A stretch of 64,000 nt of DNA, from IMG/VR virus record IMGVR_UViG_3300025671_000003; one strand, given 5' to 3'. The position numbers were made by a program, and so were the translations under genes. Positions 1 through 64,000 of this stretch are shown here, one piece after another (positions within the stretch are counted from its first letter, which is position 1; each line of letters begins with the position of its first letter). The notes beneath the pieces are model-generated. The model saw only the letters and a list, made by a program, of their open reading frames with translations, ran no database searches and was not told where the DNA came from. This DNA comes from an uncultured virus (IMG/VR IMGVR_UViG_3300025671_000003). Its lineage: Duplodnaviria; Heunggongvirae; Uroviricota; Caudoviricetes.

Positions 1-116
1 TTGCAATAATAATACAACAATTTTTAATACGGATGATTGGATTAAGAATGATGATTTTATAAAATTTGCTAAGTCTAAACAACAAAAGATAGACCAATTA
101 GAAAGAGAGGTTGAGG
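1..116 (+). repeat. Direct repeat copy 1 (identical to 33224-33339)
   Basis: TTGCAATAATAATACAAC...GAAAGAGAGGTTGAGG matches base for base. Confidence 0.95.
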
Positions 117-304
117 GGTTTAAACTTTATTATTCAACAACTGAGTTTAAAATAATAAGAGAAAACCAACAGTTAAAGGAAAGGAATAAGGAGTTTGAAG
201 AAGTTAGTGTGAATGAATTTATGAATTTTTACACTGAATATGATAATGGGTTAAATACTAACTCAACTGTTGCAGAAGTTATTAAACTACTAAAAACTAA
301 ATAG
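2..304 (+). CDS. 5'-truncated coiled-coil hypothetical protein, allele of 33195..33569
   Basis: Hand translation CNNNTTIF...QLEREVE...ENQQLKERNKE...LLKTK*. Confidence 0.75.
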   Translation, partial: CNNNTTIFNTDDWIKNDDFIKFAKSKQQKIDQLEREVEGFKLYYSTTEFKIIRENQQLKERNKEFEEVSVNEFMNFYTEYDNGLNTNSTVAEVIKLLKTK

Positions 305-307
305 ATT

Positions 308-421
308 ATGAGCAATAAAAGAGAAATAAAGTTTTACAAAATAATAAGACCATACATTTATGGTTATGTTATAGGTAAAATTATAATAGATATTGTTAAA
401 ATTGCTAATAACCTAATATAA
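308..421 (+). CDS. 37-aa micro-ORF (MSNKREIK...)
   Basis: Hand translation; shares its N-terminus with 33573..33746. Confidence 0.5.
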   Translation: MSNKREIKFYKIIRPYIYGYVIGKIIIDIVKIANNLI

Positions 422-426
422 AAACA

Positions 427-579
427 ATGAGTGAAGCAGAAAAAGAAGTTATTATAAAAATTAATTTAGAGTTGAACGGAGATACTGCAATAAAAATAAT
501 GAATTGCTTAAAGAAAAATGAGCCTAAAATATGGCAAGAATTAAAAAGCCAAGTAAAAGAAATACTAACTAATAAATGA
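427..579 (+). CDS. 50-aa hypothetical protein, near-identical to 33757..33909
   Basis: MSEAEKEVIIKINLELNGD... conserved in both copies with the same length. Confidence 0.75.
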   Translation: MSEAEKEVIIKINLELNGDTAIKIMNCLKKNEPKIWQELKSQVKEILTNK

Positions 580-664
580 TGAGTTAATCAAACAAGATAA
601 ACAAACAATTAAAGAAATATGATACTGTATAATACCTGATAACTACCATTTAATCTATATTTAG

Positions 665-672
665 TACCTTTG
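665..672 (+). promoter_or_regulatory. Bacteroidota -7 promoter element before terS
   Basis: TACCTTTG fits TAnnTTTG, intergenic. Confidence 0.6.
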
Positions 673-698
673 AATATTCAACCAATAACCAAAACATT

Positions 699-983
699 AT
701 GGCAGATAAAAAAACGAATAGAGGAGGAGCAAGAAAGGGGGCAGGTAGAAAGCCTAAAGCAGAGGAGGATAGAGTAAAGAATTTAGCAATAGGAGGATTA
801 ACAAAAGTATTTGGATCAGAGGAGAAAGCATGGGAGCATATTACTAAACAGGCTAAAGAAAGTTTTCCATATCTAAAGCTGCTTATTGAGTATGGCTATG
901 GTAAGCCTAAAGAAACTAAGCATCTAACTCATGATTTTAACTCAGAGCCTACTTTTGATAGTATTAATATAGAGGTTAAGTAA
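699..983 (+). CDS. terS: Terminase small subunit (putative)
   Basis: GGARKGAGRKP N-terminus; directly upstream of TerL. Confidence 0.7.
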   Translation: MADKKTNRGGARKGAGRKPKAEEDRVKNLAIGGLTKVFGSEEKAWEHITKQAKESFPYLKLLIEYGYGKPKETKHLTHDFNSEPTFDSINIEVK

Positions 984-2174
984 ATGAGTAGTATAGAGTT
1001 AAAAACTACTAAAAACTTTAAATTCCTGTATGATAACCATGTAAACAATAATACAAGGGTATCAATATTAGAGGGGGGTAGCCGTTCAGGTAAAACATGG
1101 AGTATAATACAATTTCTTTTAATTTACTGTTATGCTAATAGAGGGCAGGGATTAACTATTATTATAGCAAGGGATTTTTTAACCTCATTAAAGGCTACTA
1201 TACTACCTGATTTTAAAGAGATACTATTAGAGTATGGTATATTTAGAGATGCTAACTTTAATAAATCAGAGATGATATACAACCTTTATGGCAATACTAT
1301 CAGGTTTATGGGGTTAGATAATGCTGATAAAGTACATGGGGCTAAATCTAATATACTATGGATTAATGAGGCTATATCCTCAGATAAAGATATAGTACTA
1401 CAGCTACAGCAAAGATGTAGCGACTTTATTATATTTGATTATAACCCATCTACCTCTCAGCATTGGGTATATGATTTAGAGTTAAGGGATGATAGTAAAA
1501 TACTTAAAACTACCTTATTAGATAATCCTTTTATACCTGATGAAGTTAGAAAGCAGATATTAAGTTATGAGCCTACTGATAAGAATAAAGAATTAGGTAC
1601 TGCTGATGAGTTTATGTGGAAAGTTTACGGATTAGGAGAGAGAGCAGATGGGGAGGCAGTAATATTTAGAAAGTATGATGTAGTAGATAGTGTGCCTGAT
1701 AGTTATGACAGGATAGTATATGGGTTAGATTATGGTTATACTAATGATCCAACAGCCTGTATAGAGGTTATATTAGATGGTAATAACATTTACTTAAATG
1801 AGATATTATATAGTACAGGATTATTAAACTCAGATATATATAATGCTATAGCTCCTGTAGTACAGGATAAAATAGTTATCCCTGATAGTGCTGAGCCTAA
1901 ATCTAATGATTATTTACTATATGAGGGGTTAAAGATAATACCTGCAGAGAAAGGTAGAGATAGTATAATGTATGGTATAGACTTAATGAGGAGTAAAAAA
2001 ATACATATAACTGCAAATAGTACTAATTTGATTAAGGAATTTAAAAATTATATCTTTGTTAAAAAAAATGGGGTTGTTACAAATAAGCCTATTGATAATT
2101 TTAATCATGGCATAGATGCCTGTAGATATGCAATAATGTACCTCCTTAAAAAGCATGAGGAGATTATAATTTAA
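984..2174 (+). CDS. terL: Terminase large subunit, PBSX/SPP1 type
   Basis: Walker A GGSRSGKT, WINEA, nuclease motifs GLDYGYTNDP and NHGIDACRY. Confidence 0.95.
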   Translation: MSSIELKTTKNFKFLYDNHVNNNTRVSILEGGSRSGKTWSIIQFLLIYCYANRGQGLTIIIARDFLTSLKATILPDFKEILLEYGIFRDANFNKSEMIYNLYGNTIRFMGLDNADKVHGAKSNILWINEAISSDKDIVLQLQQRCSDFIIFDYNPSTSQHWVYDLELRDDSKILKTTLLDNPFIPDEVRKQILSYEPTDKNKELGTADEFMWKVYGLGERADGEAVIFRKYDVVDSVPDSYDRIVYGLDYGYTNDPTACIEVILDGNNIYLNEILYSTGLLNSDIYNAIAPVVQDKIVIPDSAEPKSNDYLLYEGLKIIPAEKGRDSIMYGIDLMRSKKIHITANSTNLIKEFKNYIFVKKNGVVTNKPIDNFNHGIDACRYAIMYLLKKHEEIII

Positions 2175-2177
2175 AGT

Positions 2178-3521
2178 ATGGAATTTAAACTATTTAGCCC
2201 ATCTACATGGGTACAGAAAAATGAGCAGGTAACAACTTATAACAGTAGAATAACATCTAATACATATACCTTTATGGGGGCTGATGGTAATGCCTATGTT
2301 AAAGATGGTTATCAGTTTAACCCTCATGTATATGCTGTAATAAGGTTAATACTTAGGGAGGTAGTAAAGGCTGATTTTGTGTTATATGAGTTAGAGGATA
2401 CTAATACTAAAAGAAAGTTAAAAAATACTCCTCATAAGGTTAAGGCTAAGGATAAAATGGAGGTAGGGGAGCATGATTTATTAAATCTACTTTATAACCC
2501 TAATAGTTTTCAAGGTAAAAGCCAATTTTTAGAAAATGTAATAGGCTATAAACTTATTACAGGTAAATCATTTATCCATCAGTTATATCCTGATATGGGG
2601 GTTAATGCAGGAATACCTATTGAGCTATTTAGTTTAGCATCTCCATTAGTATCAGTAAAGCATAACCAATATGGAGAGCCTGTTAAGTATATTGTAAAGG
2701 TAGGTACAGATACCACAGATATACCTGCTGAGGAGGTAGTAGCATTTAACTACTTTAATCCTTTAACTACAGATAATACAGGGCAAAGCCCATTAATGGC
2801 AGCACGTACCTCAGTTACTCAGAGTAATGATGGGTATAAGGCTAATGCTAAAATGCTACAAAATGGAGGGGCATCAGGGATATTAACTTACTTATCTACT
2901 AATCCTGCTAATAGTTTTGATACTAAAAAACAGCAGCAGTTAGAGGATAAATACTATAACAGATATGGTGGGGTTAATAACTATGGTAAAATCATGGTAA
3001 CTAATGCTCAGATGAAATGGGAGCAGATAGGGTTACCTGCTACTGATTTAGAATTAATAGAGGCTCAAAAAATGACCATGAGAGATATATGTAATGTATA
3101 TGGGGTTAGTAGTCAACTATTAAATGATACTGAGAATAGTACATATAATAATGTTAAAGAGGCACGAAAGGAGTTAATATCTAATATAGTATTAGCAGAG
3201 TTAAATGATTATGTATCTGAGATTAATAGGGTTTTAGTACCTAAGTATGAGGCAAGGGATAACAAAAAATACTTATTAGCAGTAGATAAATCTGTATATC
3301 CTGAATTAAAAGAGGATGAGGTAAGTTTATACACTATGCTATCTACATCTAACTTTTTAACTACAGATGAAAAAAGAAGTAGGGCAGGATTAGAGGAGAT
3401 AGGTACTCCTGAGGCATCAGAGGTATTAATACCTAACTCTTTAACTCCTTTAAATATGACTGATGAGCAGTTATTAGGGGCAGCTTTTAACCAAACAACA
3501 AACAATAATAATAATGGCTAA
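2178..3521 (+). CDS. HK97-family portal protein
   Basis: GQSPL, ICNVYGVSSQLLN, TYNN, LTTDEKR motifs; position. Confidence 0.92.
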   Translation: MEFKLFSPSTWVQKNEQVTTYNSRITSNTYTFMGADGNAYVKDGYQFNPHVYAVIRLILREVVKADFVLYELEDTNTKRKLKNTPHKVKAKDKMEVGEHDLLNLLYNPNSFQGKSQFLENVIGYKLITGKSFIHQLYPDMGVNAGIPIELFSLASPLVSVKHNQYGEPVKYIVKVGTDTTDIPAEEVVAFNYFNPLTTDNTGQSPLMAARTSVTQSNDGYKANAKMLQNGGASGILTYLSTNPANSFDTKKQQQLEDKYYNRYGGVNNYGKIMVTNAQMKWEQIGLPATDLELIEAQKMTMRDICNVYGVSSQLLNDTENSTYNNVKEARKELISNIVLAELNDYVSEINRVLVPKYEARDNKKYLLAVDKSVYPELKEDEVSLYTMLSTSNFLTTDEKRSRAGLEEIGTPEASEVLIPNSLTPLNMTDEQLLGAAFNQTTNNNNNG

Positions 3522-4371
3522 AACCTATCAGCAGAGGGTAATAGTATATAAGGCTGCTAATCGTATTAGGAATAGAGATATTAGGAGGCATCAGTATAGT
3601 ATAGCTAATGCATTAATGGTATCTATTACTCCTTTAATTGATAGAATAGGCAGAGTAGAGCAGTTTAATGAGGGTATGTTATCATTAGTTAGAGAGGATG
3701 CATTAACTGAGGCTATTAAAAACATTTATCTTACTACAGGCATATCATTTGCAAGGGCATCAGAGAAAAGCCTAACTAAGATGGGTAAAAAAGAGTTTTC
3801 AGATTTTAGCTTTAATCAAAAGGTACAGCAGATATTAAAAGATAATACTAAAGGGGGCTTAGGTATGTTAATAGTACAAATGAATACATATACTAAAAAG
3901 CTAATAGCTGCTGAGATAGATGTATTAATTAAAGAGGGGTTATCTTATGGAGAGATGGGGGTAATATTAAAAAGTAAGTTTAAAGATATAAATAGAGTTA
4001 GGGGTATTAGAATAGCACGTACTGAAACTGTTAAAGCCTCTAATTTTGGAGCATTAGAGGGGGCAATACAATCAGGTGTACCATTTATTAAGGAGTGGAA
4101 TGCAGTATTAGATAGTAGAGTTAGGGGGCTACATGGGGCAGCAGATGGTAAACAGGCTAAACAGGATGATGCATTTAGGATAGGAGGAGATAAAATGTTA
4201 CATCCTGCTGATACAAGTTTAGGGGCATCAGCAAAGAATGTAATTAATTGTAGATGTGTTATTGACTTTATACCATTGGATGAGTATGATAGCAGTAAGG
4301 ATACAGCTATTAACCCTGTAGAGCTACCTCCTGAGCTACCTGATTTTGATAACATGGATACTCCGTTTTAA
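3514..4371 (+). CDS. MuF/gp7-like minor head protein
   Basis: IARTE, KEW...DSRVR..H, INCRC motifs. Confidence 0.9.
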   Translation: MAKTYQQRVIVYKAANRIRNRDIRRHQYSIANALMVSITPLIDRIGRVEQFNEGMLSLVREDALTEAIKNIYLTTGISFARASEKSLTKMGKKEFSDFSFNQKVQQILKDNTKGGLGMLIVQMNTYTKKLIAAEIDVLIKEGLSYGEMGVILKSKFKDINRVRGIRIARTETVKASNFGALEGAIQSGVPFIKEWNAVLDSRVRGLHGAADGKQAKQDDAFRIGGDKMLHPADTSLGASAKNVINCRCVIDFIPLDEYDSSKDTAINPVELPPELPDFDNMDTPF

Positions 4372-4389
4372 TAATTAGAATCTTAATAT

Positions 4390-4397
4390 TAACTTTG
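4390..4397 (+). promoter_or_regulatory. TAnnTTTG promoter element before protease/capsid
   Basis: TAACTTTG, intergenic. Confidence 0.55.
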
Positions 4398-4413
4398 AAG
4401 TAAATTAATAACT

Positions 4414-5118
4414 ATGAGTAAATATTTAATACAAAAAAATAGTTCAGGAGCTACATTAAAGGATGTAGATGTAAAGAATGGAGTAATTACAGGATACTTT
4501 GCCTCATTTGATACATTGGATAGTGATGGGGATGTATTTACTAAAGGGGCTTTTAAAAAGTCTATTAATGAAAATAGTAATAGGATAATGCATTTATTAC
4601 AGCATGATGTATTAAAGCCTATAGGTAGACCTGAGGTATTAAGAGAGGATACTAAAGGTTTATACTTTGAAACTAAGTTAAACAGTAAACAGTTAGAGGT
4701 ATCATATATAAAAGATACTTTAAAACTATATGAGGCAGGAGTATTTAATGAGCATAGTGTAGGATTTATTACTATGCAGGAGCATAAGGGTAATAAAGGA
4801 GGTAACTCAGTTAACTTTATCTCTGAGGCTAAGTTAATGGAGGGGAGTACTGTTACATGGGGGGCTAATGAGAATACTCCATACATGGGATTAAAATCGT
4901 TAACAAAAGATAATATAAATGATAGAATAGATAAAGTCTGTAAGGCTCTAAAAATAGGAGAGCTATCAGATGACTTATTTATAAAGTTAGAAATAGAGCT
5001 ACAAAGTATTAAAACTTTTATCAGCCAATTAAAGCAGCCATCTGAGGATACTGCAGATATAATTACTGAGAAAGCAAATGCAGATGTAGTAAACTTTCTA
5101 AAACAATTAAAAATTTAA
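4414..5118 (+). CDS. HK97-type prohead protease
   Basis: GYFASF..DSDGD..GAF, LLQHD..PIG, SVGF, EGSTVTWGAN. Confidence 0.93.
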   Translation: MSKYLIQKNSSGATLKDVDVKNGVITGYFASFDTLDSDGDVFTKGAFKKSINENSNRIMHLLQHDVLKPIGRPEVLREDTKGLYFETKLNSKQLEVSYIKDTLKLYEAGVFNEHSVGFITMQEHKGNKGGNSVNFISEAKLMEGSTVTWGANENTPYMGLKSLTKDNINDRIDKVCKALKIGELSDDLFIKLEIELQSIKTFISQLKQPSEDTADIITEKANADVVNFLKQLKI

Positions 5119-5143
5119 TAATAACAATTTAAACTTAAAAAAA

Positions 5144-6382
5144 ATGTCAGAAATTGATGTAAAAAGTTTAGCAGATGGTATCAACGGTAAGTTAGATACT
5201 CATGAGGCTAACATGAAAAGTTTATCAGATAAGATAGAGGCTGTAGAAAAATATGCAGGATCTACTGATGAAATTAAAAAAGAATTAAATGCAATTAATG
5301 AGGAGCATAAAAAAAGTAGCTCAGAGTTAATGGATTTAGTAAAAAAGGCTCAGGCTCATGCTGATGAGTTAGATGTACAGTTAAAAAAGAAAGGCTCTAA
5401 CAAAGTAGTTAGCCGTAAAGGTTTAATCTTAGAGGCAGCAAATGAAAAAGCTGCAGAGTTAAAGCAATTATCTGTAGATGGGCAAGGTAAAGTATCTTTA
5501 TCTGTTAAGGCAGGAGATATGACTCAGGCTAATACCTATACAAATGATGTAGCTGCTACTCAGTTGTTAAACGGTACTTATTTTAACCCTGATAGAGCAG
5601 TAAACATCAGAAACTTTATGAATGTAATACCTACTACTGCAGGTAGTATTAGATATATTCAGGAGACTGCTTTTGATGATGGTACTGCTGCTAAAGCAGA
5701 GGGAAGTGCTGCAGGTCAATCTGATTTTGATTTAACAGAGCAAACTGCTAATGTAAAATCTATAGCTACTTATATGACTATGAGTAAAGAAATGTTAGAG
5801 GATACTCCATTTTTAGCAGGTTATATTAATGCACGTTTATTCTCTAAATTGTTAAAAGAGGAGGATGATCAAATTCTACATGGTACAGGAGCAGGAGCTA
5901 ATATCTCAGGTTTATCTGTAAATGCATCTGCTTATAGTGATTTATTAGCTGATAGTAAAGTAAATAGATTTGATGTATTATTTAACGCTTTAACTAATGC
6001 TTATAATAATGAGTATGTACCTAATGCTATCTTTGTAAACCCTACCGACTATATGTTGTTAGCTACAGAGAAAGATGATAATGGTATGCCTATCTATCCT
6101 GCTCAAATTTTATCGGGAGGTATGTTAACTGTAAATGGAGTACCTGTTATTAAGAGTACTGCAGTAACATCTGATGAGTTTTTTGTAGGAGATTTTAGAT
6201 TAGGGGCTACATTAGCTGTTAGACAGGATGTAAACGTATCATTTAGCTCTGAACATTCTACTAACTTTATTGATGGTAATGTAACAGTTATGGCTGAGGA
6301 GAGAGTAGCTCTGCCTATCCATAATACTCAGGCTTTTGTTTATGGAGATTTTTCAAATGCATTAGCATTAGGATCAGCATAA
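5144..6382 (+). CDS. HK97-fold major capsid protein
   Basis: Coiled-coil delta domain, EDDQILHGTG, FFVGDF, AEERVAL. Confidence 0.93.
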   Translation: MSEIDVKSLADGINGKLDTHEANMKSLSDKIEAVEKYAGSTDEIKKELNAINEEHKKSSSELMDLVKKAQAHADELDVQLKKKGSNKVVSRKGLILEAANEKAAELKQLSVDGQGKVSLSVKAGDMTQANTYTNDVAATQLLNGTYFNPDRAVNIRNFMNVIPTTAGSIRYIQETAFDDGTAAKAEGSAAGQSDFDLTEQTANVKSIATYMTMSKEMLEDTPFLAGYINARLFSKLLKEEDDQILHGTGAGANISGLSVNASAYSDLLADSKVNRFDVLFNALTNAYNNEYVPNAIFVNPTDYMLLATEKDDNGMPIYPAQILSGGMLTVNGVPVIKSTAVTSDEFFVGDFRLGATLAVRQDVNVSFSSEHSTNFIDGNVTVMAEERVALPIHNTQAFVYGDFSNALALGSA

Positions 6383-6422
6383 TTAAAGATGCCATATTGT
6401 TAAGTATATTATATTTAATAAT

Positions 6423-6456
6423 AAAAAAGCCCTCTACTATTTGTAGGGGGTTTTTT
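6423..6456 (+). terminator. Rho-independent terminator after the capsid gene
   Basis: AAAAAAGCCCTCTAC-TATTT-GTAGGGGGTTTTTT hairpin with T run. Confidence 0.85.
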
Positions 6457-6472
6457 GTATAAGATATTTTAC

Positions 6473-6480
6473 TATATTTG
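6473..6480 (+). promoter_or_regulatory. TAnnTTTG promoter element for the phage A glycan module
   Basis: TATATTTG just after the terminator. Confidence 0.6.
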
Positions 6481-6505
6481 TAGGGAGCAAATCAAATAAA
6501 ACATT

Positions 6506-7135
6506 ATGAGCAATAAAATAAGTATTTGTATATGTACACTACCTCAAAGAATGGATAGTTTAGCAGATGTACTATGGGATTTAGAAAATCAATACAATAA
6601 ACTTACTAAAGAGTATCAGGATAGAGTAGAGATATTATATTTAGGAGATTTTAAAACCTTAACAGTAGGAGCTAAAAGGAATAGATTAGCTAACTGCAGT
6701 ACAGGAGATTATATATCTTTTATAGATGATGATGATAGTGTATCTGATACTTATTTATGTCATTTATTAAATGCTATTGATACAGCTCCTAATATGGATG
6801 TATATACTTTTAAAGTAGAGATTAGTATTAATGGAGGTATGCCTAAGGATGTATATTATAGTAAAGACTATTTAAAAGACCAAAATTTAAAGGATAGATA
6901 CCTTAGAATACCTAACCATTTAATGTTATTTAAAAGCCATTTAGTAACCTTAAATAGATATGAGGATATATCATTTAGAGAGGATGAGAAATGGGCTAAA
7001 AAGGTATTAAATCAAATTAAAACAGAGTACAAAATACCTTATACTTTATATAGGTATAACTGTAATCATGCTAATAGTGAAACTCTACCAAAAGAAATAA
7101 AAGAAAGTTTATTAAAATCAGAGGATAATGATTAA
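6506..7135 (+). CDS. GT2/GT-A glycosyltransferase
   Basis: ISICICT, GAKRN, GDYISFIDDDD, ED motif. Confidence 0.88.
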   Translation: MSNKISICICTLPQRMDSLADVLWDLENQYNKLTKEYQDRVEILYLGDFKTLTVGAKRNRLANCSTGDYISFIDDDDSVSDTYLCHLLNAIDTAPNMDVYTFKVEISINGGMPKDVYYSKDYLKDQNLKDRYLRIPNHLMLFKSHLVTLNRYEDISFREDEKWAKKVLNQIKTEYKIPYTLYRYNCNHANSETLPKEIKESLLKSEDND

Positions 7136-7307
7136 TACATATAACTATTGGTGCCTAAATGTAGAATGTAATGAAAATACTTTACTACATATAAGTACTA
7201 CAGAAAAAAACAAGGATAAAACTAAATGCCCTAAATGTAAGGGTAAATTAAAATTAGTGGGGCTACATAGTAATATATTACATCATGGTACTCAGGAAAG
7301 CAGATAA
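7128..7307 (+). CDS. 59-aa zinc-ribbon protein (not in the ORF track)
   Basis: Hand translation MINTYNYWCLNVEC...CPKCKGKL; overlaps the upstream stop. Confidence 0.65.
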   Translation: MINTYNYWCLNVECNENTLLHISTTEKNKDKTKCPKCKGKLKLVGLHSNILHHGTQESR

Positions 7308-7308
7308 A

Positions 7309-8004
7309 ATGGATAAAATCAGTTTAATAATAGTACATAAGGGGGATACTCAGGCTAATATAGATATGTTAACAGAGTGCTATGAGAGTGCAATATATAC
7401 AACTAAAGCAGATTTAGAGGTAATAGTAGTATATGATGCTGCTCATACTGTACCTAATTTAGCTACTACTTTAATAGATAAGAAAGTAAAACAGCCTAAG
7501 CCTTTTAATTATAATGCCTCATTAAATGCAGGGGCAGATGTATCTACAGGTAATTACTTATATTTTGCTAACTCTGATTTGATATTTAAAGAGGGTGCAT
7601 TAGATGAGCTAATACTAATGAGTAAAAAACATACTTTGCATAGTTCATCTGCTATATGCCCTGTAGCCCATAGCTATACAAAAAATAAAAGAGGGGTAAT
7701 GTTATCATATAATGTAGGTACTCATTTTACAGGATGGGGATTTATGTTAACAAGGTATGCCTATAATAGAATAGGTAAATTAAAAACTAATTGCCCTTTT
7801 TATTGTGCTGATAATGAAACTGTAGAGCAGTTAAAAGCTGCAGGGTTGAGGCATGGATTAGTAAAGAGTGCTGAGATAGAGCATTTAGGACAACAAACTC
7901 AAAAGAATTTAGATAGTAAAACCTATTTTGCATATTGTGTAGATAGTGTTAAGAAATTTAACAAATTGTATGATCAAAATATATTTAACTTAAATAATAA
8001 ATAG
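7309..8004 (+). CDS. GT2/GT-A glycosyltransferase
   Basis: FNYNASLNAG, YLYFANSD, FYCAD; start moved to ATG 7309. Confidence 0.85.
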   Translation: MDKISLIIVHKGDTQANIDMLTECYESAIYTTKADLEVIVVYDAAHTVPNLATTLIDKKVKQPKPFNYNASLNAGADVSTGNYLYFANSDLIFKEGALDELILMSKKHTLHSSSAICPVAHSYTKNKRGVMLSYNVGTHFTGWGFMLTRYAYNRIGKLKTNCPFYCADNETVEQLKAAGLRHGLVKSAEIEHLGQQTQKNLDSKTYFAYCVDSVKKFNKLYDQNIFNLNNK

Positions 8005-8005
8005 T

Positions 8006-8299
8006 ATGGCAAATAAAGATAAAAAAAAGAATAACCCTATAAGTAAAAGGGCTTATAATAGGAGGTTAAAACAGTTAAAGGGTAAACATAAACCTCATAC
8101 AGAAAACATAAGTAAGGAGGCTAAATTACAAACCCATACAGAGCTATTAACCATGTATGAGCTATTTATAAAACAAACAGGGCAGCGTAAAAGGTTTACT
8201 AAATGGCTATCTAAAAATGTAGCATCTGTACCTAAACAAAAATATACTTTAGTAGATAGGCTAAAAGTTATTATTAATTATTTCTTTAAACCTTTATAA
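8006..8299 (+). CDS. Basic hypothetical protein
   Basis: Tightly packed ORF in the operon. Confidence 0.6.
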   Translation: MANKDKKKNNPISKRAYNRRLKQLKGKHKPHTENISKEAKLQTHTELLTMYELFIKQTGQRKRFTKWLSKNVASVPKQKYTLVDRLKVIINYFFKPL

Positions 8300-8300
8300 G

Positions 8301-8939
8301 ATGAGCAATTTATATGACACAAATAATATATATTTATTTGATAAGAAAGGTAATAAAATACATAGTACTGCTATAATAGAGGATGAGGTAATAATAGGCT
8401 CAGATAATTATATAGGGGCTTATACTGTTATTAAATCAGGTACAACTATAGGAGATAATAATTATATAGGGATAGGCTGTATAATAGGGGATGATCCTGA
8501 AAAAGTAGGCTGTTTTGATGTAGTATCAGGGGTAGTTATAGGTAATAATAATAGATTATCTAAGCAGGTTACTATAGATAGGGGTAATGTAGTTAAAACA
8601 TTGTTAAAAGATAATATACTAATGTTAAAAAATGCTCATATAGGGCATGACTGTAAAATTATGGATAACTGTACTATAGGCTGTAATGTAGCTATAGGAG
8701 GTAATACATTTATGGAGGCTTTTGTAACATTAGGGTTAAATGCATCAGTACATCAGAGGAGTTGGATACCTATGGGTAGTATGATAGGAGCAAATAGCTT
8801 TTGGAAAGATAACTATACTGATGAGATATTACCTGAGGATGATTTTTGGATATGGGTAGGTACTCCTACAGAAAAAACAAAGCCAAATAATATAGGGTAT
8901 AATAGATATGTAGAAATAAAAGAAAATGAAAAAAGATAA
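8301..8939 (+). CDS. LpxA-like hexapeptide-repeat acyltransferase
   Basis: IG-x-N-x-IG hexapeptide repeats, VTIDRG, AHIGHDC, VHQ. Confidence 0.88.
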   Translation: MSNLYDTNNIYLFDKKGNKIHSTAIIEDEVIIGSDNYIGAYTVIKSGTTIGDNNYIGIGCIIGDDPEKVGCFDVVSGVVIGNNNRLSKQVTIDRGNVVKTLLKDNILMLKNAHIGHDCKIMDNCTIGCNVAIGGNTFMEAFVTLGLNASVHQRSWIPMGSMIGANSFWKDNYTDEILPEDDFWIWVGTPTEKTKPNNIGYNRYVEIKENEKR

Positions 8940-9624
8940 TATAAAGGTAGTAGTATCATATCCATCTCATAATAGGTTAGATTATTGTAAAATAACTTTA
9001 CCTCAGGTTATTAATGAGGTTAAAAATGCTAAGAATAAAAGCATATTATATATAGGGGATGATAACTCTACAGATGGTACATGGGAGTATATTAATAGTA
9101 CTATGGGGGCTACTGTAATAGAACAGCAAAAGGTAGGTAATAGTATATGGCAGCTAAATAATGCTTTTGATTTAGCACGTTCAGTTAATGCTGAGTATGT
9201 TTATGCTATGGCTAATGATATATTAATGCCTGATGGTATAATAGATAAAATGGTTAAGTTAATGGAGCAATATCCTGATGCCTGTAGTATGATGGTAGAG
9301 GAGTGTTTTAATATGCCTTATATACATCCTGCTATAACAGTAGAGGAGCATTTATTTACATCCTCTTTAGGTATCCATAGAGTAGAGGCATATCCTCAAA
9401 AGATGGTAGCAAATAAAAGGTTTTTCGGCTTTCAAGATTATCAAAGAAAGGCTATTAAAAATCATGGCTTTGCTGCTTATAGGATTAAGGGGATAGGTAA
9501 TACTAATTTAGATGGTAGCTCATGGAGTAGGCAGGATGAGTATGAGAGTTTAGGTTATGCTCGAAAAGGGTTAGTAAGTAATGAAAAAAGTATTTATAAA
9601 TTTGAAAAGGGGCAAATAGAATGA
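8926..9624 (+). CDS. GT2-like glycosyltransferase
   Basis: YPSHNR, DDNSTDGT, ANDIL. Confidence 0.8.
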   Translation: MKKDNIKVVVSYPSHNRLDYCKITLPQVINEVKNAKNKSILYIGDDNSTDGTWEYINSTMGATVIEQQKVGNSIWQLNNAFDLARSVNAEYVYAMANDILMPDGIIDKMVKLMEQYPDACSMMVEECFNMPYIHPAITVEEHLFTSSLGIHRVEAYPQKMVANKRFFGFQDYQRKAIKNHGFAAYRIKGIGNTNLDGSSWSRQDEYESLGYARKGLVSNEKSIYKFEKGQIE

Positions 9625-10583
9625 TTAATATATTATTTCATATACCTTTATATGTAGATGTACAACTATCAGGGGGAGAGAAAACGGCTCAGGATTTTGC
9701 TGAGTATCTTAAAAGTACAGGGGATTATAATGTTAGGATTATAGCAGATAGAACTAATAAAAATAGTTTTAATAATATAGATTTATATAGTGAGGATAAT
9801 ACTGATGTACCTTTACAGCATCATTATAAATGGGCTAATGTAGTTTTTACTCATTTAGGTAAACAAGGTAAAGCAGTTAACTACTCTAAAATGAATAAAG
9901 TACCTATCTGTATCTATATGCATAATACTAATGGATCAGTATTAGCTAAGGCACGTAAGGAGATAGGAGTAATTTATAACAGTTATTTTACAGAGCATAG
10001 GATAGCTGCAGATTTTACAGGTAACAAATCAGCATTAATAAGACCTATACTAAAATTAGATACATCATTTAACTCTAATGGTAAATATATTACTATGATT
10101 AATCTAAATGAGAATAAAGGAGGGTTATTATTAAAACAGATAGCAGAGAGCCTACCTGAGTATGATTTTTTAGCTATTACAGGGGGTTATGCTAAACAGT
10201 TTACCCATCAGCCTAAAAATGTAAAGGTACTACCTCAGCAGGAGGATATGAGTAAAGTGTATAAGGATACTAAATTACTTATTATGCCATCTAATTATGA
10301 GAGCTATGGACGTACTGCAGCAGAGAGTATAGGTTATGGGATACCTGTACTATACTCAGATACTAATACAGCATTAGAGGAGGTAGTAGGTAATGCAGGA
10401 GAGCCTGTAAAAGATAGGAATAATATTAACTCATGGGTTAAAGGTATTAGATGGATAGATAATAATATTGATCATTATAGAGGTAGGGCAATTAATCAAA
10501 GGCTATTTTTATTACAACAAATAGAGAGAGATAAAGACAATTTTAAAGCCTTTATTAAAAACCTTATCTTTGATAAAAAATAA
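9621..10583 (+). CDS. GT4/GT-B glycosyltransferase
   Basis: SGGE, NKGG, MPSNYESYGRTAAE (Ex7E), GIPV. Confidence 0.9.
   Translation: MINILFHIPLYVDVQLSGGEKTAQDFAEYLKSTGDYNVRIIADRTNKNSFNNIDLYSEDNTDVPLQHHYKWANVVFTHLGKQGKAVNYSKMNKVPICIYMHNTNGSVLAKARKEIGVIYNSYFTEHRIAADFTGNKSALIRPILKLDTSFNSNGKYITMINLNENKGGLLLKQIAESLPEYDFLAITGGYAKQFTHQPKNVKVLPQQEDMSKVYKDTKLLIMPSNYESYGRTAAESIGYGIPVLYSDTNTALEEVVGNAGEPVKDRNNINSWVKGIRWIDNNIDHYRGRAINQRLFLLQQIERDKDNFKAFIKNLIFDKK
10565..10572 (+). promoter_or_regulatory. TAnnTTTG element restarting the structural operon
   Basis: TATCTTTG at the end of the GT4 gene. Confidence 0.5.
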
Positions 10584-10589
10584 TATAAG

Positions 10590-10838
10590 ATGGCAAATAA
10601 TAAAATAGAAGTAACTTTTTTTAAACCTACATCAGTAGATAGTAAATTTTATAAAGCAGGAGATACTGCATTTATACCTGAAAATGCTGCAAAAGTATAT
10701 GAGGGTAAAAGGCTATCTATAGGTAAAGTAGTACCTAAAAAAGTAACTAAAAAGGCAGAGCCTAAAGCTGAGCCTATAAAACCTAAAACTAAAACAAATG
10801 TTAGTAAAACTAAAAACGGACTTAGTACAAAAAAATAG
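10590..10838 (+). CDS. Small Lys-rich head-module protein
   Basis: ORF; position before the head-tail adaptor. Confidence 0.6.
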   Translation: MANNKIEVTFFKPTSVDSKFYKAGDTAFIPENAAKVYEGKRLSIGKVVPKKVTKKAEPKAEPIKPKTKTNVSKTKNGLSTKK

Positions 10839-10998
10839 TGTAGCTAAAGCAGGGGATAAAGTAGATATATCTGAGGCTCAGGCTAAATATTTAATCTCAA
10901 TAGGGAGGGCTGAGGCTATTACTGTTAAGGTTAAAGAGGAGAAAACTGAGAAAAAAACAAAACAATTAAAAACTAATAAGGATACTAAAGATGCCTAA
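10798..10998 (+). CDS. Small head-module protein (KAGD...A.YLI..G.A type)
   Basis: Motif typical of small post-capsid proteins. Confidence 0.6.
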   Translation: MLVKLKTDLVQKNSVAKAGDKVDISEAQAKYLISIGRAEAITVKVKEEKTEKKTKQLKTNKDTKDA

Positions 10999-11602
10999 TT
11001 TTAATGTAAATACTTTCCATGAAATATCTGTTACCTCTGCTCCTGTTAATCCTGTAGTAAGTACTGCAGATATGAAAACTTTTTTGGAGGTAGGCTATGC
11101 TACAGATGATACATTAATAGCTGCTTTTGTAACTACTGCTACTAAATTAATAGAGGAGTATCTAAATAGGGCTTTAATTAGTCAAACTTTAAAAGTATTT
11201 TATAAAAGCTACTCAGGTTTAGTAGATTTACCTCATGCTCCTATACAGTCAGTTACTACTGTAGAGCAGATTAGTTATGATAATAACTCTACTACTTTAA
11301 CAGTTAATAATGATTATTATGTTAAGGGTATTAATGATAAATATATAGAGTTTGCAGGGAATACATATTTACCTGCAGGGCATACAGTAAGAGATATATT
11401 AAATGATTATCAATTACAGGTAACTTATGTAGCAGGTTATGGGGATGATAGTACTGATATACCTGAGCCTATTATAGATGCAGTTAAAAGGGTAGTTTTA
11501 AGGTTATATGATTATAGAGATACAGGTATGAGTATTACAGATAACTTAATACCTAATGATGCTAAAATATTGTTAGAGCCTTATAAAAACATTAAATTAT
11601 AA
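10991..11602 (+). CDS. Head-tail adaptor (gp6/gp15-like)
   Basis: DDTLI, EEYLNRALISQT, VTYVAGYG, LLEPYK. Confidence 0.88.
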   Translation: MPNFNVNTFHEISVTSAPVNPVVSTADMKTFLEVGYATDDTLIAAFVTTATKLIEEYLNRALISQTLKVFYKSYSGLVDLPHAPIQSVTTVEQISYDNNSTTLTVNNDYYVKGINDKYIEFAGNTYLPAGHTVRDILNDYQLQVTYVAGYGDDSTDIPEPIIDAVKRVVLRLYDYRDTGMSITDNLIPNDAKILLEPYKNIKL

Positions 11603-11925
11603 TGGGTAGAAAGCATAGAGAATTTATTACTTTAAAACAGTTATCTACTACATCTGATGGTAAAGGAGGTTTTACATCCTCAGATACTACTATAGGCACT
11701 TTTAGGGCTGAGGTTAAAAACCTATCAGCTAATGGGGTTACTGAGGAGGGTAGAGAATATCTACAGGATGCAGTAAGTTTTAAATTTAGATTTAAGGAGT
11801 TTACTATAACAGATATAGATGATTTTACTTTAACATGGGATAGTAAAGTATATAAAATTAACTCAGTTGAAAATTGGCAGGAGAGGGATCAGTATTTAAT
11901 AATTATTGCTACTAATGAAAGTTAA
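11602..11925 (+). CDS. Head closure/stopper (SPP1 gp16-like)
   Basis: DGKGG motif, size, position. Confidence 0.8.
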   Translation: MGRKHREFITLKQLSTTSDGKGGFTSSDTTIGTFRAEVKNLSANGVTEEGREYLQDAVSFKFRFKEFTITDIDDFTLTWDSKVYKINSVENWQERDQYLIIIATNES

Positions 11926-12418
11926 AATAGGTATTAATAAAGCATCTCAAAAAAAGTTAGCCCAAAAAATACAGGGTTATAAGGATGAGGTATTAAAACC
12001 TATTGCAGATGCCAATGAGATAACTACAAGGAGTATAATAAGAGATGCAAGGAGAAACCTAAAAGTAAATGGTACTGATAATACAGGAGGGTTAAGGAAT
12101 AGCATGAAAAAGGTAGGTACTCAGGATAATGGGTTAATACATGAGATAGCTCCTACAGTACATTATGCATTAGATATAGAGGAGGGTACTCCTCCTCATA
12201 AAATAGCATCAGGAGAGTATGGGGATTTATCAGATTGGGTTAGAAAAAAGTTAGGAGTATCAGGTAATGAGGTAGGTAGAGCTACATACTATGTTAGTAA
12301 AAAGATAGCAGAGGAGGGTACAGATGCTCAGCCATTTTGGTTTAATGCTATAGCTCTAAATGAGGATAAGCATATAAGAAATATTAAAAGAGAATTAAAG
12401 AAATTTTTTAAAAAATGA
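11915..12418 (+). CDS. HK97 gp10-like tail completion protein
   Basis: TGGLRNS, YALDIEEGT, AQPF. Confidence 0.85.
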   Translation: MKVKIGINKASQKKLAQKIQGYKDEVLKPIADANEITTRSIIRDARRNLKVNGTDNTGGLRNSMKKVGTQDNGLIHEIAPTVHYALDIEEGTPPHKIASGEYGDLSDWVRKKLGVSGNEVGRATYYVSKKIAEEGTDAQPFWFNAIALNEDKHIRNIKRELKKFFKK

Positions 12419-14217
12419 TAGATAGCTATAATGAATTAAGGGAGGAGTATTATACAGCTTTACAGGGTAGTATAACATTAAATGCTACTACTGTTAATGT
12501 ATATGATGTAGTAAAGGCTGATGAGGATACTCCATTTATATACTTTGCTGATTTTGATTTTAAAGAGGATAGCTGTAAAGATAATTTTAATGGGGTAGCT
12601 ACTATTACATTAATGGTTATTACTAAATATACTAATGCTGTAGGAGGCTCTGCAGATAGTGATAATATAGGTAGCCAAATATTAAAATTGTTACATAATG
12701 ATACCTATTTTACATCAGATAACTTTAGGGTAGTAACTAATAGGCTTTTAGATAATAGTACAGATAAAGTACCTACTAAAACAGGTACGAGAATAGTTAA
12801 AACTATAGTATTAGAGCATTATTTAGCTCAAATATCAGGAGATTTAACAAGGATAACAGATTTAGCTGCATCAGATAATGGTACTACTCAGATAGATTTA
12901 ACATGGAGTAGGGTAACAGGTAATGCAGGTTATAGGGTAGAATATACTAATAATATAGATAATGGATGGAGTTTATTAGTAACTAATGCTACAGATACAG
13001 AGAGTTATAGCCATACAGGAGTAACTACAGATTTAATATATTATTATAGGGTAAGGGCTTTTGATAGTTCGGGAGGCTCAGGATGGAGTAATATAGTAGC
13101 AGAGAGAACACAAATCACAGGTATCTGCTCTGATGCTACAGTAGAAAACTCAAATTTATCCTATACTAATACTGTAGGTAGTGGGGATACATTAGTATTA
13201 CCCGATATAGATATTACTAATATTTTAGGTACAACAACCTCATATCCATCTGTTATAGATATAGATTTAAGAGTTTCTCCAACTAATACGGTTGCTCCTT
13301 TAGTGAGTGGTAATGCTTATCAAAATCAAACATTAACAACAACAAACGGAACTTGGATAACACACGCAACAACAACTTATACTTATCAATGGAAAAGGGA
13401 TGGGGTTTCTATTGGTGGCGAAACTAATAGCACTTATTTAACAACATTAACAGATATAGGAACATCAATAACTTGTGAAGTAACAGCTACTAATACAGTA
13501 GGAGCTACATCTTCAACATCCAATGGTATTTCGGTAGAATTTAATCCTTTATCAATAACAGATTTAAAGTTATATATTCCTAAAAATACGGCTTTGCGTT
13601 CTTTGTCTTTAGATAAAAGCCCAAATGCTTTTGAATTTGCACAATCAACACAAGCATTTAAGCCAATAATAGCTACAAGTTATGTTAATTTTAATGGTAC
13701 AAATGGATTTCAAAATGCAGTTGGAAGTGATTTATTAAATCATACAAGTGGATATTTTTTTTATAATGGTTATTTTGATGGTACAGCTCAAAGTTTTATT
13801 ACAAGTGCCGACAGTTCAATAGATACCACTTATATAATTTTTGGTATTAATTCAAATGGTACTATTTATATTCAAGTAAATATTGCAGCGAATAATAGAA
13901 AAATACAAAGTACAAACGCAGTTGTAAGTGGATCTAATTTTAGATGTTGGTTTAAATGGAATAATAGTGGTAGTCCTTACGTTATAAACTTAAACGGCAA
14001 TACAGAAACAAATGTTGTGTTTACAGGGACTGATGATGGAAAAGGTTTTGGACACATAACAGGCAGGGATAATTTAACATTAGGAAGTTTACAGAGATTA
14101 AGTGCTGTTTACAATTCACAAAGCTACAATAAAATATTAGTATCAAGTTCATCAAGTTTGAGTGCTTCTGAATTGTCAGCAATAGACACATTTATGAGTG
14201 TAACAACAAACTATTAA
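12415..14217 (+). CDS. Tail terminator (DUF3168-like) fused to FN3, Ig-like and LamG/ConA-like domains
   Basis: N-terminal VYD..PFI at the terminator position; FN3 (IDLTW...YYYRVRA); Ig (YTYQW...ITCEVTATN); C-terminus homologous to 56327..57034. Confidence 0.75.
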   Translation: MIDSYNELREEYYTALQGSITLNATTVNVYDVVKADEDTPFIYFADFDFKEDSCKDNFNGVATITLMVITKYTNAVGGSADSDNIGSQILKLLHNDTYFTSDNFRVVTNRLLDNSTDKVPTKTGTRIVKTIVLEHYLAQISGDLTRITDLAASDNGTTQIDLTWSRVTGNAGYRVEYTNNIDNGWSLLVTNATDTESYSHTGVTTDLIYYYRVRAFDSSGGSGWSNIVAERTQITGICSDATVENSNLSYTNTVGSGDTLVLPDIDITNILGTTTSYPSVIDIDLRVSPTNTVAPLVSGNAYQNQTLTTTNGTWITHATTTYTYQWKRDGVSIGGETNSTYLTTLTDIGTSITCEVTATNTVGATSSTSNGISVEFNPLSITDLKLYIPKNTALRSLSLDKSPNAFEFAQSTQAFKPIIATSYVNFNGTNGFQNAVGSDLLNHTSGYFFYNGYFDGTAQSFITSADSSIDTTYIIFGINSNGTIYIQVNIAANNRKIQSTNAVVSGSNFRCWFKWNNSGSPYVINLNGNTETNVVFTGTDDGKGFGHITGRDNLTLGSLQRLSAVYNSQSYNKILVSSSSSLSASELSAIDTFMSVTTNY

Positions 14218-14219
14218 AA

Positions 14220-14255
14220 ATGAAAGCAATTATATTAATAACACATTTTAGTTAA
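14220..14255 (+). pseudogene. Remnant of an MKAIIF... gene (intact homolog at 57036)
   Basis: ATGAAAGCAATTATATT shared, then an early stop. Confidence 0.6.
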
Positions 14256-14278
14256 TTTTATAGTTAACTATTATTAAG

Positions 14279-14286
14279 TATCTTTG
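14279..14286 (+). promoter_or_regulatory. TAnnTTTG element before the tail tube gene
   Basis: TATCTTTG, intergenic. Confidence 0.55.
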
Positions 14287-14319
14287 TTATCTAAATTAAA
14301 AAACTAAAATAATAAAATT

Positions 14320-14730
14320 ATGGCAACAGCAGGAGTATTTGATGGCAGGTTACTAAGAATTAAAATTGATGGTAATACTGTAGCATGTGCAAAAGAATGT
14401 ACATTAAACATAGATCAGGATTTACCTGATGCAACTTGTAAAGATGATGCAGGATGGAATAACCATATTAATGGGCAAAAATCATGGAGTTTAGATGTAT
14501 CTGCTCTAACTGATTTTAGTGCTACTATAGGGGTATCTGATTTAGGTACAGCTTTAATTAATGGTACTAATGTTACTGTATTATTTACTACAGGAGTATC
14601 AGGGGATACAGAGTGGACAGGTACAGCAGATATATCTAATATATCTATTACTGCATCTAATGGAGCAGTATCAGAGTACTCAGGTACTATTAATGGTAAA
14701 GGTGCTTTAACTCAATCAGCAGTATCATAA
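14320..14730 (+). CDS. Major tail tube protein (TP901-1-like)
   Basis: DATCKD..GW...GQKSWS, GKGALT. Confidence 0.88.
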   Translation: MATAGVFDGRLLRIKIDGNTVACAKECTLNIDQDLPDATCKDDAGWNNHINGQKSWSLDVSALTDFSATIGVSDLGTALINGTNVTVLFTTGVSGDTEWTGTADISNISITASNGAVSEYSGTINGKGALTQSAVS

Positions 14731-14755
14731 ATTATTAATTAAATTTCTTGACATT

Positions 14756-15124
14756 ATGGCAATTAAAGAAACAACATTTATAGAGTTAGGAGGTAAAAAA
14801 CTACCTATTAAAATGGGTATAAATACTACTGCTCTATATTTAGAACTAAAGGGGGTAGATATGCCTCAGTACTATAAAGATATATTACAACTAATTCAGG
14901 TAGGTAATATGATAGTATTGAGAGATATTTTATACTGTTCTATTAAAGATGGCTGCAGGGTAGAAAAGCAGGAGTTTACAGAGGATAATATATGGGTAGG
15001 AGATATGATGGATGAGATGGATGCAGGGCAGTTAAAAAAGTTTTTATTAGAGGTATATCAATCCTTACCTAAATCAGATGATAAAACTGATGAGGAGGGA
15101 GATGAAAAAAAAAAGGCTCAGTAG
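14756..15124 (+). CDS. Tail assembly chaperone (gpG-like)
   Basis: Between tail tube and tape measure; slippery run at the 3' end. Confidence 0.8.
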   Translation: MAIKETTFIELGGKKLPIKMGINTTALYLELKGVDMPQYYKDILQLIQVGNMIVLRDILYCSIKDGCRVEKQEFTEDNIWVGDMMDEMDAGQLKKFLLEVYQSLPKSDDKTDEEGDEKKKAQ

Positions 15125-15447
15125 AGGTAACATTTAAGCAATTAAAAAAGCTATCCATTAAAATGGGATTTAGTCTGCCTGAGTTTTACAATATGACTTG
15201 GGCAGATTTTTTTATATATCAGGAGGTATATAATGAAACAGAGCAGGAGAGGTTACATTTATGGAGGTTAGATTTTACTCAAAGAAATAATTTAGCTGCT
15301 CATAAACAAAGCCAAACTATAAAGCCTCAGGATGTAATAAGGTTACCAATGGATGAAATAAAGAAAACAGGAAAGGGCATGACATTTACAGAGTTTAGGG
15401 AATTAATGAGAGAGAAAGGAGAGTATAATAATAAATGGAGTAATTAA
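15106..15447 (+). CDS. gpT-like -1 frameshift extension of the chaperone
   Basis: A AAA AAG at 15109-15115; -1 frame open from 15106; EFYNMT motif. Confidence 0.75.
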   Translation, partial: KKKGSVEVTFKQLKKLSIKMGFSLPEFYNMTWADFFIYQEVYNETEQERLHLWRLDFTQRNNLAAHKQSQTIKPQDVIRLPMDEIKKTGKGMTFTEFRELMREKGEYNNKWSN

Positions 15448-15455
15448 GTAAAAAC

Positions 15456-17267
15456 ATGGCTCAAACAATAGAAAAATTAATAGTAGAGGTAGGGGCAGAG
15501 ATTAAAGACCTTAAAAGAAAGGTAAAACAGATTAATTCAGAGATAGGCTCAGTAGATAAATCTGTAAAGAAAAATGCTGATAGTTGGGGTACACTACAGA
15601 AAGGTATAGGGGTAGCTATGGCAGTAGCTCCTGTTATTGCTTTTGGTAAAAGTATAGTAAACACTATAGCAGAATTTCAAAAGATGGAGGCTGTATTAAC
15701 TACTACATTAGGTAGTTCATCTGCAGCACAATCATCTATGAGGATGTTAACAGATTTTGCATCTAAAACACCTTTTCAAGTAAAGGAGCTAACTGATAGT
15801 TTTGTAAAGTTAGCTAATCAGGGCTTTAAACCTACAAGGGATGAGATGGGTAAGTTAGGGGATTTAGCAGCCTCTACAGGTAAATCATTCGACCAATTAG
15901 CAGAGGGGATTATAGATGCTCAAACAGGAGAGTTTGAAAGGTTAAAAGAATTTGGTATTAGGGCATCTAAGCAAGGAGATAAAGTAGCATTTACCTTTAA
16001 AGGGGTTACTACAGAGGTTAAAAATACATCAGAGAGCATAAGGGGATATATAACAGATTTAGGTAATGCTGAGGGAGTATCAGGCTCTATGGCAGCTATA
16101 TCAGAAACTTTGACAGGTAAATTTTCTAATATGGAGGATGCCTATGATCAATTTGCTTTATCATTAGATAGTAATAATGGTATAGTAACTAAATCAGTAT
16201 CAGCAGTAGTAGATGGGATTAATGAGCTATTAGGAACTATTACAGATATTAATAACTCTGATTTATCATGGTGGAAACAAATCGCAGCATTTTCACAACC
16301 TACAGTAAAAGGTATTATAGATGTACAAAATGCAGCTAATAGATTAGTAAATAGCTCAAAGGATTTTAAAACTTTACAAAAAAATAGTATAACAGCATTA
16401 AAAGTATTAAAGGCTCAGTTAAAGGAGGGGGTAATAACTTATGATGAATATTTAGCAGCAGGTAAAAGATTAACTACTACAATTAAGAGTACTACAGCCT
16501 CATTAAAAGAAGAAACTAAGGAGGTAGTAAAAAGTAATTCAGCATATAGTAGTAGGATAGCAAATATAGATAAAGTAGAAAGTAAAACAAATGGGCTAAA
16601 GGATGCTATTGATAGTATTGCTACTACTCCTATTAATTTAGAATTAAAAGGGATAGAGCAGTTAGGGGCTACTTTAGAAACTGAAAAAGATCCTGTAAGT
16701 GAATGGATAGATAGGCAAATACAGGCAGCAGAGGTAGGAGGAGAAATGTTAACAGGTGCTTTAAATGAGGTTATTAGCTCATCATTCGTTATGATGGGGG
16801 AGGCTTTAGGGGAGATGATGGCAGGAGGAGATGTAATTAATATAGGCTCTGCTTTTGTTGACCAACTTAGCAGTATTGTAAAAGGTATAGGAGGGCAATT
16901 AATAGCATTAGGTACATCTTTATTAGCTGTTAAAATTGCTCTAAAATCAGGAATATTTACAAATCCTGCAGCATTAATAGGTGGTGGGGTAGCCCTTGTA
17001 GCTATTGGAGCAGCAATGAAAAGCGTATTAACATCTCAGGAGGCTCCTCAGATGGCTAATGGAGGTTTAGCATTTGGAGAAAGTTTAGTAAATGTAGGAG
17101 AGGGTAGAGGTACATCCTTAACTAATCCTGAGGTTATTGCTCCATTAGATAAGTTAAAACAATTTATGCAACCTCAGGGAATGGGGGCAGGTATGGTTAC
17201 TTTTGAGATAGAGGCAGATAGATTAGTAGGAGTTATGGGGAGATATAATAAACAACAAAATTATTAA
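15456..17267 (+). CDS. Tape measure protein
   Basis: FASKTPF, LGDLAA, ERLKEFGI, MANGG...VGE...PEVIAPL. Confidence 0.92.
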   Translation: MAQTIEKLIVEVGAEIKDLKRKVKQINSEIGSVDKSVKKNADSWGTLQKGIGVAMAVAPVIAFGKSIVNTIAEFQKMEAVLTTTLGSSSAAQSSMRMLTDFASKTPFQVKELTDSFVKLANQGFKPTRDEMGKLGDLAASTGKSFDQLAEGIIDAQTGEFERLKEFGIRASKQGDKVAFTFKGVTTEVKNTSESIRGYITDLGNAEGVSGSMAAISETLTGKFSNMEDAYDQFALSLDSNNGIVTKSVSAVVDGINELLGTITDINNSDLSWWKQIAAFSQPTVKGIIDVQNAANRLVNSSKDFKTLQKNSITALKVLKAQLKEGVITYDEYLAAGKRLTTTIKSTTASLKEETKEVVKSNSAYSSRIANIDKVESKTNGLKDAIDSIATTPINLELKGIEQLGATLETEKDPVSEWIDRQIQAAEVGGEMLTGALNEVISSSFVMMGEALGEMMAGGDVINIGSAFVDQLSSIVKGIGGQLIALGTSLLAVKIALKSGIFTNPAALIGGGVALVAIGAAMKSVLTSQEAPQMANGGLAFGESLVNVGEGRGTSLTNPEVIAPLDKLKQFMQPQGMGAGMVTFEIEADRLVGVMGRYNKQQNY

Positions 17268-17270
17268 TAG

Positions 17271-19550
17271 ATGGCATACGGTTTAAAATATCAAACAGAT
17301 TTTAAAACTACTCAAAAGGATATTGATATAACTTGGAGGTTAAATATATATTTAGAGGGTTATGTAGGTAGTACCTCAGAGATGGAGTTAGGTGGTAAAC
17401 CTGTAGAGATTAAATGGAAAAATGCAGACCAATTTGAGCCTATTAGGAATAGTACAGCTACAGTTAATATATGGAATGAAACAGAGGGGCAATACTCAGA
17501 GTTTTTAACAGCATCTTATGGGGATTATATGATGACTTTGGTTAGAAACCCTGCTACAGATAATCAAATAGTATGGAGGGGTTACAATCAATCAGAGATA
17601 GCTACAGAGCCTTTTACTACTCCTCCATATAATAGCTCTATACAGTTTACAGATGGATTAAGCCATTTAAAATATGTTAGATTTGAGGATACAGGTGTGG
17701 GTACTTTATATACAGGGCAAAAATCTGTAATAGAGGTATTAAGGTTATGTCTTAACCAATTAGATAACCCATTAGGCATTAGAGAGTCTGTTAATGTATA
17801 TGAGGATAATCATAATAGTGCTACTACAGATAGCCCATTAAATCAAACATTTGTAGATAGTGCTTTATATAAAGAAATTAAAAAGAAAGGTAGCCAAAAT
17901 GAGGATGTTGGATGGTTTTGTAATAAGGTTATAAAAGAAATATTAAGACCTTTTAAAGCTCATATATATTTATATAACGATATGTGGCATATAGTAAGGG
18001 TACAGGAGTATGAGGGTACTACTTTATTATATAGGGATTTTAATGCTAATGTAGGTACTGAGAGTACTATAACTGTAGATGCTACAGGTAGCTATACATC
18101 AGGTTATACTATAACAGGAGTAGATAAAGATAATGTTAATGAGTTAGCATTTATAGGGGCTGATATGGAAAAGGAGATAGTTGTACCATTAAATAGAGTG
18201 GAGTTAACTTTTAAATCTAATACTATGGATTTTGAGGGGTATAACTTTATTAGAAATGGTACATTTGAAAGAATAACATTTAATCCTGTACCTACTCCTG
18301 CAGCTACTTATTCAGGCTTCCCTACTTTATGGAGTGAAAGTGGAGGGGCTGATACTTATAATTATCAGGCTCTTAGTAGTGATCAGAATTTTGCAGCTCA
18401 GAGTACATACGATTATCAATCTCAAAGTAATAAAAACCTTTTTACATTTGAGCCTATAGAACAGGCTACAGCATCAGCAATAGATACAGACTTATATATA
18501 CAATATGAGTACCCATCAGTACCTACATCTACTACAGATAAAGTTAGATTTGAGTTTTATACTTATGCGAGAGTTGACATGGATAGTTTATCATGGAATA
18601 ATATGCCTAATAACTATTTAATGAGTGGGCTTACTATAACCTATGAGCTATATATACAGTTAGGTACTTATTATTTAGTAGGGGATAATATAGCAGGATA
18701 TACATGGAGTACTACAGCAGGTAGATGTAAATATATATCTAATGGAGGGTTTAACAGTATTAATACATCTGCTAATAATACTAATTTTAGTGCTGTATCA
18801 TGGAGTAAAAAACTAATTAAAATAGAAACTCCTAACCTACCTCAAAATGGAGTATATAGTTTTACTTTTAGGTATTACAGACCATACCATGATATAGTAG
18901 CTTATGATAGTACCTCATCTATAGATATAGATTTAGGCTTTTTAAAATCCTCTTTATTTGGTGGTTTTTATATACCTGCTAATAATGTTATAGTAGATGA
19001 TGAGATAATATATAGTGAGATAGATGAGGATGAGGAGGTATATAAAGAAACTTTTTTTCATGCTGATGGTAATAGTATATTATCTCAAAACTCATTTAGG
19101 TTATCTGATACAAGTTTAACCGATAGTTGGCAAAGGAGAGGTAAAACAGAGGCTTATAGTATAATGAGAATAGCTATTGAAACTTTTAAGGATTTGAGAG
19201 GGGATTTTATTGATGGAGTTAGCTGTAAATTAGTAGGAGATATAGCGTTTTATAATGCTTTAACTTATGAGGTAGCATCTGTTACTACAAGATACCAACA
19301 AAATAACATTAAATGGGATGTATCTAATATGGTATATGATGTAGAGTTATTAGAGTTAGATGATTTTACAACTATAACACCTACAATAAGTACATCATAT
19401 AATGTATTAACTCATAATGCTAATGAGGGTACTATAGGAGGCTCAGCCCCTTATAATCCAAATAATAATAGTAGTAGCTCATCTAATTTAATAGTACAGC
19501 CATCTACTACAGTAAATACTAATCAAACTAACATAACAAATTATCCATAA
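17271..19550 (+). CDS. Tail tip/baseplate hub protein
   Basis: Follows the tape measure gene; MAYGLKY, WRGY, DGLSHLK. Confidence 0.7.
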   Translation: MAYGLKYQTDFKTTQKDIDITWRLNIYLEGYVGSTSEMELGGKPVEIKWKNADQFEPIRNSTATVNIWNETEGQYSEFLTASYGDYMMTLVRNPATDNQIVWRGYNQSEIATEPFTTPPYNSSIQFTDGLSHLKYVRFEDTGVGTLYTGQKSVIEVLRLCLNQLDNPLGIRESVNVYEDNHNSATTDSPLNQTFVDSALYKEIKKKGSQNEDVGWFCNKVIKEILRPFKAHIYLYNDMWHIVRVQEYEGTTLLYRDFNANVGTESTITVDATGSYTSGYTITGVDKDNVNELAFIGADMEKEIVVPLNRVELTFKSNTMDFEGYNFIRNGTFERITFNPVPTPAATYSGFPTLWSESGGADTYNYQALSSDQNFAAQSTYDYQSQSNKNLFTFEPIEQATASAIDTDLYIQYEYPSVPTSTTDKVRFEFYTYARVDMDSLSWNNMPNNYLMSGLTITYELYIQLGTYYLVGDNIAGYTWSTTAGRCKYISNGGFNSINTSANNTNFSAVSWSKKLIKIETPNLPQNGVYSFTFRYYRPYHDIVAYDSTSSIDIDLGFLKSSLFGGFYIPANNVIVDDEIIYSEIDEDEEVYKETFFHADGNSILSQNSFRLSDTSLTDSWQRRGKTEAYSIMRIAIETFKDLRGDFIDGVSCKLVGDIAFYNALTYEVASVTTRYQQNNIKWDVSNMVYDVELLELDDFTTITPTISTSYNVLTHNANEGTIGGSAPYNPNNNSSSSSNLIVQPSTTVNTNQTNITNYP

Positions 19551-20762
19551 ATGGCAGTAAGTTTAGCATATAATTTTAATGAGAATAGTACAACAACTAT
19601 AAGGGATTATAGCTCTAATGGTAATGATGGTACTGCTACAGGTATAACATTAGCGAATAGTACAAGGGTAGGAAAGGATGCAGTATTTACAGATAGTACT
19701 AATAGTATAGATTTAGGGGGTATTAGTTATTTAGATGGGGTATCTAATGGGAGTATTCATTTAGGTATTAAGTTGGGGGCTAATGGTAATACAAGAAAAA
19801 TACTAACAAAAGCAGGATTAATAGAGATAAGTACTATAGCAGGTAGTAGTACTATTAGATTTAGTATAACTGATTCTACTGCATCTGTAATAGATTTAGA
19901 TGCTACATTTACTACAGATTTTACTGATTATGATTTAGTAATTAATAGTAATGCAGTAACATTATATCAGGATGGGGTAAGTGTAGATACAGGGGTATTA
20001 AGTGGAGGCACATCATCCTCTGCAGGTAGTATGTATATAGGTTATGATGGATCTGTTAATAGTGCTGAGTTTAACCTAAATGAATTATTAATATTTACAT
20101 CAGCTTTATCTACTACAAATATACAGGCTTTAATAGATAATACTAATGGGGTTTTAATTGGTGGTAGTAATGCTCATGGCTTTGAGTTAGGAGATTTAAT
20201 AGGGGATAATTTTGAGGATTATGCTACAGGTACTTTTGCTGCAGTTAGTTATATACAGGATGTAGATTATTTTAGAATATATCCATTATTAAATACTATT
20301 ATATCAGGTAATAAATTAACTAAGGCAGGGCATATATGGGATACTACAAAAGATAGTTTATTATACATAGATAGTGATGAGATATGTTTTTATGATAATA
20401 TAAATGCTCCTGCAGATGTTTTAGGTAGTACTAAAAAGGAGTTATGTATATCAGCAGATGGGGTTAGTAAAAGCTATACAACTAAAACAGCTAATTATAC
20501 TGCTACTAATTCTGATAAAATAATATTTTGTGATACATCAGGAGGCTCATTTACTATAACTTTGCCAAGTAGCCCAAACGATAAAAAAGAATTAATTTTG
20601 ATAGATGAGGCATCATCATTTGATACTTATCCATTAACAGTTAATCCTAATGGTAATAATATAATTTCACAATCAAATAATGTTTGCTTTGATGCCGAGT
20701 TAAGTAGTATAAAACTATTTTACAAAGGTACAGGGAGTAATCAAGGATGGTTTATAATTTAA
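19551..20762 (+). CDS. LamG-domain tail/receptor-binding protein
   Basis: YNFNE..DYSSNGNDG, LNELLIFTSALS; C-terminal KTANYT...DTSGGSFTITLP domain. Confidence 0.8.
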   Translation: MAVSLAYNFNENSTTTIRDYSSNGNDGTATGITLANSTRVGKDAVFTDSTNSIDLGGISYLDGVSNGSIHLGIKLGANGNTRKILTKAGLIEISTIAGSSTIRFSITDSTASVIDLDATFTTDFTDYDLVINSNAVTLYQDGVSVDTGVLSGGTSSSAGSMYIGYDGSVNSAEFNLNELLIFTSALSTTNIQALIDNTNGVLIGGSNAHGFELGDLIGDNFEDYATGTFAAVSYIQDVDYFRIYPLLNTIISGNKLTKAGHIWDTTKDSLLYIDSDEICFYDNINAPADVLGSTKKELCISADGVSKSYTTKTANYTATNSDKIIFCDTSGGSFTITLPSSPNDKKELILIDEASSFDTYPLTVNPNGNNIISQSNNVCFDAELSSIKLFYKGTGSNQGWFII

Positions 20763-20769
20763 TAAAGAT

Positions 20770-21999
20770 ATGACATATATACCTGAAAGTAAAGTAAAAT
20801 ACTCAGATAGTTTTAATATTGATGCATTTGGTAGGCTTAGAACATCAGAGCTAACTACTCAATTTGATGGCAAACAGTTACATGATAATTTGCCTTTATT
20901 CTATGATACAGAAACCATAGGAACAGGAGGGATAGCTCATAGTACAGCTAATGCAGAGAGTACATTAACAACCTCTACAGGAGCTACAGATGTAGCTATA
21001 ATGCAAACTAAACAGCGTTTCAACTACATGACAGGTAAAAGTGCTTTAGGGTTAATGACTTTTAGGAATTTTGATAATGAAACTGATGTAACTAAAAGAG
21101 TAGGTTATTTTAATAGTAATACTACTACTCCTTTTAACTCTGATTTTGATGGGTTTTATTTAGAGGTAGATGGTACAAATGTTAATTTTGTTATATCTAA
21201 AGGAGGTACAAAAAATACTATTGCTCAGAGTAGTTGGAATGGGGATAAATTAGATGGTACAGGCAAATCAGGAGTTAATTTAAGTTTAGGAACTGAGACA
21301 GGAAACTTACTATTTTGGTTTCAATTTGAATGGTTAGGGGTTGGTAGTGTTGAATGGGGTTTTGTATCTAATGGGGCTTTTTATACTTGCCATAAGGAGG
21401 ATCATATATTAGGGGATGGGATATATATGGAAAGTCCTAATCATAGTTTAAGGTATGAGATAAGGAATACAGGTACATCTGCAGGAACTTTTAGAGCTAT
21501 ATGCTCTACATTTAATACAGAGGGGGCTGTAAATAAAATAGGTAAAACCTTTGCGACTTATTCTGCAGCATCATTATCAGTTAACAGTACTACTACATGG
21601 GAAAGTAATGTTGGAATTAGATTACAAACAACTAAATTAGATACTTTAGCAGATTTATTAGATGGCTCAATATTAGAAACGGCAACCAATAAAAATGGGT
21701 ATTGGGCTTTATTATTAAATCCTACCACTACTACAGATAGTACTACATGGAGTAATTATACTAATAGCTCTATGCAGCATATAACAGCAGGGCAGGTAAC
21801 CATAGCTACAGGTAGTGAGGGTACAATATTACAGATGGGTACTTTTGCAGATAAAGGTACCTTTAATGCTAAATTGGATAGTGCTGTAAGGTTAGGAGCT
21901 ACTATAGGAGGTACAGCAGATAAAATATATTTAGCTTTTTTAGGAATAACAACTACATCAGTAATATATAGCACTTTAAATTGGCGTGAATTAAGTTAA
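20770..21999 (+). CDS. Virion structural protein, beta-rich
   Basis: DAFGRLR...FEWLGVG motif typical of aquatic phage tail proteins. Confidence 0.6.
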   Translation: MTYIPESKVKYSDSFNIDAFGRLRTSELTTQFDGKQLHDNLPLFYDTETIGTGGIAHSTANAESTLTTSTGATDVAIMQTKQRFNYMTGKSALGLMTFRNFDNETDVTKRVGYFNSNTTTPFNSDFDGFYLEVDGTNVNFVISKGGTKNTIAQSSWNGDKLDGTGKSGVNLSLGTETGNLLFWFQFEWLGVGSVEWGFVSNGAFYTCHKEDHILGDGIYMESPNHSLRYEIRNTGTSAGTFRAICSTFNTEGAVNKIGKTFATYSAASLSVNSTTTWESNVGIRLQTTKLDTLADLLDGSILETATNKNGYWALLLNPTTTTDSTTWSNYTNSSMQHITAGQVTIATGSEGTILQMGTFADKGTFNAKLDSAVRLGATIGGTADKIYLAFLGITTTSVIYSTLNWRELS

Positions 22000-22009
22000 A
22001 AAATATTAA

Positions 22010-22438
22010 ATGGATACAAATAAAGCTATAGAATACATAAAAAATAAAGCAGTAACAATAGGGTTAATAGTATTAGCTTTTATAGGCTCTAAAGTATGGG
22101 ATTATACTCAGAAAGGAGCAGAGGCAGATATAAATTCCATTATAGATAAAAGGATAGAAACTAAATTAAATGATAACCATTTAGTACAAACTTTATTAGA
22201 TAGTAAAAAGGTTAAGGAGTTTACAGATAATGCAGGTAAACAGATTAGGGAGGCTATATCTAAGGATATAATGAGGCAGGATACTAATAAGGTTAGCATG
22301 AGGAGTATAATAGGTATAGAGGCTAATTTAAGAGATGAAAATGTACCATACAATATAGGCAAATTATTAAAAGATTATAACTCAGGCAAACTATTCTGTA
22401 AAGATATACAGGGGGTTAGTAATGCTGTTAGGTTTTAA
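22010..22438 (+). CDS. Membrane-anchored lysis-region protein, homolog of 57517..57924
   Basis: N-terminal TM followed by QKGAE. Confidence 0.6.
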   Translation: MDTNKAIEYIKNKAVTIGLIVLAFIGSKVWDYTQKGAEADINSIIDKRIETKLNDNHLVQTLLDSKKVKEFTDNAGKQIREAISKDIMRQDTNKVSMRSIIGIEANLRDENVPYNIGKLLKDYNSGKLFCKDIQGVSNAVRF

Positions 22439-22466
22439 ATTATTAACTTTATAAAAAATTAATGTA

Positions 22467-22682
22467 ATGCCAATTAAACAAAGTGCAGAATGGATAAGTT
22501 TAAATATATTAAACGCTGTATATTTAGTAAAAGAATGGGTACTATTAAATGTAGGAATACAAATGACAGGGGTAGAGAATACACTTATAGATGCAGCTTT
22601 GAAATGGGGCATAGGTTTATCCATATTAGTATTTAATATAGTTAGGATAGTTAAGTATATAAAAGATATGAAAAATAAATAA
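22467..22682 (+). CDS. Small membrane protein, holin candidate
   Basis: Hydrophobic segments, basic C-terminus, precedes the endolysin. Confidence 0.55.
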   Translation: MPIKQSAEWISLNILNAVYLVKEWVLLNVGIQMTGVENTLIDAALKWGIGLSILVFNIVRIVKYIKDMKNK

Positions 22683-22683
22683 A

Positions 22684-23148
22684 ATGAAACTTAGTAAAAA
22701 TTTATATTTATCTGAGGTAATTAAGTCTAATACTGCTATTAGATTAGGTATAAATAATGAGCCTACTGCAGAGCATTTAGAAAATTTAAAAGAGATAGCA
22801 AATAATATTTTTCAACCTTTGAGGGATTATTTTGATGAGCCTATAGGGGTTAGCTCAGGATATAGAAGTATAGCCCTGAATAAAGCTATAGGAGGTAGTA
22901 GTAAAACATCTCAGCACAGTAAAGGGGAGGCATTAGATTTAGATGCTGATATATTTGGGGGTATAGCTAACTCAGAGATATTTGATTATATAAAATATAA
23001 TTTAGATTTTGATCAGATGATTTGGGAATTTGGTACAGATAAAGAGCCTAATTGGGTGCATGTATCATATAAAAAAGGTAAAAATAGAAAGCAAATATTA
23101 AAAGCTGTTAAAGAAAACGGCAAAACTAAATATTATAGTTATGAGTAA
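22684..23148 (+). CDS. Peptidase M15-family endolysin
   Basis: SSGYRS..LN.AIGG...SQH..GEALD, WVHVS. Confidence 0.92.
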   Translation: MKLSKNLYLSEVIKSNTAIRLGINNEPTAEHLENLKEIANNIFQPLRDYFDEPIGVSSGYRSIALNKAIGGSSKTSQHSKGEALDLDADIFGGIANSEIFDYIKYNLDFDQMIWEFGTDKEPNWVHVSYKKGKNRKQILKAVKENGKTKYYSYE

Positions 23149-23617
23149 AGAGGGAGGTACTAAAGTAGGTAACTTTTTAAGAAGTATTAAGGGGGTAGCT
23201 CCTGATATTTTAAAGTTAGCAGGTAATGTAACAGGAGTAGATGCATTAAAAAACTTAGGAGAGGCTATTAAAGGGGATAATAGTATATCTGCTGAGGATA
23301 AGTTAAAAGCATTAGATTTACTGCAGTTAGATATAGAAAATACTAAGGATGCAAGGGATATGCAAAAAGTAGCATTGCAGCAGGATGATATATTTAGTAA
23401 ACGATTTGTTTATTATTTGGCTACTTTTTGGAGTGTAATAGGCTCTGCTTATTTATTTTTAGCTACTTTTACAGAAGTTGTTAATCCTAAAATGGCTGAT
23501 ACTGTATTAGGGTTTTTATTAGGTACTATAGTAGCTACTATTATAAATTTCTTTTTTGGTAGCTCTGCAGGATCAAAAGCTAAAACAGATAATATTATAA
23601 GAAATATAAAAAACTAA
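23141..23617 (+). CDS. Holin-like membrane protein
   Basis: DARDMQ, two TM helices, FFFGSS. Confidence 0.75.
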   Translation: MSKEGGTKVGNFLRSIKGVAPDILKLAGNVTGVDALKNLGEAIKGDNSISAEDKLKALDLLQLDIENTKDARDMQKVALQQDDIFSKRFVYYLATFWSVIGSAYLFLATFTEVVNPKMADTVLGFLLGTIVATIINFFFGSSAGSKAKTDNIIRNIKN

Positions 23618-23661
23618 CCTTTCCATTATTTTGCTCTTTTTTCTTCATGGTTAGTAGGGAG

Positions 23662-23997
23662 TTACTTAGGTAGCTCCCTTTCTTTTATCTCAAAATCTAT
23701 AAACTCATTACCTTTTTTAACTATACTTTTATTAACTGTTAACTGATATATATCCTTATCATTAAAATTATATTTCTTTTGTAGTATATCTAAAAACGGC
23801 TTTAAAGGGTTATCTATATCAGAGCCTTTATTACTAAATCCAAAATCTATTATAATATGATATGGAGGCTCAGGTAGTTTAATAGCAGGTAACATTACTT
23901 TTAACATTACCTCATAATCTTTATATTTTTGAGTTTTAAACCTCCTACCTTTCCATGCCAAATTAACTGATAATGGTTTTATTTTTATTTTATTCAT
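23662..23997 (-). CDS. rusA: RusA-like Holliday junction resolvase
   Basis: PLSVN, DIDNPLK..LD, FNDKDI; start moved to ATG at 23997. Confidence 0.85.
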   Translation of the reverse strand: MNKIKIKPLSVNLAWKGRRFKTQKYKDYEVMLKVMLPAIKLPEPPYHIIIDFGFSNKGSDIDNPLKPFLDILQKKYNFNDKDIYQLTVNKSIVKKGNEFIDFEIKERELPK

Positions 23998-24008
23998 AAA
24001 ATTATTAT

Positions 24009-24016
24009 TAAATTTG
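24009..24016 (+). promoter_or_regulatory. TAnnTTTG element upstream of the structured leader
   Basis: TAAATTTG. Confidence 0.5.
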
Positions 24017-24019
24017 ATT

Positions 24020-24103
24020 TTGTTGAGTAACGGCAACAAGTTAAGAAATTTTTTAAAAGCCTCTAATGATGTAGCCCGTTACCTACTGATTTAGGGGTTT
24101 TTT
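24020..24103 (+). ncRNA. Candidate structured leader RNA with kissing loops and a terminator-like stem
   Basis: Loop GTAACGG (24027-33) is complementary to loop CCGTTAC (24076-82); outer stem AAAAGCCTCTAA/TTAGGGGTTTT. Confidence 0.55.
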
Positions 24104-24106
24104 ATT

Positions 24107-24442
24107 ATGAGTATATATGATGTAAATAAGTGGCGAAAATACCTATTAGAGCTACAAAATGAAAAAAAAGAAAAGAAAACGTATTTAGCATATAATGTTA
24201 GGTATGAATTATATAAAATAGGCAAATCAGATGATCCATTTAATAGGGTTGATGAATTAAATATCAAACACAAAGGAACTATTTTATTAAAAATATGCCA
24301 ATTTGATATTGAAAATAAGCTACATAAATTTTTTAAACATAAAAAAGTTTTAATAAATAATGAAAGGGAGTGGTTTAGTCTTAATCAATTGGATATTAAT
24401 GATATAGAGTACTTTTTTAGTAACAAAAGCCTCATTAAATAA
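24107..24442 (+). CDS. T5orf172/GIY-YIG-like protein
   Basis: YKIGKSDDP..R, E..LH..F, REWF.L. Confidence 0.8.
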   Translation: MSIYDVNKWRKYLLELQNEKKEKKTYLAYNVRYELYKIGKSDDPFNRVDELNIKHKGTILLKICQFDIENKLHKFFKHKKVLINNEREWFSLNQLDINDIEYFFSNKSLIK

Positions 24443-24554
24443 GGTTAATTCTAAGTTAATTATTAAATTAAACTGTTAATTATTATGTAGTGTTAATTAT
24501 TTTGTTTTACTTTGGGGTATTGAAAGAGCAATTTACTAATAAAAACTTTAAGTA

Positions 24555-24755
24555 ATGGATAAATTAAAAACAGTACATTTTAATACAGTAAAAAAAGCCT
24601 TAGAGCATAAGGATAATGAGGAGCAGCATTTGATAGCTCTAAGAAAGTTAGTAATAAACTATGAAAATAATTTTGGAGTATGTAACCTAAGTAACCTACT
24701 ATGGTTTAAATATTTCAATGTATTCAATAAAATAATGTTTAACCAAAATTTTTAA
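24555..24755 (+). CDS. Hypothetical protein
   Basis: First ORF of the early operon. Confidence 0.55.
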   Translation: MDKLKTVHFNTVKKALEHKDNEEQHLIALRKLVINYENNFGVCNLSNLLWFKYFNVFNKIMFNQNF

Positions 24756-24758
24756 AAA

Positions 24759-25244
24759 ATGAGTTTAGAGAAAGCTAAAAAAATACTCTCAGAGCCTATA
24801 CAATCTAATGAGATAGAGTGGAGAGTACAGCAGCAAACAAAATCAGGGGATAAAATTATAATAGTACCATACATTAATAATAGGTGTGTTATGGAGAGAT
24901 TTGATAAAGCCTTTGGATGGGATAAATGGAGTAATGAGTTTACTGAGGTAGATGGTGGATTTATCTGTACTATCAAAATAGAGCATGATAATGGTTTTAT
25001 TATTAAATCTGATGGGGCATCTAAAACTAAAATAGAGCCTGTTAAGGGGGGTATATCTGACAGTATGAAAAGGGCAGCAGTACAGTTAGGATTAGGCAGG
25101 GGGTTATATGATTATCCAAAGGTAATGATAGAAACCACAGGCAAATATATACCTAATTGGGCTGAGGATAGATTAAATAAAATGGTAGATATGATCAATA
25201 AAGGACAATTTAAAGAATATATAGCAATATTAAAACAAAAATAA
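24759..25244 (+). CDS. sak: Rad52/Sak-like single-strand annealing recombinase
   Basis: IEWRVQ, YI..R.VMERFD, KGGISDSMKRAAVQLGLGRGLY. Confidence 0.88.
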   Translation: MSLEKAKKILSEPIQSNEIEWRVQQQTKSGDKIIIVPYINNRCVMERFDKAFGWDKWSNEFTEVDGGFICTIKIEHDNGFIIKSDGASKTKIEPVKGGISDSMKRAAVQLGLGRGLYDYPKVMIETTGKYIPNWAEDRLNKMVDMINKGQFKEYIAILKQK

Positions 25245-25246
25245 TT

Positions 25247-25708
25247 ATGAGAGCAAAAATGGAGGCTTTATTAAAGCAAATAGAATCAGGTAAAATAGAA
25301 ACTGATAAAGCAAAAATTCTAAATTACATTATTAATAATCCTAATAGTACATGGTTAGATATTAAAATATCTTTAAACTTATTAGAAAATACTGCAGGTG
25401 CGAGAATATCAGATTTAGAGGATTTAGGATTAATTATGCCTAAATATACAAAGGAGCAGAGGGGGAGTAACCAAAGTACTTATATATATGTATCTGATGA
25501 GGATGTAAGAAGTGTACTAATAAAGCAAAGGGCTGAGGCTAAAATACTAAAAGCTGTTAAAAAGCTAATGAGTTTTGAGGATACTATACCTGAGTATTTA
25601 TTAGCTGCATTATCTAAATATTACTATTCTCTTTTAACTAAAGAGATGTTAGAGTGTTCAGAATTTGATATAAATAAATATGTAAAATCATTATTAAAAA
25701 CTGTTTAA
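25247..25708 (+). CDS. Winged-helix DNA-binding protein
   Basis: NTAGARISDLEDLGLI. Confidence 0.6.
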   Translation: MRAKMEALLKQIESGKIETDKAKILNYIINNPNSTWLDIKISLNLLENTAGARISDLEDLGLIMPKYTKEQRGSNQSTYIYVSDEDVRSVLIKQRAEAKILKAVKKLMSFEDTIPEYLLAALSKYYYSLLTKEMLECSEFDINKYVKSLLKTV

Positions 25709-25710
25709 TT

Positions 25711-25992
25711 ATGAAGTGGATAAAAACGACAGATAAACTACCTGCAGAGCATTTGAATGTATTAACCTGTAGTGTAATAGCTAATAAAGAGGGGGTAGAT
25801 TTTGTTACCGACTCAATTAAAAAATATAATATTAAAAATCCTGATATTATAGAGCAATGGTACTACCCTGTAATGCAATGTTTTTATGCTGATGGTAGAT
25901 GGTTAACAGCATCTGCAGAGCATGATGGATTAGTAGAGATAGGGGTAACCCATTGGATGATAATGCCTAAAAGCCCTGATAATGAAAACTGA
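25711..25992 (+). CDS. DUF551-like protein
   Basis: MKWIK..DKLP...VTHWM.MP..P. Confidence 0.8.
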   Translation: MKWIKTTDKLPAEHLNVLTCSVIANKEGVDFVTDSIKKYNIKNPDIIEQWYYPVMQCFYADGRWLTASAEHDGLVEIGVTHWMIMPKSPDNEN

Positions 25993-26248
25993 TAATATAT
26001 TAATTACCGCTTTGATACTTACTATTTTAATATCATGTTATAAGGTAGATAATTTAACTAAGGATATAGAGGTATTAACCTATGAGAATGATTTATATAA
26101 AAAAAGATATATTGATCAATCAGAAAAGTTATTAAATCATATCCTAATAAATCTAAAGTTAAATGATATTACAGATACATATAGGAGCAGTAGAAATAAA
26201 AAATTAAAAGATAAAGAGTTAATTAAATTAATGCAAAACGTAAATTAA
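25982..26248 (+). CDS. Membrane-anchored hypothetical protein
   Basis: Hydrophobic N-terminus ending LISC. Confidence 0.55.
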   Translation: MKTDNILITALILTILISCYKVDNLTKDIEVLTYENDLYKKRYIDQSEKLLNHILINLKLNDITDTYRSSRNKKLKDKELIKLMQNVN

Positions 26249-26255
26249 AAAAAAG

Positions 26256-26891
26256 ATGAAAAAAGATATTAAAAGACTATATTTTGATATAGAAACAGTA
26301 AGAGGAGTTATAAATGTAAATCCTGATGATTTAAAAGCCCCATCTAATTATACTGATGTAATGAAAATAGCTGCATATAAAGATAAAAAAATGCAGGAGA
26401 TAAAAGATAAAGCAGGGCTAAACTCATTTACAGCTAAAATATGTAGTATATCATGGGCTGTAGATAATGGGGAGGTACAAAACATAACCTCCATTAATGA
26501 GGATGAGTTAATATATAAGTTTGAAAATGCTATTGATAAAGAGGGCTGTTTTTTTGAGTGGATAGGGCATAATATATTATCCTTTGATTTGCCATTTATA
26601 TTTCATAGATCAGTAAAGTATGATGCAGGTAGATTAAAGTCATTATTGCCTGAGAGTAATAGGCATAATATATATGATACTATGAAGCAGTTAAGCCCTA
26701 CAGATTATAAGGCTATGCATAAGTTATCTGATGCCTGTACTTATATGGGTATTAAAAGCCCTAAAGATGGTATTGATGGTAGTAAAGTTCAGGGTTATTA
26801 TGATGCAGGTAGATTTAATGAGATAGGTTTATACTGTAGTAATGATGTTAAAGCTGTTAGGGATTTACATTTAAAACTTATAAAAAGATGA
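26256..26891 (+). CDS. DEDD 3'-5' exonuclease (PolB exo-like)
   Basis: FDIET, GHNI.SFDLPF, YCSNDV. Confidence 0.88.
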   Translation: MKKDIKRLYFDIETVRGVINVNPDDLKAPSNYTDVMKIAAYKDKKMQEIKDKAGLNSFTAKICSISWAVDNGEVQNITSINEDELIYKFENAIDKEGCFFEWIGHNILSFDLPFIFHRSVKYDAGRLKSLLPESNRHNIYDTMKQLSPTDYKAMHKLSDACTYMGIKSPKDGIDGSKVQGYYDAGRFNEIGLYCSNDVKAVRDLHLKLIKR

Positions 26892-27382
26892 ATAAAATAA
26901 AGCAAACAGATTTAGATAAAATATCCTTGTTTTGTGATAGGCATTTACTACCTTTGGAGTTATTAAAGAGCAAAAATAATACAAGGTTTTATAGTAGCAG
27001 ACGCAAAACATTAGCCTACTTATTACATTTTATTAATGAATGGAGCAGCATTAAAATAGCTTTAATATTAGATAGAAACTCATCTACATTTAGGCTACAG
27101 TTTCCTCAGCATGAATGGGATTTACAGTATGATAAAGCCTATAGGATGAGATGGATGGAGTTAGTAAAGTTGTGGGATAATATGGGGATTAGTATGGATT
27201 TAGCTAAAAACAGCCATAACCTAAAACCTATGAGAATAAAAAATATAAAAACAGGTAAAGAGCATTTTTTTAGGAGTAAATCAGAAACTGCTAAATTTTT
27301 AAAATGCCATAGCTCATTAATAGACTATTATAAGAATAGGGGATTAGATGAGTTTTTAGGATACAAAATTATTAACAATTAA
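26888..27382 (+). CDS. DNA-binding protein (HTH plus NUMOD1-like C-terminus)
   Basis: IALILDRNSST; NIKTGKEHFFRS..E.AKFL. Confidence 0.55.
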   Translation: MNKIKQTDLDKISLFCDRHLLPLELLKSKNNTRFYSSRRKTLAYLLHFINEWSSIKIALILDRNSSTFRLQFPQHEWDLQYDKAYRMRWMELVKLWDNMGISMDLAKNSHNLKPMRIKNIKTGKEHFFRSKSETAKFLKCHSSLIDYYKNRGLDEFLGYKIINN

Positions 27383-27393
27383 ATTAAATAAAA

Positions 27394-27714
27394 ATGAAAG
27401 TAACAGGAAAAGTACAAAGTAAATTACCTGCAGAAAAAGGAACTACTAAAGCAGGTAAAGAATGGATTAAACAAAGTATTGTAATAGATACAGAGGCTCA
27501 ATTTAATCCTTTGGTATGTATTAGCTTTTTTGGAGATGAAAAAATTAAGCTGATTAAAGACCTTAAAAAAGGGGATAAAGTAGATGTAGCTATTAATATT
27601 AGTAGTAGAGAATTTAACAGTAAATGGTATCATAATATAGATGGGTGGGCTGTAGAAAATGCTCAGGCAAATGATACTAATAATACTCCTGCAGAGGATG
27701 GTTTACCTTTTTAG
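27394..27714 (+). CDS. DUF3127 SSB-like OB-fold protein
   Basis: GKEWIKQ, SREFN.KWY, acidic DGLPF tail. Confidence 0.85.
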   Translation: MKVTGKVQSKLPAEKGTTKAGKEWIKQSIVIDTEAQFNPLVCISFFGDEKIKLIKDLKKGDKVDVAINISSREFNSKWYHNIDGWAVENAQANDTNNTPAEDGLPF

Positions 27715-27736
27715 TAACCAATTAAATTAATATATA

Positions 27737-27910
27737 ATGGAGATTTTAATAGTAGGTATAATTAGCCTAATTCAACTAATTTATATTTTATTTGTTATCC
27801 CTAAAAGGATAGATAAAATACAGCAGGATGTAAAAACTACTAATGCTAAATGTGATATTATTAGTAATAACCAAAATATTATTGATAAAAAAGTAAGTAA
27901 GTTAAATTAA
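27737..27910 (+). CDS. 57-aa membrane protein (not in the ORF track)
   Basis: Hand translation MEILIVGIISLIQLIYILFVIPK... Confidence 0.55.
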   Translation: MEILIVGIISLIQLIYILFVIPKRIDKIQQDVKTTNAKCDIISNNQNIIDKKVSKLN

Positions 27911-28016
27911 TTTATTAGTTTAGCTATGAGGTTTGTGGAGGCATCCCTGTAATTAGGTTTTTAGTAACTACCTATCCTCATTTAATCATTAAAAGTTACT
28001 ATTAAAAAGTTACAAA

Positions 28017-28661
28017 ATGGCAAAAGATAAAGCAGCTTTTCAGCTCTATGCTGACCAAAAATCATTATTTGATAATTTACCTGATGATTATGCAGGTAAA
28101 CTAATTAAACATATATTTAGTTATGTTAATGATGATAACCCTACTACTGATGATTTAGTATTAAAGATAGCATTTGAGCCTATTAAACTACAATTAAAAA
28201 GAGATTTAAAAAAGTATGAGGCTAAGTGCTTAAAAAATAAGCAAATAGCAGAGGAGAGATGGAGTAAAAAAGTACCAAAAGATGCGAACGCATACGAACG
28301 CATACCAAATAGTACCAAAAGTACCGATAAGGATAAAGATAAAGATAAAGATATATATAATAATATAAATATTATTAAGTGGGATTCTTTGTTAACTTAT
28401 TTTAATCAGGTAACATCTAAAAAATGTAGGGTAATACCTCAAAAGGCTAAAGTACAATTTAAAGCAAGGTTAAAAGAGGGTTATACAAAAGAGGATATTA
28501 AAAATGCTATACTTAGCTGCTATAATGACAGCTACCACAAAGAAACAAACCATAAATACCTTACTTTAGAATTTATCAGCAGGGCAGATAAGATGGATAA
28601 ATATGCTACAGTTAGCAATAAAGAGCTAACTAAAGGAGAAAAATTATTAGGGAGGATGTAG
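28017..28661 (+). CDS. Replication initiator (DUF6291-like N-terminus)
   Basis: F.LY.D, GKLIKHIF.Y, C-terminal ARLKEGYT.ED domain; precedes the helicase. Confidence 0.8.
   Translation: MAKDKAAFQLYADQKSLFDNLPDDYAGKLIKHIFSYVNDDNPTTDDLVLKIAFEPIKLQLKRDLKKYEAKCLKNKQIAEERWSKKVPKDANAYERIPNSTKSTDKDKDKDKDIYNNINIIKWDSLLTYFNQVTSKKCRVIPQKAKVQFKARLKEGYTKEDIKNAILSCYNDSYHKETNHKYLTLEFISRADKMDKYATVSNKELTKGEKLLGRM
28270..28352 (+). repeat. Iteron-like short repeats inside the initiator gene (putative origin)
   Basis: AGTACC(AAA) x3, CGAACGCATA x2, GATAAA tandem run. Confidence 0.55.
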
Positions 28662-28663
28662 AA

Positions 28664-29572
28664 ATGATAGAGCAAAACGATAAAATTACAGAGTATTTAG
28701 AGGATTATCATGCAGGTAAAATAGCTAAAGGGTTAGAGATAGGAGTACCTGAGTTAGATGATGCTATAAGATATAAACAGGGGCAATTTAATGTAATATT
28801 AGGTTTAGATAATGTAGGTAAGACAGCATGGATACTATGGTATATGCTTTGCCTAAGTGTTAAACATGACCTTAAGTGGGCTATATGGAGTGGAGAGAAT
28901 GAGGCAGGGGAGTTAGTATCTCAGCTAATAGAATTTTTATCAGGGCATAAAGTACAGGATATACCTAACTTTAGTGATGTAGTAGAGTTAGAGTTAAAGG
29001 TATTAAGATGGTTTACTTTTATTGATAATAGTAAGCAATATACAGCCCAAGAACTTTTTAAATTATTTAAGGATACTGAATGTAATGGAGCTTTAATTGA
29101 TCCATTTACAGGATTAAATAGAAGTTATACCCATGCAGCTAATTATGATTTTTTAAACGAAACAAGGCAATTTTGTAATAGTACAGGTATAGCTATTTAC
29201 TTAAATACCCATCCTGTATCTGAGGCAGCACGTAGGGAGTATGCTGCAGGGCATGAATGGGCAGGGTATCAGATGCCTCCCAACAAGGCTCAATGTGAGG
29301 GAGGGCAGGGGTTCGCTAACAGATGCTCAGATTTTATTACTATCCATAGGTTAGTAGGGCATCCTACAGAGCAGTATAATACTCAGATTTATATTAGGAA
29401 AGTAAAAAACATTAGAACAGGAGGACAGGTAACAGATATAGCTAACCCTATTGAATGTTATTATAATAATGGTTTAGGATTTACAGTAAACGGTAATAAT
29501 CCATTAAATACAGTAAATACTAATCATTTAGATTTAGATAATAAAAATATTTTACCTAATATTGATTTTTAA
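28664..29572 (+). CDS. DnaB-like replicative helicase
   Basis: GLDNVGKT, WSGEN, LIDPF, HP motif. Confidence 0.85.
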   Translation: MIEQNDKITEYLEDYHAGKIAKGLEIGVPELDDAIRYKQGQFNVILGLDNVGKTAWILWYMLCLSVKHDLKWAIWSGENEAGELVSQLIEFLSGHKVQDIPNFSDVVELELKVLRWFTFIDNSKQYTAQELFKLFKDTECNGALIDPFTGLNRSYTHAANYDFLNETRQFCNSTGIAIYLNTHPVSEAARREYAAGHEWAGYQMPPNKAQCEGGQGFANRCSDFITIHRLVGHPTEQYNTQIYIRKVKNIRTGGQVTDIANPIECYYNNGLGFTVNGNNPLNTVNTNHLDLDNKNILPNIDF

Positions 29573-29922
29573 TGAGCAAAATTAAAGATCAATATAATTT
29601 AATTAATAAGATAATACAGGATTATACTAAGGCATTTAGTAAAAGTAGTAATATAGAGCATTATCAGGTAGTAAAGGAGTTTAGAAATGTTAAAACCTGC
29701 ATAGATGGGTTAGTTAATATAATTTTTGATAAGGGGAATGATGATAGTTTTTTTAGTTTAAAGGTATTAAATGCAAAGGCTTTTTTAATGGGGCAGATAG
29801 CATTAAAACAGTTAGAGGATAGCCCTGTAGATAAATTAATTAACCTATTATCATTTATAAACAGAGTAGAAAAAAGAGCAAAAAATGAAATTAAAAGTAA
29901 GGTGTACAATAGAAAACAATAA
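29572..29922 (+). CDS. Hypothetical protein
   Basis: ORF in operon. Confidence 0.55.
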   Translation: MSKIKDQYNLINKIIQDYTKAFSKSSNIEHYQVVKEFRNVKTCIDGLVNIIFDKGNDDSFFSLKVLNAKAFLMGQIALKQLEDSPVDKLINLLSFINRVEKRAKNEIKSKVYNRKQ

Positions 29923-30316
29923 GATAACATCTAATTTAAGGCTATTTTTAGACGTTCTGAGCCACTTTAATGGTAAAGAGGTACTAATTACTATACAGCC
30001 ATATAAAAAGCTAAGGAGTAGCCCTCAAAATAGGTATTATTTTGGAGTGGTATGTAAATTAATAAAAGATGCTATTAAAACTGAATGGGGGCAGGTAGTA
30101 TCTATAGATGATACTCATGCTTTTTTAAAAAGTAAATTACATTTTAAGGAGTTTATAAATGAGAATACAGGAGAGATAGCTAATTTACCATTAACTACTA
30201 CTGAGGATAGTACTGCAGAGTTTATGGAGTATTTAGAAAGCTGCAGAAACTTTGGCAAAGAATGGTTTAATATAGATATACCTGAGCCAAACGAACAAAT
30301 AAATTTAGAATTATGA
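29885..30316 (+). CDS. NinB-like protein
   Basis: RSSPQNRYYFG, H.FLK, STAEF..YLE. Confidence 0.75.
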   Translation: MKLKVRCTIENNKITSNLRLFLDVLSHFNGKEVLITIQPYKKLRSSPQNRYYFGVVCKLIKDAIKTEWGQVVSIDDTHAFLKSKLHFKEFINENTGEIANLPLTTTEDSTAEFMEYLESCRNFGKEWFNIDIPEPNEQINLEL

Positions 30317-30546
30317 GTAAAATAAAAAAATATACTCCTGAGCAATATAATACAGGAGAATTAAACCTATTAACTATGGAGAAAAAATTAATAATTAGAG
30401 TATCTAAGTTAATGAGGCATAAAAGAGATTTAACAGCTAAAGTATTAGGTATATCTGAAAGGAATTTATATTTTAAAATAGATAGGCATGATATAGGGCA
30501 TTTAACTACATTTAACCATAAAAAAAAAGAGCATGAAAGTAACTGA
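30313..30546 (+). CDS. Fis-type HTH protein
   Basis: TAKVLGISERNLYFKI. Confidence 0.75.
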   Translation: MSKIKKYTPEQYNTGELNLLTMEKKLIIRVSKLMRHKRDLTAKVLGISERNLYFKIDRHDIGHLTTFNHKKKEHESN

Positions 30547-31189
30547 TAAAATAACAATTACAAACGAAGATAATATGCTATTAATGGCACGTTATCCAGA
30601 TAACTATTTTGATTTAGCTATTGTTGACCCACCTTATAAAAATGAATTTGTAATTGCGGCAAGTGATAATGCAAGTAAAGTAAAAAGAAATGGAAACCTA
30701 AAAACACTAAATAATAACGTACCTACAAATGAATATTTTACTGAACTTAAAAGAGTAAGCAAAAATCAAATAATATGGGGTGTTAATTATTATGAAATTT
30801 ATTTAGGTGCTGGAAGGATAGTTTGGGATAAAGATAATACGGGTGTTTATTCAGATTGTGAATTAGCGTACCATTCTTTTTCTGATGTAACAAGAAAGTT
30901 TAAATGGAGGTGGAACGGTATGCTTCAGCAAGATATGAAAAACAAAGAAACAAGAATACATCCAACACAAAAGCCTCGACAACTTTATAACTGGCTTTTA
31001 GATAAATACGCAAATGATGGAGATAAAATATTAGATACTCACTTAGGTAGTGGCTCTATTGCTTTAGCTTGTCACAATAGAGGCTTTGAATTAACAGCCT
31101 GTGAATTAGACAAAGATTATTATAATGCAGCAATAAAAAGAATTAAAAACCATACAGCTCAAACATCTATATTTGATTTTGGGGCTTAA
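30533..31189 (+). CDS. N6A/N4C DNA methyltransferase, beta class (copy 1)
   Basis: DPPY, HPTQKP, ILDTHLGSGS. Confidence 0.92.
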   Translation: MKVTDKITITNEDNMLLMARYPDNYFDLAIVDPPYKNEFVIAASDNASKVKRNGNLKTLNNNVPTNEYFTELKRVSKNQIIWGVNYYEIYLGAGRIVWDKDNTGVYSDCELAYHSFSDVTRKFKWRWNGMLQQDMKNKETRIHPTQKPRQLYNWLLDKYANDGDKILDTHLGSGSIALACHNRGFELTACELDKDYYNAAIKRIKNHTAQTSIFDFGA

Positions 31190-31198
31190 AACTAAATT

Positions 31199-31864
31199 AT
31201 GAAAGTAACAGATAAAATAACAGTAACAAACGAAGATAATATGCTTTTAATGGCACGTTATCCAGACAACTATTTTGATTTAGCTATTGTTGACCCTCCT
31301 TATGGTGGTAATGATGCAATAGGTTTAAAAGATAATACATCCAAAGGTAAACAAGCGACTAAAAGAACAAATTATAATGTGTTTGAGAATATTGCACCAA
31401 CCAAAGAGTATTTTAAGGAGCTAATAAGAGTTAGTAAAAATCAGATTATTTGGGGAGTAAATTTTTATAATAATTTTGATTTATCAGGAGGACGTATTTG
31501 TTGGGATAAAAAGGGGACGGCTTTTGGTAGAGCTGAATTAGCTTTTTATAGTGGTTCTAAGTCTGTTAATGTATATGAGTTTACTTGGAACGGTATGATA
31601 CAACAAGATATGAAAAATAAAGAGGTAAGAATACATCCAACACAAAAGCCTCGACAACTTTATAATTGGCTATTAGATAACTACGCTAAAGAGAATGATA
31701 AAATATTAGACACTCATTTAGGTAGTGGGAGCATTGCCTTAGCTTGTCACGATAGAGGCTTTGAATTAACTGCTTGTGAATTAGACAAAGACTATTACGA
31801 GGCAAGTATTAAAAGAATTAAAAACCACGTTTCACAAGTAACTATATTTGATTGTGGAGCTTAA
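31199..31864 (+). CDS. N6A/N4C DNA methyltransferase, beta class (copy 2)
   Basis: Same motifs; tandem paralog. Confidence 0.92.
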   Translation: MKVTDKITVTNEDNMLLMARYPDNYFDLAIVDPPYGGNDAIGLKDNTSKGKQATKRTNYNVFENIAPTKEYFKELIRVSKNQIIWGVNFYNNFDLSGGRICWDKKGTAFGRAELAFYSGSKSVNVYEFTWNGMIQQDMKNKEVRIHPTQKPRQLYNWLLDNYAKENDKILDTHLGSGSIALACHDRGFELTACELDKDYYEASIKRIKNHVSQVTIFDCGA

Positions 31865-31891
31865 AACAAAATAACAACTAATTTTACAGTT

Positions 31892-33079
31892 ATGGCAAAT
31901 AAAAGAATAAGATTAAATGATGATGAGGTAGCATACCTAAAAATACCTAAAAGAAACGAAACTAAACAATATAGATTAACAGATAATCAAAAAACAGCCC
32001 TATACATTTATAGGGGGCATGATGCAGGTTTAGTAGAGGAGGCTATAAAAAATGGTATTAACCCTGAGAATGTAAATCATTATTGGTATAAAGGTAAAAG
32101 CTACTCTATCCATGCTAAACAGGATACAGATGAAAATGCTTTATCTTTAGAAAATATAGAGAGTACTATACAAACTATCTTAGATGCTTATACCAATATA
32201 ACCCCAACTACTTTTAAGCCTAAAAAAGTTAAAGAGAATAAAGCTATAAAAGTTACTATAACTGATAGTCATGTAGGTATGAATGTTAATCCTAATAAAG
32301 ATGCTTTATTTCAATATGAGTATAATGCTAATATCTATCAGGATAGTATGGATAAAGTATTTACATCTATTATAAAGGAGTATAATACTCATGGTACTTT
32401 TGATGTTTTATATTTAGATGATTTAGGGGATTTAGCTGATGGATGGAATGGATATACTACAAGGGGAGGGCATGAGCTACCTCAAAACCTAAATAATGCT
32501 GAGGTATTTGATGTTTGTGTAGATGCAAGGGTTAAACTAATACAAAAAATAGTTAAATCTAAAGCAGCTAATAAAATTATTTTGAGATGTATCTGTAATG
32601 ATAATCATAGTGGAGATTTTGGGTTAATCATTAATAAAACTATACAAAAGATTATTAATTTATTATATGATAATAATATAGTAGAGGTAGATATATTAAC
32701 GAGGTTTTTAGAGCATAGGGTATATGGTAAACATTGCTTTATATTAACTCATGGAAAGGATAAAAAGCAAATGAATAGAGGGCTACCTATTATATTAAAC
32801 GATAAGGCTGTAAGGTTAATATCAGATTATATAGATCATTATGATATAAACTCTGATTTTATCCATGTAGAGAAAGGGGATTTGCACCAAATAGGATACC
32901 AAAAAGTTAAGCAGTTTGATTATAGGAATTTTATGAGTTTTGCTCCTCCATCATCATGGATACAACATAATTTCGGAGATAGCTACTCAGGGTACTCTAT
33001 ACAGGTTATACCTAAAGATACAAACGAAATTAGCCATACAGATTACTTTTTAAACTATAAAAAAGCATTAAAAAAATAG
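31892..33079 (+). CDS. Calcineurin-like metallophosphoesterase-fold protein
   Basis: TDSHVG, LGDLADG, NDNH, THG, GDLH. Confidence 0.75.
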   Translation: MANKRIRLNDDEVAYLKIPKRNETKQYRLTDNQKTALYIYRGHDAGLVEEAIKNGINPENVNHYWYKGKSYSIHAKQDTDENALSLENIESTIQTILDAYTNITPTTFKPKKVKENKAIKVTITDSHVGMNVNPNKDALFQYEYNANIYQDSMDKVFTSIIKEYNTHGTFDVLYLDDLGDLADGWNGYTTRGGHELPQNLNNAEVFDVCVDARVKLIQKIVKSKAANKIILRCICNDNHSGDFGLIINKTIQKIINLLYDNNIVEVDILTRFLEHRVYGKHCFILTHGKDKKQMNRGLPIILNDKAVRLISDYIDHYDINSDFIHVEKGDLHQIGYQKVKQFDYRNFMSFAPPSSWIQHNFGDSYSGYSIQVIPKDTNEISHTDYFLNYKKALKK

Positions 33080-33100
33080 GATATATCAGATATATTGATT

Positions 33101-33108
33101 TATATTTG
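33101..33108 (+). promoter_or_regulatory. TAnnTTTG element before the cassette region
   Basis: TATATTTG, intergenic. Confidence 0.55.
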
Positions 33109-33194
33109 TAGAGAGCAAAACAATTAATTAAAACATCATAAGCAAAAAATATAATAATTAGTATGGTTGTAGCTGTATATAAAATAGATTAGTT

Positions 33195-33569
33195 ATGAGT
33201 ATAGAAGAAATAAAAATACATAATTGCAATAATAATACAACAATTTTTAATACGGATGATTGGATTAAGAATGATGATTTTATAAAATTTGCTAAGTCTA
33301 AACAACAAAAGATAGACCAATTAGAAAGAGAGGTTGAGGATTTAAGGAGTGGTAAAAATACAATGGTTTTTGGTGGTAGGTCAATAGGAAAAACGTATTT
33401 ACAAAGCATTGAAAAAGAAAACCAACAGTTAAAAGAAAGGAATAAGGAGTTGGAGAGATTCGCTAAAATACAAGATGCAAATTTGAATGACTTGTTTTAT
33501 CAAAAAAGATTAAATGAAAAAGTAATAAAGTTAAGAGATGGGTTAAAACAACTATTAAAAACTAAATAG
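33195..33569 (+). CDS. Coiled-coil hypothetical protein spanning the A/B junction
   Basis: ORF track; allele of 2..304. Confidence 0.75.
   Translation: MSIEEIKIHNCNNNTTIFNTDDWIKNDDFIKFAKSKQQKIDQLEREVEDLRSGKNTMVFGGRSIGKTYLQSIEKENQQLKERNKELERFAKIQDANLNDLFYQKRLNEKVIKLRDGLKQLLKTK
33224..33339 (+). repeat. Direct repeat copy 2
   Basis: Identical to 1-116. Confidence 0.95.
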
Positions 33570-33572
33570 ATT

Positions 33573-33746
33573 ATGAGTGATAAAAGAGAAATAAAGGAAT
33601 TATTAAGAATGGATAGTTATATTCAATGTGATGAATGTAAAAGAAAGTCTTTTGGTGGGGATTCAATAAATTCATATTGCAATATGAGGCAACCTAATGG
33701 CAAGATTTGTAAGGGCAAATTCAGAAGTAAAGATTTATTAACCTAA
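33573..33746 (+). CDS. 57-aa Cys-containing protein (MSDKREIK...CDEC...)
   Basis: Hand translation. Confidence 0.6.
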   Translation: MSDKREIKELLRMDSYIQCDECKRKSFGGDSINSYCNMRQPNGKICKGKFRSKDLLT

Positions 33747-33756
33747 TATAAAAACA

Positions 33757-33909
33757 ATGAGTGAAGCAGAAAAAGAAGTTATTATAAAAATTAATTTAGA
33801 GTTGAACGGAGATACTGCAATTAAAATAATGAATTGTTTAAAGGAAAACGAGCCTAAAATATGGCAAGAATTAAGAAGTGAATTAAAACAAATTAAAACA
33901 AATAAATGA
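33757..33909 (+). CDS. 50-aa hypothetical protein
   Basis: Homolog of 427..579. Confidence 0.75.
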   Translation: MSEAEKEVIIKINLELNGDTAIKIMNCLKENEPKIWQELRSELKQIKTNK

Positions 33910-33949
33910 TGAGTTAAACAAATAGGTTATAAACAATAAAAAAGAAGTT

Positions 33950-34144
33950 ATGGAAGGGGTTAAAATTATTTACAAAAACAATAAGCCTTACGGAATAAGG
34001 GATATTAATGGGTTTTTATTTTTCTTTAGTAATGTGAGTAAATTTGATAATCAAGAAGAAAGATATAGAAAGGAATTAATGCAACAGTTTGAACTTGCAG
34101 ATTTTTTAAAGTTGAAATTAGAAGAATTTAACCAAACAAGATAA
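33950..34144 (+). CDS. Hypothetical protein
   Basis: ORF track. Confidence 0.6.
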   Translation: MEGVKIIYKNNKPYGIRDINGFLFFFSNVSKFDNQEERYRKELMQQFELADFLKLKLEEFNQTR

Positions 34145-34155
34145 ACAATAAGATT

Positions 34156-34356
34156 ATGAAACATTTAGATAGATTAATAATTTACATTATTTATACGACA
34201 ATATCTGGAGAAATACTTATTCATAAAGTATTAGATATTGCAAAACACCCTTGTAATATACATTGGAAAATATTATTCCCTTATATTATAATATTTGTAA
34301 TGCTATTAATTATAACATACAAGAAATATAAAACATTTTCAGATAAAACAGATTAA
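34156..34356 (+). CDS. Small membrane protein
   Basis: Two hydrophobic stretches. Confidence 0.55.
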   Translation: MKHLDRLIIYIIYTTISGEILIHKVLDIAKHPCNIHWKILFPYIIIFVMLLIITYKKYKTFSDKTD

Positions 34357-34471
34357 TAAACAAACAAGATGAGTGAATGGACTAAATTAAAACTATCTGC
34401 TTTGTTTGGAATATTAACAGCTTTAGGAATATTTGCATTTGTAATTAATTTATTATATTATTTAAAATTAG

Positions 34472-34479
34472 TATATTTG
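34472..34479 (+). promoter_or_regulatory. TAnnTTTG element before phage B terS
   Basis: TATATTTG. Confidence 0.6.
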
Positions 34480-34493
34480 TAAAAAAAGATATT

Positions 34494-34826
34494 ATGCCAA
34501 GTGGTGGAAAAAGAGAAGGTGCAGGGAGACCAAAAGGTTCTCCAAATAAAAGCACACAAGAAATAAGAAACGCTTTTCAGATGTTTGTAGAAAACAATGT
34601 AGAGAATTTTGAAGATTGGATTGTGAGAGTTGCAGAAACAAATCCAGCTAAAGCAATAGAATTAGTTACTAACTTAGGGGAGTATATACTTCCTAAATTA
34701 TCAAGAACAGAAGTTAAAGCTGAAATAACAACAGATGAAATAGATTTAAGCAACTTACCACAAGAAACATTAGATAAACTAATAAATGAGAACGACACTA
34801 ACGAAACTGAAAGCGGAGAGCTATAA
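34494..34826 (+). CDS. terS: Terminase small subunit (putative)
   Basis: GGKREGAGRPKGSPNK; overlaps TerL. Confidence 0.75.
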   Translation: MPSGGKREGAGRPKGSPNKSTQEIRNAFQMFVENNVENFEDWIVRVAETNPAKAIELVTNLGEYILPKLSRTEVKAEITTDEIDLSNLPQETLDKLINENDTNETESGEL

Positions 34827-36225
34827 GCGTTCTTTTTATAAATTCAGTTTAGAAGCGTTTAAAGTTTTACATAATGGTCAGCCACTTGTAGAGAATTGGC
34901 ATATTGAATATATCTGTAATGAACTTCAAAAAGAAGCAGAGAGAATAGTTAAAAGAGAACCAAGAAACAAACATCTTTTAATTAATGTACCACCAAGAAC
35001 TTTAAAGAGTGAATTAGTTAATGTTTTCTTTAGTGTTTATTTATGGATTTTAGATGACTCTATACAGTTTATCAGCTCATCTTATTCAGCTTCTTTATCA
35101 GTTGGACTATCAGTACAAGCAAGACGTTTAATTTTATCTGATTGGTTTCAAACTCACTTTCCACATATACATCTATCAACAGATGAAAAACAAAAGAGTA
35201 AGTTTAGCACTCCTAAAGGTGGTTTAAGATATTGTACTTCTACTGGTGGTACTGTAACTGGTATGGGTGGGGATGTAATAGTGATAGACGACCCACAAAA
35301 CCCACAATTAGCAAGAAGTGATATAGAAAGAGATAACGCAAACAGATTTTTCAATCAAACATTAAGAAGTAGATTAAACGACCCTAAAGTAGGAATGTTT
35401 ATCGTTATAATGCAAAGACTACACGAAAACGACTTGACTGGAATGTTGTTAAAAGAAGATGCAGATAATTGGCAACATATATGTTTACCAGCAGAACTAA
35501 CAGAAAATGTAATTCCAAGCCGTTTAACGAAGTTTTATGATGATGGACTACTATTTCCACAAAGACTAAGTAAAAGTGTCTTAGATAGCTTTAAAATAGG
35601 TTTGGGAAGCTATGGGTATTCTGGACAGTATATGCAATTACCATCTCCAGCAGACGGTGGAATGATTAAAAGAGATTGGTTTAACATTATAAACGAATTA
35701 CCAAAAGACAATAACAACCAACCATTAAAAATGACTTGGGATTTCTTTTTAGATACTGCATATACTAATAAAACTTATAATGATGCTACTGCTATGATTG
35801 CTGTTTCATATCATAATGAAAAGTTATACATTAAGAAAGTTGAGGCAGTACGTTTAGAGTTTCCAGAGTTAATTAAAAAGATTACAGAATTTACATCTGA
35901 AAACGGTTACACTAATTCAAGTAGAATATTTATAGAGCCTAAAGCAAGTGGTAAGTCAATAGTTCAACAATTAAAAAGAAATACTGGTTTAAATGTAATT
36001 GAAGATAAACCACCAACACAAGATAAAGTTAGTAGAGTAAATTCAGTAAGTGCAATTATACAGAGTGGCAGAGTAAACTTATTAGACGGTAGATATATTG
36101 ATAGCTTTTTAAATGAGTGTGCTTCTTTTCCTAATGGCAATCACGATGACCAAGTAGATGTATTAGTAATGGCTATTGATAAATACACAGCAAGAAGAAA
36201 AAATATTAAAGCATTTGCAATATAA
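34786..36225 (+). CDS. terL: Terminase large subunit (Terminase_6/6C type)
   Basis: INVPPRTLKS, VIDDP, MQRLHENDL, DTA, IEPKASG, HDDQVD. Confidence 0.93.
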   Translation: MRTTLTKLKAESYKRSFYKFSLEAFKVLHNGQPLVENWHIEYICNELQKEAERIVKREPRNKHLLINVPPRTLKSELVNVFFSVYLWILDDSIQFISSSYSASLSVGLSVQARRLILSDWFQTHFPHIHLSTDEKQKSKFSTPKGGLRYCTSTGGTVTGMGGDVIVIDDPQNPQLARSDIERDNANRFFNQTLRSRLNDPKVGMFIVIMQRLHENDLTGMLLKEDADNWQHICLPAELTENVIPSRLTKFYDDGLLFPQRLSKSVLDSFKIGLGSYGYSGQYMQLPSPADGGMIKRDWFNIINELPKDNNNQPLKMTWDFFLDTAYTNKTYNDATAMIAVSYHNEKLYIKKVEAVRLEFPELIKKITEFTSENGYTNSSRIFIEPKASGKSIVQQLKRNTGLNVIEDKPPTQDKVSRVNSVSAIIQSGRVNLLDGRYIDSFLNECASFPNGNHDDQVDVLVMAIDKYTARRKNIKAFAI

Positions 36226-36230
36226 TTTTG
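36223..36230 (+). promoter_or_regulatory. TAnnTTTG element after terL
   Basis: TAATTTTG. Confidence 0.45.
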
Positions 36231-36342
36231 TAGTTACATTTTTATTTATTAATATTACAAAAAATATAAGTTATGAAAAAGTACACAGAAGAAGAAGTAA
36301 TAGAATATTTAAAGAATTAGGTTATAAAATTAAGATAGTAGA

Positions 36343-37047
36343 ATGATTAGCTTAGTAATAGAAAACAAAACTTATAAAATACCAAACGGATATAAAGATA
36401 TAACACTTGGTAAGTTTAAAGCAGTACAAAGATTTTTAGACTCAGACTATAACAAAGAAATAGTAGAGAAAATAATCGAGGGTAAAGTAAAGAAAGATAT
36501 TAAAGCCTTAGAGTTTTATATTGACTTTATAAACTATATTACTGGAATACCAACAAAACTATTAAGAAAGTGCCACCCATACGGTAAAGATAGCTTACAA
36601 GAGTCTTTTGAAGCATTAAGTTTCTTATTGTTTATGCCTAAGATAGATGAACCTAAACCAGCTTACAGAATTAAAGATTATTACTTTATAGATAAATTAG
36701 ACTATGCAAACGCTATAATGAAAGATAATGATTTTATAGAGTATATGGAGTCAAGCGTTGTTAATTTAGCTTTTAATGACTTATCAAAAGGAGTAGCAAG
36801 ATATGAGCAGTTAAACAATTTACTTGCTGTTATGTACAGACCTAAAGTAAAGAAGTATATCTGGTCTAAACCTAAAATAGAAGAATATGACGGAGATACT
36901 GCAATGCAAAGAGCTAAAGAGTTTGATGATATAGATATGGAAACAGTTTTTAATTGTCTATTTTTTTTTACTCAGTTGAAAGCAAAATCACTAAAAAATA
37001 TAAATCTATCTTTAGAAAAGGAACTGGGAAAGGTTCGAAAAGACTAA
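36343..37047 (+). CDS. Putative tail assembly chaperone with a T9 slippery site
   Basis: IP..Y.DITL, LAVMYRP, FFF encoded by a T9 run at 36961-36969. Confidence 0.55.
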   Translation: MISLVIENKTYKIPNGYKDITLGKFKAVQRFLDSDYNKEIVEKIIEGKVKKDIKALEFYIDFINYITGIPTKLLRKCHPYGKDSLQESFEALSFLLFMPKIDEPKPAYRIKDYYFIDKLDYANAIMKDNDFIEYMESSVVNLAFNDLSKGVARYEQLNNLLAVMYRPKVKKYIWSKPKIEEYDGDTAMQRAKEFDDIDMETVFNCLFFFTQLKAKSLKNINLSLEKELGKVRKD

Positions 37048-37235
37048 AAGGATTACATTGGCATATAATGAGGTATGATATTGCTGAAAGTGGTGTTTTT
37101 AATAAACAAGGATTAACGCCTTATGATAGTGTTGGATATGAACCTTTACACAATGTATTAAGATACGCTAATACAAGAGCAGAACAAATGTATCAACGTA
37201 ATGAAGATGCAAAAAATAATAAAAGAAAAAAATAA
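36954..37235 (+). CDS. Probable -1 frameshift extension of 36343
   Basis: -1 frame relative to 36343; only a TTG start upstream of the T9 run. Confidence 0.55.
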   Translation: MSIFFYSVESKITKKYKSIFRKGTGKGSKRLKGLHWHIMRYDIAESGVFNKQGLTPYDSVGYEPLHNVLRYANTRAEQMYQRNEDAKNNKRKK

Positions 37236-37624
37236 TGGAAGCAAAAGAATTAAGGATAGGGAATTTAATCAAGTATAAAAAGGGACATTTATCAAAAGTT
37301 AAATCTTTAGATAGTGATAATAGTTTGATGGTTGAAGGATTTGAAGATAATTATATTAACGGTTATTATGATGTTTGTAATTTTGAACCAATACCACTAA
37401 CAGAAGAATGGTTAATTAAGTTTGGGTTAAAAGAACATTCTAAATGGATATGGAGAATACCATTAAAAGGCAATATGTTTTTAATCTATGATGTAGGAAC
37501 TAAAAGCGTTGAAATTGGAATTAATGATAGTAGAACGGGTATTGCTTTTAAATGTGAATATCCTCACCAACTCCAAAACCTTTACTTTGCATTAACAGGA
37601 GAAGAACTAACAATAAAAGAATAA
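37235..37624 (+). CDS. Conserved Bacteroidota-phage hypothetical protein
   Basis: ELRIGN...PIPLTEEWL.KFG...HQLQNLYFALTGEEL. Confidence 0.75.
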   Translation: MEAKELRIGNLIKYKKGHLSKVKSLDSDNSLMVEGFEDNYINGYYDVCNFEPIPLTEEWLIKFGLKEHSKWIWRIPLKGNMFLIYDVGTKSVEIGINDSRTGIAFKCEYPHQLQNLYFALTGEELTIKE

Positions 37625-37627
37625 TAT

Positions 37628-38482
37628 ATGAGTATTAAAATACTAATAGGAACTGTTACAGCACAAAATAAAGATTACTGCTGGAAAGATTTTAAAAAAC
37701 AATTACTTGGATTACAGAAATTAGGACACGATGTTTTAATAGTTGATAACTCAGATACAATAGTTAATAGACCACCGTTTAAGACTATTCATTACACTAA
37801 AGGAACTTTGTTGAGGAAAAAGTTCGATTTGATAAACAAACAGCAAAAATCAAAAGACAATTATCTTACAATAGTTACTAAAGACTGTATGAATATTATA
37901 AGAGATGAGTTTCTTAAAGGAGATTATACCCATTTATTTATATTAGAGTCTGATGTATTTTTAGATAAGGATTTTAAGTCTTTAGATAGACTAATAGAGC
38001 TTAATGCTGATGTTGCTAACTTTACTTATCCGATGAAGTTAACACGTAATAAAGGAGCTTTATCTTTATGTGTTCAATCAACAAACGCTAAAGGAGAAGC
38101 AAAGATGATAACACCAGACGAAAGTAAGACATTGTTAAATCAAGGTGTTAAAGTTTTAAATGTAGATGTACATAATGATAAGACGTTAACTCATTGTGGT
38201 TATGGTTGTACATTAGTAAAGCGTAGAGTATTAGAGGCTATTGATTTTAAAGCAGTAAGAACTTCTAATGGTGTTACCCCTTTTCCAGATAGTGTATTTC
38301 ATTATGACGTTAATAAAGGCAATTTTTATAATGTTTTAGATACCGATTATATTCCTTATCATTGCAATATAAACAATGAAACAGAGAACTATATGAAGAT
38401 AACCCAAATTAGAAACAATACAACAAGGAGACAAAGACGTGAACAAGATAAGATTAATAAGAAAATACAAAAAAGAGGGTAG
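37628..38482 (+). CDS. GT-A-fold glycosyltransferase
   Basis: IVDNSD, YTHLFILESDV, GYGCTLVKR.VL, PDSVF. Confidence 0.78.
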   Translation: MSIKILIGTVTAQNKDYCWKDFKKQLLGLQKLGHDVLIVDNSDTIVNRPPFKTIHYTKGTLLRKKFDLINKQQKSKDNYLTIVTKDCMNIIRDEFLKGDYTHLFILESDVFLDKDFKSLDRLIELNADVANFTYPMKLTRNKGALSLCVQSTNAKGEAKMITPDESKTLLNQGVKVLNVDVHNDKTLTHCGYGCTLVKRRVLEAIDFKAVRTSNGVTPFPDSVFHYDVNKGNFYNVLDTDYIPYHCNINNETENYMKITQIRNNTTRRQRREQDKINKKIQKRG

Positions 38483-38711
38483 AGTTTTATTAGTTAGTTC
38501 TAACAGATATTATGATTGTTATTTCATTTCTAATAATAAAAGCTATAAGAAGCTACTTGAAGAATTACAGATTAAATTAATAGGCTTAGATGTAGCAGAA
38601 TGTGAACATCAAGACTTAACTGTACTTTTAGAAACTAAACACGCTAATAAATTAATTGCTGATTTGTTTGAGTTGGCAAATGTAGTAAGATGTAAAATGA
38701 TTAAGGTATGA
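38439..38711 (+). CDS. Hypothetical protein
   Basis: ORF overlapping both neighbours. Confidence 0.5.
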   Translation: MNKIRLIRKYKKEGRVLLVSSNRYYDCYFISNNKSYKKLLEELQIKLIGLDVAECEHQDLTVLLETKHANKLIADLFELANVVRCKMIKV

Positions 38712-39334
38712 AGAAAGTTTGTGTAGTACCAATATTCGGAGATTATGACAATCTAAAAGAGCCTACATTTATTAACGATGATTGGAAGTATATCTGTATA
38801 TCTGATAAACACCATAAGTCTAATGTATGGAAAACTAAGATATTTAAAAACGATACATTAACTAACAAACAAAAAAGTGGTTATGTATTAACTCAGCTTC
38901 ATAGACTTTTAGATTATGATGTTGCTATTGTAGTCGGTGGACAAATACAAATCAACACAGACTTAAATAAGTATATCTTTGATGAAGACTTTGTTAGCTT
39001 AGACCACCCAAGTAGAAACTGTATTTATAAAGAAGCTCAAGCGTGTATCTTATTAGACAAAGACAATCCAAAGGTTATAGCTAAACAGATGTATAAGTAT
39101 TTAGAAGAAGGCTATCCAGTTAATAATGGAATGATACAAACTGGCATAACAATTAGAAAAGATAATAATTTAATTCGTACTTTTATGAATAGGTGGTGGT
39201 ATGAGATACAGACGTATTCACAGAGAGACCAATTAAGCTTTAACTATGTGAAGCATCAAATACCAATATCACATAGAGAGTTAAGTAGTAATTTATTAAA
39301 TAAAGAATTTAAACTAAATAAACATAATGGGTGA
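38708..39334 (+). CDS. DUF616/TOD1-MUCI70-like glycosyltransferase
   Basis: IFGDYDNL.EP, HPSRNCIY.E, WWYEI...SQRDQLSFNY. Confidence 0.85.
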   Translation: MKKVCVVPIFGDYDNLKEPTFINDDWKYICISDKHHKSNVWKTKIFKNDTLTNKQKSGYVLTQLHRLLDYDVAIVVGGQIQINTDLNKYIFDEDFVSLDHPSRNCIYKEAQACILLDKDNPKVIAKQMYKYLEEGYPVNNGMIQTGITIRKDNNLIRTFMNRWWYEIQTYSQRDQLSFNYVKHQIPISHRELSSNLLNKEFKLNKHNG

Positions 39335-39482
39335 GATAAAAGAGTTATTAATTAAGAATGGTTGGATTGAAACGAATAACATAAAACCAACATTTAAAAA
39401 GGACGATGTATTTATAAGGGTTGAGGTGTGGGGCGTAACAGATAAAGGTGGTTGTACAAAAGTAATTGATTTAACTAAATAA
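39327..39482 (+). CDS. 51-aa micro-ORF flanked by 16-bp direct repeats
   Basis: Hand translation; AACTAAATAAACATAA at 39312-39327 and 39473-39488. Confidence 0.6.
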   Translation: MGEIKELLIKNGWIETNNIKPTFKKDDVFIRVEVWGVTDKGGCTKVIDLTK

Positions 39483-39663
39483 ACATAAGTAATATGAAAA
39501 AAGGAATAATATTTATAATGATTGCAGTAGCTCTTTTTTATGGGTTGACGTATTTAATGACTGAACTATCATTTGATTACTGGTGGCATTTTCCCACATA
39601 TGTAGTTGGTGGTGTTTTAATGATATTATTTATTGTAATTGGGTGTTATAATATTTTATCAAA

Positions 39664-40389
39664 ATGAAAATAACAATAGTGACAGCAATATGGCAACGTC
39701 CCGAAGTTTGGGATATGTTTAAACAAGGTGTAAGACGTTTAAGAAACCAATACAACGATGTTGATGTTCAAGTCTGTGTTAGTGGTTCAGAGGGTGGAGC
39801 CTCTCAAAACAGATGTAAAGAAAAGTGGATTCACTATGTTGAAATAGAAAACAATCCTTTAGGTAGAAAGATGAACGCTGCATTAACATTAGCAAAACAA
39901 ACTAATGCAGATTATTATTTGTTAATGGGTAGTGATGATATTATCTGCAATAACTTATTTGATTTATATTTAGATTATATTGAGCAAGAGATTGACTACA
40001 TTTATTTAATGGACGGGTACTTCTTTGACACAACAACTAAGCGTTCTTTATATTGGGGTGGTTATGCTGATAAATTAAACTTAGGCAGACCACTTGGAGC
40101 AGGTAGAATGTTAAGTAAAAGATTAGTAGAGAAAATGGATTATAAGTGTTGGTATGATGTTAAACTAAGTGGATTATTAGACCAAGCAATGGATGAGAAG
40201 TTGGCAGAGATTGATTATACTAAGCAAGAAATATATTGCAGAGATAACGATTGTATGTTGTTAGATATTAAGAGCAGTACTAATATGACAAAGTTTGCTA
40301 AATGGAATAATACAGAGTTTATACATACTGATATTATTAAAAATTATTTACCTATATTTGAATTTAATAAAATATATTATGTCAAATAA
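39664..40389 (+). CDS. GT-A-fold glycosyltransferase
   Basis: VTAIWQR, PLGRKMN, LLMGSDD, GAGR, LD. Confidence 0.78.
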   Translation: MKITIVTAIWQRPEVWDMFKQGVRRLRNQYNDVDVQVCVSGSEGGASQNRCKEKWIHYVEIENNPLGRKMNAALTLAKQTNADYYLLMGSDDIICNNLFDLYLDYIEQEIDYIYLMDGYFFDTTTKRSLYWGGYADKLNLGRPLGAGRMLSKRLVEKMDYKCWYDVKLSGLLDQAMDEKLAEIDYTKQEIYCRDNDCMLLDIKSSTNMTKFAKWNNTEFIHTDIIKNYLPIFEFNKIYYVK

Positions 40390-40564
40390 AACAAAAGTGT
40401 ATTTAGTAAGTGAAAAAGAGCCTTCATTCAACACAATAATTGAGGCTAAGAAAGGAGTAAAAGGAAAATGGGAAAAGGTTAAAAGAACTTATCAAGGAGA
40501 TAAACCCGAATACAATTTTCCTAAAGAAGATAACGGATTTACTCATTGGAGGTATTTATTATGA
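40379..40564 (+). CDS. DUF551-like small protein
   Basis: VSEKEP...FTHWRYL; ATG at 40379. Confidence 0.5.
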   Translation: MSNKTKVYLVSEKEPSFNTIIEAKKGVKGKWEKVKRTYQGDKPEYNFPKEDNGFTHWRYLL

Positions 40565-41157
40565 ATAATAAAATAAGCCAATTTGCTTTTGTTTCTCCAA
40601 ACGCTATTATAGGAGATAACAACATCATAGAGGAGGGTGTTGTGATAAAAGATAATGTAGTAATAGGAGATAACAACCATATCTACCCATATACAACAAT
40701 CGGATTAGCTGGAGAAGTTAGAGGAGATGACAATATAAAAGGCAAAGTAGTAATAGGTAATAACAATGTAATAAGAGAGTTTACAAGTATTCAATCCCCT
40801 CAAAGGTATGATTACACTCAAATAGGTAACAACTGCTTTATAATGGATAAAACGCATATTGCACACGATTGTATTGTAGGAGATAATGTTACTATTGCAC
40901 CAATGGTTACTTTAGGCGGTTGTGTTAATGTTGGCAACTATACTAACTTAGGCATTAACTGTTCTATACATCAGAGGCTAACAATCGGAGAAAGTTGTAT
41001 GATTGGAATGGGTGCTATAATAGTTAAAGATATACCTAACTATGAAAAGTGGGTTGGAGTACCTGCTAAGTGTATCGGTTGGAATTTACTTGGCTTAAGA
41101 AAGCGTTACCCAAATAAAACAGAAGAAGAAATTATAGAACTATGTGTGGTATCTTAG
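40561..41157 (+). CDS. LpxA-like hexapeptide-repeat acyltransferase
   Basis: IGDNN repeats, IREFTSI, HIAHDC, IHQ, GVPAK. Confidence 0.9.
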   Translation: MNNKISQFAFVSPNAIIGDNNIIEEGVVIKDNVVIGDNNHIYPYTTIGLAGEVRGDDNIKGKVVIGNNNVIREFTSIQSPQRYDYTQIGNNCFIMDKTHIAHDCIVGDNVTIAPMVTLGGCVNVGNYTNLGINCSIHQRLTIGESCMIGMGAIIVKDIPNYEKWVGVPAKCIGWNLLGLRKRYPNKTEEEIIELCVVS

Positions 41158-41621
41158 CAGTCATAGGAGATTATAGGTATAAAGAAATACCAAAAGCATT
41201 ATTAGAACGTGGTAGAGATGATAACGGTATCTATCAAGATAAACACGTTCAGCTAATACAAACACGCTTAGAGATAACTAAGTGTAATATTGAGCTACCA
41301 TATCAAACAGATAGATATGTATTGTTATTTAATGGAGAAATATACAACTATAAACAGTTTGGAGATAATGAATATGAAGCAATATTAAATGTATATCAAT
41401 ACGGTGGAGAGTTAGACGGTCAATATGCTATTATAGTTTATGATAAACAAACTAAAGAAGTAACAACGCTTACAGATAGTTTTGGCATTCATTGCTTATA
41501 CAAAGATGATTATAATGGTAGTAGGTTCTACTCATCTAATTTAAGAAGTTTACCAAAGATTGAATTTAAAGAAGCACAACATAGAGGATATGGAAACATT
41601 ACCAAGCAAAGAGTTTTATAA
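41142..41621 (+). CDS. AsnB-type Ntn glutamine amidotransferase domain (stand-alone)
   Basis: MCGI N-terminus, RGRD, RLEI, FNGEIYNY, DGQYA, DSFG. Confidence 0.88.
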   Translation: MCGILAVIGDYRYKEIPKALLERGRDDNGIYQDKHVQLIQTRLEITKCNIELPYQTDRYVLLFNGEIYNYKQFGDNEYEAILNVYQYGGELDGQYAIIVYDKQTKEVTTLTDSFGIHCLYKDDYNGSRFYSSNLRSLPKIEFKEAQHRGYGNITKQRVL

Positions 41622-42339
41622 AGCATTTCTAAACGCTATAATTAAGAGAATGACTGATAATATAGTCGTTCCAGTTAGTGGTGGTTTAGACTCAACACTA
41701 ATAGTTAAGGCTTTATATGATTTAGGATTAGAAAACGATGTTCAATATGTTACAATGTATGGTAATGAGTATGCAGATAAGGTAGCAGAAACTTATAGTA
41801 TCAAGTTAGATGTATTTACTCCAGACTATAAAGAAGAAGATTTAGTTAAAATGGTTGAGATATTAGAAGAACCTTTTTATTCTCCAAGCGTAAACTATTA
41901 CTTATATGAAAAAATACATAGCATTGGTGGTCGAGTTTCTCTTAGTGGTTTGGGTGCTGATGAGCTTTTTGGTGGTTATGATTATTATAACACAAATAAA
42001 TACCCTCGAGGTTTGTTTAAAGAAGTTGTGGCGATTTCTAACAAAGAAAAGAAAGCGCAAGATTTACACTTTCTAACTAATCATCATTTAAGAGAGAATG
42101 AGAAGTTAGGGTTATATTGGCAAGTAGAAGGACGTTATCCTTTCTTAGATAAAGTAGTAAGTAAGACTGATGACAATGGTAAGAGTTTAATAAAGGATAT
42201 ATTACTTAGAGATTTTAGTGATGACTTTGTTAATAGACAAAAAGAGGGTTTCAGAATAGATGATAATAAAGATAGAGAACATCAAAAACAGCATTATATG
42301 AAACAATTAAATATTTGGAAGCAGATATTTATGAAATAA
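41590..42339 (+). CDS. AsnB-type synthetase domain (stand-alone)
   Basis: SGGLDS, LSGLGADELFGGY, EGRYPFLD, RQKEGF. Confidence 0.9.
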   Translation: METLPSKEFYKAFLNAIIKRMTDNIVVPVSGGLDSTLIVKALYDLGLENDVQYVTMYGNEYADKVAETYSIKLDVFTPDYKEEDLVKMVEILEEPFYSPSVNYYLYEKIHSIGGRVSLSGLGADELFGGYDYYNTNKYPRGLFKEVVAISNKEKKAQDLHFLTNHHLRENEKLGLYWQVEGRYPFLDKVVSKTDDNGKSLIKDILLRDFSDDFVNRQKEGFRIDDNKDREHQKQHYMKQLNIWKQIFMK

Positions 42340-42377
42340 AGTACTTAATATCGTTGAGTTTACAATATAAAGTTTTG

Positions 42378-42385
42378 TAATTTTG
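42378..42385 (+). promoter_or_regulatory. TAnnTTTG element restarting phage B structural genes
   Basis: TAATTTTG, intergenic. Confidence 0.55.
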
Positions 42386-42402
42386 TTTAATTACTTAATT
42401 TT

Positions 42403-42882
42403 ATGGCAAGACTTAAAACTGTTGTTGACGAATCTCTAACTGTATCTACTGCTTTTACATCAATTAATTCACAAGCATACAATGAGTTAAGTGGTGTTAA
42501 TTGGGCTGATAACGATAAAACATTCCCTTACTTACTTATTGATAAACGTAGCTTTGAAATGGTTGTAAACAGCTATACAAAGACTGGATTACCAAGACAA
42601 ACAACTTATACTTCAAGATTTTACTTCTTTAATACTTATACAGAAACAGAAAAAGCGTCTACAACTTTACAAACAAAGCAAGATGAATTAATAGATATTG
42701 CATCTAAATATTTTGCAGAGTTAAAAAGTAGAAATGAAAGCGGTGCTAATGGTTTTTTCTTAGGCACAACTTCTTTTAACAGTTTAGATGAAATGCAAAA
42801 CGGTGAGTTATTACAACTATCTTATAATGTTGAGTTTATTGTAAACTTAGAAAATTGTACGCTTGGAACTTTTAACTACTAA
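42403..42882 (+). CDS. Putative tail terminator/neck protein
   Basis: Size and position before the gp10-like gene. Confidence 0.5.
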   Translation: MARLKTVVDESLTVSTAFTSINSQAYNELSGVNWADNDKTFPYLLIDKRSFEMVVNSYTKTGLPRQTTYTSRFYFFNTYTETEKASTTLQTKQDELIDIASKYFAELKSRNESGANGFFLGTTSFNSLDEMQNGELLQLSYNVEFIVNLENCTLGTFNY

Positions 42883-43358
42883 TGATTAAAGAAAGAGATT
42901 TAGATAATGTAGGGCAGTTCATAATAAATGAGTTGGCTAAAGAATTGATTAAACAAGACCATTCTGCTACTGGTAAGTTAATAGATAGTTTAGATTACAG
43001 AACAACATCTTCATCAGTAGGAGATACCTTACTTATTGAAATGTTAGATTATGGTAAGTTTGTTAATACTGGTAGAAGAAAAGGAGCAAGGAAAGTACCA
43101 ATACAAGCATTAGTTGATTGGATTAAGCAGAAAGGAATAGCAACAAACAATAAAAAAGCATTAGGAATAGCATTTGCAATACAAAAGACTATTGAAAAAG
43201 AGGGTAGTCCAACGGTAAGAAGTAGAAGAAGTGGTAAAAAAACAGAGTTTGTAGATGATACTTTAGATAGAATTGGTGCTGAAATTAACAGAAGATTAGA
43301 AGAAGCAGCGTTCAAGACTATTGATATTGAGATAAGCAACTTAGTAAAAAGAATATAA
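42882..43358 (+). CDS. gp10-like tail completion protein
   Basis: ATGKLIDS, YGKFV..GR, L.DWIK.KG, AFAI..I..EG. Confidence 0.75.
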   Translation: MIKERDLDNVGQFIINELAKELIKQDHSATGKLIDSLDYRTTSSSVGDTLLIEMLDYGKFVNTGRRKGARKVPIQALVDWIKQKGIATNNKKALGIAFAIQKTIEKEGSPTVRSRRSGKKTEFVDDTLDRIGAEINRRLEEAAFKTIDIEISNLVKRI

Positions 43359-44506
43359 TGGCTATAACTATATACACAGAACCAAATCAAATAAGCACAC
43401 CGTACAGACCTAATTACTTTGATGTATCGAGTGATTTAGGAACTATTATTAGAATGATAGCAGATGTTTATGTTGACGGTACACTTGTAACAACAATAGA
43501 CAAAGACCCTAAACTGGGGTTTAGTAATCAATTTAGATTTGAAGTGGGAGATGTATTAAAAAAATATTTAACATCTGACTTTGTAACACTTAATGCAGAG
43601 GCAGATATTTCAACAGACTTAGCAAGTGCAAACAATTACTATATTAGAGCGTTTGAGGTATTAGATAATTCAAGTACATCTACATTCGATACTTCTTGGA
43701 GTGAAGCAGGAGCAGGAACTAATTACACTCAATCAAGTACTTTAAGCACGTTTAACGGTGTTAATCAACATCAACAAACATTAAGCGACTATATAGCTTC
43801 AAGTGGTTCAAGTAAGTTTTTAACTAATAGACCTAATTTAACATACGTTCCTAGAAGTGATTTTAGAACGGGTATATTGACAGAAGCAAACGTAGTTGAG
43901 TTAAATCTATCTACTTTTACTGCTATTAATGGTGGTGGTTCACAAGTATCATCTACTTCAAACTCCTTAACAGTAGTAGATAATAAAGTTTGGTTTGGTG
44001 TTCAAGTAGGTAATTTTGCATCTACAATAAAATCTTTTCAAATATCTGCATCTAATAATACTCTTGGTACAGAAATAACAGAAACAATGACTTTCAATAT
44101 AGTTGAAGCGTGTGATAATGACTTAACTGTATATTGGCAAAATCATTGGGGGGAGTTCGATAACTACTTATTTAAAGGTAAACAAGGTCAAAAGACTAAA
44201 AACAAAACAACAACAATAGATAATAGATTAACATTAGATTATAGTGTAGGAGATAGAGGAACTAAAGACTTATTAAAAGATAATACAAGAACATTTGATG
44301 CTTATACAAATACTGTTAAAGCGTCTGTTGTTGAGTGGTTAGCAGAGATAGGAGAAAGCGTTGATGTTAAAATTATTAAAGGTGGCGAAGTGATACCAGT
44401 AAATGTTAAAAAAGTAACAACTACAATAGAAGACTCTGAAAGAGCTGTATCACAAATATCAATAACATTTGAAGAAGCAAATAAAAGGATAAATCAAATT
44501 GGATAA
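43358..44506 (+). CDS. Tail structural protein
   Basis: WQNHWGEFDNYLF motif; position. Confidence 0.65.
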   Translation: MAITIYTEPNQISTPYRPNYFDVSSDLGTIIRMIADVYVDGTLVTTIDKDPKLGFSNQFRFEVGDVLKKYLTSDFVTLNAEADISTDLASANNYYIRAFEVLDNSSTSTFDTSWSEAGAGTNYTQSSTLSTFNGVNQHQQTLSDYIASSGSSKFLTNRPNLTYVPRSDFRTGILTEANVVELNLSTFTAINGGGSQVSSTSNSLTVVDNKVWFGVQVGNFASTIKSFQISASNNTLGTEITETMTFNIVEACDNDLTVYWQNHWGEFDNYLFKGKQGQKTKNKTTTIDNRLTLDYSVGDRGTKDLLKDNTRTFDAYTNTVKASVVEWLAEIGESVDVKIIKGGEVIPVNVKKVTTTIEDSERAVSQISITFEEANKRINQIG

Positions 44507-47408
44507 CGTACAAATTGAAATATTAGACTCTGCTAATAACATTGAAGGTGTTTTAGAAGTTGGAGATGTTAAAAACTTTCCATTATCATTAACTAATAGT
44601 ATTGCTGAATTAGTAGATATTAATAAAAGTAATGGTAGTTACTCTGTGCCTTTTAAGATACCAAGCACAAAAGATAACGATGATTTATTAGACCATATAT
44701 ATTTAAGTCAACAAAAAAACTACAAAGATATTGACGCTGAAAAAGATTGTAGAATTATCGTTAATGGTTTAAATATTGATAACGGGCGTTTAAAGATAAC
44801 ACGTATTAAAAGAGTTGGTCAAAGTGGTAATAATTATAGTTTTACTTTCTTTGGGGAAAATATGGATTGGGCTTTACAGATGCGAGGTAAAACAACGCAA
44901 GACTTACCATATTTAGATAATACATATACTTACGATACAACAACACAGATAGCAAGTTGGTCTAATGTAGGTGGTAGTGAGCAACCAGTATTTAGTTTAA
45001 TCAATAGGGGTGTACGTTTACAATCTAATGTAGTTAATGTTGGTGATTTATACCCAGATTACTTTGCTTTAGACTACTTAAACAACGCTTTTAAATCTGT
45101 TGGTTATAACTTTGACAGTACACACTTTAATCAAACAACAGAAAAACAATTAATAATACCTTTCTTTGGTAATAACTTTAGAGATGAAGCAAGGCAAGAA
45201 GATGAGAAAGCTGTTGTTAAAATGGATAGTTCAGCAACCAATTTCGATAATAGCTTTACTGTTGGTGGTACTGCTTTTAATACTGCTGATAAAATAAAGT
45301 TTTACGGTAAGTTATTAAACTATCAAGGGCTTACTTTTCCGACTGGATTAGTTGATGATTTCTTAACAGAGAATAAAGTTGCTGATTATATAGAAACACC
45401 ACTTCCATTAAAAGATGATGGTAATAACTTTGCTTCTAATCAATACGTAGTGCCTTATGCAACAGATTATAGAGCCGCTGGGACTATTGAACATACTTTA
45501 ACATATAACCCTACTGAAAATTGGAATACATACAACATAGACTATAAAGTTAAAGTAACAAGAGGCTCAAGTGTATTTTATATAATTGCTTATTTATCTA
45601 ATAAAGTAACTACAACTAATGTATTAAGTGCTTCACGTTCAGAAGATGTGACTGTCGCTACATTTAAAACTAATAACTTTGCTTTACAAGCAGGAGATAT
45701 ATTAGAGTTATCTTACTTTTTTAGTGTTAAAGCAGTATCAAATTTAGCTACTACAAGTTGGTATTTTAAATTAGAACACGAAAGTCATCCAATATTATTT
45801 AAACCCACAGCAGAAATTAAAGAGGGAGAAGTATTTAATTGGAAAGATGTGAGTGATGATAAAATAAGTATGTTAGATATTGTTAGCGACATTGGTAAGA
45901 CTGCAAATATTATATGGAGAGTAAACAAAAGAAATAAAACTGTATATGCAGAGCCAAGAGATGACTTTTATAATGCTTTAAATACTGCTACAAACTACAC
46001 AGATAGAATAGATGAAAACAACCAAATAGAGTTAACTTATAATTCATTATATTATAAACAAGGTCATAAGTTTAGCTACAAAGAAGATGGCAACGATAAG
46101 TATTTAAAGAAAAGAAATGAAGATGTAGGAGATGATTGGTTAAGCTATGAACATTCTTATCCAACAAAGTTTAAAAGTGGAACTACTAAGCTGGAAACAA
46201 AAGAAATAGCTGCAACATATACAATAGAAGATATTAACGGTGGTGGCTCTTACCCATTTTTTACTGCAAGACTTTGGAATGATGAAACATCTCCGACTGC
46301 ATCAACGGTATTTAAACCACGTTTATTATATTTTAACTATGCTGTTCAATCTACTTTAGATAGTAATACTCCGAGTTTTCAATATTCAACAGAGTCATCA
46401 CAAAGAGCTACAATACCATACGCTTTACCGTTCTCTATAATTCAAGACGGTGTTACTTTAGCAGGTGTTGATGGTGTTTTAAGTTTTAAAGATACTGAAA
46501 CAGAAAACGGTATTTGGTCTAATCACTATTCGTTAACATCACGTGAAATAATAGAGGGTAAAAGAGCAAAGGTTAATTTTACTTTTGATTTAGTTGATTA
46601 CAACGAATTAGATTTTAGAAAAATAATATACATAGATAATCGTTACCCAGAATTAGAGGGTTATTGGCGTATAGATAAAGTAAATGGTTTTAAACCAGCA
46701 GGTGGTAAAAAAAGCACAAAGTTTGAATTGAGTCAAGCAAAAAATTATGAACCTTTAGCACGTTTCCCACTTGGACCTATAAGTACAGAGATAGGAGATG
46801 ACCCAATAAACGGTGGATATAATCTTAACTACGGTAATGGTGTAGACACTATCGGTGGTAATTCAAGAGTATATTCATCAACTAACTACGGTGTTAATAA
46901 TACAGTCGCAGATGATAGTAATACAGTTATCGGTAATAATTTAAGAGTTAGTGGTGGTGGAGTTACTGCTTACGGTATGTATAATGCAGACGTTAGTAGT
47001 GATTTATTACAATTCGGAGTAGGTACAAATGAAAACAATACAAGAACATTAATAAGAGTAGATGAAGACGGTAATGTATATTTTAACGGCTCATTGTTAA
47101 ATGAAAATGGAGATGGTACTGTTGTAACTGTTACTTCTGATATAACAGCAGATGAAAATGTAGATACATATTTAGTAGATACAACATCAGATATAACAAT
47201 AACATTTGAAGAACCTACAACTTTAGGTAAAACTTGGAATTGTAAAAAGATAAACGCTTCTAATACTATGACTTTGTTAGGTGGTAGTGATGGTTCTGGT
47301 GGTGTTTTAGAAGTAGATGGAGATGTTACTGGTGCATCTGCAACATCGTTAAATGACAATTTACCAATTCAATGGTGTGGAGAAACAGAACAATTTAAAA
47401 TATTATAA
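44499..47408 (+). CDS. Large tail tip/hub protein
   Basis: SYSVPFKIPST..N N-terminus, KPRLLY, fibre-like C-terminus. Confidence 0.72.
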   Translation: MDNVQIEILDSANNIEGVLEVGDVKNFPLSLTNSIAELVDINKSNGSYSVPFKIPSTKDNDDLLDHIYLSQQKNYKDIDAEKDCRIIVNGLNIDNGRLKITRIKRVGQSGNNYSFTFFGENMDWALQMRGKTTQDLPYLDNTYTYDTTTQIASWSNVGGSEQPVFSLINRGVRLQSNVVNVGDLYPDYFALDYLNNAFKSVGYNFDSTHFNQTTEKQLIIPFFGNNFRDEARQEDEKAVVKMDSSATNFDNSFTVGGTAFNTADKIKFYGKLLNYQGLTFPTGLVDDFLTENKVADYIETPLPLKDDGNNFASNQYVVPYATDYRAAGTIEHTLTYNPTENWNTYNIDYKVKVTRGSSVFYIIAYLSNKVTTTNVLSASRSEDVTVATFKTNNFALQAGDILELSYFFSVKAVSNLATTSWYFKLEHESHPILFKPTAEIKEGEVFNWKDVSDDKISMLDIVSDIGKTANIIWRVNKRNKTVYAEPRDDFYNALNTATNYTDRIDENNQIELTYNSLYYKQGHKFSYKEDGNDKYLKKRNEDVGDDWLSYEHSYPTKFKSGTTKLETKEIAATYTIEDINGGGSYPFFTARLWNDETSPTASTVFKPRLLYFNYAVQSTLDSNTPSFQYSTESSQRATIPYALPFSIIQDGVTLAGVDGVLSFKDTETENGIWSNHYSLTSREIIEGKRAKVNFTFDLVDYNELDFRKIIYIDNRYPELEGYWRIDKVNGFKPAGGKKSTKFELSQAKNYEPLARFPLGPISTEIGDDPINGGYNLNYGNGVDTIGGNSRVYSSTNYGVNNTVADDSNTVIGNNLRVSGGGVTAYGMYNADVSSDLLQFGVGTNENNTRTLIRVDEDGNVYFNGSLLNENGDGTVVTVTSDITADENVDTYLVDTTSDITITFEEPTTLGKTWNCKKINASNTMTLLGGSDGSGGVLEVDGDVTGASATSLNDNLPIQWCGETEQFKIL

Positions 47409-47410
47409 TA

Positions 47411-48190
47411 ATGGCTTATATAGGTAATAGAGAGTTTTTAATAGAAGTAGCAAAAGGCAATATTGCTGGACATTCAATTATACATAAATTTGGTAAAAAC
47501 ATAAGCACAAATACATCTTTCACACCAGTTTCTGTTGGTGGTATATATCAAACACCACAAACTGGTAGTGCTACAACTTTAAGAATAAAATCTGGTGGTA
47601 ATGCAAATGATACTGCTGCTGGTAGTGGTGCAAGAAAGGTTATGTTGGAAGGAATTGACGAAACTGGAGCTATAGTAACAGAAGAGCTAACAACGGCTGG
47701 AGCGTCTGCAAGTTCAACAACAACGACTACATTCATAAGATTATATAGAGCTTATGTGTCCGAGTCTGGTACGTACGGCACATCTTCAACTGGCTCTCAT
47801 AGTGGAGCTATCGTTATTGAGAATGGCGGGGGTGGTACTGATTGGGCTGAGATAAGTGTAACTAACTACCCAAAAGCTCAAACTGAAATAGGTGTTTATA
47901 CTATACCAAATGGATATACTGGTTATTTAATAAATGCATTCGGTTTTACTGATAGCTCTAAGACTACGGAATTAATTTTCTTTAAAAGAACTGGCATATT
48001 AGATACTTCAGCCCCTTACGATGCAGTTAGAATAGTGTTTGAAGAAAGAGTAGAAGGTGGGGAGTTTAAAGTTGACCCTAAAGCACCGATATTGTTGGGA
48101 ACTGCTTGCGATTGTGGGTTTATGGCTAAAGTAGGTACTGGTAGTGCCGAAGTAGATGTTGATTTTGAAATATTGTTAATAGAAAATTAG
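47411..48190 (+). CDS. Virion structural protein
   Basis: VAKGNIAGHS..HKFG, GSGARKV...G.D, YTIP.G. Confidence 0.6.
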   Translation: MAYIGNREFLIEVAKGNIAGHSIIHKFGKNISTNTSFTPVSVGGIYQTPQTGSATTLRIKSGGNANDTAAGSGARKVMLEGIDETGAIVTEELTTAGASASSTTTTTFIRLYRAYVSESGTYGTSSTGSHSGAIVIENGGGGTDWAEISVTNYPKAQTEIGVYTIPNGYTGYLINAFGFTDSSKTTELIFFKRTGILDTSAPYDAVRIVFEERVEGGEFKVDPKAPILLGTACDCGFMAKVGTGSAEVDVDFEILLIEN

Positions 48191-48195
48191 AAAAT

Positions 48196-50658
48196 ATGGC
48201 AACAAAAACGATAGCAATAGCCGTTCAGATTGAGGGCGATGCACAACTAAGACAATTACAAGCTAATTTTGACCAAGTAAGAAGGGCAAGAATTGAGTTA
48301 AATAAAGCAGAAAAAGCTGGTACTGTAACTGCTAAACAAGCAAATGCAGAAAGAGCAAAGTTAAATGTTCAGTTAAAAGCAAATAGAAATGCTTTAACAG
48401 ACCACCAAAACGCTTTACTTAAAAACAATAACGCTCTAAAAAAGAATAGTGGATTTGTTTCTGGTGTTAAAAAAGGAATGGGACAATGGGCTACTTCAAT
48501 GATTGGAGTAACTGCTGCTATTGCTGGTGTAACAAGATTAGTAAGTGGAGCAGTTAAAATATTTGTAGATTTTCAAAAAGCTAATAGTGAGTTAGCAGCC
48601 GTTTCAAGAGCATCAGCAGAAGAAATGAAAGCAATGAGTACCCAAGCAAAAGAATTAGGAGCTTCTACTGCTTTTACTGCATCACAAGTTACAGAATTAC
48701 AAACTAACTTTGCTCGTTTAGGTTTTCCAACACAAGATATACAGAATATGACAGAGGCTACCTTAAATGGTGCTGCTGCATTAGGTTCTGATTTAGGAGA
48801 ACAAGCAGCATTAACTGGAGCTTTATTAAAACAGTTTGGTTTAGATAGTGAGGAAGCTGGTAGAGTTAATGATGTATTAGCTGAAAGTGCTGCTAAATCT
48901 GCATTAGACTTTAGTAAGTTATCGACTGCTTTACCTATTGTTGGTGCAACTGCTAATACTGCTGGTGTAAGTATAGAGAGAACAACGGCTTTATTAGGTA
49001 CTTTATCAGATAGAGGTTTAGACGCTTCAACTTCTGGTACTTCTTTAAGAAACATATTTTTAGAATTGTCTAAGAAAGGATTAACTTTTGATGAGGCAAT
49101 GAAACAAATAAACGACTCTACCGATAAGAATAAAACAGCAATGGATTTATTTGGTAAGCGTTCTGCAACTGCTGGAATTATATTAGCTGAAACTGGTCAG
49201 AGTGTTGATAGTTTAGAGGGTTCTTTAATTAATGCAGAGGGAGCAGCTAAGAAAATGGCTGATACTATGCTTGATAATGTTAGTGGAGATGTTACAAAAG
49301 CACAATCTGCTTATGAGGGTTTTATATTATCTTTAGAAGACGGTAACGGAGTTATATCAGATGTTATTAGAAATGTAACACAATTAGCAACATCTTATTT
49401 AGGAATAGCAACAGCAATAAATGAAGCAGAAACAGCACAAGAGGCTTTTAATGCTATCGGTTCTATATGGGGAGAAGAAATAGGTGTATTTAATGAACAG
49501 ACTGCTGAATACTCAAAAAACTTAGCAGATAACGCTAATAACATTGCTGTATTAGATGAGAGATTAGCCAACAACAAAATAACACAAGAGCAGTATAATT
49601 TAGCAATTCAAAAGTTAGCTACTGGTTGGAAAAGAGCAAGTAAAGAAATCAAAGAAGCTGATGATACTATAAGTGGTGTTACAGATACAGTAACAGAGTC
49701 AACAGAATTAACTCCAGAACAAGTAACAAGAATTAACGATAAAGCAAAGAAAGCAGCAGAAGTAAAAGCACAAGCACAAAAAGACGCTTTAAAAGCTATT
49801 GAAGAACAAGAAGCAGCAGATACAGAGGGAGAACAAGGTGTTTTTGATGCTGAAATACTTAAAAATGAAAACCTTTTAGCAATAGATAAAGAATATTTAG
49901 ACGCTAAAAAATTACAATTAGATGAGTCAATAGCAGCAGAAATAGCAGCAGAAGAAAAGAAAGCACAAGATTTAGCAACTATTGAACAACTTAAAAGAGA
50001 TGCAAGACAAGCAACATTTGGATTAACTGCCGATTTATTTAATTTAGGTGCAAGTTTAGCAGCAGAGGGAAGTAGAGAGCAAAAGGCTTTAGCAAGTGCA
50101 GCAGCATTAATACAAACATATCAAGCAGCACAAGCAGCTTATTTAAGTCAATTATCAATACCAACTCCAACAGCACCAATTAGAGCAGCAGCAGCAGCAT
50201 CAATAGCAGTCGCAAGTGGTCTTGCTAATGTGGCAAAAATTAATTCAACTAAATTTGAAGGTGGTGCAATTCTTCAAGGTGCTTCCCACGCTAACGGTGG
50301 GATACCATTTACGATAGATGGTCAAGCAGGTTTTGAAGCAGAGGGTGGAGAAGCAATAATAAATAAAAGAAGTACAGAAATGTTTGCACCGTTATTAAGT
50401 GCAATAAATGAAGCTGGTGGTGGTGTTGCTTTTGGACGTGGTGGTCGTTTAACTAAGTTTCAAAACGGTGGTTCTTTACCAACTAATGTAGGTGTTACTG
50501 CATCTCAACAAGGATTTGCAAGTGGTGTAATAGATTTAGAAGAATTTAGTTCTGCAATAGTTGACGGTATTAATGATAAAGAAGTTATTAATGTTGCTAC
50601 AAACACAACAGACTCAGCAAGTGAAGTATTAAACATTGCAAGTGAGGCTACTTTCTAA
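48196..50658 (+). CDS. Tape measure protein (TP901 core)
   Basis: AKELGASTAFTASQV, SGTSLRN, MADTMLDN..GD. Confidence 0.93.
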   Translation: MATKTIAIAVQIEGDAQLRQLQANFDQVRRARIELNKAEKAGTVTAKQANAERAKLNVQLKANRNALTDHQNALLKNNNALKKNSGFVSGVKKGMGQWATSMIGVTAAIAGVTRLVSGAVKIFVDFQKANSELAAVSRASAEEMKAMSTQAKELGASTAFTASQVTELQTNFARLGFPTQDIQNMTEATLNGAAALGSDLGEQAALTGALLKQFGLDSEEAGRVNDVLAESAAKSALDFSKLSTALPIVGATANTAGVSIERTTALLGTLSDRGLDASTSGTSLRNIFLELSKKGLTFDEAMKQINDSTDKNKTAMDLFGKRSATAGIILAETGQSVDSLEGSLINAEGAAKKMADTMLDNVSGDVTKAQSAYEGFILSLEDGNGVISDVIRNVTQLATSYLGIATAINEAETAQEAFNAIGSIWGEEIGVFNEQTAEYSKNLADNANNIAVLDERLANNKITQEQYNLAIQKLATGWKRASKEIKEADDTISGVTDTVTESTELTPEQVTRINDKAKKAAEVKAQAQKDALKAIEEQEAADTEGEQGVFDAEILKNENLLAIDKEYLDAKKLQLDESIAAEIAAEEKKAQDLATIEQLKRDARQATFGLTADLFNLGASLAAEGSREQKALASAAALIQTYQAAQAAYLSQLSIPTPTAPIRAAAAASIAVASGLANVAKINSTKFEGGAILQGASHANGGIPFTIDGQAGFEAEGGEAIINKRSTEMFAPLLSAINEAGGGVAFGRGGRLTKFQNGGSLPTNVGVTASQQGFASGVIDLEEFSSAIVDGINDKEVINVATNTTDSASEVLNIASEATF

Positions 50659-50694
50659 ATAATATTTTGTAATTTTATAACAAATCAAAATAAA

Positions 50695-50883
50695 ATGTTT
50701 GTAAGTGAAATTAAAAGAAAATATAGAAGAAGTGTTTGTAACATTTGTCCAAACAAAAGAGGAAACTTTAAGTTATTCGGTTTTACTATCTTCAAAAGAG
50801 TTGACCAATGTAGAATTTGTAAGTGTTCTTTATTGTTAAAAACGTCTTTAAAAGACTCTAAATGTCCACGAGGTTTATGGTAG
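50695..50883 (+). CDS. Small Cys-rich (Zn-binding) protein
   Basis: CxxC, CxxCxC, CP.G.W. Confidence 0.7.
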   Translation: MFVSEIKRKYRRSVCNICPNKRGNFKLFGFTIFKRVDQCRICKCSLLLKTSLKDSKCPRGLW

Positions 50884-51110
50884 CACCAAAACATAAAGCA
50901 GCAGCATATCAAGACAGAGAAAGCGTTATAGATGCTTTCAATGAGATTGGTAAGATACGACCAGATAAGAATAAAATAATATTCTTAATTAATCTATTTA
51001 ATGAAGTTCATAATAATAATGCTTTAAATTGGAATAGCTATGCAACTTGTGGGGATTGTCAGCGTGCATTATGTAATTTTTTTAAACACGTTATAAACGA
51101 ATGGAGATAA
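50862..51110 (+). CDS. Small protein with CxxC
   Basis: TCGDC. Confidence 0.6.
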   Translation: MSTRFMVAPKHKAAAYQDRESVIDAFNEIGKIRPDKNKIIFLINLFNEVHNNNALNWNSYATCGDCQRALCNFFKHVINEWR

Positions 51111-51358
51111 TAAAAGAATTATTAGTTAGTTATGGTTTAACACCAGATGAAAAAACTATTCAAGTTGTTCAAAGAATTATTGAATTAGGTTTTGATAATT
51201 GCTGGTTAAGAAATATGTGTATAATAAAAGAGTTTGATGAGCTTTATAAAACAGATATAAGCCAAACAGAAATATACTTAGAGTTAGGAGATAAACACAA
51301 AATTCATCACGATAGCATTAGACGAATAGTCGCTAATCGTAGAAAATACGAAATTTAG
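51101..51358 (+). CDS. Small HTH-like protein
   Basis: LGDKHKIHHDSIRRIV. Confidence 0.55.
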   Translation: MEIIKELLVSYGLTPDEKTIQVVQRIIELGFDNCWLRNMCIIKEFDELYKTDISQTEIYLELGDKHKIHHDSIRRIVANRRKYEI

Positions 51359-51402
51359 TTTTAAAGTACAATGTTTGTACAACATATTATACTGCAAGTA
51401 TT

Positions 51403-51410
51403 TAATTTTG
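51403..51410 (+). promoter_or_regulatory. TAnnTTTG element before the head operon
   Basis: TAATTTTG. Confidence 0.55.
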
Positions 51411-51428
51411 TAGTATAACTATTTGTAT

Positions 51429-52448
51429 ATGACAATATTTAATAAAGTAGAAAACGGTTTTCAAATCAATATTGATGATGAAATCGGCTTTTGGGGTATT
51501 ACTCATCAAGACTTTACAAATCAACTTAACGAAATCGGAGAGCAAGACGTTCAACTTAATATAGCTTCATACGGTGGGGCTGTTTCCGATGCTTTTGCAA
51601 TTTACAACTCTTTAAAATCTCACAAAGGCAGAATAGTAGCAAACATCTACGGAGATAGTGCTTCTTCTGCAACATTTATAGCTATGGCAGCAGATGAGAT
51701 TAGAATTGTAGATAATGCTTTGTTTTTGATTCATAATGTTTGGGGTGGTGTTACTGGTGAAGCTGATGATTTAAGAAAGGCAGCAGATGATATGGATAAA
51801 GTAAACTCTAATATTATTGATGTTTATAAGAAAAGAACTGGTTTAAACAAAAACACTATTAAGTCTTTAATGAATAAGGGCGACTGGTGGACAGCAAAAG
51901 AAGCTAAAGCTAATGGTTTTGTTGATGCAGTTGTTGAGCCAAGTGAAATAATCAATAGAAGCGAAACTGTTTTAATGAATTGTGCTAATGAAGAAATGAA
52001 AGAAGCACTAAAAGAAAAAGTAAATCAATTAAATAATAATAAAAATCAAATCAAAATGACAGAAGAAAACAAGTCGTGGTTCTCTGGAAAGTTTGACGAG
52101 TTAATGAACTCTTTCAATAAGAAAGAAGAAGTTGCTCCGATAGTTGACGAGCAACCAAAAGAAGAAACTATTTCAAAAGAAGAAGTTTCTGAAATGCTTA
52201 ATTCAGTTAAAGATGAGATTTCTAAATCTAAAGAAGAAAACGAAGCTATCGTTAATTCTAAAGAAGAAGAAATTAAAAACTTAAAAGCTGAATTAGAAAA
52301 ATTAAACGCTAAGGCAACAGAGCCAAAAGCAGAAAACAAATCTCCAGAGGGAGATAGTAAAAAAGAAGTTGAAACGACTTCACCGTTTATCAACAAAACT
52401 GTTGCAAGGTTAAATAATAAGTATAAAGGAATTTTAAAAATTAAATAA
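51429..52448 (+). CDS. ClpP-type prohead protease with a C-terminal scaffold
   Basis: IASYGG.V, ASSATFI, LIHN, W.TAKEA...GFVD; coiled-coil tail. Confidence 0.9.
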   Translation: MTIFNKVENGFQINIDDEIGFWGITHQDFTNQLNEIGEQDVQLNIASYGGAVSDAFAIYNSLKSHKGRIVANIYGDSASSATFIAMAADEIRIVDNALFLIHNVWGGVTGEADDLRKAADDMDKVNSNIIDVYKKRTGLNKNTIKSLMNKGDWWTAKEAKANGFVDAVVEPSEIINRSETVLMNCANEEMKEALKEKVNQLNNNKNQIKMTEENKSWFSGKFDELMNSFNKKEEVAPIVDEQPKEETISKEEVSEMLNSVKDEISKSKEENEAIVNSKEEEIKNLKAELEKLNAKATEPKAENKSPEGDSKKEVETTSPFINKTVARLNNKYKGILKIK

Positions 52449-52451
52449 ATT

Positions 52452-53483
52452 ATGGCTGATGTAATTGCTGCGTCAATGACGCACTCATACGCTGGAGAAG
52501 AACTAATTAATGAATTGTTCTATCAACCGCAAGAAAACGTACCTGCTTTATCAAGTATGTATCGTTTTATACCAGTTAGAGGGGATAAAGTAAATGTTTA
52601 TTTACCACAAACTCTATCTAAAATATTAAGAAAATACTCAACTTGTGGATTTAGTGCTGCTGGTGGTACTACGACAATCGTTGATAAGACTTTATCTGTT
52701 GAAAAGATTAAAGCAAACTTAGAGGAGTGTGTTGATGCTTGGGATGACACTATCTTTGCTGAATTAATGAAAGGTGGAGTTAATAGAGATGATTTAAGTG
52801 GAACTGTTATTGATAATGTTATCAGAACACAATACTTAAAAGCTGCTGTTTCTGACATTCATAGAATTGCTTGGTTTGCTGATGCAAATGATGCTGATAA
52901 TGACTGGAACCAATTTGACGGTTGGATTACCAACTTCACAGATAGCTCTGCTACAATCGGAACTACTCGTTTTATTGATATGGATGCTACATCTTTTGAA
53001 ACTGGAGATGCTTTAGCTACTGATGGTGCTTTAGGTATTTTAAGACAAATATGGTCAGCTCAAACTGCTACATTAAGAGCAGTGCCAAATATGGATAAAA
53101 AATTCTATGTAACTAATACAGTTATTGATAACTATGCTACTACTTTAGAAAATCAAGGAAACATTGAGGGACAAAGATACATTCAAGATGGTGTTGCTAA
53201 ATATATGTTTAGAGGTGTTGAATTAGTTGCTGTACCAGAATGGGACACTAACTTAGCTGACTCAACTAACCCACACTACACGGGAAGTGGTCTTGGTATC
53301 GGTTCAAACTTAATTGTTTATACTGCTAAAGATAACTTAGTATTTGGTTCTGATGTTGTTGAAGGTTCTACTTCATTTAAAGTAAGATATGCTGATGATG
53401 ATGATGAGAAAATGAAAGTAACAACTAAATTCAAGTTAGGAGTTCAGACTATGCATTACGAATATGTTTGTGTAGCATACTAA
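52452..53483 (+). CDS. Major capsid protein
   Basis: Follows protease/scaffold; FDGW, NLVFGSD; downstream hairpin. Confidence 0.82.
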   Translation: MADVIAASMTHSYAGEELINELFYQPQENVPALSSMYRFIPVRGDKVNVYLPQTLSKILRKYSTCGFSAAGGTTTIVDKTLSVEKIKANLEECVDAWDDTIFAELMKGGVNRDDLSGTVIDNVIRTQYLKAAVSDIHRIAWFADANDADNDWNQFDGWITNFTDSSATIGTTRFIDMDATSFETGDALATDGALGILRQIWSAQTATLRAVPNMDKKFYVTNTVIDNYATTLENQGNIEGQRYIQDGVAKYMFRGVELVAVPEWDTNLADSTNPHYTGSGLGIGSNLIVYTAKDNLVFGSDVVEGSTSFKVRYADDDDEKMKVTTKFKLGVQTMHYEYVCVAY

Positions 53484-53492
53484 TATAATTAT

Positions 53493-53516
53493 AGAGGGGG
53501 TTTAAATACTCCCTCT
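53493..53516 (+). terminator. Hairpin after the capsid gene
   Basis: AGAGGGGGT...ACTCCCTCT. Confidence 0.55.
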
Positions 53517-53537
53517 TAACTTAAAAAATTAATAAAA

Positions 53538-54104
53538 ATGGCAGAATTATCTAATGATATTCTTATAACGTGTGATGATGAAAACAGACGTGGTGGAATT
53601 AAGCGTTTATTTGTTATAAACAGAGAAAACGTAACTTCTTTTACTGCTGGTGCTTCTCACGACTATACTGCTGTTACTTTAGATGCTACTTCTGATGTTT
53701 GGTATGAAATCCAAATTGATGACGAAAGTGGAAGTTACAATGCAGAAGGGTCAAGAGAAAACGGAAGTTCTTTACAAGAACATACTGTTGAAGCAATGAC
53801 ACCAAGAATAGACAAAGCAAAAGCTAAAACTTTACAAGAATTATTTACTTCGTGTAAATTGATTTGTTTAGTTGAAACTTATATTTCTACTGGAACTTAT
53901 AACCAATCTTTTATTGTAGGTTATGATGAGATATTAGGAAGTGATGCAGCTTTAAGAGCAAATATCACAACAATATTAGAGGCTGAATTACAAGGTCAAA
54001 ATGCATATATGATTACAATGAGTGGTAAATCTGGCGAAATTGCTAGAGAATACGTTGGCGACATTGACACTAATGCAAGTGGTACAGTTAGCTTCGGAAG
54101 TTAA
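53538..54104 (+). CDS. Major tail tube protein (putative)
   Basis: C....GGIKRLF N-terminus typical of Bacteroidota phage tube proteins. Confidence 0.7.
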   Translation: MAELSNDILITCDDENRRGGIKRLFVINRENVTSFTAGASHDYTAVTLDATSDVWYEIQIDDESGSYNAEGSRENGSSLQEHTVEAMTPRIDKAKAKTLQELFTSCKLICLVETYISTGTYNQSFIVGYDEILGSDAALRANITTILEAELQGQNAYMITMSGKSGEIAREYVGDIDTNASGTVSFGS

Positions 54105-54109
54105 TAATT

Positions 54110-54136
54110 AGAGGGGTTTAAAATCCCCTCTTTATT
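54110..54136 (+). terminator. Hairpin after the tail tube gene, similar in sequence to 53493
   Basis: AGAGGGGTTTAAAATCCCCTCTTT. Confidence 0.6.
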
Positions 54137-54149
54137 AAAACAAAAATTT

Positions 54150-54419
54150 ATGTATAGAATTAAAGAGAGTGGTTTGGGTAAAAAGTGGTGTGGAGATGGT
54201 ATAATCATTTTAACACACGAATTAAGCCAAAGAAAACTAAAAAAATTATTCAACGCAAGATGCGAATTTATAGAAGAATATGAACAAGAAACCACAAGCG
54301 AGGAAACCGAGACATCGAGCAGTACCGCAAAAGAAAACACCGCAGATAAAAGCAATGGCGGTAACAACGGACATAAATCAAACACAAGAAAAGGAAGCAA
54401 AAAGCACAAAGCAGACTAA
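54150..54419 (+). CDS. Small hypothetical protein
   Basis: ORF after the hairpin, overlapping the portal start. Confidence 0.45.
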   Translation: MYRIKESGLGKKWCGDGIIILTHELSQRKLKKLFNARCEFIEEYEQETTSEETETSSSTAKENTADKSNGGNNGHKSNTRKGSKKHKAD

Positions 54420-55587
54420 GTGGTTTCCATTTTTCAAGGATAGTGATAATATCTATATTAATGATTTAGCAGCAAGGGCTAAAAGAAGTCCTACTCACGG
54501 TGCTATATTACAATCTAAAGCAGTTTATACTGCTGGACAAGGCTTTTCGTATAAAGTTGATGGAGAAGATAAGCAGGAAGAAGATTTAGACGTTAAAACT
54601 CTTGATTATCTAAACGAAGTAAATAACAAAAGACAATCTTTACATTGGTTATTTAGCAAATCTGCTTATGACTTTATTTATAGTGGTAACGCTTATATTG
54701 AAGTTCATAAAGGTAATGAGTTTACAAGTCTATTTTATCAAGATGCAAGTAAGGTAAGAATAAGTGAAGAAACGGCTTATATTAGTGCTTATTGGCGTGA
54801 TATTGAAAACCAACCAACTTATAATGATAAAGACTACCCAGTTGAAACATTAGAGCTTTGGAATGGAGAATTAGACACAACACAAAAAAAGTTTATTATA
54901 CATCTTAAAAACGATGTACCCGAATACGATTATTATGGTTTACCAGAACATTTACAAATACTAAAATGGGCTGATGTAGAATATAAAATTGTACAATTCA
55001 ATCTTGACAAACTTAAAAACGGTTTCTTTCCAAGTGTTGCTATGGATATTGTTGGACAAGCTCCAGAGGGAATGACAGAGCAAGAATATGTTGATAAGAT
55101 TAAAGACAGTTTTACAGACGAGGGTAACAATCACAAAATGTTAATTCAATTAGTTGATAGTTTAGACCAAGCAACTAATATAACTGAATTTACAACGGCA
55201 AGAGAGGGAGAATTATTAGAACTACAAAATTTAGCCACACAAACTATAATTGCAGGTCATAGATGGTTTGCAAGTTTAGCTGGTATATCTCAAGCAGGTA
55301 GTTTAGGTAGCAATCAACAAATAAGAAACGAGTACAATATAGCTTTAAAAGGTGTTGTTGTGCCACAATTTCAAAACCCATTATTAAGAATGTTTAACGA
55401 CTTACTTACAATAGCAGGGTTTGAGAATGTTAAATTAGGTGTCTTAAATGTTGCTCCAGTAGGAATAGAAGATAAAATTGAGCCTAAAGAAGTATTATCA
55501 ATTAATGAGCAACGTGAGTTGCTTGGGTATGAACCAATAGAAGAAAAAGAAGATGAGCCGAACAACGGAGATGATAACAACGACTGA
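54280..55587 (+). CDS. Portal protein
   Basis: SPTHGAI, GNAYIEV, YYGLPE, NGFFPS, SINEQRELLGYEP. Confidence 0.88.
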   Translation: MNKKPQARKPRHRAVPQKKTPQIKAMAVTTDINQTQEKEAKSTKQTKWFPFFKDSDNIYINDLAARAKRSPTHGAILQSKAVYTAGQGFSYKVDGEDKQEEDLDVKTLDYLNEVNNKRQSLHWLFSKSAYDFIYSGNAYIEVHKGNEFTSLFYQDASKVRISEETAYISAYWRDIENQPTYNDKDYPVETLELWNGELDTTQKKFIIHLKNDVPEYDYYGLPEHLQILKWADVEYKIVQFNLDKLKNGFFPSVAMDIVGQAPEGMTEQEYVDKIKDSFTDEGNNHKMLIQLVDSLDQATNITEFTTAREGELLELQNLATQTIIAGHRWFASLAGISQAGSLGSNQQIRNEYNIALKGVVVPQFQNPLLRMFNDLLTIAGFENVKLGVLNVAPVGIEDKIEPKEVLSINEQRELLGYEPIEEKEDEPNNGDDNND

Positions 55588-56044
55588 GATTAAAAGTTTA
55601 GCTATTGTTGATGCAAATATTGATACGGCTTACTTTGACCAGTATATCTTAATGACTCAAAGAAAGTATATAAAACCTTTTTTGGGTGTTGATTTTTATG
55701 ATGAATTAACTACACAAATTGCAGGAGCTTCTTTAACTACTGCAAATGATACTTTGTTAGATGACTATATAAAACCAGCATTAGCTCACTATGTAGTATA
55801 TGTTTCTTTACCACAATTAAGAAGTCAAGTAGCTAAAGGTGGTGTGTTTTTAAATTTATCTGATACTGCTGATGCGGTTAGTGATTTAGGTTATGGACAA
55901 ATAAGAGATGATTATTTAGCTAAAGCAGAAACTTTTATAGATGAAATAGATAATTATATTAAAGAATACAGAAAAACAAATACTAACGCTTATCCGTTAT
56001 ATTGTGGTAAACAATCACAAAACGGTGGGATAATATTATATTAA
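55553..56044 (+). CDS. Head-tail adaptor
   Basis: Q.KYIKPFLG..FY..L, YIKPAL; follows the portal. Confidence 0.75.
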   Translation: MSRTTEMITTTEIKSLAIVDANIDTAYFDQYILMTQRKYIKPFLGVDFYDELTTQIAGASLTTANDTLLDDYIKPALAHYVVYVSLPQLRSQVAKGGVFLNLSDTADAVSDLGYGQIRDDYLAKAETFIDEIDNYIKEYRKTNTNAYPLYCGKQSQNGGIILY

Positions 56045-56045
56045 A

Positions 56046-56327
56046 ATGGATGATAATAGTAAATTAATAGGAGAAAACGGTTGTATGTTTGTTGATAATT
56101 CAGCAACAAATCAAGATATTTATATGATTACAGTTTTAGAAGCTGCAACATTTACGACTTTAAAAGAAGGCTCTAACAAGTCTGTAACTGGTACAGATGT
56201 TATGAGTGATATTAACTTGACTGGGAAAACTATACCAGCAGGAGCAATATTGACACCTTATGATGAAGTTTTTACAGATGTGACGGTTTCTGGTGGTAGT
56301 TTAATGGTTTATAAACTTGGGAAGTAA
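56046..56327 (+). CDS. Small virion protein
   Basis: Beta-rich, TIPAG motif. Confidence 0.55.
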   Translation: MDDNSKLIGENGCMFVDNSATNQDIYMITVLEAATFTTLKEGSNKSVTGTDVMSDINLTGKTIPAGAILTPYDEVFTDVTVSGGSLMVYKLGK

Positions 56328-57034
56328 TGCCTAGTATATATAAATTTTTAAGTCCTTTCGGAGTAAATAATACACCTTTCAACCCTTTAAGTGTTAGTGG
56401 TCTTCAATTATATTTAGCCAAAAACAATGCAACGGCTTCAAGTTGGTTAGACCAAAGCCCTAATGCTTTTGATTTTGTGCAGGGTACAGCAATACAACAA
56501 CCTACAGTAAGTGCTAATTCAGTAGATTTTGACGGTGTAAATGACATAATGGTTAAATCAGTAGCTAATGCTTATAGCGGAGATAGTGGTGGTATTATTT
56601 TTTTTAGTGGTTATAATACTGGAAATACACAGCGTTATTTATCTTCTTCTGATACTGCAACAGCTAATAATTGGCTTGGTTTTTCGGTGTTTAATAATAA
56701 GATTGGAATTTTCACAGATATTGGTGGAACAAGTAATTTTTGCCAGTGCGATACGGTTATTCCATTAGGCTATTTTTACGGATATATTGAGTCTGATGGC
56801 TCAAGTTATGAAATGAGTGTTAACGGAGCAATAAATACATTCTCTGGTACAGATAACGGTAATTGGTTTGCAGATGTTGCAGGTAGAGATGCTTTAGAGA
56901 TAGGTGGTGTTTTAAGAAATTCACCTTTATACGGAGATGGGCAATTAAACAAAATATTATATTCCAATGCATCTCTAACAACATCTGAAAAAGCTGCTAT
57001 AAATAGCTTTATGAGAGTACCAACAAATTATTAA
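56327..57034 (+). CDS. LamG/ConA-like lectin-fold virion protein
   Basis: FNPLSVSGLQLYL, WLDQSPN, FDGVND. Confidence 0.75.
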   Translation: MPSIYKFLSPFGVNNTPFNPLSVSGLQLYLAKNNATASSWLDQSPNAFDFVQGTAIQQPTVSANSVDFDGVNDIMVKSVANAYSGDSGGIIFFSGYNTGNTQRYLSSSDTATANNWLGFSVFNNKIGIFTDIGGTSNFCQCDTVIPLGYFYGYIESDGSSYEMSVNGAINTFSGTDNGNWFADVAGRDALEIGGVLRNSPLYGDGQLNKILYSNASLTTSEKAAINSFMRVPTNY

Positions 57035-57035
57035 A

Positions 57036-57287
57036 ATGAAAGCAATTATATTTAATACAGAAAATGAAGCAATAGAGCTTAACAACAATCTAACTGAATG
57101 TTGTTTAAAGTTGTTTGATAAAAAGACAACAAGTTATTCATATATTTTAAAACATCCATCTAAAGAATTATTTTGTGTTCCTATTGACGATAAAGGTATT
57201 TATTCTGATGTAGTAAAAAAAATAACTAAGGCTTATGATGTTGATGAGTTAACTAAAGATTGGTTACCAAAAGAAGATGAATTTTAA
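57036..57287 (+). CDS. Small partner/chaperone of the lectin protein
   Basis: ORF coupled to the upstream gene. Confidence 0.55.
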   Translation: MKAIIFNTENEAIELNNNLTECCLKLFDKKTTSYSYILKHPSKELFCVPIDDKGIYSDVVKKITKAYDVDELTKDWLPKEDEF

Positions 57288-57310
57288 ATAGTTATATTAA
57301 AGTAATTGTA

Positions 57311-57517
57311 ATGCAACAACAACTAAACGATATGGAGAAAAAGCTGGATAGCATACACGATGCTTTAGTAGGCTCTAAATTAAACCCTAAAGGTGTGATT
57401 AAAAGAGTTGAGGAAGTTGAAGCATATCAAAGTAGAGATAAAAAGCAGAAATGGATGGTTGCAGGTGGTTTTATAGTTATTAGTGCTGTTGTTAAATTTT
57501 TTAAAGATATATTCTAA
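57311..57517 (+). CDS. Coiled-coil plus TM protein (lysis region)
   Basis: C-terminal TM. Confidence 0.6.
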   Translation: MQQQLNDMEKKLDSIHDALVGSKLNPKGVIKRVEEVEAYQSRDKKQKWMVAGGFIVISAVVKFFKDIF

Positions 57518-57924
57518 TGGAATTATTAAAAAAGAATGTAGTATCAATAGTTTTGTTTTTAATTACCTCTTTGGGTGGTTTATGTTGGGCTTTAATACAA
57601 AAAGGGGCAGAAGTAGAGTTCAAAGACAAAGTTGCTAATGTAATTGAAGAAAAAATCAATTCTAAAGACTTTATGGATAAAGTAATGACTTCTAATTATA
57701 TGAAAGAGTACAAAGTTATTCAAAGAAAGCAAATGATAACAGTAATGTTAAACAGTAATGACAGTGCAAGAGTTAAGTTTTCAGCTAAATTAAGTGCTAA
57801 AACTGGTTTAACAGTTGATGCTTTAGTAGATAGTTTAGCAGCAAGAGTACAAGAAAAGCAATGGACAGAAAGAGAGATAGTTGAATTAATAAGAATGTAT
57901 AATCGTAGAATAGCTATATTATGA
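57517..57924 (+). CDS. Membrane-anchored lysis-region protein, homolog of 22010
   Basis: TM followed by QKGAE. Confidence 0.6.
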   Translation: MELLKKNVVSIVLFLITSLGGLCWALIQKGAEVEFKDKVANVIEEKINSKDFMDKVMTSNYMKEYKVIQRKQMITVMLNSNDSARVKFSAKLSAKTGLTVDALVDSLAARVQEKQWTEREIVELIRMYNRRIAIL

Positions 57925-58391
57925 GTAAGTTAGATTTTGACGCTTTAATACAAAGACCTAACCCAATTTCAACAGTTCAAAACATTGGAGAGTTAACCAT
58001 ATATGAAGATATGGAGAAACCAATATTTGATTGTAAAACGGTTGAGTTAGGATGGCACGATAATGTAAGAAAAATTAGTTGTATTCCTAATGGCTATTAT
58101 GAAGTAGTAAAAAGAACTACTGCAAAACGTGGCGACCATTGGATATTAAAAAACGTACCTAATAGAACTTATATTTTATTTCACGACAAAGTTAATTTTG
58201 TGGGAAGTAAAAACCCCAAAACTGGTCACTCAGATATAATGGGATGTATAATACCAACATTTGAGTTAATTGATTTGAATAAAGACGGCATTTTAGATAT
58301 TGCACCACGTTCAAGCACAAAGGCTTTAAAAAAGATGAATGAAGCATTAAAATACATAGGTAAAGATAAATTTATTTTAAAAATTATATAA
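57921..58391 (+). CDS. DUF5675-like putative endolysin
   Basis: TVEL.W..N...SCIP.G.Y, VPNRTYILFH, GCI. Confidence 0.8.
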   Translation: MSKLDFDALIQRPNPISTVQNIGELTIYEDMEKPIFDCKTVELGWHDNVRKISCIPNGYYEVVKRTTAKRGDHWILKNVPNRTYILFHDKVNFVGSKNPKTGHSDIMGCIIPTFELIDLNKDGILDIAPRSSTKALKKMNEALKYIGKDKFILKII

Positions 58392-58392
58392 G

Positions 58393-58590
58393 ATGACTGA
58401 AACAATTAAAAACGCAAAAACAAGACTATTTAAAAACTATGCAACTACGATAGTAGGATTAATTCTAATGTTAGGTGCTGGATATTTAGCAGTAATTGAA
58501 AAAGATAATGTTAATGCCTCTTTTATTGGTGGTTATGCTTTAATATTTTTAAGAAGTAAAGACAGTTTGATAGGGTTGAGTGCTAAATAA
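58393..58590 (+). CDS. Holin candidate
   Basis: Two TM helices, after the endolysin. Confidence 0.6.
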   Translation: MTETIKNAKTRLFKNYATTIVGLILMLGAGYLAVIEKDNVNASFIGGYALIFLRSKDSLIGLSAK

Positions 58591-58620
58591 AGTTTTATTT
58601 GCAAATTAATTTATTTTGTT

Positions 58621-58628
58621 TATCTTTG
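58621..58628 (+). promoter_or_regulatory. TAnnTTTG element
   Basis: TATCTTTG. Confidence 0.5.
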
Positions 58629-58632
58629 TTTT

Positions 58633-59604
58633 ATGGCAAAAACTAAAGGAGCAAAAAACATTAAACTTTCTACAAGTCAAAACCAAAGACTTATCGACTT
58701 ATACCAAAGCTCAAAGTCTAAGAAAGAAGTTCAGAAAATTTTATCAAAAGAGTTTGGTTGTACAGAGAGAACTATAAGAGATTTAGCAAGTAAATTAAAT
58801 CTCAATCAAATAGCATCGAATATATCCAACGATAAAATAATGGTTTACGATATTGAAACAAGTCGTGTAACTGCTGATTTATGGTGGACTGGTAAACAAT
58901 ATGTAAATTATAAACAAGTAAGCTCAGAGCCAAAGATAATTAGTATATCTTGGAAGTGGTTAGGAGATGATAAAGTTCACGCTTTAACTTGGGATAAAGA
59001 CCATTGTGACAAAGCAATGTTAGAAAAGTTTGTGCCAGAGTATAATAAAGCACTAATGGTTATCGGACAAAACAATAATATGTTTGATAACAAGTGGATA
59101 AAAACAAGAGCTGCCAAACATCGTATTCACGTTAATAGATTTGTAAAGAGTTTTGATATTTACAGAATGGCTAAAAGTACATTTAGGCTAATAAGTTATT
59201 CAATGGATTATATGGCTATGTACTTCGGTTTAACACCTAAACAATCACACGAAGGTATTTTAATGTGGGAGATGGTTGAGAAAGGCAATCCAAAAGAGCA
59301 AAAAGAGTATTTAAAAAAGATGGTAAATTATAATGTAGGAGATATTATAACTACTGAAGAACTTTACTTAACTTTACAACCGTACTTTAACAATCAGACT
59401 AATGTAGCAGTAAAGAAAGGATTACCAAAATGGGCTTGTCCAGTTAGTGGTTCTTTAAATGTTAAATTACAGAATACAATATATAGTTCAATGGGTACAA
59501 TACAAAGAATATTATATTGTGAAGAAAGCAAACAGCAATTTAAAGTAAGTAATAAGACTTACCAAGATTTTTTACAAAGAGCATCAACTAAATACTGGGA
59601 ATAA
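58633..59604 (+). CDS. HTH plus DEDD (RNase_H_2-like) exonuclease
   Basis: YDIET, GQN..MFD, YNVGD. Confidence 0.82.
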   Translation: MAKTKGAKNIKLSTSQNQRLIDLYQSSKSKKEVQKILSKEFGCTERTIRDLASKLNLNQIASNISNDKIMVYDIETSRVTADLWWTGKQYVNYKQVSSEPKIISISWKWLGDDKVHALTWDKDHCDKAMLEKFVPEYNKALMVIGQNNNMFDNKWIKTRAAKHRIHVNRFVKSFDIYRMAKSTFRLISYSMDYMAMYFGLTPKQSHEGILMWEMVEKGNPKEQKEYLKKMVNYNVGDIITTEELYLTLQPYFNNQTNVAVKKGLPKWACPVSGSLNVKLQNTIYSSMGTIQRILYCEESKQQFKVSNKTYQDFLQRASTKYWE

Positions 59605-59876
59605 TGAAAATAAGTAAATTAGAAGTAAATAAGTTAATATCTGATGAATTAGACTTATTTAAAGCTGAGTTAATACAAAAGAATGATGATTATAACAATA
59701 GTTTGCACCGTCCTAATATATTTAAACAAGAACCAATAGAGGGTTTAAAAGCTCGTATGAGTGATAAACTTAATAGAATAATATCTAAAGGCTTAGATGA
59801 TAAGACAGAGGACAGTTTAAGAGATTTATTCGGCTATTATATTCACTATAAAATTATGACTAAAGATGTTGTTTGA
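59604..59876 (+). CDS. DUF1599/nucleotide-modification-associated domain protein
   Basis: KNDDYNNS, RMSDKLNR, EDSLRDLFGY. Confidence 0.78.
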   Translation: MKISKLEVNKLISDELDLFKAELIQKNDDYNNSLHRPNIFKQEPIEGLKARMSDKLNRIISKGLDDKTEDSLRDLFGYYIHYKIMTKDVV

Positions 59877-60063
59877 GTGTTTTGTACCATATAGCCAAGC
59901 AGATGTAACAGTTATTGAAGCAAACGGTGGAGAAATAGAAGAATTTTACTTTAGTTTAGAGGAATTAATAGAGTATTGTGGGGAAGTAGAATATACTAAA
60001 ATGTCAATAGATGTAGATATGAGTGGTTTAGGCGTTGATATGACAACTTTAAAAGATAATTAG
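59866..60063 (+). CDS. Small acidic protein
   Basis: ORF track. Confidence 0.5.
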   Translation: MLFECFVPYSQADVTVIEANGGEIEEFYFSLEELIEYCGEVEYTKMSIDVDMSGLGVDMTTLKDN

Positions 60064-60528
60064 ATGAAATACTTAATAATAATATTAGCATTGCTTATAA
60101 CGTCTTGTAACCCGTTTATTTCAAAAGAGCTTAGAAGAAAAAACAAAGTAAACAGAAAATTAGAAAAGTTTGTAAAGAAGTTCCCAGAAGTATTAAAAAA
60201 AGACACTTTAATAGTAAACTTAGACACAACAATAGTAACTAATGAAGTTAGAGTTGATACTTTAGTAAGTACTAATTTTGATACTTTAGAAATAATTAAA
60301 GATAAATTCCATTTAAAACTTATTAAAACTACTGATACATTAATTATAGACGGTGGGTGTGATGCTGATACAGTTTATGTAAATGTAATTAAGAAAGTAC
60401 CTTATAATGTAGTTAAGCCAGTGCAGTTAACAATATTAGACCATATATCTAATTGGTTTAGTCGTTTTTGGTGGTGGTTAATCATTGCTTTTCTTTTATA
60501 TATAGCTTATAATAAGTTATTGAAGTAA
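60064..60528 (+). CDS. Lipoprotein with C-terminal TM; unimolecular-spanin architecture
   Basis: Lipobox LITSC; beta-rich middle; C-terminal WWWLIIAFLLY. Confidence 0.65.
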   Translation: MKYLIIILALLITSCNPFISKELRRKNKVNRKLEKFVKKFPEVLKKDTLIVNLDTTIVTNEVRVDTLVSTNFDTLEIIKDKFHLKLIKTTDTLIIDGGCDADTVYVNVIKKVPYNVVKPVQLTILDHISNWFSRFWWWLIIAFLLYIAYNKLLK

Positions 60529-60611
60529 AATTAAATTACTTGTAAATCAACAAGTTAAGTATTTATTTTAATATTTGTTTGCAAAAAGTTTGCAGATTAA
60601 AAATAAAGGTA

Positions 60612-60619
60612 TATATTTG
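60612..60619 (+). promoter_or_regulatory. TAnnTTTG early promoter with an upstream TTTG
   Basis: TATATTTG; TTTG at 60589. Confidence 0.6.
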
Positions 60620-60644
60620 TACTATAAATTTAAAACAAAACGAT

Positions 60645-60770
60645 ATGAAAAACTTATTAAACAAAATTGAAAACTTAGAAAACAAACAAGAAAACGGAAC
60701 TATAACAATGAGTGAAGAAACTCAACTTTGTAGATTAATAGAAATAGTTGAAAAATCTTTATACAAATAA
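60645..60770 (+). CDS. Small hypothetical protein
   Basis: ATG after the promoter. Confidence 0.5.
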   Translation: MKNLLNKIENLENKQENGTITMSEETQLCRLIEIVEKSLYK

Positions 60771-60771
60771 T

Positions 60772-60966
60772 ATGAGAATATTCAAACATAAGCTAAACGG
60801 TAAACACTACCGTTTAGTTATTAAACGAAAAAGTAATGTTAATACTTATGTTGAGGTTGACAATAATAATAATGTAATATTAAGAACTGGGTTTTGGACT
60901 GATAAAGAATATGAGCAGGAGGCTATAATTTATGGCTTTGATAAATTAATAGAACTAAAAAAATAA
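60772..60966 (+). CDS. Hypothetical protein
   Basis: ORF track, start moved to ATG. Confidence 0.5.
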   Translation: MRIFKHKLNGKHYRLVIKRKSNVNTYVEVDNNNNVILRTGFWTDKEYEQEAIIYGFDKLIELKK

Positions 60967-60983
60967 CAAATAAAACAAACGAT

Positions 60984-61340
60984 ATGAAAGTAATAAAAAA
61001 CATAGATTGGGATATAGATAGAGATTTTCCAGATACTAACGATATGAAAGATGAAACATATTTTGCAGATGATTGTTGGAGTGTAAAGTTTGATTGGAAT
61101 GGATATGATGTAACTGCAATAGTAGATTTAGAATTGACTTTAGCAACAACTTCTGAAACTGGTGCAAGAGGTCTTTATAACTATGATGATAGTGAAGTAC
61201 TTTACAATGTTGAAGTAGTAGGAACTCATTTAGAATTAAAAGAGTTGTATTATAAAGATGGAGAAGATTTTATTGTAGATGCTAAAGAGTTTCACGAAAT
61301 ACAAACTCAATTATTAACAGAGTTAAATATTTTAGTATGA
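60984..61340 (+). CDS. Acidic hypothetical protein
   Basis: ORF track. Confidence 0.6.
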   Translation: MKVIKNIDWDIDRDFPDTNDMKDETYFADDCWSVKFDWNGYDVTAIVDLELTLATTSETGARGLYNYDDSEVLYNVEVVGTHLELKELYYKDGEDFIVDAKEFHEIQTQLLTELNILV

Positions 61341-61582
61341 AAAACGAATACAAAAAAAGAGATGCTAAAGGCAACAAACTACCAGAGCAAATCGGTAAAG
61401 GATTAAATTTAGAACATTGTAATAAAGTACTAAAAGAAAGAGAAAACCTCTCAGAAACAGTATCATTTAGGGTTACTAAAGTAGATAAAGAGAACTTCTT
61501 AAAACAATGTAAAAAGAATAATCTTGACCCTACATTAGTAAACAGAGAATTATATAAAAATTTCGCTAACAATAAAATATAA
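61337..61582 (+). CDS. Ribbon-helix-helix-like protein
   Basis: TVSFRV...K..F...C. Confidence 0.55.
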   Translation: MKNEYKKRDAKGNKLPEQIGKGLNLEHCNKVLKERENLSETVSFRVTKVDKENFLKQCKKNNLDPTLVNRELYKNFANNKI

Positions 61583-61586
61583 TAAA

Positions 61587-62045
61587 ATGAAATTAAAAGA
61601 TTTAAAAAAAGAAATTCCATTTCAATGGAGAGTTCAACAAGCAACAGAATATGGAGCTAATTGTGTAGCATATATTGATGCAAGAGATGTTCAAGATTTG
61701 TTAGATGATGTTTGTGGTCAAGATGGATGGCAATGTAAATATGAAGAACATAAAGGTAATTTATTTTGTAGTATAGGCATAAAAATAGGAGATACTTTTG
61801 TATGGAAGTCAGACTGTGGAACTGAAAGCAATATAGAAAAACAAAAGGGAGAAAGTTCTGATGCTTTTAAACGTGCTGCTGTAATGTGGGGAATAGGTAG
61901 GTTTTTGTATTCTAAAGAGATTATAAAATTAGACTCAATGAAAAATAAAGCTGGTAAATGGGTAGCAAGTTATAACGGTAAAATACTTTATGGAAAACAA
62001 GTTTCTAAGGCTTGTAACTATATACTTGAAAATAAAGAAATATGA
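61587..62045 (+). CDS. sak: Rad52/Sak-like recombinase
   Basis: WRVQ, YIDARDV..LLD, KGESSDAFKRAAV.WGIGRFLY. Confidence 0.88.
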   Translation: MKLKDLKKEIPFQWRVQQATEYGANCVAYIDARDVQDLLDDVCGQDGWQCKYEEHKGNLFCSIGIKIGDTFVWKSDCGTESNIEKQKGESSDAFKRAAVMWGIGRFLYSKEIIKLDSMKNKAGKWVASYNGKILYGKQVSKACNYILENKEI

Positions 62046-62284
62046 AAACAAGTAAAGAATTTTTTGAAGAACTAAGAGAGGGGGATGAATACCTTTCTTG
62101 TATGATGACTAAAGAAGTTTATAACGGTATAGATTTAGAAAACAGAGAAAGAATAGTTGTTAATACAGTAAGACAAAAAAACTCTAAGTTTAAAAATGAT
62201 GAAGTTCATAAAGCATTAGTTAAGAAAGTAACTAAAGTAAATAAAGAGTTAAGAGATTATGAATTTGAAAATAACCATAAATGA
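62042..62284 (+). CDS. Hypothetical protein
   Basis: ORF track. Confidence 0.55.
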   Translation: MKTSKEFFEELREGDEYLSCMMTKEVYNGIDLENRERIVVNTVRQKNSKFKNDEVHKALVKKVTKVNKELRDYEFENNHK

Positions 62285-62637
62285 AAAATTTACTAAAACA
62301 AGTTACATTAGATAGATGTAATAGAAAAAAGGATAAAAGCGTTTCAATGACTTTTATAACACAATTAGAACAAAGCCCAGAGGAATTAATGGAAATAGAC
62401 AAACTTTTAAACGACTCTGGTGTACTTTACTTTAAGTCTAATGGTAATTTAACAAAAGAAGAAATTAAAGAGCTTGAAAGCGTTGAAATAGAAGTTGAGG
62501 GTAAAAGTAAAAGTCAAAGATTAAGAAATGTTTTATTTATTTATTGCAAACAATTAGGAAAAGAAAAAAGTTTTTCAGACTTTTACGCTAACGAAATGGA
62601 AAAGATAATTGAACACTACAAAACTAAATTAGATTAA
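62281..62637 (+). CDS. Conserved phage protein
   Basis: KSKSQRLRNVLF...FY...MEKII. Confidence 0.65.
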   Translation: MKNLLKQVTLDRCNRKKDKSVSMTFITQLEQSPEELMEIDKLLNDSGVLYFKSNGNLTKEEIKELESVEIEVEGKSKSQRLRNVLFIYCKQLGKEKSFSDFYANEMEKIIEHYKTKLD

Positions 62638-62639
62638 TT

Positions 62640-63935
62640 ATGAAGATTTATAATAAAAATAAAAATGTTTATGATGCTGCTAATGAAAGAATTGAATTTA
62701 TATTTAAAAACTTTAAAAGAATATATGTTTCATTCTCTGGTGGTAAAGATTCTGGTATAATGTTAAACTTATGTTTAGACTATATGAGAAAAAACAACAT
62801 AACTGAAAAGATAGGATTAATGGTTATGGATAATGAAGCTAACTATGAGTATTCTCTAAAGTTTATGCACGAAATAGTACAAGAAAACTTAGATTTATTA
62901 GATGTTTATTGGTGTTGTCTACCAATAACACTTCCTTGTACAGTTAGTAGTTATGAGATAGATTGGCAATGTTGGGGTGTTAATGATGAGAGTAGATGGA
63001 TTAGACCAATGCCAAAACAAGATTATATAGTGAATATAGATAATCATAAATTTGATTTCTTCCAAGAGAATATGGGATATGATGAGTTTTGGGATAAATT
63101 TGGTGATTGGTTTGCACAAGGCGAAAGTTGTGCTTGTTTGATTGGTATTCGTACTGATGAAAGTTTGAACAGGTATAGGGCTATTATGAATAAAAAGAAA
63201 GGAATGATTAATAACTTATGTTGGACAAAGAAAAATACTGAATATGTTTATAATTGTTACCCTATTTATGATTGGAGAACTGATGATGTTTGGGTTGCAA
63301 ACGCAAAGTTTGACTGGAAATATAACGAGCTTTATGATATATTTTGGAAGGCTGGTTTAACAGTAGCACAAATGAGAGTTGCAAGTCCATTTATGAGTGA
63401 AGCTAAGAGTAGTTTGAATTTATACAAGGTTATCGATTCTCACGTGTGGGCAAGACTTTGTGCAAGAGTTTCTGGAGCTAACTTTATGGCTACATATGGT
63501 AAACAGCTAAACTATCGTTCATTTTCTTTGCCAGAAGGACACACTTGGAAGAGTTTTACAAAGTTCTTGTTAGATACTTTACCTAATGAGTCTGGAGAAA
63601 ATTTTAAGAAACGCTTTATTCAGTCAATTAAGTACTGGTGGAGAATAGGGCGTGGGTTGCCAGATAATGTTATTGAAGATATGAAGGAAAATAAAATAGA
63701 ATTTATTGAGGGTGAAAAAACAAGGCACGGAAATAAGGATAAAACGTGTGTAAGAATGTTGCCCCCAGACCACCTTGATATGTTGAAATGTCATAATTCG
63801 GATGTTACAAGCTGGAAAAGATTTGCTATAACTATATTAAAAAATGACCATACTTGTAAATATTTAGGGTTAGCACCAACACACGAACAAGCAAAAAGAC
63901 AAAGAGAAATACAAACTAAATATAAAAACATATAA
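62640..63935 (+). CDS. PAPS-reductase-fold DUF3440 protein (IbrA/YbdN-like)
   Basis: SFSGGKDS, GIRTDESLNRY, YPIYDW...DVW, MRVASPF, SWKR....ILKNDH.C. Confidence 0.88.
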   Translation: MKIYNKNKNVYDAANERIEFIFKNFKRIYVSFSGGKDSGIMLNLCLDYMRKNNITEKIGLMVMDNEANYEYSLKFMHEIVQENLDLLDVYWCCLPITLPCTVSSYEIDWQCWGVNDESRWIRPMPKQDYIVNIDNHKFDFFQENMGYDEFWDKFGDWFAQGESCACLIGIRTDESLNRYRAIMNKKKGMINNLCWTKKNTEYVYNCYPIYDWRTDDVWVANAKFDWKYNELYDIFWKAGLTVAQMRVASPFMSEAKSSLNLYKVIDSHVWARLCARVSGANFMATYGKQLNYRSFSLPEGHTWKSFTKFLLDTLPNESGENFKKRFIQSIKYWWRIGRGLPDNVIEDMKENKIEFIEGEKTRHGNKDKTCVRMLPPDHLDMLKCHNSDVTSWKRFAITILKNDHTCKYLGLAPTHEQAKRQREIQTKYKNI

Positions 63936-63946
63936 AAACAAATAAG

Positions 63947-64000
63947 ATGAAAGTAAGAACTATTAAAGAAATTGAAAACACAGAAAGAGATGTTAATTTT
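63947..64000 (+). CDS. 3'-truncated ORF with an ectoine-synthase (EctC)-like N-terminus
   Basis: MKVRTIKEIENTERDVNF; only 18 codons visible. Confidence 0.4.
   Translation, partial: MKVRTIKEIENTERDVNF

Follow-up and report, generated by a model that had tools for sequence, protein, structure and literature searches.

Introduction

Within the accessible literature, glycosylation of tailed-phage virions has been demonstrated only in mycobacteriophages. Virions of phage Che8 are reported to be glycosylated (PMC12363180, PMC11256854, PMC13445384), and the first of these reports calls Che8 gp110 and Corndog gp38 essential for capsid glycosylation (PMC12363180). For Bacteroidota phages, a glycosyltransferase (GT) in the structural module is already in print with Cellulophaga phage phi18:1, where it was read as an enzyme of LPS, DNA or other modification (PMC11946311). 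The preliminary description of the locus analysed here knew of no such system in a Bacteroidota phage. As regards a structural-module GT this has to be corrected by the phi18:1 report, whereas no relevant report of a phage set of acetyltransferase, GTs and capsid gene was found in the open-access literature.

Here, a GT cassette of an uncultured, aquatic virus, phage A, with a likely Bacteroidota host is analysed. The window, i.e. the whole analysed stretch of 64,000 nt, belongs to a 71.4-kb contig in which two phages, A and B, are fused at a common repeat of ~130 nt. Judged from its genes, the cassette probably glycosylates the phage's own virion proteins.

Results

Organization of the cassette

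The existence of phage A as a separate IMG/VR record of 33,294 bp with direct terminal repeats (G001), matching positions 1–33287 of the window, bears out the earlier claim of a 33-kb genome. The proposed operon between the capsid and head-tail genes was confirmed in gene order and coordinates (Table 1). Its seven ORFs, all intact and closely packed, comprise 4,078 nt or 12.3% of phage A, in agreement with the earlier figure of about 4 kb, and two small ORFs separate GT4 from the adaptor gene. Run X7, which belongs to a different study, contains a contig that spans positions 4811–8013 with 150 differences and thereby supports the MCP-GT2a-GT2b linkage independently. In a scan of genome contigs with the capsid profile, the sole match was an Arsenicibacter bin (31%), too distant to assign a host.

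Table 1. Features of the phage A cassette and of the neighbouring structural genes.
Feature	Position	Strand	Evidence and remarks
HK97-type major capsid protein (MCP)	5144..6382	+	PF05065, phrog_10; candidate acceptor
Intrinsic terminator-like hairpin, A-run 5', T-run 3'	6424..6456	+	RNAfold, -19.5 kcal/mol
TATATTTG, promoter-like element	6473..6480	+	33 nt 5' of GT2a
GT2a, GT-A glycosyltransferase	6506..7135	+	PF00535; DDDD 74-77, ED 159-160
Small four-Cys zinc-ribbon ORF, accessory	7128..7307	+	weak PF09723/TIGR02605, below cut-off
GT2b, GT-A glycosyltransferase, NxD motif	7285..8004	+	PF00535; resembles C half of Omega gp16
Basic ORF, no family match	8006..8299	+	family profile search
LbH, short LpxA-fold left-handed beta-helix acyltransferase	8301..8939	+	PF00132; H113, H116, D117 retained
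GT2c, GT-A glycosyltransferase, xND motif	8926..9624	+	PF00535
TAAATTTG site, possible internal promoter	9597..9604	+	24 nt 5' of GT4 start
GT4, GT-B glycosyltransferase, intact E227-x7-E235	9621..10583	+	PF00534
TATCTTTG site inside GT4 3' end	10565..10572	+	25 nt 5' of next ORF
Head-tail adaptor gene	from 10991
Tail tube protein, last residue Ser; second candidate acceptor	14320..14730	+	PF06199

The terminator noted earlier behind the capsid gene was recovered as a hairpin with a T-run; it was missed by a generic terminator scan and is the only such hairpin in 6380–11100. In two related viral loci, L155 and L235, a hairpin-like inverted repeat with a T-run was recognized by eye at the equivalent place, and TATATTTG also stands 3' of the capsid gene in both. 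The site at 6473, which we take to be a Bacteroidota -7 promoter-like element (consensus TAnnTTTG), and that at 33101 show 75% similarity across 81 nt. A second TAnnTTTG, previously placed before the head-tail genes, is indeed present at 10565, but it sits within the last GT4 codons and two small ORFs precede the adaptor gene; a third site lies ahead of GT4. At the end of GT4, L155 carries TATATTTG in place of TATCTTTG. Over the whole contig, 14 of 78 TAnnTTTG sites were located 10–50 nt 5' of an ATG, compared with 4.8 ± 2.1 at random (p=0.001). At operon heads the counts were 7/24 and, for the best permuted control, 6/24. The sigma-70 promoter scan remained at chance level (47 vs 47.0).

With a terminator ahead of it and a promoter of its own, the cassette could be expressed independently of the late genes, which counts against action on the virion. 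The same arrangement is in favour of another role, in which the enzymes would act during infection, on the cytoplasmic side, on lipid-linked glycan intermediates of the host (O-antigen, capsule or Bacteroidota protein O-glycan), and the altered surface would block competing phages. An LPS modification has been proposed for phi18:1 gp41 (PMC11946311). This role of the phage A cassette is considered unlikely, although it is the foremost of the alternatives. A scan of 6380–11100 revealed no terminator-like hairpin 3' of the cassette, unlike in a classic moron, which has a terminator at its end. Nearly the whole gene set of phage A lies on a single strand, and no integrase or divergent repressor was found. 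As described before, none of the seven proteins has an obvious transmembrane helix (maximum hydropathy of 1.24 over any 19-residue window), so that a membrane component is missing from the cassette, and flippase, Wzy and GtrA are absent from the scanned phage A ORFs. Of the features of gtrABC serotype conversion by a temperate phage (membrane GtrB, flippase GtrA, integral transferase, integrase), none was detected in the cassette or the scanned phage A ORFs. The lack of an integrase, a flippase and a membrane enzyme argues against serotype conversion.

GT2a and GT2b

All 61 GenBank phage records matching GT2a were Mycobacterium or Gordonia phages. GT2a is 38% identical to residues 29–222 of Omega gp16 (N half) and GT2b is 29% identical to residues 289–453 (C half) of the same protein, whose gene directly adjoins the capsid gene on its 3' side. 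With the GT domain of Che8 gp108, GT2a shares 33% identity over 186 aa (pairwise E 3e-27). The earlier statement that some mycobacteriophages glycosylate virion proteins with GTs encoded among their structural genes does not apply to all such GTs, those of Che8 being located at the right genome end. GT2a and GT2b domains occurred together in 59 of the 135 loci with a GT2a domain and were fused in 26.

Of 78 viral loci, at least 46 had the GT2a relative ≤5 kb from a gene for packaging or for a structural protein. Against a virion role, some homologues lie far from structural genes and also in cellular loci, and a six-frame search of the contig, covering both phages, gave no homologue of Che8 gp110/Corndog gp38. 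A distant homologue of the gp110/gp38 type (E 2e-6) is the partner of GT4 in many relatives of the clade, and Che8 gp109/Corndog gp37 had only weak matches in phage A.

DNA-modifying GT-A enzymes are described with an R...DDD...ED pattern, and the genes of DNA sugar hypermodification pathways as clustered, in one study (10.1101/2023.12.21.572611). The corresponding pattern of GT2a resembles the one reported for these enzymes, which counts against the virion reading, and the zinc-ribbon and basic ORFs could bind DNA. Hypermodification of the phage DNA by the GTs against restriction is nevertheless improbable. No 5mYOX/TET, JBP, ThyS or C5-methylase that would provide a hydroxylated base was detected among the scanned ORFs (all but five of <100 aa), the only methylases being two of the N6/N4 type, 20 kb from the cassette. 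The complete avoidance of CTAG (0 vs 141 expected), GGCC (0 vs 35 expected) and CCWGG fits unprotected DNA, and T4 beta-glucosyltransferase was absent among the fold matches listed of the top 50.

GT4 and the conserved position

At least 578 confirmed GT4 stretches were obtained from under half of IMG/VR, and the best 80 of the 578, not dereplicated, were examined. Within these 80, 69 loci had sufficient flanking sequence, and in 65 of them a capsid gene was located ≤3.5 kb upstream of GT4; the adaptor gene followed directly in 63/72. GT4 is the most position-conserved member of the cassette. The place between the capsid and adaptor genes, fixed across many lineages, argues against the modification of the host surface. 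The neighbourhood of GTs and LbH beside a capsid gene was also found in L155, which retains GT2a-GT2b-LbH-GT2c-GT4 behind a capsid gene 45% identical to that of phage A.

The catalytic motifs of all four GTs are either intact or typical of their family (Table 1), and Ex7E was present in 26 of 27 complete GT4 ORFs. The in-frame stop within this motif in the L155 GT4 counts against the virion reading. Together with the motif AND of GT2c, where several relatives have DND, it would suit a decaying or neutral passenger cluster. This is the least probable explanation, being opposed by the seven intact, closely packed ORFs with conserved motifs, by the occurrence of AND in both L113 and L155 and by the synteny retained at 45% capsid identity.

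The structure model of GT4 (pLDDT 87) gave TM values of 0.7–0.8 to GT4 structures. The folds closest to it include those of the O-antigen/glycolipid enzymes WbnH and PglA, a point for the host surface as target, and also those of the small-molecule enzymes BshA and MshA. The latter folds and a weak match to PF20706 (GT4-conflict) would be consistent with other targets, namely host defence proteins, signals or small molecules or, within the virion, the minor proteins alone. Such targets are somewhat less likely still than the host surface. The partners in related cassettes are swappable (GT25-like proteins, methyltransferases, GT11, a cytidylyltransferase, epimerases) and resemble a variable oligosaccharide assembly rather than a single fixed small-molecule reaction.

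LbH and the remaining ORFs

In LbH, which has the LpxA fold, H116 and D117 were invariant in 35/35 sequences. The protein has 212 aa, compared with about 260 aa of LpxA, and scored 98.8 bits against TIGR01852 (NCBIfam; cut-off 231). It shares the left-handed beta-helix and the His-Asp motif with LpxA, but the C-terminal helical domain of the latter, PF13720, was absent from LbH and from 62 of 62 best-ranked database proteins (self included). The best PDB sequence match was the diacetamido-sugar enzyme Pcryo_0615 (8E62; E 1e-17), with the same fold and motif and a similar short length; this match agrees also with action on the host surface. Because of the short LpxA fold and the closeness to a sugar-nucleotide acetyltransferase, LbH is predicted to be an acetyltransferase, with acetyl likelier than a long acyl group. 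An aminotransferase that would make an amino-sugar substrate was not found in phage A, which implies O-acetylation or a host substrate. The matches of LbH in GenBank phages were all annotated as LpxA or unannotated.

GT2c had no relative among cultured phages, and the zinc-ribbon ORF gave no tblastn match in L155, L235, L113, L089 and L262. The basic ORF, with no usable Atlas match, is present in L235 (46%) and absent in L155.

C-termini of capsid and tail proteins

The MCP of phage A ends with Gly-Ser-Ala (codons 6371–6379), Ser411 being second to last. In runs X7 and X9, a 4-base gap at 6376 falls on the Ser/Ala codons, which may count against the virion reading. A C-terminal G[ST][AG]? was found in 19 of 21 GT-bearing capsid groups and in 1 of 10 GT-lacking ones; on the tree this association amounts to only 2 independent lineage pairs and cannot reach significance. 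In the capsid tails of the clade, the residue before Gly is variable and the residue after it is constantly Ser or Thr. Flavobacterium phage 11b, with no GT by profile search, has a capsid without the motif. L245, L251 and L252 were dropped as cassette-free controls; L252 has a glycan cluster of another kind, located 5' of the protease gene.

Among 67 GT4-adjacent capsids, Ser/Thr was present in the last three residues of 41 and missing in 26, and a universal C-terminal Ser/Thr rule was therefore rejected. The capsids of a large GT4-bearing lineage end with YGAI or YGNI, that of Omega with TFA and that of phage B with VAY, all of which count against the virion reading; the YGAI lineage, keeping GT4 without a terminal Ser/Thr, speaks for other targets. 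The Gly-Ser/Thr-(Ala) ends of the clade's capsids resemble those of Che8 and Corndog, in which the last residue of the capsid and tail proteins is Ser. The phi18:1 capsid gp49 and tube gp55 both end with Gly-Thr.

Discussion

Glycosylation of virion proteins is the best reading of the cassette owing to the homology of GT2a to Che8 gp108 and Omega gp16, the conserved position and the evidence against DNA modification and lysogenic conversion. The earlier proposal of an acyl-decorated oligosaccharide built by four GTs is supported in part: virion proteins are the probable acceptors, the four GTs may build one chain, and acetyl is likelier than a long acyl.

A short, probably acetylated sugar chain would be built inside the infected cell on the capsid protein and likely also on the tail tube protein. 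The donors would be host nucleotide sugars, as phage A is without sugar-synthesis genes. One GT would prime Ser/Thr of the C-terminal Gly-Ser-Ala tail of the capsid; GT4 is the candidate, since it is the member that stays constant throughout the clade. Chain extension would fall to the three GT2s, and LbH would move acetyl from acetyl-CoA onto a sugar or nucleotide sugar. In water, such a coat might most plausibly, though speculatively, shield against proteases, decoy adsorption and grazers. More tentatively, there may be a widespread lineage of aquatic Bacteroidota tailed phages whose O-glycan coat varies and bears acetyl or methyl groups, with a capsid-linked GT4 as priming enzyme and, as its acceptor, a C-terminal Gly-Ser/Thr sequon that mycobacteriophages have as well; we rate this as possible rather than probable.

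If true, the trait would extend to another phylum and to antibody-free habitats, which raises the question of the purpose of the coat. Phages would then commonly glycosylate their virions and could exchange "capsid serotypes", and the tailoring enzymes of the coat would include a phage-borne family of short acetyltransferases with the LpxA fold. The analysis points to a motif as candidate acceptor and to an enzyme as candidate for priming, and phi18:1 provides a cultured model. Glyco-engineering would profit from soluble protein-priming GTs that recognize a short tag at the protein terminus.

Among cultured Bacteroidota phages, phi18:1 has a related head module with a GT and a PF13578 methyltransferase (gp40-41) among its head genes. 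Its gp41 is unrelated to the phage A GTs by blastp and matches a GT of phage B (29%); the gp41 gene precedes the protease gene, and phi18:1 is without LbH. The only GenBank phage relative of GT4, gp20 of Streptomyces phage TurkishDelight (26%), is likewise encoded between capsid and tail genes, but it is a tandem double GT4 of an actinophage. The GT2a and GT2b domains recur, in unchanged order, in Omega gp16 (cluster J) and the double-GT2 proteins of Gordonia phages; what is one protein in Omega is two separate ORFs in phage A. With the clusters of Che8 (gp108-110) and Corndog (gp35-38), phage A shares several soluble GTs with a tailoring enzyme, and a Ser as the last or second-to-last residue of the capsid and tail tube proteins. 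It differs from them in its likely Bacteroidota host and in being without a gp110/gp38 or clear gp109/gp37 homologue; GT4 and the predicted LbH acetyltransferase take the place of their O-methyltransferase.

Organization and genome setting of the cassette

The seven ORFs of the cassette, the hairpin and both TAnnTTTG sites were confirmed on the sequence at the positions of the preliminary description. By Pfam, three of the products are GT2s, one is a GT4 and one consists of hexapeptide repeats; the flanking genes encode an HK97-type capsid protein and a head-tail adaptor. The cassette occupies 12.3% of phage A, and its GC content (27-32%) is near that of the neighbouring genes (30-35%). The 71,401-bp contig consists of two phages joined at a common repeat of about 130 nt. 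Window 1-33287 also exists as a record of its own, 33,294 bp long and bounded by direct terminal repeats; the contig uniting phages A and B is probably an assembly chimera. Replication and nuclease genes are common to both phages (about 68-77% identity).

TAnnTTTG was enriched before gene starts (14 of 78 sites vs 4.8 by chance), few starts (8 of 107) were preceded by Shine-Dalgarno words, and A prevailed at -3 and -11 to -13. These are Bacteroidota signatures, from which we infer a Bacteroidota host.

Features of the contig and of related loci
Feature	Position	Observation
Phage A	window 1-33300	CpG odds 0.14; CTAG and GGCC absent
Phage B	window 33300-64000	restriction-site avoidance unlike that of phage A: GATC absent, CATG nearly all absent
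Cassette promoter region	window 6458-6531	75% similar over 81 nt to 33084-33164; possibly one regulatory class
Promoter-like region, phage A	window 33084-33164	
Tail ORF	window 12415-14217	single 600-aa ORF in which a tail terminator-like domain is joined by fibronectin III and other domains
DNA methyltransferases	window 30533-31864	two tandem N6/N4 paralogues, 75% identical in DNA
Shared repeat at joint	window 33177-33306; contig 71272-71401	
Phage B glycan cluster	window 37628-42339	between terminase and tail genes; partly common to relatives L156, L157, L169; three GT-like ORFs (one PF04765); second short LpxA-fold protein
Amidotransferase, same cluster	41142-41621, 41560-42339	asparagine-synthase type, split over two overlapping ORFs
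DUF3440/PAPS-reductase gene	window 62640-64000	start of IbrA/B-type cassette
GT4 stop, syntenic relative	L155 5778-5780	in-frame TAA within Ex7E motif; either pseudogene or assembly error
Distant capsid relative	L307 2223-5262	Tet_JBP and amino acid:DNA transferase genes; likely DNA-modification cluster
phi18:1 gp40	L395 6057-6524	annotated DNA methyltransferase; a PF13578 member that matches methyltransferases from glycan cassettes in phages; sugar methyltransferase the likelier identity

Enzymes of the cassette

The DDDD and ED motifs of GT2a are kept and were invariant in 17 aligned proteins. GT2b carries NSD (NND in 12/12 aligned relatives) and GT2c carries AND, common to L113 and L155, with DND in four other relatives. 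The GT4 model (pLDDT 87) has a GT-B fold nearest to GT4 structures, and E227-x7-E235 is intact. For the LpxA-like acyltransferase (LbH), the fold proposed in the preliminary description held, as the model (pLDDT 90) matches LpxA. A lipid A-type enzyme was set aside, since the LpxA C-terminal domain is missing from LbH and from its 62 best-ranked database proteins and the diacetamido-sugar N-acetyltransferase Pcryo_0615 is the best PDB match of LbH by sequence; we read LbH as a predicted acetyltransferase. The Zn-ribbon ORF is accessory, as is the basic ORF.

Gene neighbourhoods of relatives

The cassette is real and conserved. The scan for GT4 covered 28 of the 64 parts of IMG/VR and confirmed 578 loci, of which the best 80 were taken; 78 loci were counted, phage A itself and one earlier locus being left out. 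Among these best 80 of 578, a capsid gene lay within 3.5 kb upstream of GT4 in 65/69 loci, and the adaptor followed directly downstream in 63/72. A structural gene was located within 5 kb of GT2a in at least 46 of 78 viral loci (own profiles; best 80 of 532, without phage A itself and one locus lacking a tblastn match). LbH had a GT within 2.5 kb in 75/79 loci and, in 51/56, a terminase gene no more than 4.5 kb downstream, but one 70%-identity cluster comprises 74 of the 79 loci. LbH-GT2-GT just upstream of terminase genes characterizes a common phage group (most of loci L158-L233).

The syntenic relative L155 repeats the order GT2a-GT2b-LbH-GT2c-GT4 with one additional gene; in L235, LbH is missing and a different gene precedes GT4. 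The hairpin and TATATTTG are kept 3' of the capsid gene in both. The partners of GT4 interchange (GT25-like enzymes, methyltransferases, a cytidylyltransferase), as partners do in variable surface-glycan loci.

Possible acceptors

The best 80 of 167 capsid loci contained 75 complete ORFs. These clustered at 90% identity into 46 groups, and 31 groups were scorable for a cassette. Capsids ended in G[ST][AG]? in 19 of 21 groups with a cassette vs 1 of 10 without one, a split that follows the tree, so that two independent pairs remain and no significance is attached. Che8 and Corndog agree as outside cases, as do phi18:1, where Gly-Thr ends both capsid and tube, and Flavobacterium phage 11b, with neither terminal motif nor detected GT. 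Omega, phage B and the YGAI lineage disagree, and hence only 41/67 GT4-adjacent capsids carry terminal Ser/Thr. The terminal motif is a testable lead to a candidate acceptor and no rule.

That the GTs modify phage DNA instead is very improbable: this requires a hydroxylated base, a gene to supply one was not found among the scanned ORFs, restriction sites are wholly avoided in phage A (CTAG 0 vs 141 expected, GGCC 0 vs 35, CCWGG 0 vs roughly 21), and GTs without adjoining 5mYOX or ThyS are rated less likely DNA-acting in the accessible part of 10.1101/2023.12.21.572611. Modification of the host surface is improbable: the separate promoter-like site speaks for it, as do relatives of O-antigen type for both GT4 and LbH, but neither lysogeny signs nor a membrane partner were seen. 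None of the scanned ORFs was identified as an integrase, and almost every gene is on the same strand. We consider virion glycosylation the fairly probable function of the cassette.

Comparison with known systems

The accessible part of PMC11946311 reports a GT inside the structural module of the Bacteroidota phage phi18:1 and contains no capsid-glycan proposal; a paper on a GT and LbH cassette beside a capsid gene was not found in the open literature searched. The GenBank phage records matched by GT2a were all actinophages (61/61). Omega gp16, encoded directly 3' of Omega's own capsid gene, aligns by its N half with GT2a and by its C half with GT2b. A further match of GT2a is to the GT domain of Che8 gp108, which adjoins gp110. 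In the portions available, gp110 is called essential for capsid glycosylation (PMC12363180), the glycans are placed C-terminally on the subunits of the capsid and the tail tube (PMC12619734) and their linkage is through oxygen (PMC13445384). A gp110 homologue was not found in phage A, which lowers its membership in the Che8 system and leaves the working resemblance unaffected; a distant homologue stands beside GT4 in many relatives. The cassette is probably a further variant of the mycobacteriophage virion-glycosylation type, with a likely acetyl tailoring step.

Follow-up and report, generated by a model that had tools for sequence, protein, structure and literature searches.

One viral record in IMG/VR raises the question of whether it describes a single virus or two joined genomes. 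The whole record is 71,401 bp long, and the stretch analysed here (the window) comprises its first 64,000 bases. Bases 1–116 recur exactly at 33224–33339, and this direct repeat is far beyond chance, as the longest other exact repeats in the window measure 83 and 39 bp. An earlier note on this DNA had reported the repeat, had proposed that the sequence before it (phage A) closes there into a 33,223-bp circle, and had suggested asking whether the contig ends in the same repeat. The exact match and the circle are borne out by the repeat geometry, and the contig does end in the repeat: its last 127 bases (71275–71401) equal 33180–33306, and its first 83 bases form a terminal repeat with 71319–71401. 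It follows from this ending that the true shared core is longer than reported, spanning 160 bp (33180–33339) that are identical in phage A and in the phage that follows it (phage B), and that the record is a figure-eight in which loop A (33,223 bp) and loop B (38,095 bp) sum to 71,318 bp, the record minus its 83-bp terminal repeat. Beyond the core, similarity between A and B continues in patches (18, 22, 83, and 25 bp exact) up to 604 in A and 33936 in B. IMG/VR classes the fused record as having direct terminal repeats and being 100% complete. The features on which the argument depends are as follows.

1–33223, plus strand: phage A, a complete 33,223-bp circle by gene content and by an identical stand-alone record (G002)
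33180–64000, plus strand: phage B, represented by its first 30.8 kb (the whole circle is 38,095 bp and extends to contig position 71274); stand-alone record G001 is identical over 33456–71397
1–116, plus strand: final 116 bases of the core, repeated exactly at the start of the contig
33180–33339, plus strand: core, made up of an A-rich leader and the first 48 codons of a small ORF
33195–33569, plus strand: junction ORF in its B form, 124 aa, no PHROG or Pfam family
33440–33578, plus strand: second exact block, 139 bp, common to B and a third phage, C
33182–34394, plus strand: linker-and-slot array of B, just upstream of a terS-like gene
117–604, plus strand: shorter array of A, with linkers at 291–312 and 409–427
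24759–25244, plus strand: Rad52-family single-strand annealase of A (PF04098, E 3e-17; phrog_1097)
61587–62045, plus strand: Rad52-family single-strand annealase of B (PF04098, E 3e-14; phrog_1097)

Phage A encodes terS, TerL, a portal, a protease, an HK97-type capsid, glycosyltransferases, and non-contractile-type tail genes, along with an endolysin, a Rad52-like annealase, an SSB, a helicase, and two methyltransferases. The portion of phage B in the window encodes terS, TerL, a tape measure, a Clp-type protease, a probable capsid (52452–53483, assigned by position, its PHROG hits being weak), a portal, and a Rad52-like annealase; its SSB and helicase lie outside the window, further along the contig. 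TerL, protease, capsid, portal, tape measure, and annealase are all doubled, as are the SSB and the helicase. The earlier note had held that every core module occurs twice in non-homologous form, and this is true of TerL, portal, protease, and capsid, for which no A–B pair was found by BLASTP at E<1e-3. It does not extend to the SSB, helicase, annealase, or tape measure (62, 59, 36, and 24% protein identity, respectively, by BLASTP), to a hexapeptide protein (33%), or to one tail-region protein (36%). Because the SSB, helicase, and annealase align between the loops, A and B appear from their sequences to be distant relatives, and calling them unrelated was an overstatement. No match to a tyrosine integrase (PF00589) or a serine resolvase (PF00239) was found in the contig (controls 14/14 and 12/14).

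We infer a Bacteroidota host for these phages from the DUF3127 SSB and the A-rich leaders, which we take to be pointers to that group. A prophage and host search in GTDB with the TerL of B returned 18 loci, the best at 38% identity, from which no host could be assigned. Neither the capsid of B nor the junction region had a match among 50,697 phage records, and the capsid of A reached at most 28–32% identity among the 15 matches listed.

Several features of gene order were observed in the two loops. At 51423–56044, the protease, probable capsid, and portal genes come after the tape measure, 17–20 kb from TerL, an arrangement found in B and in the relatives G006, G007, and G009. Both phages carry a cluster of glycosyltransferase and hexapeptide-transferase genes among the head genes (A 6506–10583, B 38708–42339), possibly for virion glycosylation, and the cluster of B additionally has an asparagine-synthase-like pair. 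In this pair (41142–42339), one PHROG family is split over two overlapping ORFs, a glutamine amidotransferase half and an asparagine synthase half; both have matches in G007 and G009, where they overlap as well. At 62640–63935, and again at L001:3947–4942, a PAPS-reductase/DUF3440 gene stands ahead of a 155-aa ORF that has no PHROG family and then a ParB-like gene. Contig positions 70615–70746 and window positions 23683–23814 form a 79% identical inverted match, joining the RusA-like gene of B and the region after the lysis genes of A.

Are the two loops found apart from each other? A search of other assemblies for an exact 29-base core motif gave four stretches in three viral records, plus two metagenome contigs. 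One record (G002, 33,294 bp) is A alone, identical to 1–33287 plus 7 bases, and another (G001, 37,942 bp) is B alone, 100% identical to 33456–71397. The remaining matches belong to phage C, which carries 33182–33338 with one substitution at 33306 and has different flanks; runs X6 and X8 follow the same path as phage C through the core. We simulated an error-free de Bruijn graph of A, B, and C at k=123 and k=127. At k=123, the graph gave a unitig of exactly 37,942 bp with the ends of G001, a break where the phage C record G004 begins, and the start of G002, whose predicted end lay 15 bases beyond the observed 33287; the starts of G001 and G004 at this k arise from the 139-bp block common to B and C. 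At k=127, the end of the window contig was reproduced exactly, and its start was predicted 11 bases earlier than observed. On these results, the shared core is a graph hub.

Two further hubs were seen. One of high depth, with a summed depth of about 180 and common to many phages in the runs, is at 30533–31864 of A and consists of two tandem N6/N4 DNA methyltransferase genes that are about 76% identical. The other, in B, surrounds a phrog_10066 ORF (37235–37625); its motifs at 37382–37428 and 37565–37625 are found upstream of terS in the relatives G007 and G009 and match G013 too.

The stand-alone records G001 and G002 are not proof of phase, that is, of A joining A and B joining B. Up to a length of 161 letters, a fused circle contains exactly the same words as two separate circles. 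The loop unitigs are alike under both models, and the ends of both records lie in shared blocks, so these ends represent graph breaks. The best evidence of phase comes from a protein record. The 110-aa protein encoded across an A-to-A junction was predicted beforehand and was found whole on a 33,364-bp contig. This length equals 33,223 + 141, that of an unbranched A circle at k=141, the circularity being given by arithmetic; with B in the graph, the A loop would be 33,345 bp long and would begin after the start codon of the junction gene. For B, the genome unit is supported by the sizes of its relatives. G006 (36,123 bp, 99-bp terminal repeat, 100% complete) matches 15/67 ORFs of B and 2/46 of A, and G009 (37,580 bp, permuted, and largely collinear) matches 32/67 and 6/46, respectively; each has a single gene set, and a B-type unit of 36–38 kb is thus indicated. 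A complete A-type relative was looked for and not found; an A-like strain is represented by a 22,053-bp contig (capsid 97%, TerL 92%). None of the five records compared carries both gene sets. A 71,928-bp record (G014) was considered as a second double genome and rejected, having no internal repeat and only three matches to A or B proteins.

The composition of the sequence breaks at the join. Phage A contains 26 GATC and 78 CATG sites, and B contains none and one, respectively, where about 98 of each would be expected. Usage of both words switches at the join, the last sites before it being at 32834 and 32955, and the tetranucleotide distance between A and B (0.032–0.035) is about three times that within each loop (0.011–0.013). 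CCGG, CGCG, and GGCC are absent from both A and B, and phage C retains CGCG and GGCC. These differences in site avoidance hint at partly different hosts among the phages that share the array described below.

Depth, in comparison, is about equal on the two sides of 33224. These values come from runs of assembled contigs, not reads, and are length-weighted over the longest pieces listed: 19.0 for A and 20.2 for B in run X1 (B/A 1.06), and 18.2 and 20.0 in run X2 (1.10). Either run may be the source of the contig, and the two look like near-replicates, so the depth result counts about once. The earlier note had put forward read depth as a check; the comparison could be made, but it does not separate the rival explanations, and we dropped it as a discriminator. 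Unequal depth is a common sign of a chimera, not a requirement, and equal depth would fit a 1:1 fusion as well as an assembler joining paths of like depth. Cover in X3, X4, X5, and X7 was too patchy for ratios. Across the eight runs used, of 12 listed, all of them contig sets, nothing was seen to cross the core with long flanks on either side, neither a read nor a contig. In X6 and X8, most bins of A were little covered and B-like pieces about 0.5% different were present; such a hole proves nothing and is not used as evidence. Record 19 of X5 (33180–33638) begins exactly where the upstream flank of B meets the core, with three loose letters, and was set aside as junction evidence, being a weak hint at best when several other records in those runs also have three to five loose letters.

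Considering these results together, the 71-kb record is very probably an assembly chimera of two separate freshwater phages that share an exact 160-bp stretch, as argued by the stand-alone records of A and B, the 33,364-bp contig, the GATC/CATG switch, and the 36–38-kb size of B-type relatives. The repeat that holds the join is exact and no shorter than the k of the assembler (the 160-bp core, the first 127 bases of which form the contig end), each side is given separately in other assemblies as a self-sufficient genome (G002, G001, and the 33,364-bp contig), and phage C crosses the core within its own flanks, which we also count in favour of a chimera. A de Bruijn assembler, likely at k=127 judging from the 127-bp match at the contig end, would have gone once round A, through the core, and once round B. 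The exit into B was perhaps chosen since the exit into A was missing its first 11 words, leaving B as the only way on, an idea that comes from the contig starting 11 bases later than the error-free graph predicts. The chance of such an 11-word gap is about 0.02–0.03 if 150-base reads are assumed, and a different branch immediately beyond position 127 would be an equally plausible cause. An assembler walk was the reading preferred in the earlier note, and of those considered it is the best supported, by the separate A and B records, the composition switch, and the 33,364-bp contig.

A real and abundant 71,318-bp cointegrate, formed by a single crossover in the 160-bp core and present as the main form, would account for the near-equal depth (B/A 1.06 and 1.10) and for a contig that closes as a circle of exactly A plus B and is classed as complete with direct terminal repeats; both halves encode Rad52-type annealases, and short words cannot tell the fused circle from two circles. 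We nonetheless consider it improbable. The A-to-A junction gene is present on the 33,364-bp contig, the fusion would load a genome purged of GATC and CATG with 26 and 78 of these sites, respectively, no integrase or resolvase (PF00589 and PF00239, zero matches) is there to maintain or resolve it, and B-type genomes are 36–38 kb. Heads sized for 33–38 kb would not hold 71 kb. Such a cointegrate would be surprising if true, though this is unlikely. It is also possible to imagine mostly separate circles with a minority of transient A–B crossover molecules from co-infection, the assembler having followed real crossover reads. The patchwork of exact blocks (A–B 160 and 83 bp; B–C 124 and 139 bp) does imply crossovers at this locus. 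However, the graph alone yields the contig, nothing observed needs crossover reads, and the differing site avoidance suggests partly different hosts, which would make A–B co-infection uncommon; the chances of this mixed state are slim. Slimmer still are those of one long-standing 71-kb virus with duplicated and diverged structural and replication modules. The sequence does come as one contig with all long ORFs on one strand, a uniform G+C of about 30%, and a positive GC skew throughout the record, but the sharp GATC/CATG switch at the join, the tetranucleotide split, head genes that cannot be aligned, and relatives with one gene set only all stand against a single lineage.

The 160 bp on which the join turns are DNA that the phages genuinely share: they form the 5′ end of a small gene belonging to a series of short ORFs, an array bounded by conserved linkers. 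In both A and B, the array precedes the terS-like gene, and the small ORF of the core opens it. The junction protein exists in four variants and is an intragenic mosaic; the A form (110 aa) consists of the core plus 117–304. In B, linkers at 33182–33206, 33556–33577, 33739–33757, 33928–33952, 34132–34158, and 34341–34367 have ORFs of 37–124 aa between them. A 50-aa ORF of A (427–579) is 88% identical to that at 33757–33909 of B. Neither the payload ORFs nor the junction ORFs have a PHROG family, and a promoter scan of 32900–34600 found 13 sites compared with 13.0 in shuffles, and no terminators.

The six linkers (19–27 bp) were cut from B where it matches C, so that matches in B and C, and that of the one linker by which a further phage, D, was found, are by construction. 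The linkers are found in the same order in A (3/6), B (6/6), C (6/6), and D (4/6), and a B strain (L012, 99.5% identical downstream) has 3/6 at up to two mismatches and a fourth at three. They were found at 0/170 other loci, a set of 1.44 Mb from which the 36 loci belonging to A, B, the B strain, C, and D had first been removed, and are absent from G006, G007, G009, and G013. The genes within the slots are largely unrelated: among 26 same-slot payload pairs, 22 are at shuffle level, two are weak (2 and 7 of 300 shuffles), and two are near-identical, including one between the B strain and D (96% over 207 bp). The B strain also has extra cassettes flanked by repeated linkers. Phage D is a 72-kb phage with a DNA polymerase, a primase, and a Sak4-like annealase (20 proteins scanned) that matches only three A or B proteins. 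For phage C, a scan of 16 proteins found no Rad52-like gene. The 71,928-bp record (G014:71928) ends just inside the linker array of D, and another (G015:15864) runs on; the array therefore likely breaks assemblies in other samples too.

How did the same 160 bp come to be in two divergent phages? With 70–78% identity in the homologous replication genes, an exact run of this length has a probability below 1e-17, and a recent transfer of the stretch is therefore supported by the sequence comparison. The earlier note had concluded as much from the exact identity, as an exchange between A and B; the recency stands, but the exchange looks many-way; phage C shares the stretch with one substitution. 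The pattern of sharing (A–B 160 and 83 bp; B–C 124 and 139 bp) is reticulate. We propose that cassettes are likely exchanged among A, B, the B strain, and two further phages when these co-infect a cell, the linkers being the sites of double crossovers and Rad52/Sak4-type annealases a plausible means. By a narrow preference, we read the ordered linkers, at least six of them and 19–27 bp long, as a community-wide plug-in array that has spread sideways, with slot-by-slot swapping outpacing point mutation. With the same slight leaning, the array would sit in at least four freshwater backbones (two siphovirus-like phages of 33–38 kb, a 41-kb genome, and the 72-kb DNA-polymerase phage), and the genes swapped would, somewhat more probably than otherwise, be small and often hydrophobic.

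We advise against treating the fused genome as a virus; the 100% complete 71-kb entry in IMG/VR should be split into A and B. Overlaps of k length at contig ends, in regions shared by different genomes, are described in part of the COBRA report (PMC10914622), and the same k-length overlap at a shared region is observed here. Unlike in those known breaks, the walk here comes back on itself in a full figure-eight, and with its 83-bp terminal repeat the chimera is therefore classed as 100% complete. In sections of the CheckV report (PMC8116208), a terminal repeat of k-mer length counts as a sign that a genome is complete, and the present record indicates that a terminal repeat is no safeguard against figure-eight chimeras. 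Linker-bounded arrays of this kind would be recurrent points of breakage and mis-joining in short-read viromes.

One of the standing models of phage mosaicism, set out in part of PMC3233612, places recombination at short boundary sequences that are conserved. As in that model, unrelated genes in A to D and in the B strain are flanked, in a fixed order, by short sequences conserved at the gene boundaries. Unlike it, the six ordered linkers span backbones with little else in common, including that of a 72-kb DNA-polymerase phage, and are missing from the nearer relatives of B itself. We found no literature on such a linker array in these phages, and the portion of PMC9836094 that was available contains nothing on linkers. 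A small-gene array bounded by linkers across several backbones is thus a natural test case for the boundary-sequence model. In excerpts of earlier work, mosaics attributed to Rad52-like recombinases in Escherichia coli phages have median lengths of 131 bp in virulent and 404 bp in temperate phages (PMC3945230), and exchange is common among mostly integrase-free Vibrio phages (PMC8766483). The present phages resemble both in having short near-identical patches in divergent annealase-encoding genomes, and differ in that the patches are concentrated in one array of small ORFs, where the role of the annealase is putative. Very likely, then, the fusion is an ordinary artefact atop a known kind of exchange, of which the array is a real new example.

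Follow-up and report, generated by a model that had tools for sequence, protein, structure and literature searches.

The background to the linker model of phage evolution includes the original papers on Botstein's linkers, those on HK620, and the comparison of the lambda nin region. In this model, as at the locus described here, unrelated modules lie between short conserved gene-boundary sequences and their order is kept, with homologous recombination proposed as the means of exchange. The model and the lambdoid boundary sequences are described in passages of PMC2839356 and PMC3029335, and according to one passage of the latter, linker-type sequences cannot be found at most mosaic boundaries. 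Whether mosaics originate from linkers or from random joins followed by selection has long been debated, and clean cases are few.

Two other described systems are close. In the PeSL cassettes of T4-type phages, too, orphan ORFs are gained, lost and replaced without an integrase, at small conserved elements within a hyperplastic region; PeSLs are repeated elements, consisting of a promoter and a stem-loop, that occur in close relatives, and mini-circles have been demonstrated for them (sections of PMC2839356 and PMC4122927). In Rad52-like mosaicism, the recombinases Red-beta, Erf and Sak act on short or diverged homologies, and small gene fragments are the commonest exchanged units (part of PMC3945230). 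The comparison with known systems also drew on PMC4503421, PMC2327257 and PMC8766483.

The window analyzed here is a stretch of 64,000 nucleotides from an uncultured virus (IMG/VR record IMGVR_UViG_3300025671_000003). It contains an array that is an ordered row of about ten different linkers of 20-45 bases, here called anchors, present in at least six co-occurring aquatic phages. In the literature searched, most subscription papers being outside its reach, no description of such arrays in Bacteroidota phages was found.

Two phages probably joined on one contig

The source record has 71,401 bp; its last 127 bases are repeated at 33180 and its first 116 at 33224. Two sets of terminase, portal and tape-measure genes are present on this one contig. 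Both phages are also found alone in IMG/VR, phage A on a contig of 33,294 bp that bears terminal repeats (33,223 + 71) and phage B on one of 37,942 bp, and these stand-alone contigs are identical to the window over the parts compared. Separate assemblies gave an A array identical to the window over 2,812 bp and a B array identical over 2,622 bp. Most likely, judging from these sequences, the contig consists of two circular phages (A, 33.2 kb; B, 38.1 kb) fused by the assembler, and the likely join site is the 160-bp block that both share (Table 1). A single real 71-kb genome with an internal duplication was rejected in view of the two terminase/portal/tape-measure sets, the closure of A alone through its 71-bp terminal repeat, and the assembly of B on its own. 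Because of the join, the ORF at 33195 is preceded in the window by the end of phage A; the true upstream DNA of B is contig 71148-71318. Per-contig depth in run X3, a weak measure, also speaks against a single genome, at ~19 for A-specific and ~5 for B-specific contigs. Shared blocks of this kind can fuse phage genomes in assemblies. The contig is graded 100% complete with terminal repeats, though it is probably two genomes, and the closed circle of A is graded 47%.

A and B have 8 proteins in common at E<1e-5, and their conserved orthologues are 68-77% identical in DNA. The array is the sole stretch that they share at near 100%.

Some further features of the two phages were recorded. Two tandem DNA methyltransferase genes, 75% identical, are located at window 30533-31864, and their homologue in phage D (see below) has exact runs of up to 30 bp in common with them. 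A repeated non-coding element occurs in A at window 33084-33164 and 6458-6531, and one in B at 60584-60681 and contig 70775-70873; one copy lies upstream of each phage's array, and these elements are probably promoters. Clusters containing glycosyltransferase-like genes are found among the head/packaging genes in both phages (window 6506-10583 and 37628-42339). The gene order of B is odd (window 44499-55587), with the tape measure first, a protease plus capsid-like gene next and the portal after these, far from the terminase.

Anchors shared by phages A and B

The original prediction held that conserved blocks alternate with unrelated inserts at the two array positions of the window, and every block that it named was found in its place. 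When window 1-800 was compared with 33100-34600, the exact matches were 1-116 = 33224-33339, 160-177 and 179-195 = 33416-33451, 291-312 and 315-331 = 33556-33596, 409-491 = 33739-33821, 571-587 = 33901-33917, 589-604 = 34133-34148, and 597-608 = 34356-34367. With ten anchor probes from phage B (21-43 bp), the main array hits scored 31-86 and the background, made up of 134 windows of 1.3 kb from phages A-D, reached at most 23-34, so the anchors are not due to chance. The coiled-coil ORF is open in both its A and B versions and keeps the predicted pattern QLEREVE-(variable)-ENQQLKERNKE-(variable)-LLKTK-stop in frame; the two ORFs beginning with MS(N/D)KREIK, the common 50-aa gene and the extra 64-aa gene of B are also as had been described. 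A is without B's small ORFs at 34156-34356 and 34369-34482.

Table 1 Features of the array and of the candidate annealases; positions are those of the window unless marked as contig
Feature	Coordinates	Strand	Remarks
Phage A array	1..608	+	coiled-coil ORF 2-304, start at 33195 on the A circle
Anchors of the phage A array	a2 160-195; a3 291-331; a4 406-438; a5 568-587
Hybrid anchor of the phage A array	584-608		a7-left/a8-right
ORFs of the phage A array after the coiled-coil ORF	308-421; 427-579
A Rad52-family single-strand annealing protein	24759..25244	+	Rad52_Rad22
160-bp block identical in A and B	33180..33339	+	a0 with start codon, N-terminal module, a1 at 33315-33339
Copies of the 160-bp block	1-116; contig 71272-71401
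B mosaic coiled-coil ORF, 124 aa	33195..33569	+
Swappable segments of the B coiled-coil ORF	about 33216-33301, 33340-33415, 33452-33555
In-frame anchor a2 (ENQQLKERNKE)	33416..33451	+	in A, B, D
Anchor a3	33556..33596	+	holds stop codons, a translation start and the opening 8 codons; complete or in part in A, B, C, D, F, with a further copy each in C, D, F
57-aa cysteine-containing cassette ORF	33573..33746	+	unrelated bodies in A, C, D, F
Anchor a4	33734..33768	+	in A, B, D, F
50-aa ORF common to A and B	33757..33909	+	83 bp identical, about 89% overall
Anchors a5 + a6	33898..33956	+	stacked stops and the beginning of the following ORF; A, B, D, E have a5, and B-F have a6
64-aa cassette ORF	33950..34144	+
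Anchor a7	34127..34158	+	A has left half only
66-aa hydrophobic cassette ORF	34156..34356	+	98% version in E; replaced in C, D, F
Anchors a8 + a9	34341..34394	+	a8 in B-F; a9 in B, D, E
37-aa hydrophobic ORF	34369..34482	+	in B, E; D keeps the head without the body
B Rad52-family single-strand annealing protein	61587..62045	+	Rad52_Rad22

Each intergenic linker is composed of the tail and stop of one ORF, followed by the start and first codons of the next. At 5/5 intergenic anchors examined (a3, a4, a6, a7, a8), the upstream ORFs enter in at least two frames; at a7, for example, one ends with FNQTR and another with LTKQDKQ before the stop. Since the frame read through an anchor varies with the upstream ORF, the conservation is at the DNA level, and protein-level conservation of the anchor tails is ruled out. 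Stops in all three frames are somewhat enriched at the anchors: within 30 nt of the ATG they occur at 5/6 anchors and at 37/119 control boundaries, and at windows of 20 and 25 nt at 3/6 anchors, the window size having been picked afterwards, which makes this a weak result.

Inserts between the anchors

The comparison of inserts covered 28 inserts in six slots, at the DNA and protein level with 300 shuffles each, and left out further ORFs of C, E and F. No similarity was detected in 53 of the 60 same-slot pairs; four pairs were near-identical, one was a weak homologue (C/D), and two were borderline, about the chance expectation for 120 tests. This left 23 distinct insert types. The claim that the inserts are not ordinary diverged homologues is thus borne out, diverged homology being ruled out save for C/D in slot a7-a8.

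The body of the 50-aa ORF is deleted in D and replaced in F, and no relatives of this gene were found beyond A and B. The 64-aa gene belongs to a widespread family of 60-aa proteins, with 130 other members, and is found elsewhere without anchors. Among its 119 listed relatives (57-83% identical), none ends with the anchor-encoded tail, and at four genome loci with this gene the DNA identity (72-78%) covers the body only. Its structural model, a confident one (pLDDT 95.6), has three strands and a helix, and gave no match to PDB and BFVD at E<=0.001. More generally, insert bodies have anchor-free relatives in distant phages. Pfam gave 0 hits for the 21 cassette ORFs scanned, PHROG 0 hits for 9 window ORFs, and Atlas searches on the cassettes named no family; the tiny cassette ORFs are predicted genes.

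Swapping had also been expected to reach below the level of the gene, and segments of the coiled-coil ORF are indeed exchanged in D and relatives. Contigs from public runs show further versions, with 53 other letters between 33215 and 33302, and 89 other letters between 33451 and 33554, where the short side is only 22 letters. One relative of the coiled-coil ORF (P0124) has segment 1 of B, a new N-terminus and a new segment 2; four (P0129, P0131, P0134, P0136) have the N-terminal module without segment 1 of B; and two (P0130, P0133) have segment 1 behind other N-termini. The modules of this ORF thus appear to travel separately.

Arrays in other phages

Exact-pattern scans of viral and metagenome contigs yielded four more arrays, in phages C-F. 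Phage C (71.9 kb) has a DNA polymerase and Sak4. Phage D is 38-41 kb long and 81% complete, and its array is identical in three contigs. Phage E is B-like, being 98% identical over 8.5 kb downstream, and phage F is represented by two short contigs. As foreseen, the anchors flank other, unrelated inserts in these phages in the same order; across A-F the best hits form collinear rows, to which C, D, E and F add extra or hybrid copies. A and C have 0 proteins in common at E<1e-5 (ORFs >=90 aa), yet both have a0 and a3, and B and C have a3, a6, a7 and a8 in common at 95-100%. In A, B, D, E and F the array follows the replication/recombination genes and precedes the terminase.

Five of the ten loci from the metagenome scan are these phages. 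The other five (L021-L024, L027) are chance matches to the start codons of unrelated genes, and L050 (one of two in one pattern scan) and L044 were set aside as chance pattern hits. Among bacterial genomes, the a6 pattern was found in 0. Half or more of the stretch is present in 4/17 runs, from 2 studies labelled freshwater; run X17, with a small share, contains nothing beyond short matches and a relative of the 64-aa gene. The anchor-bearing contigs all derive from a few assemblies, which may represent one sampling campaign, and the phage pool therefore looks local. In cultured phages there is a single 34-bp match (E = 0.009), in five Phocaeicola phages, and A's helicase finds its best matches, at 30%, in Cellulophaga and Maribacter phages. 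The host is likely one of the Bacteroidota, though support for this is weak, and we infer that these phages have one host in common.

Signs of exchange at the anchors

Phage E agrees with C over 207 bp (96%) as far as a7, and from a7 onward with B over 242 bp (98%); a7 would be its crossover point. In the coiled-coil ORF, D and B have the N-terminus and segment 2 (100%) in common, segment 1 of D being its own, and one 2,551-bp contig in run X5 bridges this combination. These candidate natural recombinants, with their junctions in linkers (E at a7; D versus B at a1/a2), are known from contigs only. Near-identical cassettes in otherwise unrelated phages (C/E, B/D) end at anchors. Hybrid anchors are found at short common words, a7-left/a6-right in E (11 bp) and a7-left/a8-right in A (8 bp), and a further one, a8-left/a7-right, occurs in F. 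One cassette of E lies between 14-bp direct repeats, and C and D have head-plus-tail scars where a body is missing. The public-run contigs listed contain no backward joints, the sign of mini-circles. Exact runs of at least 14 bp common between arrays number 121, of which 55 are at least 23 bp and 66 are shorter than 23 bp; the minimal pairing length is 23-27 bp for Red-beta and 31-34 for RecA, as given in part of PMC3945230.

Outside the array, phage E (L035) has 1,063 bp of A-type DNA (91% identical to window 13171-14232) in its B-like backbone. This DNA corresponds to sequence in the 3' portion of the 600-aa tail-terminator fusion gene of A, and it points to gene flow between these phage types at a second exchange site.

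Recombination enzymes and signals

The original prediction named a Rad52/Sak annealase in both phages. Its Rad52 part stands: the Pfam family Rad52_Rad22 was found in A and B with 63.4 and 53.5 bits, compared with a curated cut-off of 20.3, so the label is fair. The PHROGs name is Erf-like, and the Pfam hit does not separate the Erf and Sak subgroups. C has a Sak4-like protein in place of Rad52, and neither a Rad52 protein nor another annealase was detected in D, which is 81% complete. Phage_integrase, Resolvase and RVT_1 were each found in 0/4 records, C and D being incomplete and E and F outside the search, and the control of the integrase search gave 14/14; the array is in this sense integrase-free, as had been proposed.

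No anchor strand (0/10) folded better than shuffles, and Rfam gave 0 matches in 7 loci. Sigma-70-like promoters numbered 13 compared with 11.7 expected, that is, no excess, and 0 terminators were found in the array. The motif TAnnTTTG, which we take to be a Bacteroidota motif, occurs at 33101, 34039 and 34472, in no case within an anchor.

In array F (L026:1745-2460), an inverted pair of 10 bp encloses a 162-aa gene, and a hairpin is located downstream. This hairpin resembles an integron attC site; its fold has z = -1.84, with 8/200 shuffles as good. At the other site flanking the gene, an attC-like hairpin fold was not found (z = -0.91). The scan for attC-like hairpins reported neither F site, including the hairpin with z = -1.84, and as it missed this foldable site, its blank result carries little weight. 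These features suggest that the 162-aa gene may be a captured integron-type cassette, and hence a second gene source. Flanks that look similar surround a homologue of the 64-aa gene at another locus (L052).

Proposed mechanism and alternatives

We consider it probable that the array reflects homologous recombination that is guided by the linkers when phages co-infect a host, and thereby represents a variant both of Botstein's linkers and of the T4 PeSLs. The small genes and gene segments between the linkers would likely be exchanged by homologous recombination during co-infection of one host, with crossovers within the anchors, and the phage-encoded annealases would probably drive this exchange. 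As each intergenic linker carries a stop and a start, a swapped piece would arrive with both in place; and since every linker is a different sequence, the slot order is kept. Mispairing at 8-14-bp microhomologies may account for the gains, losses and hybrid linkers of A, D, E and F. New bodies appear to be drawn from a wide phage gene pool, as seen for one gene and two sub-gene modules, and would probably be captured through infrequent joining at microhomologies where genes have generic, A-rich beginnings and ends, the weakest step of the proposal. Ordinary gene starts match an anchor in register over at least 8 bp in 38/215 cases and over at least 10 bp in 6/215, and next to one distant homologue the following gene agrees with a7 over 14 bp.

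Several points weigh against linker-guided recombination. At least 23 unrelated insert types lie in anchors that are ~85-100% identical, a capture rate that is poorly explained; contigs are the whole basis for the putative crossovers and the enzyme role; and D is without a detected Rad52, C has Sak4, and 66/121 shared runs are below 23 bp. The small number of gene starts that match an anchor, the presumed nature of the common host (a6 being found in no bacterial genome) and the few source assemblies count against it as well. A bolder reading, possible but doubtful, is that the linkers form a common adaptor standard in unrelated phages of one host, offering stops in several frames and a start, and that foreign ORF bodies are captured by annealases, through microhomologies of 8-14 bp, at a pace that outruns the erosion of the linkers by point mutation. 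If true, this would be an enzyme-free integron analogue, with a shared accessory genome crossing phage families and new proteins arising from sub-gene modules.

The anchors could instead be expression signals (stop, translation start and perhaps a regulator site) kept by selection, which we find unlikely; bodies would then be replaced by non-homologous events in each lineage, and the anchors would be what survived rather than crossover sites. That intergenic anchors centre on stop-to-start junctions agrees with this, as do, weakly, the three-frame stops (5/6 versus 37/119 at 30 nt); moreover, mosaics are usually explained by non-homologous joining close to gene boundaries (relevant part of PMC3029335), and a non-homologous route is probably needed for first capture anyway. 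However, the ten anchors differ mutually, so no single signal explains them, and their identity spans codons read in different frames as well as the in-frame anchors a1 and a2. Neither a promoter excess nor a terminator was found in the array, and the near-identical cassettes of C/E and B/D end at anchors in phages that are otherwise unrelated.

Still harder to sustain, and decidedly unlikely, is dedicated capture, in which the anchors would be degenerate sites of a host integron-type integrase or of an unrecognised phage recombinase. The 162-aa gene of F with its inverted pair and attC-like hairpin, the directly repeated flanks of the E cassette, and the high insert diversity beside high anchor identity all fit such capture. 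However, the three enzyme families were found in 0/4 records (A, B and the incomplete C and D), although a host enzyme could act in trans; the anchors do not fold better than shuffles and are not copies of one site; and the other flank of the F gene is without the hairpin, neither flank having been reported by the scan. Finally, that the mosaics are assembly artefacts, strains stitched at short repeats, is highly improbable, for although the window's contig is itself very likely such a join and the evidence is contigs and not raw reads, separate assemblies reproduce the A and B arrays, the D array is the same in three contigs, E differs from C by 4% and from B by 2% and is thus a separate population, and misassembly is unable to create common anchors between unrelated genomes.

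Comparison with known systems

Under linker-guided recombination, orphan mini-genes would have one route by which to move between phages too distant for common core genes. The six arrays provide named linkers, cassettes, a candidate recombinant and candidate enzymes, and so make the linker model directly testable.

Diversity-generating retroelements and retrons do not match the array: reverse transcriptase was found in 0/4 records, and the inserts are unrelated and not point variants. Integron arrays, too, line up short ORFs that are unrelated and co-oriented and that are gained and lost. In contrast to integrons, the array has no integrase (tyrosine integrase, 0/4 records), no repeated palindromic site of the attC type after each cassette (one attC-like hairpin, in array F only), a fixed slot order, and swaps inside genes.

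The anchors also differ from PeSLs in being position-specific, unstructured, without promoter or terminator, partly located in coding DNA, and common across phage types; there is no promoter, stem-loop terminator or single repeated element, but ten different anchors with at most two strong copies each per array. Rad52-like mosaicism has been shown in E. coli temperate phages (part of PMC3945230), whereas the phages studied here have candidate annealases, and no integrase or prophage was found.

The closest match is the Botstein linker. The boundary sequences flank non-homologous modules and the order is conserved, and exchange would proceed by homologous recombination at the linker. Compared with the described linkers, nearly every boundary here is a linker, most modules are ORFs of 30-130 aa or in-frame segments of 14-35 aa, and some of the partner phages are unrelated in their heads, tails and replication genes. 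The original prediction spoke of an integrase-free cassette-shuffling system; the concept is rather that of linkers, or boundary sequences, which is already familiar from phage mosaics. The array is likely a clean natural example of this old idea and not a new enzyme system; what is unusual is the density of the linkers, the in-frame sub-gene swaps, and the sharing across phages with unrelated core genes.
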